Source: Flaccisagitta enflata (lineage: Eukaryota). From it: a stretch of DNA of 64,000 bases. Positions within the stretch are counted from its first letter, which is position 1. Each line of letters starts with the position of its first letter. Location: positions 12,152,001-12,216,000 of the forward strand of contig OZ231126.1 in the NCBI GenBank assembly GCA_965153355.1, written 5' to 3'. The notes under the pieces were generated by a model. It was not told where the DNA came from. It made no database searches and was given only the letters and a program-made list of their open reading frames with translations. This document shows positions 1 to 64,000 of this stretch, in pieces. Position numbers and translations under genes: made by a program.

Positions 1-330
1 AAATTTGCCCTTTCAGACCCATTACCTGTCCTCTCATGCCTAAAATCTGCCCTCCCAGGCCTGAAATCTGCCCTCTCAGATTCAAGGACTAAGGGGGCAG
101 ATTTCAGGCCTGAGAGGGCAGATTTTAAGGCTAAGAGGGCAGATTTCAGGTCTGAGAGGGCCTGGGGGGGCGGATGGATGGACGGACGGACGAACGAAAG
201 TCCCCCTGTGTTCTACAAGACTTCGTCCCCTTTGGGGCCGCTGCCCAGCCTCTCATTCCAATTTACAACCATGCAAAGCAGGGCAACGGGTATCGCTGAC
301 CACATATTGCCCTTGGGCGACCTGTTGTTT
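1..330 (+). mobile_element. 3' part of a minisatellite-carrying non-autonomous element
   Basis: Ends with gaaagtccccctgtgttctac...ggggccgctgccc...gggcaacgggtatcgctgaccacatattgcccttgggcgacctgtt, as at 5965-6102 and, reversed, 35029-35165. Confidence 0.8.
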
Positions 331-669
331 GATTAAATAATTGTTTTCTTTCTTTCTCAGTCGCTTGCTTATCGACCATAAATATGTATTTCTATCTGTA
401 ATGCCCCTGGCCTGCCTACTCGCAACTCTGAACCCCTGCTATGTCGGTCTGTCTGTCCATCCGTCCGTCCGTCCATCACGAAAAAGCCTATTCAGAGTTT
501 AGGAGCTCTTTGGCCTCAAAGCCCTTGCCATGCCAAGATACTTCTTCTAACCTTTATAACAGCCCCTGCCCATCCGATCGCGACCGTGGTAACTATGTAT
601 TCGGCCTTGTTTTCTTCACCAGCTACAATTCAGCCTGACTCCAACTTGGGTTTTGACGTGCATTATCAG

Positions 670-779
670 GCTCTTCACATTGGAGTTACAATTACGAAGC
701 GGGAAGAGCTGTGACAGGAGGCTACTGGTGCTCTAAAAGGAATGATAAGGCGCCATTGTATTGGTGGATTTCATTCAAG
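670..779 (+). CDS. Internal exon of discoidin/F5-8 type C (galactose-binding-like) + EGF gene
   Basis: tatcag| acceptor and |gtacaa donor, phase 1 to 0; reads SSHWSYNYEAGRAVTGGYWCSKRNDKAPLYWWISFK, resembling the start of an F5/8C or fucolectin-like fold. Upstream exons lie outside the window. Confidence 0.65.
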
Positions 780-1490
780 GTACAATGCGGTTCGTTCAAA
801 AACAGCCAATTTTAGAGGATATTTTGATATCATTTAACAAATGACAAACTCGACACTTAAAATATGTTTAGCTTCAATCGATGGATGTTTCCCTGAGTAA
901 CCATGGAAATGAAATGTTTTTGTTTTTTTGTTATCGTTCTTTATGCTCAAATATCAATATGTTGACAGATATACATTGCTCGGAGTATAATTTGCTACAA
1001 CTTTCCAGGTGTACTGTAAGAATAGCTTGTTTAGCGGTTGCTAGGAAGCATGTTTTAGCCGTTGCTGTGTGTAATGCAATTTTGATTGAATGCAATGTTC
1101 CTTCAGCATGTCTACACCAAGGAATAGCTCGGTTCCGAGATGATTCATGAGGCCAGATTTTTTTCAAATATAGTTTTGTCCTTATCCATTGGAATATCCA
1201 ATTTTAGACTTAGAGTCATCTCGTCTTTGCTAAGCGACTCCATTACATGAGGGTGTGTCCGAATCTGTATATGAGGGTATGTCCCTTGGTAGGTCGATCT
1301 GTCCGTAAGTCGGTAACGCAAATATTTGGATGATGCGAAATCGGCGAAATCCACATTACTACCCCTGCCCACGTGCAACACTGCCCCTGCCCACCCGCAA
1401 GCGATAACTTATTGGCCGTGTACTCAGCGTTGTTGTAAAATGATTTCCAGTTGACTTTTGAACCTCAACTATTGCTGGTCCTGATTGAAG

Positions 1491-1761
1491 GGAAAGCCCG
1501 TGGAAATTGTGGAGATTGCGTTTGAAGAAGTTTATTCCGGAGCCTAATTTGAGTTTTTCGCTGCGGATTTGGTTTTCGCAGTTATAACCGAATTTGGTAT
1601 AACCGAATGCGGTGAAAGCGGAACTTCGCTGATCAACGGTGGGAAGAGGATTGAAAATGGACAGTCCTACTACTGCTATGGATTGAAGATCACTAAACGT
1701 GCCAAGACGAAATATTACGGCGACCTTGCATCTATGAAGAACTTTCGTTTCCAAGTTCGAG
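1491..1761 (+). pseudogene. Next exon of the same gene, with in-frame TAA at 1545-1547
   Basis: ttgaag| acceptor in phase 0, |gtatga donor in phase 1; GKPVEIVEIAFEEVYSGA*FEFFAAD...QSYYCYGLKITKRAKTKYYGDLASMKNFRFQVR. The frame is open on both sides of a single stop. Confidence 0.55.
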
Positions 1762-1890
1762 GTATGAGTCAAACCGTTTCAAAAGCAAGAAGAAAAAAAA
1801 GAAAAAAAAAAAGAAAAAAAATGTTATCAAAGTTAAGAGGGACATGAATATTAAAGTGATGGTTGTTTATAATGGGCCTTATTTTTTCAG

Positions 1891-2001
1891 ACAAAGATGA
1901 CTGTGAAGGACAGAAATGCAGCGGTAAAGGCACTTGCGTTGATGGGATTTATCAGTATAAATGCGACTGCAATGCTGGATTTACAGGGAATGACTGCGAA
2001 G
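1891..2001 (+). CDS. Calcium-binding EGF-like domain exon
   Basis: ttttttcag| and |gtgaga, symmetric phase 1-1, 111 nt; DKDDCEGQKCSGKGTCVDGIYQYKCDCNAGFTGNDCE has canonical six-Cys EGF spacing. Confidence 0.9.
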
Positions 2002-2525
2002 GTGAGAACATGGCCAGATCTTGATGTTTCAGGGGCTTCCCCCTTCCCCAGGCCGGGAACCCTTCAGTGCCTTAGCATTTTCTAAATCATTGTGTGGACC
2101 TTTCTCTTGGAATTTTCTGAGGCGCCTTTAAGATTCATCTTCCCTCTTCTTGAACTTAAAGATCATTGATATTTAATTTATATAAACAAACGTAATTTAT
2201 GAATTAATGTACGAAACTAATGAAAAACAAGGCCAAGTAGGCCAATGCGGTGCGACGTGTGGATCGTCGAACGAATGCGTTACCAACAGACAGACAGACA
2301 GACCGACGGACACAGCCAGTTATAGAGGTGCTTGGTCGCATCTAAAAAATCCTTGAATGTCCCGAGGAGATCGTTTGAAAGCGTAATTAGGCATTTTTAC
2401 CTTAGAAAAGGACACTGTGGCGAAGAGCCTGATCAATGAATGGACTGAGCTATGGACAGGAAAATAACATGAAAGTCTCGCAATGAATATCATTATGAAT
2501 ATTTTCATTGTTATTATTATTGCAG

Positions 2526-2551
2526 TGATTGGTTCAACGGTTGCGCCGTAA
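2526..2551 (+). CDS. Probable last coding exon of the EGF gene
   Basis: ttattattgcag| acceptor; phase 1 entry gives VIGSTVAP then TAA. Another frame is open for longer, so the call is tentative. Confidence 0.4.
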
Positions 2552-3198
2552 TATGTCCCAACTGCGACTCGTACCACATCTTCAAAGATACTTCAAAAAC
2601 TTATCCAGAGAGTTTGCCCGTTACCGCCAAGTTCATGGCTATTCGCAAAAAGGCAATGTGAAGAGTTTGATCACAAAACTGGTCGTATGGCTGCCATAAC
2701 ATCCAATTTCCCGAAAAGGGGGGGGGGGGTTAATTCCGCTTTGTGGGATTAGATTTGACTGGTTGCCTTCACTTGTTGTGCTCGGGAATCTCACCTAACC
2801 CGTTGTAGCCCCTTGCCCAACTAAGTCGAGTCTAAGTAAGTGCGTCTGCTTCAGGAAGTTACGTTTAGGGTTGATTGCACGGGCCATACTTGCTACTTAG
2901 TTTGTGGTCTGAAACTCGCTCATTGCGCCTCAATAGTTTCCTTTCTTTTATAGAAACTGTTTCGCAAAGGGGTAGATATTTTCGCTGAAATCATGATAAT
3001 TGTTCTGCTTTCAAGACATCCGAAAATAGATTGCAACCACAATGATGATTATTATAAATTTTCAGTTGCGTACACGCTACTCAATAAGAGGCTTTGCCCA
3101 TCCATCCGTCCATCCGTTGGTCCGTGATGATCGAGTGGAAAAGTGCGAGAACGCGCATTCTTGATGCTGCAGTCGTGAATGTCTTTGTGTGTGTGCGT

Positions 3199-3229
<31 letters not shown>

Positions 3230-3593
3230 GGGGGGGTTGGTGCTCTCTAGTGTGTGTGTGTGTGTGTGTGTGCCCACAGGGTGGAAAAAAGGTCAAGTTA
3301 ATTGACCAATGCCCACACCTGGTTTTTTAGTTTGGGAAGTGTTTTCTAGCCAAATTCAAATCATCTTTTAGGGCCCTTTAGGCGCTTTTTGAAAAAGTGA
3401 AAAATTCAAGATTTTTAACATAGTTTTGCAGATTGGTCTGACTTTTTTTTGACAGCATATTGTTAATCCTGAAAAAAATTCCCTTTTTTTGATATAGGGT
3501 TTTAAAAATAAAGACAATTTTCATATTTTAAGCCACCGTTATGATTTTTGTAACAGTGGCATAAAAAATGAAAGTCTTATTTCTGTTTAAAAC

Positions 3594-3689
<96 letters not shown>

Positions 3690-3691
<2 letters not shown>

Positions 3692-6102
3692 GGAGAAATT
3701 TCTCCTCCCCGTACCCCCCCCCCCGCTTTCAGCCTTGAGACCTAAATCCCAGCCTCAAGGCCCAAATCCTAGCCTCGAAACCCAAATCCAAGCCTCGTTG
3801 CCCAAATCTCAGATTTCGGCCCAAATCCCAGCCTCGAGGCCCAAATCCCAGCCTCAAGGCCCAAATCCCAGCCTCAAGGCTCAAATCCCAGCCTCAAGGC
3901 CCAAATCCCAGCCTTGAGGCTCAAATCCCAGTCTTGAGGCTCAAATCTCAGCCACAAGGCTCAAATCCCTGCCTCTATGCTCAAATCCCAGCTTCAAGGC
4001 CCCAATTCCAGCCTCCAGGCTCAAATAAAAACAGCATAGGTCATCGGCTCCTTCCCTCTCACCATCTCACACCCTCATATACTCACTTAGGGGCAACGGG
4101 TACCGCTGACCATCTAACGCTTTTGCGACTATTATTTCCTTCTATTTTTTTTGCCTCCTCCTTTCACACAGGAGAAATTTCTCCTTCTCTTCCTCCCTCT
4201 CCTTCTCCGTACCCCCCCCTTGAGGCCCAAATCCCTGTACCCCCCCCCCTCGAGGCCCAAATCCCAGCTTCAAGGCTCAAATCCCAGCCTCGAGGCTCAA
4301 ATCCCAGCCTCGAAGCTCAAATCCCAGCCTCGAGGCTCAAATCCCAGCCTCGAGGCTCAAATCCCAGCGTCGAGGCTCAAATTCCAGCCTCAAGGCTCAA
4401 ATCCCAGCCTCAAGGCTGAAATCCCAGCCTCAAGGTTCAAATCCCAGCCTCGAGGCTCAAATCCCAGCCTCGAGGCTCAAATCCCAGCCTCGCGGCTCAA
4501 ATCCTAGTGTGAAGGCCCAAATCCTAGTCTGGAGGCTCAAATCATAGCCTTGAGGCTCAAATCCCAGCCTTGAGGCTCAAATCCCAGCCTCTAGGCCCTA
4601 ATCCCAGTCTTGAGGCTCAAATAAAAACAGCATAGGTCATCGGCTGCTTCGGGGCCGCTGCCCCTCTAACCACCTCACACCAACATACACTCACATAGGG
4701 GCAACGGTTACCACTGACCATCTATTGCTTTTGCGACTATTCTTTTTGGGCAGCGGCCCCAAAGGGCCGATGTCCTGTAGGACACAGGGGGGCATTTGAG
4801 ACGTCCGTCCTTCCGTCCTTCCGTCCGTCTGTCCGTCCCCCCCCCCCGTGGCCATCGGGGGCCTCAATTTTGCTCTCTCAGGCCTGATTTTGGCCCTCTG
4901 AGCCATCAGAATAGACTGAAAAGCCCTTTCAGACCTCAATTTAGCCCTTGAGACCTTAAATCAGCTCTCCAGACCTCATATCTGCCCTCCAGACCTCAAA
5001 TTAGCCCTCCATACCCCAAATCCACCCTCCAGGCCTCACATAAGCTCTTTCGGCCTTAAATTTGTCCTCTGGGCCTCAAGCCTGCCCCTCAAACCTCAAA
5101 TTTAATCTTTAGAACCTAATTCTGCCCTCCAGGCTTCAAAACCGCCTTCAATGACCTCTATCCATCTTCTCAGACCTAATATACCTCAGGACGTCTCAAA
5201 ATTCCCCCCTGTGTCCTACAGGACATCGGCCCTTTGGGGCCGCTGCCCTGCTCTCTCTCCACTACTTCACTTGATCACTCCAAGCAGGGCATCGGGTACC
5301 GCTGACCATGTGCGATCCTTGGATGACTAGTTCTTTTTCTTTTTCTTTTTCTTTTTTTTTTTCTTTTTCTTTTTCGCCTTTTTGGGCAGCGGCCCCGAAG
5401 GGGACGAAGTCCTGTAGAACACAGGGGGACTTTCGTTCGTTTGTTAGTTCGTCCATCCGTCCGTTCGTCCTCCCATCAGGCTCCTCAGGCCTCAAATCTG
5501 GCCTCTGAGACCTCAAATGTATCCTCTGAGACCCCAAATCTCACTTCTGAGACCCCAAATCCGTCCTCTCAAGCCTCAAATCCAGCTTCTCAAGCCTCAA
5601 ACCTGGCCTCTCAGGCCTCAAATTGGGCTTCTTAGGCCTCAAATCCAAATCCTCAGGCCTGAAACCTGGCCTGTCAGGCCTGAAACCTGGCCTGTCAGGC
5701 CTGAAGCCTGGCCTCTCAGGCCTCAAACTAGGCCTCTCAGGCCTCAAATCAGCTATTTAAGCCTCAATTTATTGCTCTCAGGCTTCAAATCAGTCCTCTG
5801 ACCTTTCAAGCCTTAATCCAGCTCTCTTAAGCCTCAGATCAGCCCTCCCAAGCTTCCGATTGGCATTCTCAGGCCTTTAATCAGCCTTCTTAAACCTCAG
5901 TTTAGGCTCTTGAAGGCCCTCAGTCAGCCCTCTTTAGAATCTCATCCACTTCTTGAGGCAGGACGAACGAAAGTCCCCCTGTGTTCTACAGGACTTCGTC
6001 CCCTTCGGGGCCGCTGCCCTGCTTCCCCTCCCTCCAATTCACAATCACTCAAAGCAGGGCAACGGGTATCGCTGACCACATATTGCCCTTGGGCGACCTG
6101 TT
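3690..6102 (+). mobile_element. Head-to-tail cluster of four minisatellite-carrying elements (about 3690-4135, 4165-4742, 4746-5330, 5380-6102)
   Basis: Each ends in a gggcaacgggta.cgctgacca-type tail; the last two show long inverted repeats (gggcagcggcccc...ggggccgctgccc) around arrays; 20-bp unit aggctcaaatcccagcctcg in the first two, about 21-bp units in the others. Confidence 0.8.
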
Positions 6103-6511
6103 CTTCTTTCTCTTCTTCTTCTTCTTCCTCTTCCTCTTCTACCAAAACCTTCCAACACATCCCCTTCTCTTCCGAGTAGCGGCGCTACCCGCTACTCCAC
6201 TTTTAAGAGGGCTGAAGGTGGAATTTTGATAATTCTCAGGAAAGCTGTGAAGGGTGCGAACTAAACACCAGTAAGGGCTCCTTTTTCTAATCTTTTGGTT
6301 GTAATGTAATGTTGTCCAACTCATAGCGAATATTTGGAGTATCTATTCACCCTACTCACATAGCTTTTCCATTTTTCGACTTGCGCTGATGGAAGGACAG
6401 ACGGACCAACGGACGGACAAAGCCTCTTATAGAGTTGCATGTCCACAACTAAAAACCGATGGATCACAAAGTGGCTCATATAGTACGTGACTAGAAAGGA
6501 ACGCACCTTTT

Positions 6512-8151
6512 TACCAGTAATGGCTAATATCGCCGTGAGGAAAAAAGTCGTAAGCATTTATCATTTTTTTGTTCTAAATTTACCAAACTTTTATCTTCAG
6601 TTACTGCAATTTTTTTATCTATTGAATTAAATCAAGAGCTATTGTACGAATTGATTCACTGAAAAGTAGAGAAAAATAGAACTGAGCCAAATGAGCTAGT
6701 TGAGCTAAAACACTTAAAACCATTCAACCAGATAACCAGCTATGCTCACTGACATATTTTTTTGTATTTGCATGCTAAGACATGTATCAAAATATTTCAT
6801 TATCCCATTTGAAATCAGAAAAAAAGACTGAGCTAAATAAGCTAAATAAGCTACAATATTGGATAACCAGCTATACTCATAACATGGTAACATGGTTTCC
6901 AATTGGAATTCCCTTCCGAAGGATTTAAAGGAATCACGTTCATTGTCCATTTCTAAATCAAGTCTAAAACGTCATCTACAGTATTCTTGATTCAAGTTTT
7001 TACCTCACTTTACGATTTTTCCTTTTTTATCCCTCTTTTAACAATTAACAAGTAATTGTTATGATATTTTGAAAATGTGGACCTCAACGGAAACAAATCT
7101 ACGGATTTTTTGAGCCTTCCAAGGCATTTGCATAAAATATTTTGAATATGCTGGAAAACATTACATTACATACATATTTTCTTGTATTTGCATGCTCAGA
7201 CATGTATCAAAAACATTTATCTATTTATCCCATTTCAATTCAGAAAAAAAATGAGATGAGCTAAATGAGCTAAATAAGCTAACTAAGCTAGAAAACTTAA
7301 AAACACTCACAGATAAACAGCCATACTCACTGATGTGCTTTCATGTAGTTGCATGCCCTGACACTTATCTAAACATGTATCTATTTATGCCATTTAAAAT
7401 CAGAAAAAAACTGAGCTAAATGAGCTAGGACACTCTAAAACACCCTCACAGATAAGCAGTTATGCAGCTAAGCATGTTTTCTTGTGTTTGGATAGTCAAA
7501 GAAGCATCAATGCACTTTCTTATTGATCCTACACAAAATCATAAAAAATTGAAAAAAAATATAATTTTTTTTAAACAAGTGACGCGGGGTCACAATTTGT
7601 TGCAGATGGGTGGGCAGGGGCATCCAACGCCCATCCACATCCCATGCCCTCCCCACCAACACATATACCCCAAAAAATATCTAAAATGCTCAGTTTTCCA
7701 CTTTTTGATTTGTGGGTTTTGGACGGATGGATGGATGGTTGGACGGATGGATGGATGGACTGATGGACAGATGGATGGATGAGAGGGCAAATGGACAGAC
7801 GGACAAAGCCTCTTATTGGGAAAAAGTCAAATTACGTAGTTCGACTTTTTGAAACGTAGGAGAAATAAGGTTTCCATTTCTGGTTTGGGGCAATTTTAGA
7901 AAGTTGAGCAGTTTTGGGGCTGGGAGTATACATTTTTTGATATTCACAGCTAAGAAAGAGCTAATTTTTCTCTTTCAAATGGCGCCAACCAAAAGTCTCT
8001 CAATCATTGGTTATGGCGTTACAAATTTTTGAATCTTTTTTTAATTTTTCACATTTTCATCAATATCAATATTTTTCATTGGTCCTATTTTTTGAACCTA
8101 TGTAACAAGAGAGAATACACACATACACACACTCACACACACATACACACA

Positions 8152-8196
<45 letters not shown>

Positions 8197-8197
8197 A

Positions 8198-8287
<90 letters not shown>

Positions 8288-8985
8288 GAGAGACAGAGAC
8301 AGACAGAGACAGACAGAGACAGAGACACACGCACACACACACACACACACGCACACAGACACACAAACACATATGCACACACACACACACACACACTCAC
8401 TCACACACACACACACACACAAACAATGGACCGAGAGGAAAGACAGAGATCGAATAACAAAAACAGACAATAACAAAAACATACAAGCAATCAACCAGAC
8501 ATCATGAGATGCAGACACACAAGAACATGCACTGAAAAAAAAAAAGAGACTCCCACTAACGATTTTTTCCGGTTGGCGATTAGCCGCCTTTATTGGTACA
8601 GTTGTGTGTCTGCAACTAAAAACATTTAAAAAAAAAATAGTTTAAAAATATTTTTCATAGAGCATTCTGTCTGGCGCCAAACGAAAGAGAATTACACTTT
8701 TTATTTTTTATAAGAACGTCATTTTTTTTCTGAAGCCTTTGAAAGAGATAGAGATAGCTACTAGTAAAATAACTACAATGTTCTTAATTTTTGAGCAATC
8801 TATAGGCTTGATGTTCTTATAAACTAGGTTCTTATAAAAAATAAAAAGTGTATAAAATTTACATACCCTTTCAATTTCATTGGACGCCAATCGCTCGATT
8901 GAGATGCTCAACTTCACCATTAAAAAAATGAAAAGCATATTTCTCTGGAATATGTCAAAAAGTCGAAGACTGACTTCGACTTTTT
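6512..8985 (-). mobile_element. Helentron-like non-autonomous element with nested insertions
   Basis: Segments are the reverse complement of 50522-51065 and 54225-54552; terminal palindrome agtcgaagactgacttcgact at 8961-8981; interrupted by elements at about 7575-7815, 7819-8598 and 8708-8832. Confidence 0.65.
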
Positions 8986-9169
8986 CCGATGAGGGCGTGT
9001 CTGTCCATCCGTCCAAAATATTTACACTTGACTGGTGATTCTTAACGTACAAGAGAAGCTATGGTCAGCACTCAGCAACATGGTGTTTAGGTCTATTTCA
9101 CGTCTTACAGAATTTCGCGTTTGCTATCGCAACAACAACAACAAAAACAACTATTTTTTTCAACAAGGA

Positions 9170-9205
<36 letters not shown>

Positions 9206-9245
9206 AAATTCCACAATTGCCAATTGAATTGGAAAAAAAGAACTG

Positions 9246-9354
<109 letters not shown>

Positions 9355-9522
9355 GGGACAGAGAGACAGAGAATTCGGACAACTAAAATCCAAACTCAAA
9401 TTCGAGATTCATTGATTCTTTTCAAAAATAGCCTGAAGATTTTCAACCAATCGTGATCAGCCTTCGATTTATCCTCCAATCAACGTTCGGCCTCGAATTG
9501 CTGTGTCATTTCCCAAACAACA

Positions 9523-9652
9523 ATGGCGGCGCCCGAGGAGGTTGTTACGGTGGACGCCGTTTGCGCGTTTTTTGCGTTAAACGGAGGCCGTGCCACAAAT
9601 AAGGAACTTGTCGCCCACTTCCGGAATCCAAATTTTGATCAGCGTCAAAAAG
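9523..9652 (+). CDS. sowah: Sosondowah ankyrin-repeat protein, first coding exon (N-terminal domain)
   Basis: caacaATGG start; MAAPEEVVTVDAVCAFFALNGGRATNKELVAHFRNPNFDQRQK resembles the SOWAH N-terminal motif (F..GG.V.N.ELV.HF); donor g|gtatca, phase 1. Confidence 0.85.
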
Positions 9653-9959
9653 GTATCAAGATTTTATCTGGGAATTGACTGGAAATGAATTTATGAGGGT
9701 AGTGAATAGAGACTAGTATTATTGGGCGTGACCTTGTCGAACGACAACATACACAACAAGAACGGCAACAATGATAATGGTAACGACAACGATAAGCACG
9801 GCAATAGCAACAACAACGAGAACAACAATGATAGCAGCAGCGTGAACAACGAGAGTAAGAGCGGCAATGAGCTAAACAGCAACGATATCAACCACGGTGA
9901 CAACGTAAACAATCTAAGCGACAACGCGAACGACAAAAGCGACTATCAAAGCAGCAAAA

Positions 9960-9960
9960 G

Positions 9961-10054
<94 letters not shown>
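9960..10054. repeat. (ACA)n microsatellite preceded by degenerate AAC/GAC triplets
   Basis: Direct reading; lies in sowah intron 1. Confidence 0.95.
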
Positions 10055-10117
10055 CTTCTTGTTAAAGTGAACTTTGATTTTACTGTATCAGTTTGCATCG
10101 TGTGCCAAGTACACTCT

Positions 10118-10298
10118 TTTTTAGTCGCGTGCTACGCGACTTTACAACCCGCTTTGTCGGTCCGTCACACTTTACTTTTTTTCGTTTTTTTTTGCGGTCT
10201 TTGGCCTCACTGCTCCCGCCCAAATGATTAAGTGACCTCAAATACAGCCCCTGCCCACCCGCACGCGACTGGGGTAGCCGTGTATCCGGCCTTGTTTT
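10118..10298 (+). mobile_element. DINE-1/HINE-like short element; related copies near 12884-13095, 27175-27372, 28270-28442 (+) and 24178-24370, 42871-43076, 50341-50541, 55818-56031 (-)
   Basis: 5' palindrome agtcgcgtgctacgcgact, GTCY-type microsatellite, 3' cacgcgact repeat plus hairpin gccgtgtatccggc and T-run, flanked by T-rich sites. Family assignment is by structure only. Confidence 0.75.
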
Positions 10299-10746
10299 TT
10301 ATAAGAACGTCATTTTTTTTTGAAGGCTTCATGTTCTTATTTTCAAGGTTAAATGAAGCCTTCAACGTTTTTAGAGTGTTCTTAATTTCAAATACTTTAT
10401 AAACTATAGAAAACCGTATAATATATTATTAACAATTACACTAAACACATTTCTATTAAATACTGTTAAAAAAAACGCCAATTATTAAAGTCTGGGGATA
10501 TTTTCATGATGTTTATTTAAAAGTTAAAAAATATCATCTTAATTACACTAAAATTCAAGTGTTTTCCTAATGTTCTTCAAATATTGTAAGCGGAATTTTT
10601 TTCTTAAGATTTGAAACCTTCATATGTTCTTAAGATGTCCTAATTTTGGGGCCATTTGAAGCCTTGATGTTCTTATGAACTAGGTTCTTATAAAAAAAAG
10701 TGTATCTAAAATTCTGAATGCTCTTATTTTTTTTTCAATGCTGCAG

Positions 10747-10808
10747 AACATTCGCGCGAATTACTCAAATCGGTTGTCAATAAAGTTGCAACAATCAAAA
10801 CTGACGAG
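10747..10808 (+). CDS. sowah: sowah exon 2
   Basis: gctgcag| and |gtacta; (E)HSRELLKSVVNKVATIKTDE continues the SOWAH N-terminal motif (R..FK..VN.VA.VK); phase 1 to 0. Confidence 0.85.
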
Positions 10809-11004
10809 GTACTATGCATAAGGCAAAATTGGCTGACTGTATAGCTGTTTATCTAATTTTGTTTTCATGATTGTGTGGTTGTATGTTTTGATTGTGTTTA
10901 TGTTTGCACGTTGTATCGTGGATATGGCACCCTTTTGAACGTCAGTTGTAAACAGCCCATTCATATTCACTGACATATTCTCCCCCTCGTTTTCGTTTTC
11001 CCAG

Positions 11005-11404
11005 TCTGGCGGTCGTTTTCTCGTGCTGAAGCCTGATTTCGAGCCTCCAACCCCTCCTCCACCCCCTCTTCCGGAACAAGAACCATTTTCGCCTTCAGCT
11101 TTGACGGCGTCTCTTCCTCCTCCTCCTCCTCCTCCCGCATCCTCCGATTTTACTTCCGATTTTTCCTCTTCGTTGTTGGATGACGTTCTTTCGGCGTTTC
11201 ATTCGCCGAATGTCGCCGGTTTTACATCGACGGATGATGGCGCTATGAAGACGACGATGACGGCGCCGCGAGGATGGAATGACGTCGCCGAAGACGCCGC
11301 GTCTTCCTTGCCTATGGACGCCGATTTCCGTGTTGAGAGTAGAGGCGGCGCCGCGTCGGCGATGGAGATCAACGTTCATGACGATGTCGACGCTGAAAGT
11401 CGAG
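11005..11404 (+). CDS. sowah: sowah exon 3 (end of N-terminal domain, Pro/Ser-rich linker)
   Basis: ttttcccag| and g|gtaaaa; SGGRFLVLKPDFEPPTPPPPP...DVDAESR, in frame with ORF 11023; phase 0 to 1. Confidence 0.85.
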
Positions 11405-11427
11405 GTAAAATAATTATCTTTCTTAGG

Positions 11428-11478
<51 letters not shown>

Positions 11479-11707
11479 TAATTGTCATGAATTGTGCGTC
11501 TATAAGTTACTTTTTGGACATTGATGTTTACAATGGTTTACATTGGTTTACAATGGTTGACATTGATGTTTACAATGGTTTTGTTGATCTTCAGAGTTTG
11601 TTCATCCGTCATTTGTAGAATTCGTTCATCTATTCATTAGCAGCATAATTGCACGGCTCTTAGGATCCACCGCGTCAATTGCAATTTCCATGTTTCTCAT
11701 TGACCAG

Positions 11708-12012
11708 TTGTCGGGGAAATGGAGCCTCCAAAGTTGCCAATCTCCCGGTCAAAAATGATGACGTCGACGCCTTCTTCCAATCGTACGTCAACCGCGTCTC
11801 CTTCGTCCGGTCAATCGTCGACGGCCACTTCCAGAGCTCCGCTTCCTTCTTACGAGCAACTGTTCGTCAAGTCGTCGCCGCAGGCATCGCCGACGCCCGT
11901 CTTCGTGAGGCCCAATTCGATCGTCGTCGACGATCCTCAGTCGAATCCCGTCCCGCCGCCTAGAAAGGCCTCCAGAGGCGCTTCCATCAAGTCCAACGCT
12001 TCGTCGACGAAG
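11708..12012 (+). CDS. sowah: sowah exon 4
   Basis: tgaccag| and |gtgaac; (V)VGEMEPPKLP...LPSYEQLF...PVPPPRK...SSTK, in frame with ORF 11719; phase 1 to 0. Confidence 0.8.
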
Positions 12013-12430
12013 GTGAACTCATTTTGATTATTTGATTTCAGAGTGGGACTTTGGGTTGATTGTGACTTTGGGTTGGTTCCGTGAGCTGTGTGTGTGAACC
12101 AGAGGGTAACCAACACTGTGAGTTCTTTGAGTGTTACCAAACTGTCATCTGTATGTGTTAGAGAGGGTAATCAAACTGTTTGCGATGGAGAATTTCTTTG
12201 TGGTGATCGTGATGTAGATAATCATGATTAGGATCTTAGAAATGATGTCTCAAATTAAGGATGTTGATGGATGAGTCATGTTGAAGTAAACTCTTAAATC
12301 TACGTGTTTTTAGATGCGTCCTCGCATCTCTATAAGAGGCTTTGTCCATCCGTCGGTCCGTTTGTTGGTCCGTCCGTCCATCTATCCATGCCGCTTTTTG
12401 GTCGAGCCAAATCGAGCAAGACCGAGAAAG

Positions 12431-12500
<70 letters not shown>

Positions 12501-12613
12501 TCTTATGCTCTTGCCCGCGCGCAATAAAAAGCTCAGTCGCAGGAATAAAACGCAAAGGATGCATCTCTATTCTCTAGGTCGAATTTCGGCCTTGTTCTTA
12601 TAAGTTTCTTGCA

Positions 12614-13669
12614 TAGGGTAGAGTGGGGTAAAATGGGTCACTTTTTCTTAAATTTTGCTGAAATCTGTTGAAATGAAGCAATTTTTGCTTCTAATGTGGG
12701 AAAAAGGATGCCATATTCTCCTCCAGGACAGATAATTTCCCCTTGTTTGTAATATCTGGATGCATTGTAAAATTAAATAGTAAATTAATAAAGATCGTGC
12801 ATCGCTAGGCATAAAACCAACATCTGGTCAGTCTGGGCAGTAATAGTTTTCAGTTTTTATGTATAGTCAGCTAAAATGAAAATTTTAGTCGCGTGCTACG
12901 CGACTCTACAACCCGCTTTGTCGGTCCGTTGGTCCGTTGGTCCATCCGTCCGTTGGTCTGTCCATCACACTTTACTTTTTTTGGGTTTTTGCGGTCTTTG
13001 GCCTCACTGCACCTGCCCAAATGATTGAGTGACTTCAAATAAAGCCCCTGCCCACCCGCACGCGACTGGGGTAGCCGTGTATCCGGCCGTGTTTAGTAAT
13101 ATGGGGTAAAATGGGTCACTATGCTAAAATCATGAAATTTTCATCAAAATGCTGAGATATGCTTTTCATTCAATTTTATGGGGCAGAGTAAGTGAGATAC
13201 AGCTCATTCCCGCCCCAAACATCTTGTTCCATTGTTTTTTAAAGATTCTCTTATATAAATTTTATGATTTGATGTTTGACCGTTATTTTCAAAAAAAACT
13301 TATCACATGACCTTTTATTTTTGGCTTTTAAATACTCTTTTTAGTTCAATTGATATGTGAGGTCACTCATTTTTCGCTAATGCGTTGTAACTCTTCACTA
13401 GGATTAAAATAGTGGTCAATATTTTTTGAAAGAAGGTGGGTGACCCATTTTACCCCACCTAGATGGGGTGAAATGGTTCACCTACTCATTTTTAAAAAGG
13501 GGTGGGTTACCCCCCTCGCTCATTACTAGGGGGCAATTTTCTTTTTTGTGGTAGTAGAGAAAACACACATTGTCCATAAACAGTCATAGAATTCTTCATT
13601 TTCGTAAAAAATTCAGAGATATCAAAAAAATAATCGAAAAAGTGACCCATTTTACCCCACTTCACCATA
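12614..13669. mobile_element. TA-flanked MITE (Tc1/mariner or pogo-like) with a nested HINE-like copy
   Basis: TIRs tagggtagagtggggtaaaatgggtcacttttt and aaaaagtgacccattttaccccacttcaccata; internal copies of the TIR core near 13102, 13440 and 13465. Confidence 0.8.
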
Positions 13670-13796
13670 TCATCTTTTTTTCCATGCCATATATTTGAGA
13701 CTATGATGCATGATGTTTTAAAAATCTCAAGTTTCTTCAGTCATCTCTGTAAAAGCATGCGTCTAATGTTCAATCAACCTTTTTTGTTGAAATATG

Positions 13797-14363
13797 TACA
13801 GTAGATCTCGTCTAGACTTGAGATAACGGGGGCAAGCATTGTGGAAAGACGAATGAAGGCAGGGGAGCGATACTTGGATCATAGACTAATTAAAGGATGC
13901 TTAATTCCCCATGATAGCTGGTTGCCATGGAAACACATTTCCATGTATTCTCGCAAAAATATCAATATTTTGAGAGATTTTTTTAGGGAACATTGCTTAA
14001 AATAAAATTTGCTACAACATTCCCACAGTATGTTCTGTAAGAATGTCGCTCGTTTGGCCGTTGCTAGGGAGCGTATCCAAGTGTGACAACCCCTAGCAAC
14101 CGCTAAACGAGCGACATTCTTACAGAACATACTGTGGGAAAGTTGTAGCAAATTTTATTTTAAGCAATGTTCCTTAAAAAAATCTCTCAAAATATTGATA
14201 CTTTAGCGAGAATACATGGAAATGTGTTTCCATGGCAACCAGCTATCATGGGCAATAAAGCATCCCGTTATTAGTCTATGTTTGAAATATCACTCCCCTG
14301 GCTTCATTTGTTTTCCTTCAATGCTTTCCCCCGTTATCTCAACTATAGACGAGATCTACTGTA
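13797..14363. mobile_element. Fully palindromic MITE with TA target duplication
   Basis: TA|cagtagatctcgtctag ... tagacgagatctactg|TA; arms of about 270 bp pair almost to the centre near 14080. Confidence 0.9.
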
Positions 14364-14416
14364 CTTTGAGTGCGAGTGTTTGATTGGAATTCGAATTTAC
14401 AAAAAATTTGCACGAG

Positions 14417-15019
14417 TACCACGCGAATCAAAAAGACGCACTTTTAAATGACCATTTTAGCCATTTTTTCTTTGATTTCAAGTTAAATGTATTGCACTAT
14501 TGAAAAGCCCAGTTTTTAAGCTTTGAGAATCAAAAAGAAAAAGTTCTTAATCTTGAGGCGTTTGGGCGTAATAAAAAAAAGAGCAAAAATAGTCAAGAAT
14601 CGTTTTCACAATTCCATAAAAGAAAAAGAATTCAAGATAATCAGTGTTTCACTTTGATGAGCTATAACTTTTAAACTGTTTAAGATACAGACTTCTAGAA
14701 TGAAAGAAAATTCAAAAATCTTTAAAATTACTTTGACTGAAAAATGTTTGAAAGTTTCTCTTAAGTAATTTTAAAAGATAAAGAAACAATAAACAATTTT
14801 TTTAATCATTTTGTATTTTGTCATGTGTTCAAAATAGTAGTTGTCTTTGACTGGCTGTAACTTTTAAACGGTTTGAGATACAGACCTGGGACTGGTCTAG
14901 ATTGAAAGAAAATTTGAAAATCTTCAAAATACATTCAATGAAAACATTTTAGAACAATTTTTTTAGTCTCTTTTGTCAATAAATGACCAGGTGCGTCTTT
15001 TTTTTTGATACGCGTGGTA
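14417..15019. mobile_element. TA-flanked MITE
   Basis: TIRs taccacgcgaatcaaaaagacgcac and gtgcgtcttt...ttgatacgcgtggta; internal direct repeat. Confidence 0.75.
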
Positions 15020-15129
15020 TGATTTCTATCTCAATCAACCTATTTTGTATGTTGCTGTTTGATTAGAAAGAAAAAGAAAAAGTTTGAAACAATTTGACTT
15101 CTACCTCTATCAACATCTCAATACTGCAG

Positions 15130-16110
15130 TCATGTGACGACGAGGTAAAAGAAAGAACTCCACCTTCAACCCCAAATCTGTCCTCACCGCCTCCATTGCC
15201 AACATCACCACCACCTCCTCCTCCAACAGCTGCACCAGCTCCCATCAATTCATTTGAGATTCTCCCTATTTCACTTTCTCTTGATGGTCAGAGTAGATCC
15301 TTACCTTTGCAAACAACTGCCACGCAACTGTCACCAAATGTCTCCCCCAATCCTCCACCACCGACTCAGCTTTGCATTGAGCTTCAACCCATGAGACTTT
15401 CCTTCACTGGTCAGGAGCGATTGGAGCCATATACTTCGACATTAGATTTGCCCAAAGTGCCCGCTACGACCAAACCCTTTTATGACACCTTTTCGTTTGG
15501 TGCCGCAACAGCCTCTGGTGTCAAGCTCTCCGATGCTGATTCTAAGCCAGCTGAAGCTGAATCTATGTCATCTGCTCCTTTGGCTCTTAATATTGCTGCT
15601 ACATCTTCTTGGCAGTCGAGTAAGCCAAGAGGTGCTGCGCTGAAAATCTTTGGCAAGAACAAAAGTCCCTCTCCGGATGCTGCATTTGACAAGGCTCGCC
15701 GTCCACGATTTACGAAGCAATCCCCTACCACCGCATCCTCTTCTCTTTTGTCTTCCAACATTGGTTCACACTCAGCTGCAACTAACACTACATCCGCTCT
15801 TACAATGGCAATTTCTATTGCATCCGCCTCCACATCCTGCTCAACTGCACCTTCAACCGCATCTGCTTCCACTGCATCCCGTGGGCAATATTATTCTTTC
15901 CCATCATTTGACTCATTGTCGACGACGACGACGAGATCGTCCGAGTCGAGCGTCTTCACTTCCGATTCCCTGACGCCCGAATTGGCGTCTGAGGATGTGC
16001 TAGAGATCGAACCCATCACTCGCGAGTCGACCGAATATTCGGGGCTCTTTGGACTCACTGAGTCTTTCTTGGATGATGTGTTGTCATCCATCAACTTCGA
16101 TCTTCCTGCG
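15130..16110 (+). CDS. sowah: sowah exon 5: 15-nt form (15130-15144, SCDDE) or 981-nt Ser/Pro/Thr-rich form; may read through to stop at 16122
   Basis: atactgcag| acceptor in frame with the non-repetitive 342-aa ORF 15094-16122; phase-0 donors at 15145 (gag|gtaaaa) and 16111 (gcg|gtacat). Confidence 0.65.
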
Positions 16111-16546
16111 GTACATGCTTAACATCGAGCACAGTTGACCCCGTTAAAGCGGATGTTAGATATTGATGTATTTTGACAAACTTTTATTGTTATGACTTAT
16201 GAATATAGAAAATAAGAACAATATAAAAGGATTCCGATTTGATAGTATATAAGGTAGAATTTTATGTCTCTTGGATCCATTATAGCGGGGCGCAACTGTA
16301 GCTTGTTGCTTGTATAAGCTTTGGACAGAACAGAAGCTTTTTGTTTGTTCAGCCTTCTTTCTCAAGTATTTGTGGTGAATTTTTGCATTCACATCTGGAG
16401 GAATGTGTTGGATATCATTCCCTTCTAGGCTATTACTTGTCAGAAGTTGACTTAACATAGTCCTGTTTTGAAGTATTAATTTTTTTCTAAAACCAAACTA
16501 AACATAATGATAATGCGAAATGATGAATGCCCAGAAGATTGTGAGG

Positions 16547-16651
<105 letters not shown>

Positions 16652-16946
16652 GACTAAATGACATACAGTCACAAGTAAAAGTGAAAAGAACTATAGATAG
16701 ACAGCCCAAGGGCTGTTGTAGCCATGTCCAGTTTGTGGATGATGCAGGTCAGTCAGGACAATATTGAGGAAGTGACACCAAAGAAGACCATGTCCTATGG
16801 AGCAGGCATTTGGTAACAAAATTAAGTTGCAAAAGTGTTTGATGGTCAGCAGTAACCAATGCCCCTAATAGTGTATGTAGGGATGGCAAAGTGAGGGGGC
16901 AGCGGCCCTAAAGGGACCATTGACTTATGCTTGAGGGATTAAGGCC

Positions 16947-17541
16947 TACTATCTTGCTAAAAAAAATCTTCCGCCCTGTAATAAAAACATATTTAATGGC
17001 ATAAAAACAGTTATAAATCAGTTACAAATCTATGACTAATTAGTATGAGCTTCCTTTGACTAAATCAGGGCCGCCATTTTTGGGGAAGTGATTTGTAGAG
17101 CTTCAAGATGTAATGCTGGAGTAATGGGTCTCCAGATCATTATCAGAATTTTTTTTATCTCTTTTTTCACTACATTTAGACTCATAGCCACTAAAAGATA
17201 CATCAAATCCTAAAAAAATTGGCGACTAAAATGAAGCCCTTCAAATTTGCAAGCTGTCTGCGCAAACCGCATCTGTCTAGCTCAATGCGTTTAGAAGAAA
17301 TTTGAAAAACAGTGAGAAGATCTCATTTAAAATTCATGAAGAAGTGGCACAAGCGAAATTGAAGTATTTCAATCAAAGTTGAATAACTTTTTAACACATT
17401 GAGCTAGAGGGATGTGGTTTGCATTGATCTCTTGCAGATTTGAAGGACTTTAATTATCTCACCAATTTTTTTATTATTGCTTGATTCTAACCTGAGCTAT
17501 ACATGTAAACGTGCCGGAAGATTTTTTTTAGCAAGATAGTA
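16947..17541. mobile_element. TA-flanked MITE inserted in a decayed minisatellite element
   Basis: TIRs tactatcttgctaaaaaaaatcttccg and cggaagattttttttagcaagatagta. Confidence 0.8.
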
Positions 17542-17889
17542 AGCCCTCAGGTCCAGAATTTGGGCCTTGAGGCTTGGATTTAAGCCTTACCACCGGGATT
17601 TGGGCTGTTAAAGTAGGAAAGGAGTCATTAGATTCGGATTTGGACCTCAGCAAAATCCGGGCCAAAAGGGATTAAGTCAGTAACTCACAGTACAAACAAA
17701 GATGAAATTTGATTTTCAGTCCTGATAAACCATCTCACATACATACATCCACACACACACATACATGCACACACATACACACACACATACACACACACAA
17801 ATACACGCACACACACATACATACACACACATACACACACACATAAACACAAACACACAGTCACACACACACACAGACACGCACACACA

Positions 17890-18014
<125 letters not shown>

Positions 18015-19570
18015 CTTTATTGCTATCAAGACCTAATTTAAGGTAATTCAATCAAGACCTAAATTGTTTTTAGTTGCGGACACGCAACTCTGTAAGAGGC
18101 TTTGACCGTCTGTCCATCCATCTGATGGTCCGTTAGCATGAGTCAGAAAGTGGGCTTATGAGCAAATTTGAATACTTTGTGTGCATGTGACAGTGGGTAT
18201 GAAGGCTAATTTTAGGCCTGAAGGGGCTTATTTGAGCCTTGAAACAACTGATTTAAAGTCTGGGAGAGGACTGATGGACAAATGTGTTTTACAGAACTTT
18301 GTTCCCTTCAGGGCTGCTGCCCAAAAGTAAAAATTAGAAATAGTCCGCCCAAGCATTACCTATGACCACTGGCCAGTTTGTGCATGATGCTGGTTGATCA
18401 AGATGATGGTAGGGCAGTGCCGCAGTGGTAACGAAAGTTATGTTTTACTTTTGGCCAGAGAGACTATTTGAAGTCTGCTTTTTGGGCTCAATTGTTTGTC
18501 AGTTGCTCTCCTTGATCAACCTTTTCAGACCTCTAATCAGGCCTCTCAGGCCCAAAAGCAGTTCTCTCAGGCCATTTTTCAGTTCTCTCAGGCCTTAAAT
18601 CAGGCGTTTTAACCTCTGGACTGAAATCAAGCTTTTGAGGCCTCAATAAAGGTCTTTTTGCCCTCATATTTGCCCTGCCACGCCTAAAATAAACCTCGGA
18701 TTAGCGCTTATTAGCCTTAACTCGGGCCTCTTAGACTTGAATTGAACCCAAATGAGCAAAAACACGAGGCCTCTACTAAGACTCCATGGTCTGTTACCAG
18801 CTATATCATGCTTCAAATCAGCTTTAGACCCTCATCAGCCGTCTGAATCTGGATGAATAGATGTCCCGGTTCTACAGGACATTTTCGATTTCAAGCATTT
18901 CGTTGTAATAAACAATCATTGATCTCAGTCCAATTCGAAATAGGATCCGAGCAAGAACATGCAAACAGAGCTCTAATTATTTTTACGTGAATTTGGGAAG
19001 CCTGCACAGTTGATTCCCGGGTTTCCTTTGACGTAATTAAGTCAAGCCCAGTTTTCATTTTTCACAGGCCCTTATTAATAGTATCAATTGATTTGACACA
19101 TTTTTTGCGGTTTTTCTTGCTTTTCTGATTCAAGTGGTGAATTGCCTTTCTTTTTTTTTCAATTTCTTTATGTAACTACCCTCGAAAAAAATTGCGGTGT
19201 ATTTATCTCTTTCTGTATTGCGTTTCTTGATACGATACTAGTTTGGATCATTGGTTGGTCTATCCGTTCGTCCTCTTCTCTCAACTTTTTCACTGAAATG
19301 CGAATATATCTGACAGGAGAGTAAAGAGTCCCTTTAGATTGAGCTTAAGCGATCGAGAATCTGCTTGTTCGTCTGTCGGTGGTTCCTCGTCCCTCTTCAT
19401 TCGGCAGTTTCCAACAAAGACAGAAGAGATTGCATCGCTTCTTAACTTCCTGGATCTTGTTTTTCCCTTATTTACAATGTCGTGTTTTTCCACTGTCAAA
19501 AGAGGATAATCTATGATTTTCATGCAAATTCACTCCAGGAATTCTTTTCTTCTTTGGTTACTCATTCCAG

Positions 19571-19639
19571 GAAAACAGCCAAGTCCAGGAACAGCCGCCG
19601 AAACCACCTAGACTGCCTCTGAAAGAAGTCAATTCTTCG
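19571..19639 (+). CDS. sowah: sowah exon 6
   Basis: cattccag| and |gtaaat; ENSQVQEQPPKPPRLPLKEVNSS; phase 0-0. Confidence 0.75.
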
Positions 19640-19840
19640 GTAAATGTAATGAAAAAAATCTCACATATATGTATTTGCTGATTTCAAGTGAATGTGTTGT
19701 GCACATTGAACCAATTGTTATCACTGAGACGAATGAATTCGTGATTCGTTTTTTTTTTTTAACGATCTTTTTTCCCGTTTCGATAGCGACATTTTCGTTT
19801 AAAAGATTTCAATTTTTTTGTATTTTGTTTATTTGAATAG

Positions 19841-19919
19841 AAACCGACTTTGGCGTCTCCTGAAGACATGAGTTTGGGATCGGAATCTGCGACAACAGGA
19901 AGCGCCGCCGATTTGGCAG
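19841..19919 (+). CDS. sowah: sowah exon 7
   Basis: tttgaatag| and g|gtgagt; KPTLASPEDMSLGSESATTGSAADLA; phase 0 to 1. Confidence 0.8.
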
Positions 19920-19931
19920 GTGAGTTTAATT

Positions 19932-22566
<2,635 letters not shown>

Positions 22567-22579
22567 TTTACAGACAATT

Positions 22580-22836
22580 TGACAGGCAGATTTGTTATAG
22601 CTGCCTAGTTTGATTTTCCAATTAAAATATGATTGCCAAATTTGTTTTAGTTGCTTGGTTTGATTTTCCAGATAATGTGATAGCCAAATTTGTTTTAGCT
22701 GCCTGATTTGATTTGCCAGATGATATGACAGCCAGATTTGTTTTTGCTGCCTGGTTTGATTTGCCAGATGATGTGACAGCCAGATTTATTTTAGCTGCCT
22801 GTTTTGATTTGCCAGATGATGAGACAGCCAGATTTC
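22580..22836. repeat. About 48-bp minisatellite, about 5 copies
   Basis: Unit resembling gatttgccagatgatgtgacagccagatttgttttagctgcctggttt; 16-aa periodic ORF at 22713. Confidence 0.85.
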
Positions 22837-22964
22837 ACCTGGCAAGTGGTTTGTTAGGTGATGAATTTTGGCCAAATGATTCAGACGGTAATTTGATATG
22901 TAATCGGGCTGGTAAAGTTGGTATTGCTAGTTTACTTGGTGCTTGAAAGGTAAAATAGCAGGGG

Positions 22965-23630
22965 TTTGGGCAGTAGCCTGTACCTAAATGACAAAAAGCA
23001 ATTAAATCAATATTCTCCGAGCAGACCATGTTGTGGGACTGTCTCAGGCTTCGATTGAAATCAATATTGGCTTAGAAATTCGACTTTTATGTGGCCGCGC
23101 CTTACCTTCTATAAACCCTACCCCTATACAAAATCCAAAATTTCAAAGTGCTTAAATTTAAATTCTGACTGCAGATTCGCAATCTGCAGAAAAAACTGAC
23201 AATTGGAAGTGTTTTCCTTTTTTTGATATTCCAATAAGAAGGTGGTCAAAAGTGCTGTCAAATATCGCAAAACATACCTTTTCTTTTAATTTCTTTGTAA
23301 AATCATTGAATTTACCTTTTTAAAAAATGTTTAGCGTGGATTTTGATAATGATCCCAAAGGAATTTTGAAAAAAGAAAAGCACTTTCAACAGACAGTTTT
23401 TCATGCAGATTTCAAATCTGCAGTCAAAATTTTGATATGAGCAATTTGTAATTTTTGGTTTTCTATAGAACCATGGGAAGTTCAAAGTAAGGCGCGGCAA
23501 CCAAGATGTAAACTTTTGAAGCTGAAAATGATGACAAAAGAAGCCCAAGACAGTTCCACAACATGAACTGCTCGGAGAATTTCGATTTTTTTGGTTTTAG
23601 TCATTTCGGTACAAGCTATTGGGCAGGTAT
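22965..23630. mobile_element. Foldback MITE just upstream of sowah exon 8
   Basis: Inverted arms ctccgagcagaccatgttgtgggactgtct and agacagttccacaacatgaactgctcggag, extending outward and inward. Confidence 0.7.
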
Positions 23631-23702
23631 CTAGGCTCTTGTTGCTTTTTAATCTGTTGAATTGAATATCCGATTTTGATTAATTTGATTTGATCTCACC
23701 AG

Positions 23703-23857
23703 ATGTGACGCCTACGACCCCGGGAAGCATCGCGGGTGACGCTGAGGCAGCGGAGGAAAACTCCATAGTCAGCGTCAAAGAGAGAGCTCTAAAACTCAAC
23801 AAGATTCAATCTGAAAGTGAATTACAAAAGCAAATCTCGCCGCCCAGGAAAAAGACG
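23703..23857 (+). CDS. sowah: sowah exon 8
   Basis: ctcaccag| and |gtaaga; (D)VTPTTPGS...IVSVKERALKLNKIQSESELQKQISPPRKKT; phase 1 to 0. Confidence 0.85.
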
Positions 23858-24428
23858 GTAAGAGATTAAACAAGGTCATTAGACCTAAGTCGGCATTTTC
23901 AAAAAAGGTCGTACAGACAGACAGACAGACTAGAATTTTCAAAATGACTTTTGAATCAGCCAACAAGCTCATGTTGATACCCTGAAACCTTATGAATGTC
24001 TATCATGTTAGAAACGCCTCTTAAACGACTTTGAGAGGGACGGATGGACAGATCGTAGCACGCGAAGCACACGACTAAAAATGCCACATGAGTAGAAACT
24101 TCTAAAGAAATGTTATCTTTCAAGATCACGCCCGTCATTTCACGTTCATCAGTCATTCTTTATAGCCAGTAAAAAAAAACAAGGCCAACACCTTACAGTC
24201 GCGTGCGGTTATTACGACCATAAGACTAAAAGACAAAGAGACTAAATGCAAATTGATTTGAATTAACTTTAAATGACTTAACATGGCGTAAAATGACAAA
24301 AAAGAGCTAAGCGTCTCCGACAGACCGATGGACAGAGAGGGGTTGTAGAGTTGCGTGCACGCGACTAAAAATGTGTATTTTGTTGACCGCGAGCAACGTG
24401 AAACTCTTCAATTCTAATTACTCTCCAG

Positions 24429-24494
24429 GGTGACAGAACTAGCGCGATTGGTACGGAAGATGATGGGCACTCTACCACATCGGGATCGATTGAG
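24429..24494 (+). CDS. sowah: sowah exon 9
   Basis: ctctccag| and |gtgagt; GDRTSAIGTEDDGHSTTSGSIE; phase 0-0. Confidence 0.8.
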
Positions 24495-24700
24495 GTGAGT
24501 TGTTTCTGCGGCTGACCACCTTTTGCTACATTACGTTAACTAAGATGAGTTATTCGGTATTTAATTTTGAAATGTTGTCACAGCTGCTCTCGCTTATATT
24601 GAGTGGAAAAAAGGTTTGTATGTTTTTTTTTTGCTCGGATATCTTCTACTACAAGTTCTAGTCTTGAATCTATGCAAGATGAACATTTGTTGATGTAATA

Positions 24701-26764
24701 TTAACCTTGGGGAAATAAAAAATGGCGGAATTTTGAAAACTAATGCTATCTACCTTAAATTGAGAAAAACTAATTAAAATCGGTGATGTTTATAAAGTTC
24801 TTCAAAAGATCTTTCATTTGAGTTGTAGCTGGAAACTCTGACTCAAACCGTTTAAAAGTTAGAACTATTTAAATGAGACTACCCCTTTTCTGCTCTGACC
24901 TCATGTGAAGAATGATTGCTCAAAAAAGAATATCCAAAAACCATAGTAAAACTTCTCTGATTTAGATGAAATTTGAATTGGAAGCAATACATACAGTATT
25001 TGTAGCCTGCTAAACTGAGGATTAATTTTACTTTTGATTTTATTTCAAATTTCATTTTTATCTAACTTAATTATTTTTGAACATATTTCGTCAAAAATAA
25101 CTTGAAATCAAAGTGCATGAAGACATCACATTTAGTGTTTTGACCCAGACCATTGATTGGCAGAAAATTTATCCTAGACTACAAGAACAGCTCAGTCAGA
25201 CAATTATTTTAGATTTTATAGCTATTTAAAGTTTTTAAGGACAATTGTCTCAAAATAATTTCGGACAATTGTCCTTACAAACTTCAAATGACTGTAAAAT
25301 CTGAAATAATTGTCTGAATGAGCTGTTCTTGTAGTCTAGGATAGGTAAAATTTTCTGCCGAATCTAATGGTCTGGCTCAGAACACTCAATATTGATGTCT
25401 TCATGCACTTTGATTTCACGAATTATTTTTTTTGACGGCCAAATATGTTCAAGGAATTCAGTATCTTTTAATTAAGTTAAATACAAAAAATGAAGTCTGG
25501 GAAATGAAATTAAAGTAACAAAAATTAATCCTCCAGTTTTAGCCGGGTTTGCTCGGAAGGTACTGAACCTTCAGGGTGGCAGAAATAGGGGAACGCCGGG
25601 AACGTCGTTCCTTGGGCCTATAGATCAAGAGTCGGACTTATAGATTTGAGGGAGGAAAAAAGGGAGAAAAAAGAAGGAAAAAGAAAAAAAAGAAAGGAAT
25701 AAAGAAAGAGAAAAAAAAAAACAAAAAAAAAAACCTTAAAAAGAAAAAAAGAAAAAAAGAAAAAAAGAAAAGAAAAACGAATGAAAGAAATGTTGTCTCG
25801 TCTCTTGTTTCTGAGGCTAAATCATCTGATTTTTGCTTTTAAACTCAATTTTATGGAAATGACAGGGCTCTCCTTTTTTTTGTCATTGAATTTTCATGTT
25901 TTAGTATTGTTTTATCTACTAAACGTCACCTGCTAAACGCTATTAAACCCCTTGTCATTTATTGCTTCTCCACAGGTAAGAATAAAAGAAAATAGTGGTA
26001 TTTGACCATTTGAGAGAAACTTAAAAAGTCGGACTTATAGCATTGGAAAAAAAGCGTGCCTCGGACCTATAGAATTTTCTGCCACCCTGCATACCTTAAT
26101 CTAACGGCTCCTAAAAAATTATCAAAATCGGTCAATTTTTTCTATCCTTTTTATCATGAGAAAAATTCGGAAATTTCCAAGAAAAACCAGAGGTAATGAG
26201 ATAACAACCTGTTTCTTTTTAAATCATTTTGACTATGAAAATTTGATAAAAATCTCATCAAATTCATGATGGTTTTTAAGCTCTGGGAAAGATCTTTAGG
26301 CTGGATCATCAAAGAAAATGTTTTGTTAAGAAAGTAGAGAAATATTCGCAACTGAAGCAAAGGATGTCAATTTTGGTCTGTTGTTCTAAGATCTGGAATA
26401 AAAAAGTTTGAAAACCATAGTAAAAACCATCCAATTAAAACAAAAATTTAACTGGTATGAGATGACATACAACCTAATTACCACCTAAAATTTTGTGGCA
26501 ATCGGATTAAGTCTTCTATGTTTATTATGACTTTAAATTTTTTTCCAATTCCTTTCCATTGAGATACGGGCAGACCAGAAAATGAGTAGTCTCATTTAAA
26601 TCACTGTAGCTTCCAAACCATTTGAGCTAGAATTTCCAGACACAACTCAAATGAAAGATATTTTGAAGAGCTTTCCAGGCATCACAAATTTTAACCTATT
26701 TTTCTTACGATGAGGTTCAGAAGAAAGGTGTTAAAAATCCGCCATTTTTTATTTCCCCAAGGTT
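24701..26764. mobile_element. piggyBac-like MITE with internal palindrome (about 25010-25550) and nested CAGGG-ended element (25572-26089)
   Basis: ttaa|ccttggggaaataaaaaatggcgga ... tccgccattttttatttccccaagg|ttat; nested TIRs cagggtggcagaaa and tttctgccaccctg. Confidence 0.75.
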
Positions 26765-27930
26765 ATGCCACGATGCAACGACTTTCAGCATCGATCAGTG
26801 GTTCCAAATTAAATGATTCTGATATGTAGTTCAATTAAGATAGACAATGATATGGTGATAGTTTTTTTTTACATGATTTTTGAAACGAAGTAGTGGAAGT
26901 GCTCCGTCGCAATTTAAGCAATCACTTAATGAAACAGTCCTTTGCACGATGTGAATGGTTTTAAGCACCGAGGTTACTGGGTTTCTGTAATATGACAGAT
27001 AAAACGTTTCCTAACTAGACTATCTGTTGGTCATTTTGTGTTTCTTTCATGTAAAGGTGGTAAAATGATATGATTGCAATGATTGCAATGATTATTCAAA
27101 GACTCTGAATCTCGTTTTGAGTGATACCTAATTGACCAAAAAATAATTCATTGTTGAAATTCCGGTATTCATTATTTAGCCGCGTGCTACGCGACTCTAC
27201 ACCCCACTATGTCCGTCTGTCCGTTGGTCAGCTGATTGGTCCCTTTTTTACTTTATTGCGTTTTTGAGCATTTTGAGCTCACTGCTCCTGCCTGAATGTC
27301 CCAGTGACCTTCTCTATCACTCCCCCTGCCCACTCGCACGCAACTAGGATAGCCATGTATCCGTCCTTGTTTGTACTGTGTTCACAGGTAGTATGTGAGA
27401 TAACTTGGTGTTGGAGTTTTCTTGGCGTGTTAAAACAGCTTGAAATAAAGCTCATGTGACCATAAATCTCTATGACAAGAGTGCACCTTAATAAACGGAA
27501 AATGCACTGCAAATTTACTCGGGTCTGAAGGTAATTGGAAGTATACTTGTGAAAGTTGAATTAGTTGTGCCTGTGCCTGATTATGGGTTAAGGGCTACAA
27601 CGTCGTTGGGTCAATCCAGTTTGTCCCGTTTAAGATGTTTTTCTCATCTCCCATGTTTGTGATTGACACAATTGCCTAACATTTTAGAAATAAATTTGTT
27701 TGTGTATTTTAAAACTTATCCCCATCAGACTACTGATAATCAGGTGATGGTTTGCCATATTCGGAGGCTTTTTGGTTATCTTTTTGAGACCTCTCAGGCG
27801 ATAGTTTTCGGCCAACCAGGCCCAACCCTGAAAAATTTAACATACAACAAAGGATATGACCAATGGGTTCTCATGTTCTTACATCCATATAAATCATGAT
27901 AACATTCAATTTTGATTTTGGGTTGTTCAG

Positions 27931-28032
27931 TTGACGAAAGAGCAACGGTCTTGGCTTGTTGTGGCAGCAACGTCAGACTATCATCCAATGGCTAAAATGT
28001 TGAACACCAGTCCATCACTGGCTAGAATGAAG
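27931..28032 (+). CDS. sowah: sowah exon 10 (start of ankyrin region)
   Basis: gttgttcag| and |gtaagt; LTKEQRSWLVVAATSDYHPMAKMLNTSPSLARMK resembles the SOWAH W+V.AA...L...P.LA..K segment; phase 0-0. Confidence 0.9.
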
Positions 28033-29419
28033 GTAAGTGCTTTTTAACTTTGTTAGTTAACAAACTTATGGTGAAGTACTGAACTTATGGAGTTTCAAGA
28101 TTATCAAACGTTTCCTTGATTTCTTATCAGTCTGCAAGAAGTTGTTTGAGGTTTCAGCTTGCAGCACTCTGAACTGATAGATGAGCTCCTTGGGTTGCCA
28201 AGCTGATAGTTTCAAGATATGCTTGAAAAGTGAATTAGTCCGCTGAAGTTAAACCTGCTTCTTGCTTGCGGGCAACTCTTCATCCCGCTATGTCCGTCCA
28301 TTGGTTGGTCCCCTTTTTACTTTTTCGGCGTTTATGAGCGATTTAACCTCACTGCTCCTGCCAAAATGCCCTAGTGACCTTCTCCATCACTGCCCCTGCC
28401 CAAATGCATGCGACTAGGGTAGCCATGTATCTGGCCTTGTTGGATTGATCACTCAGCTTTTGGGAGGGAAACATTAGCTGAATGAAAATTAAGCTTAGTT
28501 TTACATTTTACTTTTTAGATTTTACATTTTTACAGTACTGCTGTTTCTGCTTGCTTGACATAGATTTGACAGCAAGATGTATAGACTAGTTGGAGGATCC
28601 ATAAAAAAGCGCTGAAAAAAGCTATTACTGACAAGAACATTTCCAAGCACATGTAATAATCATTAGGTCAAGCCATTCAAGTAATCAGCGCTGAACATGT
28701 CCGGAAACTGGCCACCTTGATTTTACAAGATCAATTTTCACGACTATTGCAACGCTGAATGTTACTGAATCCTTTTCATTGAGTCAAAATTTTAGTTTTA
28801 TGTCCTCCCTCCAAATTAGTGCAATATCGCATAAGGTTCATTTAATATTGTCCACCCTTCTCACTCTGTGAAATCCTTTCAGCAACTCTTTAAAAATGCC
28901 GCACCTTTGTTTTCAGCGCGCACTGTCTCGGTTATTTTTCTAAACAATAGCCGCAACGCTCAATGCGAACTGACACGCCTAGCGCGGGTGTTATTTTTGT
29001 TCCCAAATGCCTTTGAAATAAGTCGAGGGGTGGCCCAGCGCTGGGTGTCCTTTTGTATTATTATAAAGAAAGCGCTGTTTCTCCCTAATTACGAACTTTT
29101 GTTGACAGCGCTTGCACGCTTTTTCTTCGTTCCATACTTCACGGTTATGAGTATAAATATGAAGGTATATACCGGTCTTTTGTATCTTCATCAATTAGAG
29201 AAGAGAATACCTTTTGTGAAGGTATGAGGTGATTGATGGCATTTTCCCCATGCCGTGAATGTTGGGCAGTCTCCCAACACATTCAAGGTCTGTCTCTGAG
29301 AGAAGTCATTAGTGATGTAAAACCATACCTGGTTTCAAAACCCTAACAATAGAAGCAAACTAATTTATCTTTTCCCTTGTCTTTTTCCCCCTCCAAACCT
29401 TTTCTCTGAAATTTTGCAG

Positions 29420-29431
29420 GACTTCATATCG
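29420..29431 (+). CDS. sowah: sowah 12-nt microexon (DFIS)
   Basis: Long pyrimidine tract, ttttgcag|GACTTCATATCG|gtgagt; supplies the DFIS of the SOWAH KDFISG(F/Y)TALHW motif. Confidence 0.88.
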
Positions 29432-29858
29432 GTGAGTACAATCCAAACCAAACATTTCTCCTTATTTCAATTTACATTTTCATTTCTTAGCTTAGCTTGT
29501 TTTCTGCTTTGAATTCAGACATTTTCGACATGTTTTTATCATATTTACTCCAAAAGAATTCCTAACGGAATTATGCAAATATACCTCTTTCTTTGAGGCT
29601 ACTCCTGAAATAGGAAATGGAAGTTGTGCTGAGGTTTTGGTTTCCCCGATTGTTTCCATCTTTTTGTCACGAATAAAGGTATCTCCTGTCCCTCCTCCAA
29701 TTGTCTTATCCATCTATTCTTGTTATCACGCCGATGACAAAACAGCTTGAGACCCTCATGCCCGCGTCAAAAAGGATCCAGCCTTCTGAAAACGCGGTCC
29801 TTCACCGCCCTCCCCTTTCTCTGTGTTACTGTGCCTCTGTTTAACATAGACTCGCCTC

Positions 29859-29908
<50 letters not shown>

Positions 29909-30000
29909 GTCATTGCTTTTGTTGCTATCCCTCCCCTTTGTTCCGGTCTTTTGGCCGGATCATCACCGGAAAATAGTCGCGGCAGTAAAAAAGACGATGA

Positions 30001-30084
<84 letters not shown>

Positions 30085-30659
30085 AGAGAAAAAGAAAGAA
30101 AGAAGATGAAAAACAAAGGCAGGTTTTGGGAGAGATTCTCGCCTGAAAAATTCCTCCAGCTTTTGTTAGGGAAAATGAGCTCTGAAAAGCGGGATAGAAT
30201 CAGAAAGAAAGACTATAAGAGAAGAAAGAGAAAAACACAAAAAGAGACTCAAAGTTCTTTGAAAAAAAATTGAATTTTTCGCTCATCCCTCAATTTCACT
30301 CTTCAACTCCTACTCCACTCTCCCCCCCCCTTTATTCTCACCCCTTTCTACCACTCCTCTATCTAGTTCACTTTCTCCCCTCCACTGTGCTCTCATCATT
30401 TCTAGTTCTACCTCTCTTCCTATCTTTTTCTTTGCCCTTTTCTTTGTCTTACCCAGTAAGAAGCTGTACTCCCCTAAACTCATTGAACCCGTTACAAATC
30501 AAGCCTTTGTGGCAATCAACGTAAAAGAGCCATTTGGTGACTTTTTGGTTTCTTCAATTTGTATTATTTTAAACATCTCCCATATTGATAATAAAAACTT
30601 TTTCTCCCTTTTTTAACGCATCGTCGATATTTCAACTTGGAATTTACCTCGAATCTCAG

Positions 30660-30662
30660 GGC
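30660..30662 (+). CDS. sowah: sowah 3-nt microexon (GGC, Gly)
   Basis: gaatctcag|GGC|gtaagt with an upstream pyrimidine tract near 30598-30614; supplies the G missing after DFIS. Confidence 0.78.
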
Positions 30663-31097
30663 GTAAGTACCAAAATCAGTGTCATTGATAATTATGTTAT
30701 ATGGATGCATGGTTAGAAACTAGAATGTTGGGATCTATTTTTGTGTTTTTTTTTGTTAATCCGGCGTTTTCATGTGTGTGGTCGAATTTCTTTCTTCCAC
30801 TTCCTCTTTATATTATAATCCCCGATAAATACCCACTAACAAGTAACATTGTCCAATTTGACTTGTATGGTTGGGTAAAACAACTTAGGCGATGATGTTC
30901 TGTCGCTCCTTCATTCAAATGCTTGCTCAGAGATAGTAATCAAGATGTCGTACAATGGCCTATGAAGGGGAGGAAAGGCACGCGAGTGGAGGAGGAGGAG
31001 AAGGAGGAGGAGGAGAAAGTGTGATAAGATGAGATGAGAGGAACCACCGGAAATTAACTCCGGTCTTAAAGAGCCAGTCTCAAACGCTCTCAATCGA

Positions 31098-31140
<43 letters not shown>

Positions 31141-31496
31141 TTTCTCTTCTCTTGTTCACACAAAAACACACATTCTTAGGGGTTAATATTGAGTCAGTGA
31201 ACTCTTGTGCCAAGAATTGGGTGTGGAGAAAATGAGATAGAACCGGTGTTTTTCTTCTAGTGTGATGTTTTCCTTCACTTGGATAACATCTTAACTTTGT
31301 AGAACCGCGGTGCTGATATCCTTTGGAAATGGTTGGGTCTTAGGTATAAAATATCATTTATCTTTGCATGTTGTGTGGACTTTGTTGGTAAAAATGCGGC
31401 ATTGTGTGCAAGATTTGAGAGTAAGCAAAGCTATTGAATTCAATGTTTTCTTTTCTTTCTTTTGGCCCATTTCACTTCATCATCTACGTCGAGCAG

Positions 31497-31499
31497 TAC
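31497..31499 (+). CDS. sowah: sowah 3-nt microexon (TAC, Tyr)
   Basis: gagcag|TAC|gtaagt with an upstream tract ttttcttttctttcttttgg at about 31446-31465; supplies the Y missing before TALHW. Confidence 0.78.
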
Positions 31500-32906
31500 G
31501 TAAGTACCTTTTCATTTTCTTAATTCTATTTCAACTATTCGATTTAGTAAGTTCGCCACTTTGAATTAATTTTGGATGCCATTATTAAATTTTGCATGCA
31601 AAAGTAATTGCATTAGTTTTGGGTATTGGTGTTGTATGTACATCCAAACAACATACTGATGCTGTGCGCAATTATGCCCCCTACAGAAATTTATGGCTAA
31701 AGGTTTCTCATGACTAATGTTAAAAAAAACACTGTTTTGACTAGCAAAACTAAGAACACAACTTAGTCACTTAGCTTAGTTTAAGGAACAACACTGGTTT
31801 TTTTCTGATTTTTTTTTTTGGTGTGTTTCAGTTTTGTGTTTCAGTTTGTTTGGGCTTTGTTTGAGTTTGTTAAGCCTCCGTAGACGCCGATTTGCGAGAC
31901 TATACCAAGTCTTACCTTTTGCTTAGTCAACGTGCTAAACCCACTCGTTCGGTGATTAGGTTGTCCCTTATTGACTAGTTTTTCAGCTATTTGATATAAT
32001 TTATTTTGAACTTGCAGCAGTTGAGGTCGTAAAATTGATTATCAAACTTGCTATTAATCAAGTAAAAATAGAATGGGGGGAGGGTATTTGTAGTTATAGA
32101 AAGAAAATTGATTTGAAAACATGTAGCTTATTTTTTTTCAAGATAGGTATTTCAATTTTGATTTAATATCCAGTAAGTTTTTTAAGTTCATGTATAGCAA
32201 TATTACTTTTGTATTAAGCAAAAACATCTGCCAATTGAACCATTTGGCAACAACCTACTTCAAGTACACCTACCCTTCGATTCTTCTCTCCCATTCTGCC
32301 GTCTTTGGCTTTTTCTCTGCCGTCGCCTAAGCGGAAAACGTCAGTCGATTTTCCCTTTGGCAATTGTTCTTCCTAATCTCATCCTCTGCCAATTCCATTC
32401 ACATAGACTTGCAGTATGTTGTTAAATGTGTTGCCGGGCGAATTCTTTTTTTTTTTACCTTACCCCTTCTCTCTCTGCTAGGAAGGAAAAGGTTGGATTC
32501 CTTTCTTCGTCTGTCTGTCTGTCTGTCTCTCTCTCTCTTCATTCTATATATCATCTTTGCCCCAGCATTTTCTGGCTTGTGGAGGGAATTATCAGTTAGA
32601 TGACGATGCACTTCCAACATCGGAAGAAACTGTTTGGTCTGGTTTTCATTTTCGCGGTTGGGAGGTAAATCATTCCACTGACTTGAGTTGGGTTTCACAT
32701 TAGTTGTAAATCGATATCAGACATGTTACAACTTACAACATGCTTTTGCACGAAGTTTTATTTTGTTCCCTTGGCCACGGTTCACGTGTTTGTTCATCAG
32801 TCCAGCATTTCAACTGATCATCTCTATGGCCATCCTATTCATCCACCTTCACATCTGTCCAATGCGTAAGTTGCCTGTGTCTCGTGGCCTTGCCATAAAA
32901 TCCGAT

Positions 32907-32952
32907 TGAATTTCAAATTCAAATTCAAATTCAAATTCAAACAGTTTATTTC
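32907..32952 (-). mobile_element. Probable 3' tail of a LINE-type retroelement
   Basis: Minus strand reads AATAAA-ctg-(TTTGAA)n, a poly(A) signal followed by a short tandem tail. No reverse transcriptase ORF is recognisable. Confidence 0.45.
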
Positions 32953-34823
32953 CCAACATGAACAGTGGTTAAGATTGATGAGTACAACGTTTTGTCGGGG
33001 AGGACTATGACTAAGCCACCAATGTCTAGGTCTAATTACGTTACAATTTTTCTTTTCCAAATTACCGACGGGCTTGCTCTGGCTAGCCCTCATATTACAA
33101 AATTTTCAATAATTGGTATTCTTTAAAAAAAAAGAAAATACAATCAATATACATAACAAAAACGTACAAATACGTTAGATTAAAGCACTAACAAGAAAAA
33201 GTCGAATAAATATTTATACAAGGATGGTATATGTTACCATGTAACAATAAAAAGTAATAAATACTGAGTTACGAGTATTGGAGATTCAGAAGAGAGTTGG
33301 TTGTTGCTTGTGGGATGTTGGTAATTGGATGTTACTTTTCTTTGAGTTTGTGGTGAAGCGATATCAGAGCCAGGTGTTCCTGAGGAGGAAAGATGGAAAA
33401 AGACCAGAAAAAGCACCCACAGGAAGATCCCCTACTTCAAGGGGGGGCAACAGTGCGCAGTAGTTATATATGATATGGTTTGATAAGTCTCAATTCAGTT
33501 ACGCAGCTTTCTAGACAATCCATCTTGCCAATAGAGATTATAATTGCAAAATCAGCAAAGGAATAAAATCATAATGAGGATAGACACAGATACCAATTAA
33601 TATTTGAGTCACATGAAGATCAACAACACACTTTTCTGTTACTGTACCGTTTAAATGATGAGCTGCTAGGGACGCTGTTTGAAAAAACAAACAGGTATAG
33701 CAGGGAATAGTCCGTCCTATTCAGGACACCCACTTGAGTTTACTTTTACTTGGACAAATTGAGTTTCATAATATGACAAGAGGGCTTATAGTTTGACAGG
33801 ACATGGCCCGTGAGGACCAGGAACTGTCGGGGTGCCATCAGGATGCAAGCATCCAGATAGCTAGAATATCAGAAAATGTCAGTTTTAACGAGCTTATTGT
33901 GAGTAGGAATTAGAAAGAAAAAAAATTTTGGCCTATTTATACCTAACAAAACCTAGCCTAGCAAGACCCTAACCTAACCCACATGTGTCTGACAGCCAAT
34001 CCGGGGTGAGAACGACAGCACAGTGGGCCCCTCTGCAGCTTTGCTATGCTCACATGTGCACAATACAAGAACAAACAAGTAGGAAATCTTCTGTGGAGGG
34101 ATTTAAATGAGAAATTCAACATTTGGCGGTTGTTAAATTCTGTCGCTGCCGGTCGCACGATCTCTTCCAAACCGAAATTTCGCCTCCTTTGACACAAGCA
34201 ACGCGACCTCAATCTGCACGCTACCTGTAGCAACGCTATCTCGGTCGGCACGCCACCTCAAGCTACGCAGCTTGCAGTCTGCACACCACTTGTAGCAACG
34301 CCGTCTATTGCAGGGTCTTCACAAGCCAAATTCTATGCCTCCACTCCACCCCATCGTCTTTACATCGCTTGTACCTTCCTTCATCCCTTTTACTTCTCAT
34401 CTTAGTAAGCCTGTCTCATCTGTCTATTTTCCAACGTCTTCAATCAATTAGCATTCCACTTGTACAATTATCTCAATCAAATTTTCGAATTCCTCTCGAC
34501 GCGCCGAGAGTGTTGGCAATGCACAACCGCTACCACCGACCCACCAGTGGTATTCACCACCACCCATACACCACTTGCTCACACATTCTGTTGCAAGTCG
34601 ATCCATACCTTCCATTTTATTTTTCCGACGTTCATCCACCGTCACCGCGTCCTGCCTGTGCGGCCGATTGCTGCCGATTGCCGATTGCCGCCGCCGGCGC
34701 TGAAGCCCAACGCCATCCGGCCTTTCCGCTCGTTTTAATTCTGATTCGCGATAAATCCTTCCTAAGCTACCCTCGATTGTCCATATTCTGCATGAGACTT
34801 TGATATCGCCTTTTCCTTCATAA

Positions 34824-34854
<31 letters not shown>

Positions 34855-35028
34855 GTGTCCGGGCGGACGGCGTTGGTTTTCCACGACGTCGCCGTCAAAC
34901 TCCTCCTCTTCCTCATCTTCCTCCTCATTCTGCGCCGTCAAAGTCACGTGCGTATGTCCAAACAAAGACCACAGAAAACCGATGAAGAAATTGGCATGGA
35001 AAATAGAGGAGCCATGAAAGAGGAAAAA

Positions 35029-35755
35029 CAGGTCGCCCAAGGGCAATATGTGGTCAGCGATACCCGTTGCCCTGCTTTGCATGATTGTGAATTTGTGTGA
35101 GGGGAAGCAGGGCAGCGGCCCCGAAGGGGACGAAGTCCTGTAGAACACAGGGGGACTTTCGTTCGTCCTGCCTGACAACATTGATGAGATGCTATAGTGC
35201 ACTGATTTAAAAAAAAAAAGAAAGGCTTTCCCAGCTTATATGGCAATCAGGTCTGATTTGAAGCCTGACAGCGCTACTTTGAGGCCTGTGAGCCCTAATT
35301 TGAGGCCTGAGAGGGCTAATTTGTGGCCTGAGAGGGCTACTTTGAGGCCTGAGAGGGCTAATTTGAGGCCTGAGAGGCCAGGTTTAAGGCTTCACAGGCT
35401 GTATTTGAGACCTGAGAGACCAGATTTGAGGCCTGAGGGGCTGGATTTGAGGCCTGAGGGACCAGATTTGAGGCCTGAGGGGCCGGATTTGAGGCCTGAG
35501 GGGCCAGATTTGAGGCCTGAGAGGCCGGATTTGAGGCCTGAGAGGCCGGATTTGAGGCCTGAGAGGCTTGATTTGAGGCCTGAGAGGCCGGATTTGAGGC
35601 CTAAGAGGCCAGATTTGAGACCTGAGAGGCTGGATGTGGGGTCTGAGGGGCCTGATGGGGGGGGGACGAACGGACGAACGAACGGACGGACGGACGAACG
35701 AAAGTCCCCCTGTGTTCTACAGGACTTCGTCCCCTTCGGGGCCGCTGCCCAAAAA
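35029..35755 (-). mobile_element. Minisatellite-carrying element with 21-bp array
   Basis: Inverted repeats at about 35111-35168 and 35692-35750 flank (gaggcctgagaggccggattt)n; the tail matches the reverse complement of 6020-6102. Confidence 0.85.
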
Positions 35756-36924
35756 GGAAAGGTGCATTCTAGGTGGCAAAAGAAGGGGAAAAGATGGAAG
35801 GGTGCAGAAGGATGTAGGGGGGGGGGTTAGGGTTGAGGGTGAATTAAGGAGAGAGGGATAAGGAGGAATAGGAGGCGATTATGGAGGAAGGAGTGAGGAT
35901 TGACATGACATGGAGAAAAATTTACCATTTCGAAAAAAGAGGGCCGTTGAAATAACGAGTAACGCGGGGTTAAAATATCGCCGCGGACGGTTGGATAGGG
36001 GCACACAATCCTTATTCCTCACACACAAACACATGTTGGAGTGGAAATGTGCGTTTCTTCACTTTTCGACTCGGGCCAACAGACGGACAAAGTCTCTTGT
36101 AGAGTCGCGACTTACAGTAATTTGACCAAGGAATATGGGTACCATTGTATGACTTGTGCACCATTACATCAAAACAAAACAAAAAGAATAAGGACGAGCC
36201 TTGGGAGCTCTTACTGGTGTTTCATGCGCACCCCTCACAACTACCCTTAGAATTATCAAAAATCCATCTCAACCCTTACCAAAGGGCAACTCAATGGACA
36301 CAAATCAACAGCAAGAAAAACCTATGATTTTCAGCTTTTCATGAGATGTGCAAGTGACAAGAAAGAGTACCAGATATCTGTGTTGAACGCCACTTCATTC
36401 CTCACACCTATCTAATCTTCCCATTGTTAAATGCTCAAAACATCCATAACATTAAATTAAGATCTTTCCCACTAACTGAGAATAATCCACCAAGTCACTC
36501 TGAGTCAACCCCAAAATCTCAAATATAGTAATCATAGTCCAAATTTGAGAAAAACAAATTACCAAAGGATAAGTTGTGTGATGGCACCCAAATTCCATGC
36601 CCAAATTTCTTGGCCTTTTTATCAATAACGAGTCCATGATTGATTTCACAACATATTCATTAGAACATATTCATTAGAACATATTCATTAGAATCTGATT
36701 TAGATATTTAACAATTTGCCCTGTCGGTATACTATTAAAGCTTACATGATAACATATTGCTTACACAAAGTTGGAAGGATTTTGTCCCGCGGATCCTTGA
36801 AGCGCACTTCATCAGTGACGTGAACGCCATTTCAAACCCTTCATGAATCATGACCTTCTGCATCTCTAAAGGGACCAAGTCTGATATTCAGAAAGAAAGG
36901 AGAGGGAGAGGCAGACAAAGTTGT

Positions 36925-37023
<99 letters not shown>

Positions 37024-37122
37024 TTCATCTCATCTCCGCGCTCATTTGGGTTTGCATTAAAGGGGCATTCCACAATGAATTCATTCAAGTTGAAGAAGGC
37101 GTGAAAAAGGGCGGTGAGGGGG

Positions 37123-37159
<37 letters not shown>

Positions 37160-38110
37160 CGTCTTCTTCCTGTGTCCCACATCAGGTTTCACATCCTTTT
37201 TTTGTCTGTCCGTCTCTCACATCCAGCTGAAGGTGAAGAAGAAATAAAAGGGGGGTTTGTTGAATCGTGGTGACAAGGGGAATAGAGAGACCACAAGTTT
37301 TGACACGAACAAAGCCTGTCTAACAGCCGTTGCAACATGATCAATGCACCTTAATTCCAATGGCAAATAAACTGGTGACGATGGATGGAAAGAAGGAGAT
37401 CTTTGGTTGGGATTAAACGTGTTATCCTCTCGGGTCACCAATGGGCATGAACCCTCCAAAACGAAAGCGCCTTTTTTCCTCTCCATTTTCTATTTGTTCT
37501 TTATGGGAATGAAAATAATATAAGGGTAAAAAGGATTAATATATCCGTTCTCTGCTGGCTATGACTCTTTTAAACTTATAGGTTATTAGACTGGAAATTG
37601 TGTATTGCGGACTCTACACCTTGCCGTGTTGGTCGGTCGGTCCATTACAATCCTGAATTGGGAGCGTTTTTTGCATAACTGCCCCTGCCCATCCGACCGC
37701 CATTGTGGTGCCGTGTTTTCGATTTTTTTTAGTTGCTGTCTCTCTTTATCCTCCCATCCGTCATAACTTCCGATGGTGTTTCTGTTACTGTTAGCCATCT
37801 GAAATGCGTGTGTCCAAAAGTGTGAGAATGTATTTTATGCCACTGTCGGTGACGTCATTGTAATCCCACGTAACATGTTTCAAAGACTATGTACATGTTT
37901 TTGACCTTGACAACAACATAGATGTCGTAGATTGCCCCCTTGGTTACACACGAAACCTGATAATGATTGACATTGATTTGATGTTTTATTGTTTATATAT
38001 TCAAGAAGAAAAGAACCCCATTTTAGTCAGTTTAAATGATGGATGGTTAGAATCCTTTTTGTAGGCAACTTTAGCTTTACAAGAACGGATATTTTTTGCT
38101 CACCCGCCCC

Positions 38111-39898
38111 CGACACGCATCCCAGGAACAAACCCTTGGTGGAAAAAAAAGGCCAAGTGTTGTGAACGCTTTAGGCATGTTGTTCATTGTATTAGGTATA
38201 AATAAAGCCAAAAATAAAATAAATTGGCTTGGAAATATGGCATTTGTAGCTTAATAACCGCAAAAATAAACTGTTTTTAAGTATTTTTTAAGTAAAAATA
38301 GTTGAACAGTGTTGCAATAGCTGCTGTAATAATGTTTTTACCCCTTCCAACTAGTTCAAAGGCATCTTTTACAAACTGAAGCAAAAAAAAACTACCAAAA
38401 AAAAAAAAAACAACTAAATACAGGCCTTTTTAGCATTTTTTTTTTTGTTATTTTGAAGCCCTGATTTACATTCTGTCTCTTTAATCTATTTGTCAGATAT
38501 TCAAATATGAGTATTTTTACTGTTATTATACATTTTTTGTTTTTTAGATGCGTCCTCGCATCTCTATAAGAGGGTATGTCCCTTGGTAGGTAGGTCTGAA
38601 TGTCTGTATGAAATAGGAAAATTTCAAAACGCTATTTTCCAGGTTTTCTCTTCATTTCTCTTCATGTATCTTCTTGTCTCTTATATTTCTTTTGTCTCTT
38701 TCATCTCTTTTGCCTCTTTTGTCTCTTTTGTCTCTTTTGTCTCTTTTGTCTCCTATATGTCTCTTATGTCTCCTATATGTCTCTTATATCTCTTGTATCT
38801 CCTATTTTTCTTATGAATCTTAGGTCTCTTATGTCTCCTAAGTCTCTTATGTCTCTTATGTATCTTTGTCTCTTTTGTCTCCTATATATCTCCTTTATGT
38901 CTCTTAAGTCTCCTATATGTCTCTTATGTCTCTTATATCTCTTATATCTCTTATATCTCTTATATCTCTTAGGTCTCTTAGGTCTCTTAGGTCTCTTAGG
39001 TCTCTTAGGTCTCTTAGGTCTCTTATGTCTCTTATGTCTCTTATGTCTTTTATGTCTCTCATGTCTCTTATGTCTCTTCATGTCTCTATATGTCTCTTAT
39101 GTCTCCTCATGTTTCCTCATGTTTCCTCATGTCTCTTCATGTCTCTCCATATCTGTCCATGTCTCTCCAAGTCTCTTCATGTCTATTCGTGAGGATTAGG
39201 TGGGGGGTGTGGGGAGGCGTGGGGAGGGGTAGGAGGCGTGGGGAGGCGTGGGGAGGCGTGGGGAGGGGTGAGGGAGGGAGGAGGTGGAGAGGTGGGGAGG
39301 GGGGGAGGGGAGAGGGGGTGGGGAGGTGGGGAGGGGTGAGGGGGGGAGGCATGGGGAGAGGGGAGAGAGGAATCAGTTTATATTTTACTCTTTATCTCTG
39401 AATCTTTATATTTCCATATCATTATATCCTAATATCTGTATATCCTAATAATTTGTATGATAATATCTTACGTCTAAAGAGGACGCATCTATTGGACATC
39501 TCTTGGCCTTGTTTTTATATTTTTTAGAAATAGTATTTGTGATTTTCTGCTAAAAAACCTTTTTAGCTGTTTTTTAGCTTTTCTTTTTTTGCTTATTGGG
39601 TTGATATCCCTCAAAACTAGTCTTATAGGGAAAAATCATCTTTACAGCAATGATATCCACACTGCACAGTAGTTTTCTATAGTTTTTGAAAGTGTAACTA
39701 TCTTATTTAGCATGAAAAATGCTTAAAAATGCATTATTTTGGCTATTATTAAGCTATAAATACTATATTTCCAAGCCAATTTTTTTTATTTTTGGCTTTT
39801 ATTGTACCTAATACATTGAACAACATGCCTAGCAGGTTCACAATGCTTAGCCTTTGTTTACCACCTAGGGTTTGTTCCTGGGATGTAATGCGTGCCGA
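38111..39898. mobile_element. Long-TIR foldback element with nested HINE-like element (38545-39512) carrying 9-bp (tgtctctta)n and G-rich arrays
   Basis: Arms catcccaggaacaaaccc...ttggcttggaaata and tatttccaagccaa...gggtttgttcctgggatg; the nested element starts ttagatgcgtcctcgcatct (as at 12310) and ends gaggacgcatct...ggccttgttt. Confidence 0.75.
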
Positions 39899-40969
39899 CT
39901 GGAGTCACTTATCACAGACACGGAGACACCTGAAACTGATGAAAAGTAAAATTGGTTTAAAAATGACTTAGATAAAAGGTTAAGATGAAAAAAAATCATT
40001 CAACATTGAGACTCTCACGCTTTAACTAAGTGACGTTTTTGAGAAAATGGAAAAAAATCGAATTGACACTACGAGTTTTTCTCAGGTCTACCAAGAGTGA
40101 CGACGAAGACGATGACGATGACGACGACGGGGAAATGTCAAGCCAAAGAATTTCGGGGGATAAGGAATGATTTTCCCGCCGCCTTTTGCGTCTTTTTCCT
40201 TTCTTTTTGTCTCTTGTTTAAATGAAAATGAGCTCAAAACTTCTTTTTTTCTACGCCAAAGTGGGGAAGGTGAGAAAAAGTGAAGAAATGAGACTATCAT
40301 TCCTTACCTTTTTATCCTTTCTTTGTGCAAATGTGCCTTTTCTTTCGTCCTATTTTGGGAGGGAAAATTGCGCGACTAAATCGCTTTTAAAGGATAAATT
40401 TTCTCTGTTTGTCACATGGGCGATTTAGGGTTATCTATGCTAAAGACAGAAAACGGTGATGTAGTCCGCTGTATCGTTGCTCTTATACAAATACTCTTAG
40501 CATTAAATTCTTCAAAGCACTGAATGATGTATACCTTGTATGGTTTTTTCTCATGAACTTGGTAAATGAAAGTAAATGTTCAACAGAAAAGTAATTTTTC
40601 TGTCTCCACTTCTTCGACACTTTGTTGGGACTTAAACCAATTTGCATGCTACTTTCCTTTTTCACGCTTCCAATGATCGGGAAAAATTGCTTCCATTTTC
40701 CTTTTACATATGCGCATTGGGACACATTTGACTGTACACATCAACTTTTGAAGTTTTTTTCTAAAATTTTGATCGTATGAAAAACTAGCACATTAGTTTC
40801 AGCATGACAAATTCATCAGTTGCCCATATAGTGATTCAAGGCAATATTGCATTATTTCATTTTTAACACTTTCCTTAGACTATTATTCAATTTGTAGTGC
40901 AACTTTGTCTATTGTTTTATGATAAACTAAAAATAACTTTTTATAGGTGAAGTGCAGGCGTTCATAAAG

Positions 40970-41232
40970 TTGATTATTCCCCCCCCTGGTGGGGGGAATA
41001 GAATTAAAGGGTGAGAAAAAAGAAAAAACAAAGGTTTAGAAGATTTTACAGTTTGGCAGTTCCAATACTTACAGCCTTAGTACAACACTATTTTACGCTA
41101 TTCTGACTATAATCATGCTATATTTATACTCTATGGGGTAGAAAATCAAACAATTTTTTAACCGGGTGGGGAATGAAATCAAAGACAAGGGGTAAAGGAA
41201 AGAAATCAAAAGCCGCTCAACTGTATACACCC
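40970..41232 (+). mobile_element. Short interspersed element, second copy at about 47320-47610
   Basis: Both start with a hairpin ccccctggtggggggg and share ggcagt.ccaa.t...ggggaggaaaatca...tataca.ccct. Confidence 0.6.
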
Positions 41233-42310
41233 TTGATCAAAAATTTTACTACAGTGTCACTTAGCCATTCAATAATCTTCCCACTGCTCAAGGTTAGATT
41301 ATCCCACAGTGAGACTTTGCCAATTGTTCCATAGCCAAACTCCCGGATCAAAGTTCGAGTCTTGAGATTGAAAAGCCGAGTTAAAAATGGTTTTTCTCTC
41401 TCAACTTTCCTTTTGTTGTCGCGAGAAATTCTTTGGCATCTTTTCTCATTTGTCAACGGCTTTCTTTTTTGGGGGAGGAGGTGTATGCCGGAGGGGAATG
41501 TGGGAGTGTGCCAGGAGGGAATGTGGGAGTATGCCAGTTGGGAATATGGAAGTATTGTGGATGTATGATAGTGGGGAATGTAGGGGTATGTCAAGAGGTA
41601 ATGTGGGGGTATGCAAGGTTGGAATGAAGGTGTAAGCCAGGAGGTGATAAGGGGGTAGGCCCGGAGGGAATGTGGGGGGGGGAGGCTATGCCAGGAATGA
41701 ATGAGCTACTGGGGCTATCAGGCGGAGAGGACTGATGGGTACCGCAATGATTTTTCTTACTTGATAATTAAGTTAATTCTCTTTCCTATGAAAAGCCAAA
41801 TTGATAAGGGTGGAGTGGAATTGAAGTGGGACGGAAAATTTAATTTGTTTGTTAAAAACATGTACACAAATCTGACATTTAGTTCCTTAATGCGTTTGTT
41901 TCCAATTTCATATTTTCATATTTTCTTTCCATACCTTTTCGAATGCAAGGAAAACGTTGAAATTTCTTATACAGTGAGAGAAAGGAAACTTTTTTTTCTT
42001 TTTGCCGCCTGAAGTAATATTCGATCTCTGCATACAGCCTGAGAGAGAAAGCTAAAAAAAATTATATTGAGGCTGGGCCAAGAAAGCTCGGGCAAATTAG
42101 GATACATCATTTTGTAGTTGTGCCGACTTGTTATTCTACCAAATGGAAATTGATATCTCGTTGCATAAACAAGTTATGACGGGTTGTTATGCTCCAGAGG
42201 ACGGACCTTCCTTTCTTCTGAGAATTGAGCTCGACTCCGATGTTGTTTCAGACTTTCTCCGGTGATGATATCACCGTTCTAGTTATTCTCAATATTCTTC
42301 ATGGCATACA

Positions 42311-42392
<82 letters not shown>

Positions 42393-43793
42393 CATGGAGA
42401 TGAACAGACGCATCGAACAAAAATCACGGACAGACCGATCGACGGACGGACCTAGGGACTTGCCCTCTGCATGAGTCGCTAAGCAAGCGATCAAAAACTG
42501 CAAGTCTTCCCTTGAACCATGTCAGACAATGGCTTTAAAGATAGTAAGCTATACCTCAGATCTATGTCCTGGTGGTCTGATTCCTTCCTTCTTTTGATAA
42601 GAAAAGGAATATGTTAAATGAAGATGCCGCAAAAATTCTGGATGTGGGTAGTCTTAAAAGATGAATGAAATTAATGCGAAGACTCCAAGAGGGACACAAG
42701 GACGGATACACGGCTAACCAAGTCGCGTGTGGATGGGTAGGGGCAGTTATGCATAGTCATTGGGGCAGGGGCAGTGATGGAAATAACGCGCGTTAACACC
42801 AAACCGATGGACAGGACAACCGACCGACCGACAAACCGACCGACCAACATCGCGTGCACGCGACTGAAAACAAACAAGGCCGGACACACGGCTACCCCAG
42901 TCGCGTGCGGGTGGGCAGGGGCCATAATAAAGGTCACCATAACATTTGGGCAGGAGCAGCGAGGCCAAAAACCGTAAAAACCCAAAAAAAGTGAAGTGTG
43001 ACGGACGGACCAACGGACAGATGGACCAACGGACCGACAAAGCTGGGTGTAGAGTCGCGTAGCACGCGACTAAAAACTTTCGGTGCTTATTTTCGGCTAT
43101 TTTGGTCTGTATTATTGACTGCGGCTTCGGGTCGGGCTTCGGTGGCGGGTTTTATGAAATCGTAGATCCTTTGGAAAGCCGATCTCGGCCCTCTCTGGTC
43201 TCTAGAGGGCCTAGCAGAGAAACACATGTCCGACATATTCAGATAACAGTTAACAGATGTCGCTCCACTCACTCTCTGTCGGGAGGGAAAGAGTAATTTT
43301 ACAATTTATCTCATTCTACGTACATACGATATTGACTCAAATATTGACTCAGTTACTGGCTGTACTGTACGCTTGATAGCGTTAGGACTGGATTTGCGAA
43401 AAGCTTACTGTGATCGCTCACTTCTTAGGAAAATTTTGCATTGAGAAATGGAAAGTCAAAACATTTTAGGGTAACCAAGTGTTTCAGTGGTCAAGCGTTC
43501 ATGTGAGGACAATTGTTTCATTTAAAGATTTACGAAAAATAAGTAATCGAGTAGAAAGAGATGTGGTATTGTAGTATAATAACAGTAGCCACCAGCCACT
43601 ACTTCTCTTACATTGCTATCCCGGTCTCGCGCCTCTTGAAAAATGAAAACCACAATGAATTATATCGACCTCAGAGCTTAATCAGCAGTTACAAAATATG
43701 GATGAATGAATCATCTTTGAAAATCTATACAAAGTTACAAACACAATTTACACAATTAGTTAATCGATTGATCATCACTTTGAAATTGAAGAC

Positions 43794-44068
43794 TAATGGG
43801 ACGTTTCTAGTCAGAGACAATCGCGTTTTAAACAGGCCACTCGGTCGCTCGCTATGTCTGTTCGCTCGCACCACTCACACTGCTCATTTGCTCTGCAGCG
43901 CTCCGCTTTGTTATGTTCGCTTTGCTCGCTTGCTTCGTTCACAAGGGCGCTCACTCACTTGGCTCACTCCCTCGTGGGACAGTGAAATTGATAAATATTT
44001 GTTCACGCTGTAAACGCGTTCAATTGGAACATACGCGTTTTTCTTCTTCACTAGAAACACGACCTAAG
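43794..44068. mobile_element. Small MITE (possibly PIF/Harbinger-like) with internal gctc repeats
   Basis: Imperfect TIRs gggacgtttctagt and actagaaacacgacc, flanked by taa. Confidence 0.5.
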
Positions 44069-45349
44069 TTGAATGTTGGTTGTTTTACACGGCTGATTTT
44101 CCGTCTGTATCTGCCCGTCTGAACGCCCTTCAACTGAGTCCGTTGATATCTTTTGATCTCAGCCGGTTTGTTTGAATCAAGTAGACGTCCAATCACGTTT
44201 TAGTGAGAAGTGAAATGTCATATCAAGTTGAAGGATCGACAGTAAATTTGGTTGTTGATCTCGGATGAAAACTTTTTTTTTCTATGTACACTTATTTTTT
44301 ATTTCAACACCTACGAGTTTAGACAATCCCGCGAACCTTTTTTTGGGCATTTTTACGTGGTTTGATTTTCACGGAGTGACGAAATTATTCTTGAAATTTA
44401 AGTCGGTAGTATTGTATATATCAATGTCATGTATAGATCCTTGATTATCGTTATATTTCCACAATGATATTGTCCCTGCATCCCTGGGTTGAATCTCCGA
44501 CTTTGACAATCATACTAGAACAAAGCCGCATACACTCTCTTTCCCACCCCTCCCCCACCCCCATCGCAGACGGCTGGGCAGGAGAGGCATAGAGAGAAAA
44601 CGCTCCCAATTTGTTTTGGTTACGGACTGATAGATGGACGGACCGGTGGACGGACCGACCAACCAACCGACCGACACAGCAAATGCTGCGACTATAAACC
44701 GCGAGCCATACGTTACTTTACTTTGCGTTTACTTCCGCTCACTCCTTTCAGATTTAATATGGATTCACTAAAGTTTTTTCAGGGCAAAAGCGAATTTGAT
44801 AAAAGAGGCCGAGTCGAGTCTAGGATTTACTTCGTTTTTTTTTTCGAGGGGTGCGTAAGATCTGGAGATCATGACGTTTTCTCCGTTTGTGAGACTAACC
44901 TAAAAGCACGGGAAGGTGATATTTGATATGGTTTGGAAGGGAAGCGATATAAACAGCAATTTTTTTGAGAAAGAGGAAAAAAAGTTTTTTTTTTCCTGAT
45001 CTGGTTAGTGTTTTTGAGTTGTTCCTATCCTAACGTTAAAACTCCGATGGGGCTTCAATCAAGAGGGGAACAAACTTTTTTGGTTGGAAAAAAAATCAAA
45101 AACGAACAATTACAACATAGCTCGGTTATGTTTTTTGAAAATTGTTTTATAGAAAATACAAAAGATTACTAACCATTAGATCATAATCATGTTTTGAGGA
45201 TCGCGACTTTTTTCAAGGGTGAACTTTTTTTACATTCTTTCATTAGTTTACAAAGTAACCTCAATATTTTTGTGATAGTAGAATGGGGGTAGAGGTATGG
45301 GGACTATGTGGAGGTTGAGATATATAACATAAATTGCTACATGATTTGA

Positions 45350-45433
<84 letters not shown>

Positions 45434-46630
45434 TTTAACTAAACATCATCCATCTTCGTCTCCATTTTTGACAATGAGTGACATTTCCCTTTCGCTCATT
45501 TTTGCCTGCCTCCAATACCCCCATTACCCACTCCTCTTGAAAATACGCCAAAACGTCAGCGATCATCTCCCACAACCCTTTCAACCGGCCATTCTACTAA
45601 AATAGTAGTAAAAAGGTGGATAATGATTTTTTTTTCATTTGCGACTATGCAATGAGCCAGATTATGCTTGATCATGAACACACAATGGCATAGTCATGCC
45701 AACTGCGCTAACACTTCCGGCAGCTCTAGATATATTATCTATTTCCAAAATGACATAAGTGTTAAAATACGCAAAAGTTCTTTTGATTTATTAACATAAG
45801 AGAATATGTAGACGTAGACGTAGACGTAGATATTGATATGATGATTTAATGTTAAAATATTGACACACCGGAGTGTTAACTAACCTGGAGTTGGAGAAGG
45901 TTATATAAAATTTTTGATTAAGAGTATTTTTTAAAACAAAAAATTTATCTTATTTATCTTATTTATCTTATGATGCTTCCTTCCCTGTTATAATCGGTCA
46001 TATCGAAAGTTAGCTTCCTGTTTAGATGAGTCGGCATTCAAACTGACGAGAGGGATTGACAGGAGAGAATGTTCGTTATAGGTGACTTGGAGAGGAGGGG
46101 GATACTAGAGGGATACTAGGGGGAGATGGAAGGTTTGAGAGGGGATGCTAGGGGAGATTGTTTGAAAAAGGTGACTTGGTCACTAGAACTAGAAGGCGAG
46201 GAGGATGCTAGGAGAGATTCAATCGGAGGGAGGGGATGCAAGGGGGAGATTGAAGGTGTGGCGGGGGATACTAGGGGGAGATAATTTGAAATGGTTGTTG
46301 AGGCAATTGAGGGGTACGGGTAGGTTAAAGAAGTTTTTGTTGTTATTGTTGAGTAGAGCGTGTTATCTTGAATTTTGGTGTAGAGAGATGCGTAATCTGT
46401 GGTTGAATAATTTATACATGCGAGGAGGGGGTGAACAGAGCATCAGGGGTGTTGGTGGGGTGTAGAGGCGGCATTTTAGCGGCTTCACTTTGGGCCCAAA
46501 CTTGTGTCACGATCCGAACATGAGAACACGAACAACAACTGGTAAAGATTAGAGAAAGAAATTTAGTGCGGAGTGAAGGGATCGCTCGATCTTCCTTCTA
46601 TGCTTCAAACTTGACGGGCCGCTTGAGAGA

Positions 46631-46698
<68 letters not shown>

Positions 46699-46999
46699 TA
46701 GACAGACAGACGCAGAGACAGATAGATAGACAGACGCAGAGACAGATAGATAGACAGATAGATAGACAGACGCAGAGACCGACATACAGACACTGATGGG
46801 CCAAGACACTATAACAAGGTGGCATAGTGGATATTGTCACAGTATGCTAGGCTACTAGACTAACAAACATAAAAAGAGAAATAATGAGTTCAGACACACA
46901 CCGACCAACTGACTGACGGATGGACAGAAATAGAGACAACAATTAACAAGAGGAAAAAGGAGTAAAAAAAGATAGACAAAGTTGGAGAGAGAGAGCGAG

Positions 47000-47080
<81 letters not shown>

Positions 47081-47695
47081 TTGGGAGGGCTGGGGGGGTG
47101 TTCTGACTTTTGAGACCATCACTGTAACATCAAAGCATATGAACTTATCAAAATGGCGTCAGGATATTGTCGCTCCACCTAGATATCTGCGTTCTTTTTC
47201 TTGTAACCATTCTTGCTCTTCTATCAGCCTCTCTCCATTCCTATCTTTCTGTCTGTGTCTCTATTTGTCATTATTTTGTTTCTGTCTCTCACAGGCCTGT
47301 ATATTGTTCTACTTCCCCTCCCCCTGGTGGGGGGGGAGGAAATGAAGGGTTTGGAGATAGGGAAAAAAATGCAAGGGGGAAAAAAGAGAAAAAAAGAAAA
47401 TTTGACAAAAGTAAAACTTTTGGCAGTACCAAATCATAAAAACTTATTAGTAAAACACAATTTTACACTATTTACACCGTAAAAACACTGTTTTATTGCT
47501 ATATGGGGAGGAAAATCATAGATTTTGTAATGCGATGCGTCGCGTTGTGGGGAAGAAAATCAAAGGCAGGGGGGGGGAAAGTAAAGATCATAGAACTATA
47601 TACATCCCTGGTCTATCAGTTTCACTGTCACTATCTGGGTCCGTCTCTGGGTCACTTGTTTTTCACTGTTTCTCCCTCTGCCTTTCCTGTGTGTG

Positions 47696-47738
<43 letters not shown>

Positions 47739-47755
47739 GCGTGTGAGTGTGTGTG

Positions 47756-47817
<62 letters not shown>

Positions 47818-48468
47818 ACTCAGGGCGTACCTCCATACCTTGCTCTACCCTCCGCTCTCACCCCCTTAAAACTTTTCAGTATTGAAATAACATCCGTCGA
47901 GGCCTTTTCTCTAAACTGTTTTCTCTCTGCGTTAGAGAGTAATATAGACAGAGAAGAAAAGAGGTTTGCCTCTAACCCACTTCCCTGCCAAAAACGTTTT
48001 TGTTTTAGGAACATTCTTGTTATTGAAAAACAGAAAGATTAATCAAGTTATAAACCTCCTTTCATCGAGGTGGTACTGAATGCCAAATCGTCGTTGTGCG
48101 TATTTGATTAGTAAAGCAGTAAAACTGTCTTGAGCGTTTTTTATTTCCCGCTTAAATCGACTAAAATTCGACCTGTATCTCGATTTGTATGGTAAAACCT
48201 CTTATTTGTCATAATTGTCATAGTCTCTCCCCCTCGGTCAGGTGATGTCATCCTAACAATTACTGCTTTAGCCAGAGGCGCTGATTGTGGAGCAGCGCGC
48301 AGCGCCGCTGCTCGGAAGAGTTGGTGGCCGTTCGGAAGGTTCCAGAGGCCAGGAAGAAATAAAAAGGAAAAAAAAAAAGAAAAACAAAGAAAAACAAAGA
48401 ATAAGATGGAAACAGGAGGGAGAATGAAAAAAGGAAAGGAGAAAAAGAAAAAAAAAGAAAGAGAGAGT

Positions 48469-48560
<92 letters not shown>

Positions 48561-49048
48561 TGATTGTGAACTTCAACTGTGTATCTCCAACAGTCTATCT
48601 GTTGGTACATTTGTCTGTCCTTCAATCAAGCTTAAAAGATAGTGAGAGACAGATAAACGTGAAGATATACTGATAGAAAGATGTATACGTAGGTAGATAG
48701 TCAACCAGGCCAGTCGGAATATTTTGGGAGTAAGTTTCTGCTGTTCGGAAGGAAAACAAAATCAGCGGGTCTGGCTTTAGCAACACTTGAAGTTAAACTA
48801 TGCAATACATACTCCAGTTACTTTAGTGAGACGAAATTTGGGTTAAAAGAGTCAAATATTGTCAACATTTTTCTAATTTTCTCATTGCCATCTCCCCCTA
48901 CACCATTTTCAGTCTCTTGTCCTTAGAGAGAACTCCATTGCCCCTTCTTGGTCTAACATTTCTCCCCTCCTGACCCTTGTCAGCATTTCTCGCCCCAAAC
49001 CTTGGACAGCCTCTCCCATACCCCGCCCCCGCCCTTGGTGACTTTGAT

Positions 49049-49276
49049 GGTTGGGACATGGTTGGGGGGTCCTTGGTGGTGATTAAGGTGGTGTTTGGGG
49101 TGATTTTGAAATTTTTAGGCTAAATGTTCCTCTGGTATATCCAAATCTCGCTACGTGATAGTGATTTTCGGGGTTGGGACGTTGTTGGGGGGTCGTAGGT
49201 GGTGATTAAGGTGGTATTTGTGATGACTTTGTAATTTTTAGGTTAAATTTTCCTCTGGCATATCCAAATCTCGCTA
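49049..49276. repeat. Tandem duplication of about 120 bp
   Basis: Two copies of ggttgggac...gtggtgattaaggtggt...tatccaaatctcgcta. Confidence 0.8.
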
Positions 49277-50521
49277 TGTGCCCTCCCCCCCCCTTATTCC
49301 CTCCGTCAGTATATTTTTCACTCACGATCTTGATTGAACGTTTGTCCGCCTCCGCGCGCGCATTTCATTCTAACAACATGAATCTTCTAATTCGTTTGTC
49401 TCTATCCTTGTCTCCTTTGCCGTTATTTCTTTTGTCTCTATCTTTGTCTCTTGTACGTACAACATTAATCTCTCGGCGTCCTCTCAAAGAGCCAAAGAGT
49501 CCGAGTCAAGGTCTTCTTTCCAAAGCGCATTTCATCTTGCCACTTGGAAGAGAGTTATGACGTCTACCAATTGGCAGAGGCAGGAAGGTTGGTGCGGGGG
49601 GGGGGGTGAAGAGAGGGGGGGAAAGGAAGGGAAGGGCGAGGGGGAAGAGGGAGAGAGGGGGAGAGGAAGGGAAGGGCGAGGGGGAAGAGGGAGAGAGGGG
49701 GAAGGGAAGGGCGTTGGGGAAGAGGAAGAGAGGGGAGGAGGAAGAGAGGGGGGAGGGTGAGGAGGTGAGAGAGAGAGGAGGAGAGGGTCAAGAGGAGGAG
49801 AGGGTCGGATCAATCTCAAGATCAAGAGAAGGGAGTCGATTTCAAAATCGAGAAAAAGGCCATTTTTCATGGTTGTTAATGTTTGGTCCATGGATGTTAT
49901 GAGTGTTGGTGAATGATGGTGAAAGGAAGCCTTTCAACCATTCAGAAAGGGTCCTCGTCGTTGTCGTCGTCGTCGTCGTCGTCGTCCTGCTAGTAACGAA
50001 TGGACGAGAGAGAGAGAGAGAGAGAGAGAGACGGGCGGAGTTCTGAGGGTGGTTTACGTTCACAATCATTAATCTTCTCCTTGATAGAGTACAAATGTGG
50101 GTGATCTCTTTTATACTACCCCTTCAGCTCTTCCCCCCCCCCCTCCCTTAAACAATTACTCTCACCATATTTCATTCTTTAACGCGTTTAGACTTTAGTT
50201 GCCAGCTTCTCACTTGATTTTCTGCCTCAATTCTGCCAGGTCCATAACCAACCCCGGCATCTTACTCTTCGTTTCTCAACCAATTGGCTTCATTTGGGCT
50301 TCTTGTTTGCTTGTCTTAGTTCTTATGAGGTTATCGGGAAACAAGGCCAACACCTTTAAGTCGCGTGCGAGATTTACAGAATGACTAAGAATGACTTAGA
50401 ATGACTCAGTATACTCTTAAATGACTTTAAATGACTTACAGAAATAAAATTGATAAAAAAAAGTAATTGTGACGGACCAACAGACCGGCCGATGGATGGA
50501 CGGACAAAGCGGGGTGTAGAG

Positions 50522-53500
50522 TCGCGTGCACGCAACTAAAAAGTTGAAGTCAGTCTTCGACTTTTTTACATATTCGAGAGAAACATGGTTTTCATTTTCT
50601 TATTAGAAAGTTGGGGATTTCATCCGGCTGATTGAGCCCTCCAATGAAACTGATAGGGTAAGTAAATTTGAAAATTCTCTTTCATTTGGCGCCAAGCAAA
50701 ATGCTCTACGACAAATATTTTTGGCGTTATGATTTTTCAAAGATTTATTTAAGAGAAATTTAAATTGATTTTTTTTTCAATTTTTTTTATTTTGTGTAGG
50801 ATCAAAAAAGGAGTGCGTTTAAGTTTGTTTGAGCATGAAAATACAAGAAAAGATATTTTTAAGCATAGCTGCTCATCTGTGAGCGTGAGGGTGATTTCAA
50901 GCATTTTAGCTCATTTAGCTGACTTGGCTCAATCTTTTTTTTCTGATTTCAAATGCAATAAATAAGCAAAAGTATTGATAAATGTTTAAGCAAGCAAATA
51001 CAAGAAAGCATATCAGTGAGCAGAGCTGTTCATCTGTGAGGGTGTTTTTAAGTATTCTAGCTCATTTAACCTTGGCGTCATAAAAAATGGTGAATTTTTA
51101 AAACCTATTCTAACTATTTTAATTTAAGAGAAACTAAGGAAAATCGGTGATGGTTGGAAAGCTCTTTGAAAGATCTTTCATTTGAGTTGTGTCTGGACAT
51201 AGTAGCTCAAACCGTTTAGAAATTACAGTGATTCAAAGAAAACCTCTATTTTTTCACCCTTACGGTGTGTCATTAAAAAAAGTCTGCTAATAATTTCATT
51301 ATTACCAAAATGATAGAAGATTTTGTCCGATTGCCTTCAAATTTTCAGTGATGTCTAAATTGTGTGTCTACTGATACTGGTTCAATTTTTGTGAGAATCG
51401 GAAATTTTTTACGATGGTTTTTGCATGTTCCTTTACTAACCCTCATCCAAATTCTTGAAAAATGATGCAATTTAAAAAAAACTTGTTTATTTCTGAATCA
51501 TTTGAGCTCACACCCAGTTTACTTCATTGGGAGAGGGCCCTAAATATTGAACTTTTAAAGCACTGTAAAACTGTCATAGATTTTTCGCAATTTTAACCAT
51601 ATATTCATGAACAAAATACTCAATAAAATCCAATCACTGATTCTTTCAAACCACAGTTTTGCAAACCAACATTAAAATCTTTCACATGGTGAAAATGATA
51701 GTAAAAGTTGTCCGATTTGGATGAAATTTTAGGAGCTGTTAAGGCAGGTATGTTGTACCACCATATCAAATTTTATCTTAATCGGATAAGGTTAAGTACG
51801 GTTTTTGAGAGATTATGTTTAAGTTATGATCGCTGACACACCGTGAGGGTGAAAAAAGAGAAGTGTTTTTCAAATTAATCATCTGCAGGAAACCGTTACA
51901 TTTTCCTTGTTGAGTGTTTTACTCTTTAGGTTAAACGAATCAGTCAAATTCCGGGATGATTTTATTTCTTTTTTTTTAAATATGCTTGAAGCGATGATGG
52001 AAAGCTACAGGGATCGTGCGGCATAGCTGATTAAATGCAGAACGGTAACGTGTTGAGATCTTGAAGGTAAGTATAAGGGTTCGCCCTGCAACAAAGATAT
52101 CGCTCATTTTTTTTAGTCTTGAGTCTTAACATGGATTTTTACGTAATGCATAAGACTGGTAATAATACAAACAAGGCCAAGTAGGCCAATAAGGTGCGAC
52201 ATGTGGATCGTCGAACGAATGCGTTACCCCACAGACCGACCGACCGACCGACCAACGGACACAGCCAGTTGTAGAGGTGCTTTGTCGCACCTAAAAAATA
52301 TGAAATGACAAGAAACAAAAGGAAAAAAAGAAATCCATCGATGATCCAGGCATTACGGAACATTTCTAACGTCATTTTAGTCGCAGTCACGCAACTCTAC
52401 ACCTTGTTGTGTCGGTTGGAAGGTCGATCTAGGTCCGTCTGTCCGTTATATCTTTGAATTCCAAGCGTTTTTTTGCATTACTGCTCCTGCCCAACCGTCC
52501 GCGACTGGATTGCTGTTTATTCGGCCTTCAAAAGAGATTGAGATGACTGATAGATTACGTATAAACTACAACGCTACAATTTTAGTTCTTTTGAGCCTTG
52601 TTCTCGCAAAGAAGGTCTTTTTAAGAAACAAGGCCCGATACACGGCAATTTAGCCGCGGATGGTTGGGGATGTTAAAAATGCAAGTGTCGCATCGGGTTA
52701 CAAGATTTTTGATTTTCTTCCCCACAAAGCAATAGAATAGTATATTATAAGTTTGAATAGTTTTAAACTGTGTTTTGATCAAATTTTTACCTTTTGGTAC
52801 TACCAAAAGTGTTTTATCTTCAAAGATTTTCTTTTTTCTATTTTTCAAGCATTTGATTTTTTCCCCATCTCCAAACCCTTTGATTTTATTTACACTCTTT
52901 TTTTTTATAAGAACCTAGTTTATAAGAACATCAAGGCTTCAAATGGCCCCAAAATTAAGAACATCTTAAGAACATACAAAGGCTTCATATCTGGAGAGAA
53001 AAATTTTGCTTAAGGTAAAATTAAAGAAACATTAAGAAAACATTTGAATTTTAGTAAAATTAATATGATATTTTAAGATTTTTAAATAAAGATCATGAAA
53101 ATATCCTTAAACTTTAATGATTAGCATTTGTTTTGGCGGAGATACGCTTATCTTTTTGGTTTCACCTTTTTGTAGTAGTTTTTTAGTATGAATTTTGGTG
53201 AGATTGAAGGAACTATGATTTTTTTCTTAATTGCTAATGACTTCATACATAGTAAAGCAGAAATCCGACAAACATAGCATGTCATGAATTGCAAAGTATC
53301 AAGAATCGATCAATCTAAGATAACTATTTTCTTGCTCAGGAATCTTCCGCACAGGATAACCCGCTCGTACGATAACGGAACTGTTGACGCAGAAATGGAA
53401 TCATAGAAACGTCGTAAACGTAGGCGCACACTCACACTCGGAAACGAGGCCCCCACCATCCGACCCGTTTGGTCTTTTTAGGGGCGCTAATTCTCTACTC

Positions 53501-54552
53501 TTCTTTGAATTAATGATGTCAATGGCTGTAGCATCAAATTTCATTTAGTTTTTGCCCAGTGCGTGTGATGCAAGCGCTATTTTGAGCCAATCATGTTCAT
53601 TGGCTCATGCAGTGATACCTTTTTTTTAACATTTGTAATTTGTCGAATAAAATCATTATTTGCCTTCATATAAATGGATTTATTGAGATTTTTACTCAAG
53701 ACCACATGAGAGATCAGAGCACATGAAATAAATGGTGAGGCTATCGCTATTCAGTTTGGCCTTGAGCAGAAACCTCATTTGCATAAAGTTGTAACTTCGA
53801 TGATTATCACCAATAAGCTAGCAAAGATGAAAACGCAGAAGACGGTCAGTCCTTAGGGACCAAAACTAAATCATGATATCCCACTTGAAGAAATGAAGAA
53901 AACAAGCTATTCGTTTACAGAAGTAAAAGGAACAAATGTTATGTCGTGCAATAAATCTTCCGATTCCAAAAGAAGTTATGGAAAAGCCTGTTCGGAAGAC
54001 GGTAAAGGGAAAAATGTCAGGGCAATGTTTTGATTAGGAATAGGGAAATGAGATTGAGTTTTGGCAGATGTGTAGCTTCTAAACCATTTGAGCGACAATG
54101 TTGCGACACGACTCAAATGAAAGATCTTTCGAAGAGCATTCTAGACATCACCAATTTTTCTTAGTTTCTAACAAATTAAGTTTGTTAAAATAGGTTTTAA
54201 AAATCCGCCATTTTTTATGACGCTCATCTAGCTTGCTTTTTTTTTTTTTTTTTATTTTGATTTCAAAACAGATAATTAAAGGAATGTTTTGCTTTAAGCA
54301 TGCAAATACAAGAAAGCATGTCAGTAAGCATAGCTGGTTGTTTGGTTTAGTGATTTTGAATATTTTGGCTCATCTAGCTCATTTAGCTCAGTCCTATTTT
54401 TCTCTGATTTTCAGTGCAACCAATATATACAATTGCTCTTGATTTGATCTAACAAATAAAAAAAATTGCAGTGACTGAAGATAAAAGCTTGGTAAAAAGT
54501 GAACAACGCTTACGACTTTTTTCCTCACGGCGACAGCCGCCATTACTTGTAA
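50522..54552 (+). mobile_element. Nested cluster: Helentron-like host interrupted by a piggyBac-like MITE (about 51070-54224) containing further elements
   Basis: Host matches 6512-8985 reversed; insert begins ttaa|ccttggcgtcataaaaaatgg and ends ccgccatttttttatgacgc, related to 24701-26764. Confidence 0.65.
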
Positions 54553-56085
54553 TTCTTTTTATTTATTGACCATCCTATATTTTATAATATTTCTTCTAGC
54601 ATCACGTAAGCCTTAGGCATATTGCCAAAATTGGAACAAACAGGCTCACAGGCCATGAAACCGCAACTTGAAAAAAATAGCACTATACTTGTGAAAAAAA
54701 AAATCATAATCAATCAGATGTTGATGATATCTTTTAATCATCGGCGTTTTGTACATATGATAAATTCGGGGCGGAATGGAAACTCGGAAAGTTTTATTTT
54801 TGTTGCGTGTGAGCATTCGTCGGTTTTTCGCGGCAGATCTAGATCTAAATCTCTCTTTCTCTCTCTCTTTCTCTTTCTCTTTCTCTATCTCGTCATATTA
54901 TTTTTCCTTGGAAAAATTATGTTTATATTTGTACGGGGTTGCGGCGATTTAACTTCTGTCGGCCCCCTTTTATTTCGCTCTCAAAACTTTCTCAAAAGAA
55001 TTTTTTCTATCTCAGCCGAATGTCGCGTTCAACACCTCCCACCACATCCCATTTCTCTCCTTCCCCCCCCCCCTCTCTATCTCGCCCCATCATCTTACCT
55101 TCCCTTTCTCGTCTCACCCATGTTCCATTCCGTAACTCGCCGAGACGTCCGCCTCACTCACATCATCATCATTGTCATTTGCTCAATCAATCTTTCAATC
55201 AATGAATCAATCAATCAATCAATCAATTAATCGGTTGCCACTACCTCTACATCTCACACCAACGACCCTCTTTGCTTTTATCCTTCTTATCTCCCCTGAT
55301 CATGCTTACCTACTTATCTACCTCCATTCCTGATTCCCTAGTTGCCCCTCAAACCGACCCTCCTTATTTCCTAACCCTCCTTCTATCCCCCACAAATTCC
55401 TCCCTTTCACCCGTCTTAAATCCCTTTCATATTCGGCCTATTTTGGAAATTTTGATGTTTTCATTTCGGTTTAATATTTTCCATATCCCATGCGTGATCA
55501 TAAGCGGTGTAGATCAAATTCATATTTTCATATTTCTCTCCGTGCCTTCCTCTCAGCGATTACAGATGTGTCTGCCTGCCTATCTCTGTCATAATATGTC
55601 TGTTCTTTAGTGCCTATCTTTGTCTGTCCTAGACAGAATCGAAGATTTCGTCATAAATTTTGCTACGCCGAGTTTAACTCATGACACTTTTTAGTCGCGG
55701 ACACCCGAGTATATTACCCACTTTTCGGTCCGTCCGTCCGTCCGTCCGTTGATCACAAAAATGTTTTCCGAGGTTAGTGCTCCAGCCCACCCGGCCGCGA
55801 CAAAGATACAACTATAGCAAACAAGGCCGGATACACGGCTACCGAAGTCGCGTGCGGGTGGGCAGGGGCCATGTTTGAGGTCACTAGACCATTTGGGCAG
55901 GAGCAGTGAAGTCAAAGATATAAAATCATAAAAAAAAAGTAAAGTGTGACCGACCGACCGACCAACCGACCGACCGACCGACCGACCGACGGACAAAGCG
56001 GGTTGTAGAGTCGCGTACACGCGACTAAAAATAAAATTGTTGGTTCTCGTCTCGCCCGGGACGTCCGTCTGTCTGTCTGTCTGTC

Positions 56086-56179
<94 letters not shown>

Positions 56180-58046
56180 GCCCCGCCTCCCGATTCGTCT
56201 CCATGCATGTTTGATAGTAATGGTTATTTCTCTCTCGATAAAAGTGCCGAGTGAAATAACCTTTCCCGTTTTCGCGTTTCATTTGAGGACTTCGTCTTTC
56301 GTCTTTCGTCTTTCGTCTCCTTTAAGCATTTCTCTTCTCAGCATTTCATCTCCCTTTTTTTAGCCCTGCACCTGCGTTTAGGACCCCACTCAGTTACAGT
56401 TGCACCCCGGTGCAACTAAGTTTTTATTTGGTATAAAGTCTTTGTTCCTTTTTCTGGTTTTTAGTCACTTGCTGTGTCAGTCAGTCCATTGGTCAGTTGG
56501 TCGGTCTATCACAAATGTTTTTGAATTGCGAGCTGTTTTTGCATTACGGCTCCTACCCAACCATCCACGACTATCTTGTCATGTTTGCAGCCATGTTTTT
56601 TCTTATTAGCTAAAACAAAATCTCGCCTCATACCGATATATTTTGTTTTTCCCCAGAAATCCGTTAGAACGATATTTAACTGTACTTCGTTAACCCCACT
56701 CAGTTACTTAGTTACTCTCACTAATCATGCTCAGCTGCTGGGGGACTCTTCCTCTGCCCCTACTATTACTAGCTAGGAGCTCTACTTGGAATCGTAATCC
56801 CCTACCACCCTATGCGCCAAACCCTTGCATAGGCATTTTTTTTTCTGCTCCTGCCCCAGTGCCCCATCTGCGCGTAGGACCCGTCGTATGTTTTCATCCA
56901 CCTTTTCTTTTCCCCTGCCCACCGGTGTCAATTCTTGTTTAGCATACTTCTACATGTAATGATCTTTCAAATGTATGCATGGCCTTAGACTTTATTTATT
57001 CATATATTTGATTTCACGCTCTACGTCGGTTGGCCTCAAGTTTCTCACATCTTCTTTAACATCTCGTTAAAAATAAAATTCATGACAGAGAAAAGGAGAA
57101 ATTCTGTTCCCTCATATTCATTCATTCGCCGAAATAGTTGTTTTTAAAAGTTTAAAAACATTTCGTATATACTAGTGAGTTGCTTTGATTTATGCTCCAC
57201 AAGAGGAAATAAAAAGAAAAAGATCCAGTAGCATTTGCCAAAATATGTGAATTGCTTTTGTTTTGATACGCGGTAACTTGTTAGTATCTCTTTTATGAAA
57301 ATATTCATTATTTTTTTTTCAATAACAAAGAAGTAGTAATGCAAAATACCCTCATAAGCGAATAATATTATGAGGTTTATGTTATTGTTGTGGATGGGCT
57401 ATAGTAACGGCGGAAAACTGCATTGTGAAGGTCAATCAAGAATTGAATAAAAAAAATAATCAAAGGAAAGCTATAAGAATCTTAAAAACCTTTTAAGAAA
57501 GTGCCACGTTGAAGTGAATCGCTCAACGCTATTCTTAAAAGAAAAAAAATTATTTCATTCTCCTTTCGAGCCAGATATAAGTTGTTCCCCGTGGTGGTCT
57601 CTGTTTTACTACTCACTTTCAATCTCGGATATTCTTAAACAAGTCATAAACCGTCAGAAAAGGGATGCCTGAATATACGGCGGGAGGACCAACCGCGCGA
57701 TCTCACCTCAATTCATATAACTGTGAAACATTTTTATTTTGGCTGAGTTATTGCCTAATTTTATCGTTCTAGCTAATTTTTTTTTCTTTTTTTTTTTTTT
57801 GTCTTGCCTGAAGTTTGGGCCTGAAGTTGGGTGCAAAAACTGTGTAGTGAATACGTATGTTGAGATGCGAGTTGAAATCAGTTGTAGTATCATCAATAGG
57901 CAGATCTGTAGAAGGGGGGGAGGATAAGTTTTTATTTACATTGTCAAGTTCTCAAATTGAAAAAAAAAAGTTTTTTTGGTTTTCTTTTTTTTCCCTCTCA
58001 CTATATCCATTCTTGAATTCACTGGTTTACATCATCGTTAGTCACA

Positions 58047-58272
58047 GAAATGTATTTTCCCTCTTTTACTTGTAACTTTTACTTTTACATCAATGAAATG
58101 TATTTTCCCTCTTTTACTTTTAGACTTTTACTTTTACATCAATGAAGTGTATTTTCCCTCTTTTACTTGTAACTTTTACTTTTACATCAATGAAATGTAT
58201 TTTCCCTCTTTTACTTTGAGACTTTTACTTTAACATCAATGAAATGTATTTTCCTTCTTTTACTTTTAGACT
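58047..58272. repeat. 48/49-bp minisatellite forming the 3' splice site of the ankyrin exon
   Basis: Units start at 58047, 58095, 58144, 58192 and 58241 (gaaatgtattttccctcttttact...). Confidence 0.9.
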
Positions 58273-58356
58273 GCGCTTCATTGGGCGGCCAAATCGGGTC
58301 AAATCGAAGTGGTGAAGCTCGTGGCCGGATGCGGCGCTGATGTCAACGCTAAATCG
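58270..58356 (+). CDS. sowah: sowah ankyrin-repeat exon
   Basis: tacttttag| and |gtaagt; TALHWAAKSGQIEVVKLVAGCGADVNAKS is a canonical ankyrin repeat; phase 0-0. The gene continues beyond the window. Confidence 0.92.
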
Positions 58357-60076
58357 GTAAGTCCTCCATCAGATGTGGCAAAGTTCGATACCCGCGTCGG
58401 TGGGTAAGGACCGATGTTAGCCCCGGATGGTATTCAAGTCGTGAGCGAGGAGGCAGGGACAGCGAGATATAGCAATGAGATCCCAATGTCAACGCTAAGT
58501 AGGAGTTCTAAAGGCGCTAAGTGTAGCGAGCCAAGCTGCTGGCTGCAGAAATGGTTCATTTCGTCCCCAGTTCGCTCGATTTGTTCTGTATCAGGATGAG
58601 ACCGAAAAGATACGAAAATTGTAAGGATATAACGTCTGTTACACATAATGGGTGATGAAGGCAGACTATGAACAGGAAGAAAAAAAAATTATATGATCAT
58701 TGGTCAATACTACATGGTATTGTTACAAGTTGTGAAAACAAGTAACACGAGGGCCGGGCAGGGATGCAAACTTCCCCCCCCCCTCCACCCACTTCCCCCG
58801 ACCCCCAAACTCACGCGCTGCGCCTCAAATGCGCTTTTTCCACACTTTTTGCATTTTGCTTAACGGATCTTTGGAGCGACAGACAGACCAACGCAAAAAT
58901 GGACGGACGGACAAAGCCTCGTGTAGAGTTGCAACCTAAGAATTATGATGACTATACAAGGCAGACAAGATTAAGCCGTCTAAGGAGTCGTTCTGAGTAT
59001 CAAACCTCAACTTGCCTCTGTTAGTGGAACTTCTTAAAATAAAGGCAGAATACATACAGGTGGCTTTTTTTTTCTTTTTTTTTCAAACCAAGATTGTTAC
59101 GGCTCACCTTATTGATAATTTCTCAATGTTGACAATTTTTGGTTCGACCACCAAAGCCGCCGTTGAAAATTTCCCCACTCTTGTCATCTCTCCTGCCTTT
59201 TTCGAGGGGTGTCTTATCGCGGAGGTCCTTCAATTTGGCGGATATATTGTGTTTTCAGCCTGTCAGCCCTGTCCCCCTTTTTGAGAGTTCATTGCACTGT
59301 GGTATGAGTCCCTCAATGTACCGGATAGGAGCGACACAGCACCTCTCTACGAGGTCCATCAATCTATATTGGTGCATTTGTCCGTTGATAGCTCATGTTC
59401 ATAGTGACAGCTCCTAGCACACCATATTGGCCATACATGCAGCCTTGTTTTGCCTGTTTATCCTGCGCCCCCCCCCCCCCCGCATCTCCTCTCCCCCAGC
59501 TCCTAGAGATTCTCTGCTAATCAGCTTGAGTGCGTTTGGTGTCATTTTTAAGAAGGCAAATGTATGTATGGTATTTTCCTATCCGTTTTTGACGCAAAGA
59601 TGTGCGCAAAATCCTCCTGGGTGTGAACCATAATTTTGAAAGCTATCCCTGTGTGGGCATTTGGGTCGCTTTACTATTTGTATCATTTCCGTTATTATCT
59701 TTAAGTCAAACTGAGAAGGGTTCATAATAGAAGGCGTAAGTATTGTTAAGCGCTTCCTACTAATCGACTTACAAGCTTCGGATAAACGAAATTTGGGGTG
59801 GCGTCAGTTCAGTTAACGTTTTTATTTACGATGTAAAATTCTACAGAGCTGATCGCCGAGCCTTCATCTTAATCGGTGTGCTCATTTGGCTTTTGAAATG
59901 CGAGTTTATTTTGCTTCAGAGAAGTGACAGCAACTCCTCAGAGGAAGATGGTCCGTTCAACACTATTAAAATGGGGTTGAGTTAGGTAGAATATAATTCA
60001 AGTGTAAATTTTTATTGTGTCTTATTCTAAGACAGGTGAGGGGCATCTTATGGCACGGAAGTGGTACAAATTGACA

Positions 60077-60312
60077 TACCATCTTGGCGGAAAGAAACGC
60101 GACAGTTGCTAAAAGTAGTATCAACTTTGGAGGAGTGCTGCTCTTAAACGGAATAAGCTACAGAGCCCAGATTGGGCCCATTTTAAAGGTCTGATTCAAA
60201 TCTTCAAATGAGACCAAGTTGAAGTCTTTAGCTTTATTCATTTAGGAGCAGCGCTCTTTCAAAGTTGTTGCTAGTTTTAGCAACTGTCGCGTTTCTGTCC
60301 GCCAAGATAGTA
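60077..60312. mobile_element. Palindromic TA-flanked MITE
   Basis: taccatcttggcggaaagaaacgcgacagttgctaaaa ... ttttagcaactgtcgcgtttctgtccgccaagatagta. Confidence 0.85.
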
Positions 60313-60908
60313 GAAATGTTATCAAACGCCACATTTGTCGCATGTAGTTTTGTAGAAATGGAGATTGACAAACCCATGAATATTCAAGCACAAATGGATT
60401 TTCCATCAAAAGCATTCTTCTGCCTTCCGACTTCCTACCATCTCAACTCTGCTTTACATCCCTTCATCACTCCTTTTCACTTTCTTTCTGTCTCTTGTCT
60501 TATTTTCTTACTTCCCTCTTTCTTACCACATTTTAGATATTTTTAGTTTTGCCTTTCTCTTTCTTAATTTTTTTCTTTGTTTGTCTTTCTTTTTTTCTTT
60601 CTTTCTTTCTCTCCCTTGCTGTCTTTTTTGTCTGTCTGTCTGTCTGTCTCTTTCTGTTAGACGTCGGAGAGTCGAATATTCTGTTTTGCCACGTCCTCGG
60701 CTTGGCTTTGCGACGCTGCGATTTTTGAGAGGTTTTGTGGGACAGCGGCTTTGATACAGAGAAACCCCCAAAGAAACCCCCGGCTTTGATATAGAGAAAC
60801 CCCCGGATTTTATGAGGATTAAAAGATCACCGAACATTTTCTCCTTCGGTGTTAAACCAATTTTTTACTCGCCATTTCCCAATGTTTTGCATCGTGTCAT
60901 CTCTCTCT

Positions 60909-61043
<135 letters not shown>

Positions 61044-61245
61044 TTCTTGCATCTCTTTCAATCTTTGTCTCCGTCTGTCTTTGTCATACACTATCGCTGT
61101 ATCTCTTCTATGATTCGTTTCTTTATGTGTGTGCGTGTGTGTGTCTGTCAGTCAGTCATTCACAGTTTCCGCATCTCTCCTACGATTCGTGTGTGTGTGT
61201 CTGTGTGTGTGTGTGTGTTTGTCTGTGTATGTGTGTGTCTGTCTG

Positions 61246-61334
<89 letters not shown>

Positions 61335-62322
61335 GTTGTATCAGTGGCGGTTATCATCTGACGTCGGTTTCCTTTGCCACTTCAAGTAGAAGGGATTCTA
61401 GATTCATTTTCGATCCTTTAATAGAATCAAGTCCGCCTCAAATCTCTTACGCTTCCTCCCTCCTCCTCTTCCTCCTCCCCTCCTCCTTCCTCCTGTGCCT
61501 TCTCTGTAAACATCACCCACCTCGTTTTCCTTTCACCTCCGTTGGCATGTGTGTGTGTGTAGTTGTGTAACTTTTGTATGTGTATGCGCCGGGATTCGCC
61601 TTCTCTCTTTCTTTTCCACCGACTTAATACCGAGGTTTAGTTAAACAAAATTACTATTTAATCCCTCAGATGTCCTTGGACAAATTGGACACAAAGTTTC
61701 TTTTGTTATGTGTACCGCAACACATTTTCTTACCTCAACACCTGGCCTAGAGATCGAGTTGACCTGTTATTAATGTCCGCTTACGATCATCATTTTTTAA
61801 CCATATGTCCGCCATATCATCGATCGTCTATGTTTCAAATTTCACGTTGATAGCTTAAATAGTTTAGAAGTTATGACAATTTTACTTATCGTAATCAACT
61901 CCTCTGAAGGCGACGCACTTTAATTTTCTTTCTTCTTTGAACTCAACTGCCTTGACAAAGTCATAAGTTTCAAACACAAGTTTGAATTATGCACAAGTTG
62001 AGAATCGACCGCTGCCTGCTTAAGAACGCGCGCGATAAGTTTTCTGCGCAACGTAAATTACAATTCACTCTTTATTTCTGTAATTGTAAAGATCAACTTT
62101 GAAATTTCACTGTGACCAAACAAATTGGAGTTAACACCTAAGATTTAAGGTAACAGTACAGAATTTCCCCCTCTTTCTAGTAATGTTAATGAATTATCTG
62201 TTAACCATTACATAATGCCGAAACAGCATGAAATAAAGCAGGGCGGCGCCGTCGATTCAGCGGTGGATTCAACGCAAATCTAATTGTACGGCGCGGCGGG
62301 GAAGGATTATTTAAACCAAGAG

Positions 62323-62427
62323 GAAGAAGAAGAAGCAGAAGAAGAAGAAGAAGAAGAAGAAGAAGAAGAAGAAGAAGAAGAAGAAGAAGAAGAAGAAGAA
62401 GAAGAAGAAGAAGAAGAAGAAGAAGAA
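62323..62427. repeat. (GAA)n microsatellite followed by degenerate GAC/GAT triplets
   Basis: Direct reading. Confidence 0.95.
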
Positions 62428-63287
62428 CTCAAAGACAACAATGATGACTAAGACGAAGACAATGACGAAGACGATGATGACAAAGACGTCAAAGACGACG
62501 AAGACGACGAAGACGTTGATAACGATGACGACGAAGACGTTGATAACGACAAAGACGATGAACGATTCACGATGAACGATTCACGATGAACCGTGAGGAC
62601 AAAGACGAAAAAGAAGAAAACAGGAAAAAAAGAGAAAGAAAGAAACAAGCGGAAAAAAATAGTGAAAGAGGGAGAAAAAAAGAGGAAACCTGGGGGAAAG
62701 AAGAAAAAACTGGAAAACACAGCCGTATACACGGCGGCATTAGTCGCGGACGGGTGGGTGACGTGACCTTGATTCCTTGCAGAAAAAAAAACCTCAAACA
62801 CAGCCCCTGCACACCCGCACGCGACTGGGGTAGCCGTGTATCCGGCCTTGTTTCTATGTGTGACGTCTAGTTTTGAAAGGTTTATCGGCAAACCAACTCA
62901 AAATATTTCTCAGCGATGCGTTCATATGCTTTAGTATACATAACGCAACAAATCTGACAAGCAAGCCCGACCTGAATGCGGTATTGGATTCCTATATATT
63001 GCCTCCTCATGACATGAGCCCCACCTAAATTTCATGTAACCGTAATGTAACCTGAGCCATATTCATCAGTTCCTGCTCCGAACCAGCGTTTTCAGTCATT
63101 TTACAATTTTATGGTCCATTTCTAATATTTTGCAAATTGAAATGTCGAAAAGGTTATTGATTTCGCGCTAGATGAACTCTAGAATGCATCTGAAAACGCG
63201 CGGGGAAATGTTACCGTTTTTTTTTTTGCAAATTTCAACCAAATCTAAAAAAAGTATTATTATTGGCATGGAATAAATGAGAAACCA

Positions 63288-63984
63288 TTTTTGGGCAGCG
63301 GCCCCGAAGGGGCCGATGACCTATGCTTTCACACATAGGGGAAATTTCTCCTCCTCCTTCTTCTTTCTTCTTCTCCTTCTCCGTCCCCCCCCTTGAGGCC
63401 GAAATCCTAGTCTGGAGGCCCAATCCTAGTCTGGAGGCCCAAATCCTAGTCTTGAGACCCGAATTCTAGTCTTGAGACCCAAATCCTAGCCTCGAGGCCC
63501 AAATCCTAGCCTCGAGGCACAAATCCTAGCCTAGAGGCCCAAATCCTGGCCTCAAGGCCCAAATCCTAGCCTCAGGGCTAAAACCCCAGCCCCGAGGCTC
63601 ATATCCCAGCCTCAAGGCTCAAATCCCAGCCTCAAGTTTCAAATCCCAGCCTAAAGGCTTGAATCCCAGCCTCAAAGCTCAAATCCCAGTCTCAAGGCTT
63701 AAATCCCAGCCTCTGAGGATCAAATCCCAGCCTCTAGGCTCAAATTCCAGGCTCGAGGCTCAAATCCTAAGCTCCAGGCTCAAATCCCAGTCTCCAGGCT
63801 CAAATACCAGTCTCCAGGCTCAAATACCAGTCTCCAGGCCCTAATTCCAGCCTTGAAGTTCAAATAAAAACAGCATCGGTCATCGGCCCCTTCGGGGCTG
63901 CTGCCCCTCTAACCCCCTCACAACCACATGCACTCACCTAGGGGCAACGGGTACCGCTGACCATCTGACGCTTTTGCGACTATT
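63288..63984 (+). mobile_element. Complete minisatellite-carrying element with 20-bp array
   Basis: Inverted repeats gggcagcggccccgaaggggccgatgacc and ggtcatcggccccttcggggctgctgccc flank the aaatcccagcctcaaggctc array; the tail matches 4690-4742. Confidence 0.85.
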
Positions 63985-64000
63985 AAAGAATGCAGAGGCA

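What the first reader, a model, noticed from the sequence alone, without database searches (positions are those of the whole stretch)
29420..31505. Chain of 12-, 3- and 3-nt microexons spells DFIS-G-Y in the sowah ankyrin region
Seen: exon 27931-28032 ends ...LARMK and exon 58270-58356 starts TALHWAAK. Between them, in order, lie ttttgcag|GACTTCATATCG|gtgagt (29420-29431), ctcag|GGC|gtaagt (30660-30662) and gcag|TAC|gtaagt (31497-31499), each with an upstream pyrimidine tract and a consensus donor. Known: SOWAH proteins carry KDFxxG(F/Y)TALHWAAK, and the GxT residues belong to the ankyrin beta-hairpin. Inference: two single-codon exons each add one residue; all three are frame-preserving, so up to eight combinations could tune the hairpin. 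My manual scan of the intron found no other YAG-NNN-GTRAG site, and both encode exactly the missing residues. I recall microexons being reported in sowah of other bilaterians, so the novelty of this exact arrangement needs checking.
Basis: partly seen in the sequence, partly recalled or inferred. Interest (0 to 1): 0.92.

Follow-up and report, generated by a model that had tools for sequence, protein, structure and literature searches.

The report
Two one-codon exons in sowah
An animal gene for an ankyrin-repeat protein builds six amino acids of one protein loop from three tiny exons in a row, two of them only three bases long; relatives share part of this layout, and ordinary gene-finding software would probably miss it.

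Summary
No RNA of this species could be examined.

- **Gap to fill.** Exon A (27931-28032) and exon B (58270-58356) cannot be extended, because stop codons flank both.
- **Relatives' spliced sequences.** They place 5 or 6 residues between these exons. P0029 has DFIS-G-Y. P0028 has DFIS-Y, without the Gly. Two distant orthologs have DLTN-G-Y.
- **Uniqueness in the window.** It holds one AG|DFIS-coding 12-mer|GT (expected 0.0014 in the intron). The 30.2-kb intron has only two YAG-NNN-GTRAG sites, GGC then TAC, in the right order (chance about 8e-4).
- **Conservation.** Two genomic contigs of more distant animals (L001, L002) carry ttttgcag|15 nt NFMNG|gtgag, then cag|TTT|gtaagta. Their CAG-TTT-GTAAGTA stretch is identical at 13 of 13 positions, inside introns that otherwise align at 29-40%. 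The single-codon aromatic exon is therefore conserved. The separate Gly exon is particular to the window's lineage.
- **Gene.** It belongs to the SOWAH family. The Gly and Tyr fall on positions 2-3 of the Pfam ankyrin profile.
- **What stays open.** Combinatorial use is shown only by one Gly-less sequence from a relative.

Three-base exons and microexon chains are already known (RPS24, hth, Ncam). I rate this a new member of a known kind. The scan's earlier notes held nothing on sowah.

The parts
9523..9652 (+). First coding exon of the sowah gene (ATG at 9523; N-terminal winged-helix region). The 3' boundary is approximate.
   Evidence: tblastn places P0029 residues 1-43 on 9523-9651 at 81% identity. 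The donor AAAG|gtatca was read. P0029 carries a precomputed PF25877 hit, which names WHD_SOWAH.
19562..19639 (+). Internal sowah exon. The limits are those of the tblastn match, not mapped splice sites.
   Evidence: P0029 residues 240-265, 65% identity; donor TCG|gtaaat.
19844..19919 (+). Internal sowah exon (approximate limits).
   Evidence: P0029 residues 266-290, 84% identity; donor G|gtgagt.
23702..23857 (+). Internal sowah exon (..SVKERALKLNKIQSESEL..).
   Evidence: P0029 residues 291-342 at 83% identity and P0028 residues 2-47 at 96%; donor ACG|gtaaga.
24429..24494 (+). Internal sowah exon, 66 nt, phase 0 on both sides.
   Evidence: P0028 and P0029 match at 79% identity; ctccag|GGT...GAG|gtgagt.
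27931..28032 (+). Exon A, 102 nt, ending in LARMK. It encodes the helices of the first (capping) ankyrin repeat.
   Evidence: Sequence read. P0028 and P0029 match at 83-86%. Reading on past AAG|gtaagt meets a stop after 4 codons (ORF 27916-28044). The exon is also 102 nt in L001 and L002.
29420..29431 (+). Microexon 1, 12 nt, encoding DFIS.
   Evidence: ttttgcag|GACTTCATATCG|gtgagtac. It is the only AG|DFIS-coding 12-mer|GT in the window on either strand, against 0.0014 expected in the intron. P0028 and P0029 have DFIS at this point. The homologous microexon in L001 and L002 is 15 nt and shares the ttttgcag acceptor and gtgag donor.
30660..30662 (+). Microexon 2, 3 nt, GGC = Gly. This is position 2 of the Pfam ankyrin repeat profile.
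   Evidence: ctcag|GGC|gtaagtacc. It is one of only two YAG-NNN-GTRAG sites in the intron. It is the only one of 8 AG-GGN-GT sites with a full GTAAGT donor. A 130-nt AG-free zone lies upstream. Gly is present here in P0029, P0166 and P0178 and absent in P0028. The Pfam Ank match on P0029 402-432 covers profile positions 2-32.
31497..31499 (+). Microexon 3, 3 nt, TAC = Tyr.
   Evidence: gagcag|TAC|gtaagtacc. It is the second of the two YAG-NNN-GTRAG sites, and the only one of 2 AG-TAY-GT sites with a GTAAGT donor. Tyr is present in all 4 related proteins. A homologous single-codon exon, cag|TTT|gtaagta, is present in L001 (3648-3650) and L002 (10468-10470).
31500..58269 (+). Long intron, 26,770 nt, between the last microexon and exon B.
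   Evidence: Coordinates follow. The homologous intron in L002 is 7,006 nt (10471-17476).
58047..58272 (+). 49-nt tandem repeat (4.7 copies) that contains the acceptor of exon B and an exact upstream copy of it.
   Evidence: Tandem repeat search; sequence. CTTTTACTTTTAGAC occurs at 58111-58125 and 58257-58271, with a one-mismatch copy at 58208-58222.
58270..58356 (+). Exon B, 87 nt, TALHWAAKSGQIEVVKLVAGCGADVNAKS: the body of the second ankyrin repeat.
   Evidence: Sequence read. A TAG stop lies directly upstream in frame. P0029 matches at 86%, P0028 at 95% and P0011 at 94%.

Best explanation
The three sites are genuine coding exons of a SOWAH-family gene. A 12-nt exon (DFIS), a 3-nt exon (Gly) and a 3-nt exon (Tyr) are spliced in this order between exon A and exon B. 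Together they supply the loop that links the first and second ankyrin repeats, including the conserved Gly just before the T-x-L-H start of the repeat.

**Shown here.**
- Neither flanking exon can supply these residues.
- Spliced sequences of relatives contain exactly these residues.
- The sites are unique in the intron and lie in the right order.
- The single-codon aromatic exon and the upstream microexon are conserved, with their splice sites, in two other animal genomes. There the Gly codon is fused to the upstream microexon (15+3 nt, against 12+3+3 nt here).

**Inferred, not shown.**
- The splicing machinery cannot sit on both ends of a 3-nt exon at once, so the exons are probably added one at a time. 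In all three loci the microexons sit close behind exon A, with the long intron last. I therefore think each is ligated in turn onto the growing upstream exon, and each step presents a fresh, very strong donor.
- All four single-codon exons have GTAAGTA donors, a match to U1 at all seven intron positions.
- Three of the four have 96-130 nt AG-free zones upstream, which suggests distant branch points.
- The Gly exon, being separate in this lineage, can be skipped. That would give a loop one residue shorter, as in P0028 from a close relative.
For: **The gap must be filled.** Exon A read-through stops after 4 codons. Exon B is preceded in frame by TAG.

**Spliced sequences of relatives.**
- P0029 is 573 aa on an 1,867-nt contig, so it has no introns. 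It covers the window's exons in order and has 6 residues, DFISGY, between the exon A and exon B matches.
- P0028 is about 92% identical over the shared exons and runs across four window exons. It has 5 residues there, DFISY.
- The distant orthologs P0166 and P0178 have DLTNGY.

**Uniqueness and chance.**
- One DFIS-coding AG..GT 12-mer exists in 64 kb on both strands, against 0.0014 expected in the intron.
- The intron has 2 YAG-NNN-GTRAG sites, and both are the candidates.
- Gly then Tyr in order has a probability of about 8e-4.
- Of 8 AG-GGN-GT and 2 AG-TAY-GT sites, only these two have GTAAGT donors.

**Conservation.**
- L001 and L002 have exon A (102 nt), then ttttgcag|AATTTCATGAAYGGG|gtgag, then cag|TTT|gtaagta. 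L002 then has exon B (TPLHWAAKHG..).
- Between L001 and L002, the interiors of the two introns that flank the microexons align at 29% and 40% identical columns. CAG-TTT-GTAAGTA is identical at 13 of 13 positions.

**Signals.**
- Microexon donors are GTGAGTAC, GTAAGTAC and GTAAGTAC. AG-free zones are 130 nt (GGC), 107 nt and 96 nt (TTT in L002 and L001). Only 1.1% of AG-to-AG gaps in the window's intron reach 96 nt.

**Protein position.** The Pfam Ank match starts at the microexon Gly, profile position 2.
Against: - No RNA of this species was seen, so inclusion here rests on relatives.
- P0028 lacks the Gly. The Gly exon is therefore either not always used or absent in that relative.
- The pyrimidine tracts ahead of both 3-nt exons are only 12 of 20.
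- The TAC exon has a second AG three bases upstream (gagcag). Its AG-free zone is 3 nt, or 63 nt if that AG is ignored.
- At the bare AG/GT level other sites exist: 7 more GGN sites, 1 more TAY site, and one 6-nt GGGTAT site at 41584-41589.
- The order of splicing, the distant branch points and the effect of losing the Gly are inferences with no direct test.
- The AG-free-zone background was computed for the window only, not for L001 or L002.
- P0029 could in principle come from a processed retrogene rather than from RNA. Even then it would still record a spliced message.
Confidence: 0.86

Rival explanations
1. The chain is real but purely constitutive. All three microexons are always included in this species. 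The Gly-less sequence of the relative reflects loss of that exon in its lineage, or an assembly error. Nothing is 'tuned'.
For: Three of the 4 related proteins have both Gly and Tyr. In L001 and L002 the Gly is fused into the 15-nt exon and cannot be skipped on its own. All donors are near-perfect, which the introduction of the plant microexon paper gives as a trait of constitutive microexons in human brain (PMC8831610, passages). The conserved Gly of the ankyrin profile is unlikely to be freely dispensable.
Against: P0028 is a spliced sequence from a close relative, 86-96% identical over the shared exons. It lacks exactly the one residue that sits on its own exon here. A 3-base loss at precisely an exon unit is what skipping would give.
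Confidence: 0.4
2. The two 3-nt sites are chance look-alikes. The mRNA obtains Gly-Tyr from elsewhere in the intron, for example the 6-nt AG|GGGTAT|GT at 41584-41589 or exons with non-canonical splice sites.
For: About 1.2 YAG-NNN-GTRAG sites are expected by chance in this intron, so finding two is ordinary. One 6-nt Gly-Tyr candidate exists, against 0.13 expected. No RNA from this species was seen.
Against: Gly then Tyr in order at consensus sites has a probability of about 8e-4. The 41584 site has a purine-rich upstream region without a pyrimidine tract, and a GTCAAG donor. A 6-nt exon cannot give the Gly-less, Tyr-containing form of P0028. The homologous single-codon exon is conserved in L001 and L002.
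Confidence: 0.04
3. The sites serve mainly as stepping stones for removing a very long intron, in the manner of recursive splicing. The coded residues are a by-product.
For: Each site is a 3' splice site followed almost at once by a consensus GTAAGT. They lie at the head of a 30-kb interval. After each step a new donor is regenerated.
Against: They cluster within 3.5 kb of exon A and do not subdivide the remaining 26.8-kb intron. In L001 the intervening introns are only 182 and 185 nt, and in L002 122 and 216 nt, where no stepping stone is needed. The coded residues are the conserved ones of the family. This reading does not exclude the main one.
Confidence: 0.08

Closest known systems
RPS24 microexon chain (human): three consecutive microexons of 3, 18 and 22 bp between exons 4 and 6 (PMC12207440; abstract and passages read)
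   Same: Several microexons lie in a row, one of them only 3 bases long. Eight combinations are possible in theory, and far fewer are seen (three in that study).
   Different: In RPS24 the chain changes the C-terminal end of the protein and the 3' end of the message, and it has one 3-bp unit. Here all units are in frame inside a folded domain, and two successive units are single codons.
Drosophila homothorax 3-bp micro-exon 8 (PMC7392893; abstract and section 8 read)
   Same: It is a single-codon exon flanked by cag and gtaagt. It is conserved across species while its length varies between lineages (3, 6, 9 or 0 bp in that paper's table), much as 12+3+3 nt versus 15+3 nt here.
   Different: In hth the 3 bp are the first bases of an alternative 48-bp exon, so the two forms share an acceptor and differ in donor. 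Here each 3-nt exon stands alone between two introns, and two follow one another.
Classical 3-nt exons: mouse Ncam (1989) and Drosophila troponin T, which skips one Lys (both named in the introduction of PMC8042270; passages read). Also the cytohesin-1 3-nt microexon giving diglycine and triglycine variants (PMC6314551; search listing only).
   Same: One exon equals one amino acid, used or skipped to change a protein by a single residue. In cytohesin the residue is also a Gly in a binding loop.
   Different: These are single isolated units. None is reported in those texts as one of a pair of adjacent single-codon exons.
Plant ultra-short microexons and microexon clusters, including 1-nt exons (APC11, VPS55) and adjacent 5-nt + 12-nt exons in rice (PMC8831610; passages read)
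   Same: They are constitutive, deeply conserved ultra-short coding exons that annotation misses. Their donors are GTRAGT. They are lost or fused when a flanking intron is lost or retained, as with the 12+3 nt versus 15 nt difference here.
   Different: They are plant genes with short introns. No case of two successive 3-nt exons is described in the passages I read.
Recursive splicing at ratchet points in long introns (recalled from the literature; no paper read here)
   Same: An acceptor is followed directly by a consensus donor, so that splicing regenerates a 5' splice site and proceeds stepwise.
   Different: Ratchet points leave no bases in the mRNA. These sites each leave a codon.

Membership tests
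SOWAH (sosondowah) ankyrin-repeat protein family | N-terminal SOWAH winged-helix domain (Pfam PF25877, WHD_SOWAH) | tested here: met
   The ortholog P0029 carries a precomputed PF25877.1 hit. Its nearest Atlas clusters, scoring 0.97-0.98, are 100% PF25877 WHD_SOWAH plus Ank and are named SOWAH. The window's first exon is 81% identical to P0029 residues 1-43. The local Pfam copy returned no PF25877 hit for P0029, P0166, P0178 or the window's exon 1, so this rests on the precomputed hit and the Atlas.
SOWAH (sosondowah) ankyrin-repeat protein family | C-terminal block of ankyrin repeats with the motif K-D-[FL]-x-x-G-[YF]-T-x-L-H-W-A-A-K | tested here: met
   Pfam Ank and Ank_2 match P0029, P0166 and P0178. 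The motif is present in P0029, P0166 and P0178, present without the Gly in P0028, and reads N-F-M-N-G-F-T-P-L-H-W-A-A-K in the L002 exons. The window's exons give the same motif.
SOWAH (sosondowah) ankyrin-repeat protein family | Linkage to an Iroquois (Irx) homeobox gene, with Irx enhancers in sowah introns (Maeso et al. 2012, as cited in PMC12311624) | not tested
   I did not look for an Irx gene in the window. blastn of the window's long intron against L001 and L002 gave only a microsatellite-like match. The source paper is not held.
Coding microexons (ultra-short internal exons) | Length of 30 nt or less, flanked by canonical AG and GT, frame-preserving | tested here: met
   Lengths are 12, 3 and 3 nt, all phase 0, with CAG acceptors and GTRAGT donors.
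Coding microexons (ultra-short internal exons) | Present in mature mRNA | tested here: inconclusive
   This is met for relatives: P0029 and P0028 hold the coded residues at the joint. It could not be tested for this species.
Coding microexons (ultra-short internal exons) | Exon and splice sites conserved in other genomes while the flanking intron sequence diverges | tested here: met
   L001 and L002 hold the 15-nt and 3-nt exons. CAG-TTT-GTAAGTA is identical at 13 of 13 positions, against 29-40% in the intron interiors. The separate Gly exon was not found outside the window.
Neural, SRRM4/eMIC-dependent microexon programme | UGC motif close to the 3' splice site, and neuron-specific inclusion (features recalled, not taken from a paper read here) | tested here: inconclusive
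   The first microexon has TTTTGCAG in the window, L001 and L002. In the 45 bases shown upstream of each of the four single-codon exons, only L002's has TGC. Tissue specificity is not testable with these tools.
Recursive splice sites (ratchet points) | Acceptor directly abutting a donor, leaving no exon bases in the product | tested here: not met
   Three bases lie between AG and GT at both sites, and relatives' sequences keep the coded residues.

The most novel reading that the evidence does not exclude
Two successive single-codon exons form a regulated two-position length switch for the first ankyrin loop of Sowah. In the window's lineage an intron came to split a 15-nt microexon into 12+3 nt. 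This made the otherwise invariant ankyrin Gly optional, and tissues choose between loop lengths (with and without Gly, perhaps with and without Tyr) to change what the repeat stack binds. The steric problem of defining a 3-nt exon is solved by a fixed 5'-to-3' order of ligation onto exon A. That order is helped by distant branch points (AG-free zones of about 100 nt) and by donors with full seven-base intronic U1 pairing. If so, this would be the first described case of adjacent one-codon cassette exons.
Probability: 0.22. Interest if true: 0.7.

Novelty: new member of a known kind. Interest (0 to 1): 0.5.

Why it matters
**Annotation.** A gene model made without microexon-aware methods would drop 6 residues here, among them the conserved Gly of an ankyrin repeat, or would break the gene. 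The same layout is likely in sowah genes of many invertebrates.

**Splicing mechanism.** Two adjacent 3-nt exons are an extreme natural test of how very short exons are recognised. The conserved anatomy gives concrete predictions that nascent-RNA and lariat data can test. That anatomy is:
- the microexons cluster just behind the upstream exon;
- the long intron comes last;
- the donors are GTAAGTA;
- long AG-free zones lie upstream.

**Evolution.** The 12+3+3 nt versus 15+3 nt difference is a clean case of an intron appearing or disappearing inside a microexon. The Gly-less sequence of a relative hints that such a split can turn a fixed residue into an optional one.

None of this changes what is known in principle about microexons.

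Tried and rejected
- **RNA evidence, run search.** The look-up of sequencing runs with the 15088-16122 ORF listed no RNA holder. That ORF later proved absent from P0029, so it may have been a poor probe.
- **RNA evidence, reads.** Read laying of the one raw-read RNA run (X4) on window:27700-29860 laid 0 of 12.16 million reads read. This is no test of expression or splicing.
- **Homolog search with the big ORF.** Searching with the 344-aa ORF 15088-16122 found nothing.
- **Representative search.** The search with P0029 was swamped by giant multi-ankyrin proteins. Only 2 of the 150 listed rows (P0166, P0178) had the length and two-stretch match of true orthologs, and only those two were fetched.
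- **Cluster look-up.** The look-up of P0028, P0029, P0166 and P0178 found single-member clusters without names, so no isoform pairs.
- **Structure prediction.** The P0029 model had mean pLDDT 47.7, and about 50-51 in the two 10-residue blocks spanning residues 381-400. I did not use it to place the loop.
- **Own genome.** It is not held.
- **Conserved non-coding elements.** blastn of the window's intron against L001 and L002 gave one strong hit, in a GA microsatellite, and nothing else.
- **Six-nt Gly-Tyr exon at 41584-41589.** Rejected: it has no pyrimidine tract and a GTCAAG donor, and it cannot explain the Gly-less form.
- **Simulation.** A simulation of the chance expectation timed out. 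An analytic Markov calculation replaced it.
- **Papers.** No held paper contains sowah together with microexon or micro-exon. Maeso et al. 2012 is not held. Supplementary tables of microexon surveys are closed and could list sowah.
- **Earlier scan notes.** Nothing on sowah or this locus.
Full report
**Observation.**
- Exon A, 27931-28032: ttcag|TTG...AAG|gtaagt, ending in LARMK.
- 29420-29431: ttttgcag|GACTTCATATCG|gtgagt.
- 30660-30662: ctcag|GGC|gtaagt.
- 31497-31499: gagcag|TAC|gtaagt.
- Exon B, 58270-58356: ttttag|ACTGCG..., starting TALHWAAK.

Joined in a script, the five pieces give one open frame with K-DFIS-G-Y-TALHW at the joints. It has 5 AG-NNN-GTRAG and 82 AG-NNN-GT sites.

**The gene.** A start codon at 9523 opens an exon that is 81% identical to the first 43 residues of P0029. 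P0029 is a 573-residue protein that the exon A search found. It carries ankyrin repeats and a precomputed hit to PF25877. The Atlas names PF25877 as WHD_SOWAH, and P0029's nearest clusters there (0.97-0.98) are SOWAH clusters. The local Pfam copy returned only ankyrin families. tblastn lays P0029 on the window in order:
- 9523-9651;
- about 10750-10808;
- 19562-19639;
- 19844-19918;
- 23702-23857;
- 24429-24494;
- 27931-28032 (exon A);
- 58270-58356 (exon B).

The rest of the gene lies beyond base 64000. From 23857 onward every intron is phase 0.

**What must lie between exon A and exon B.** Reading on from exon A meets a stop after four codons. Exon B is preceded in frame by TAG. So neither exon can be extended.
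- P0029 sits on an 1,867-nt contig, which leaves no room for introns, so it records a spliced message. It has six residues, DFISGY, between its exon A and exon B matches.
- P0028 has 127 residues and is 86-96% identical to the window over the shared exons. It runs uninterrupted across four window exons and has five residues there, DFISY. In the alignment it has a one-column gap exactly at the Gly.
- Two distant orthologs from the representative search, P0166 and P0178, have DLTNGY.

These four are all the related proteins I could read. The representative search was otherwise swamped by giant ankyrin proteins.

**Chance and alternatives.** I used a first-order Markov model of the 30,237-nt intron.
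- An AG|DFIS-coding 12-mer|GT is expected 0.0014 times. One is present, and it is the only one on either strand of the window.
- Consensus single-codon sites are expected 1.21 times, so a count of two is ordinary.
- A Gly site is expected 0.071 times and a Tyr site 0.023 times. Both present and in order has a probability of about 8e-4.
- At the bare AG/GT level there are 8 GGN, 2 TAY and 5 TTY sites. Only the two candidates have a GTAAGT donor.
- One 6-nt AG|GGGTAT|GT site exists at 41584-41589. It has a purine-rich upstream region and a GTCAAG donor, and a 6-nt exon could not produce the Gly-less form.

**Conservation in other genomes.** An alignment of exon A sequences retrieved two genomic contigs from the metagenome collection, L001 and L002. 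Their exon A homologs are 60% and 59% identical to P0028's exon A region, by tblastn over 30 and 29 residues. L002 holds the sowah gene from its winged-helix exon to exon B (TPLHWAAKHG.., 17477-17566).
- In both loci exon A is again 102 nt.
- It is followed after 182 nt (L001) or 122 nt (L002) by ttttgcag|AATTTCATGAAYGGG|gtgag, which is 15 nt encoding NFMNG.
- After a further 185 nt (L001) or 216 nt (L002) comes cag|TTT|gtaagta, which is 3 nt encoding Phe.
- Between the two loci, the interiors of the two introns that flank the microexons align at only 29% and 40% identical columns. Exon A aligns at 76%. The 13 bases CAG-TTT-GTAAGTA are identical.

The single-codon exon for the aromatic residue is therefore old and under selection. 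The Gly is fused to the upstream microexon in that lineage and stands alone in the window's. With two lineages I cannot tell which state is ancestral. L002's intron holds one other consensus site, cag|AGA|gtgagc at 13591, which I take to be chance.

**How it probably works (inferred).**
- A 3-nt exon leaves no room for factors on its acceptor and its donor at the same time. This steric argument is stated in the introduction of PMC8831610 (passages).
- In all three loci the microexons lie close behind exon A and the long intron comes last: 26,770 nt here and 7,006 nt in L002.
- All four single-codon exons have GTAAGTA donors, a match to U1 at all seven intron positions. The window's other donors match at three to six of those seven positions, the 12-nt exon's and 19844-19919's at six only by the G wobble at +3.
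- Three of the four single-codon exons have AG-free zones of 130, 107 and 96 nt upstream. Only 1.1% of AG-to-AG gaps in the window's intron reach 96 nt.
- The TAC exon has a tandem gagcag acceptor, with 63 AG-free bases beyond it.
- My reading is stepwise ligation onto exon A. Each step presents a new strong donor, and distant branch points ease the crowding. None of this was tested.

**Place in the protein.** The Pfam Ank match on P0029 runs from residue 402, the microexon Gly, at profile position 2, to residue 432. Gly and Tyr are therefore the two residues just before the T-x-L-H that opens the repeat's first helix. DFIS completes the link from the capping repeat encoded by exon A. A structure model was too uncertain in this stretch to add anything.

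**RNA of this species.** The two attempts to find RNA of this species gave no usable data (details under Tried and rejected). Inclusion in this species is inferred from relatives.

**What is known.**
- Three-base exons have been known since Ncam (1989) and Drosophila troponin T (introduction of PMC8042270).
- The Drosophila hth 3-bp exon is flanked by cag and gtaagt and varies in length between insects (PMC7392893).
- Human RPS24 has a chain of 3-, 18- and 22-bp microexons, with three of eight possible forms seen (PMC12207440).
- Plants have 1-nt exons and adjacent 5+12-nt exons (PMC8831610).
- I found no held paper with sowah and microexon or micro-exon. Three searches for 3-nt or consecutive microexons turned up no case of two adjacent single-codon exons, judging by titles and abstract openings and by the passages I read in five of those papers.
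- Maeso et al. 2012 is not held. That paper, public gene models and closed supplements could already show this layout.

**Verdict.** The reading as a 12-3-3 chain of real exons is well supported by comparison, at a confidence of about 0.86. The idea of combinatorial tuning has one supporting datum, from a relative. It is a neat, extreme new member of a known class: useful for annotation and as a test case for short-exon recognition, but not a new principle.

Noticed in passing
window 58047-58272: A 49-nt tandem repeat (4.7 copies) ends inside the acceptor of exon B. The 15 bases around the real acceptor (58257-58271) recur exactly at 58111-58125 and with one mismatch at 58208-58222. A perfect decoy acceptor therefore sits 146 nt upstream. 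Read in frame from the decoy, the sequence runs into a stop before exon B (my reading; no translation call was made for it).
   Followed up: partly
window 15088-16122 (+): A 344-codon open frame, rich in Ser, Pro and Thr, lies inside the sowah gene on its strand. It is absent from the ortholog P0029, and a search for longer homologs found none. It could be a lineage-specific or alternative large exon, or not coding at all.
   Followed up: partly
window 30530-30659; L001 about 3552-3647; L002 about 10361-10467: AG-free zones of 130, 96 and 107 nt lie directly upstream of three of the four single-codon exons. Only 1.1% of AG-to-AG gaps in the window's intron are that long. This suggests distant branch points.
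   Followed up: partly
window 31491-31496: The TAC exon has a tandem acceptor, gagcag. Use of the upstream AG would add CAG (Gln). None of the four related proteins has a residue there.
   Followed up: no
window 29412-29419; L001 3440-3447; L002 10229-10236: The acceptor of the first microexon is TTTTGCAG in all three loci, so a TGC lies directly at the 3' splice site. As I recall, UGC near the acceptor marks SRRM4-dependent neural microexons. This is only a lead.
   Followed up: no
window 1-340, 3700-4550, 5260-6230, 34760-35830, 63391-63853: A dispersed family of about 20-nt tandem repeats (unit CCTCGAGGCCCAAATCCTAG at 63391-63853) gives long open frames such as ..PASRLKSQPRGSNPSLEAQI.. and ..RPERPDLRPE.. 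in both orientations. Beside several copies lies the same short conserved segment (..TNESPPVFYRTSSPSGPLP..). It looks like a repeat-bearing mobile element.
   Followed up: no
L002 13591-13593: A second consensus single-codon site, cagcag|AGA|gtgagc, lies in the L002 intron between the TTT exon and exon B. No related protein has an Arg there, so it is probably chance.
   Followed up: no
window 41217-41705 (-) and 41530-41620 (+): A stretch with repeated GGGGTATG-like units holds the only 6-nt Gly-Tyr AG/GT site of the intron, and a 162-codon frame on the minus strand. It is probably a repeat, not an exon.
   Followed up: partly
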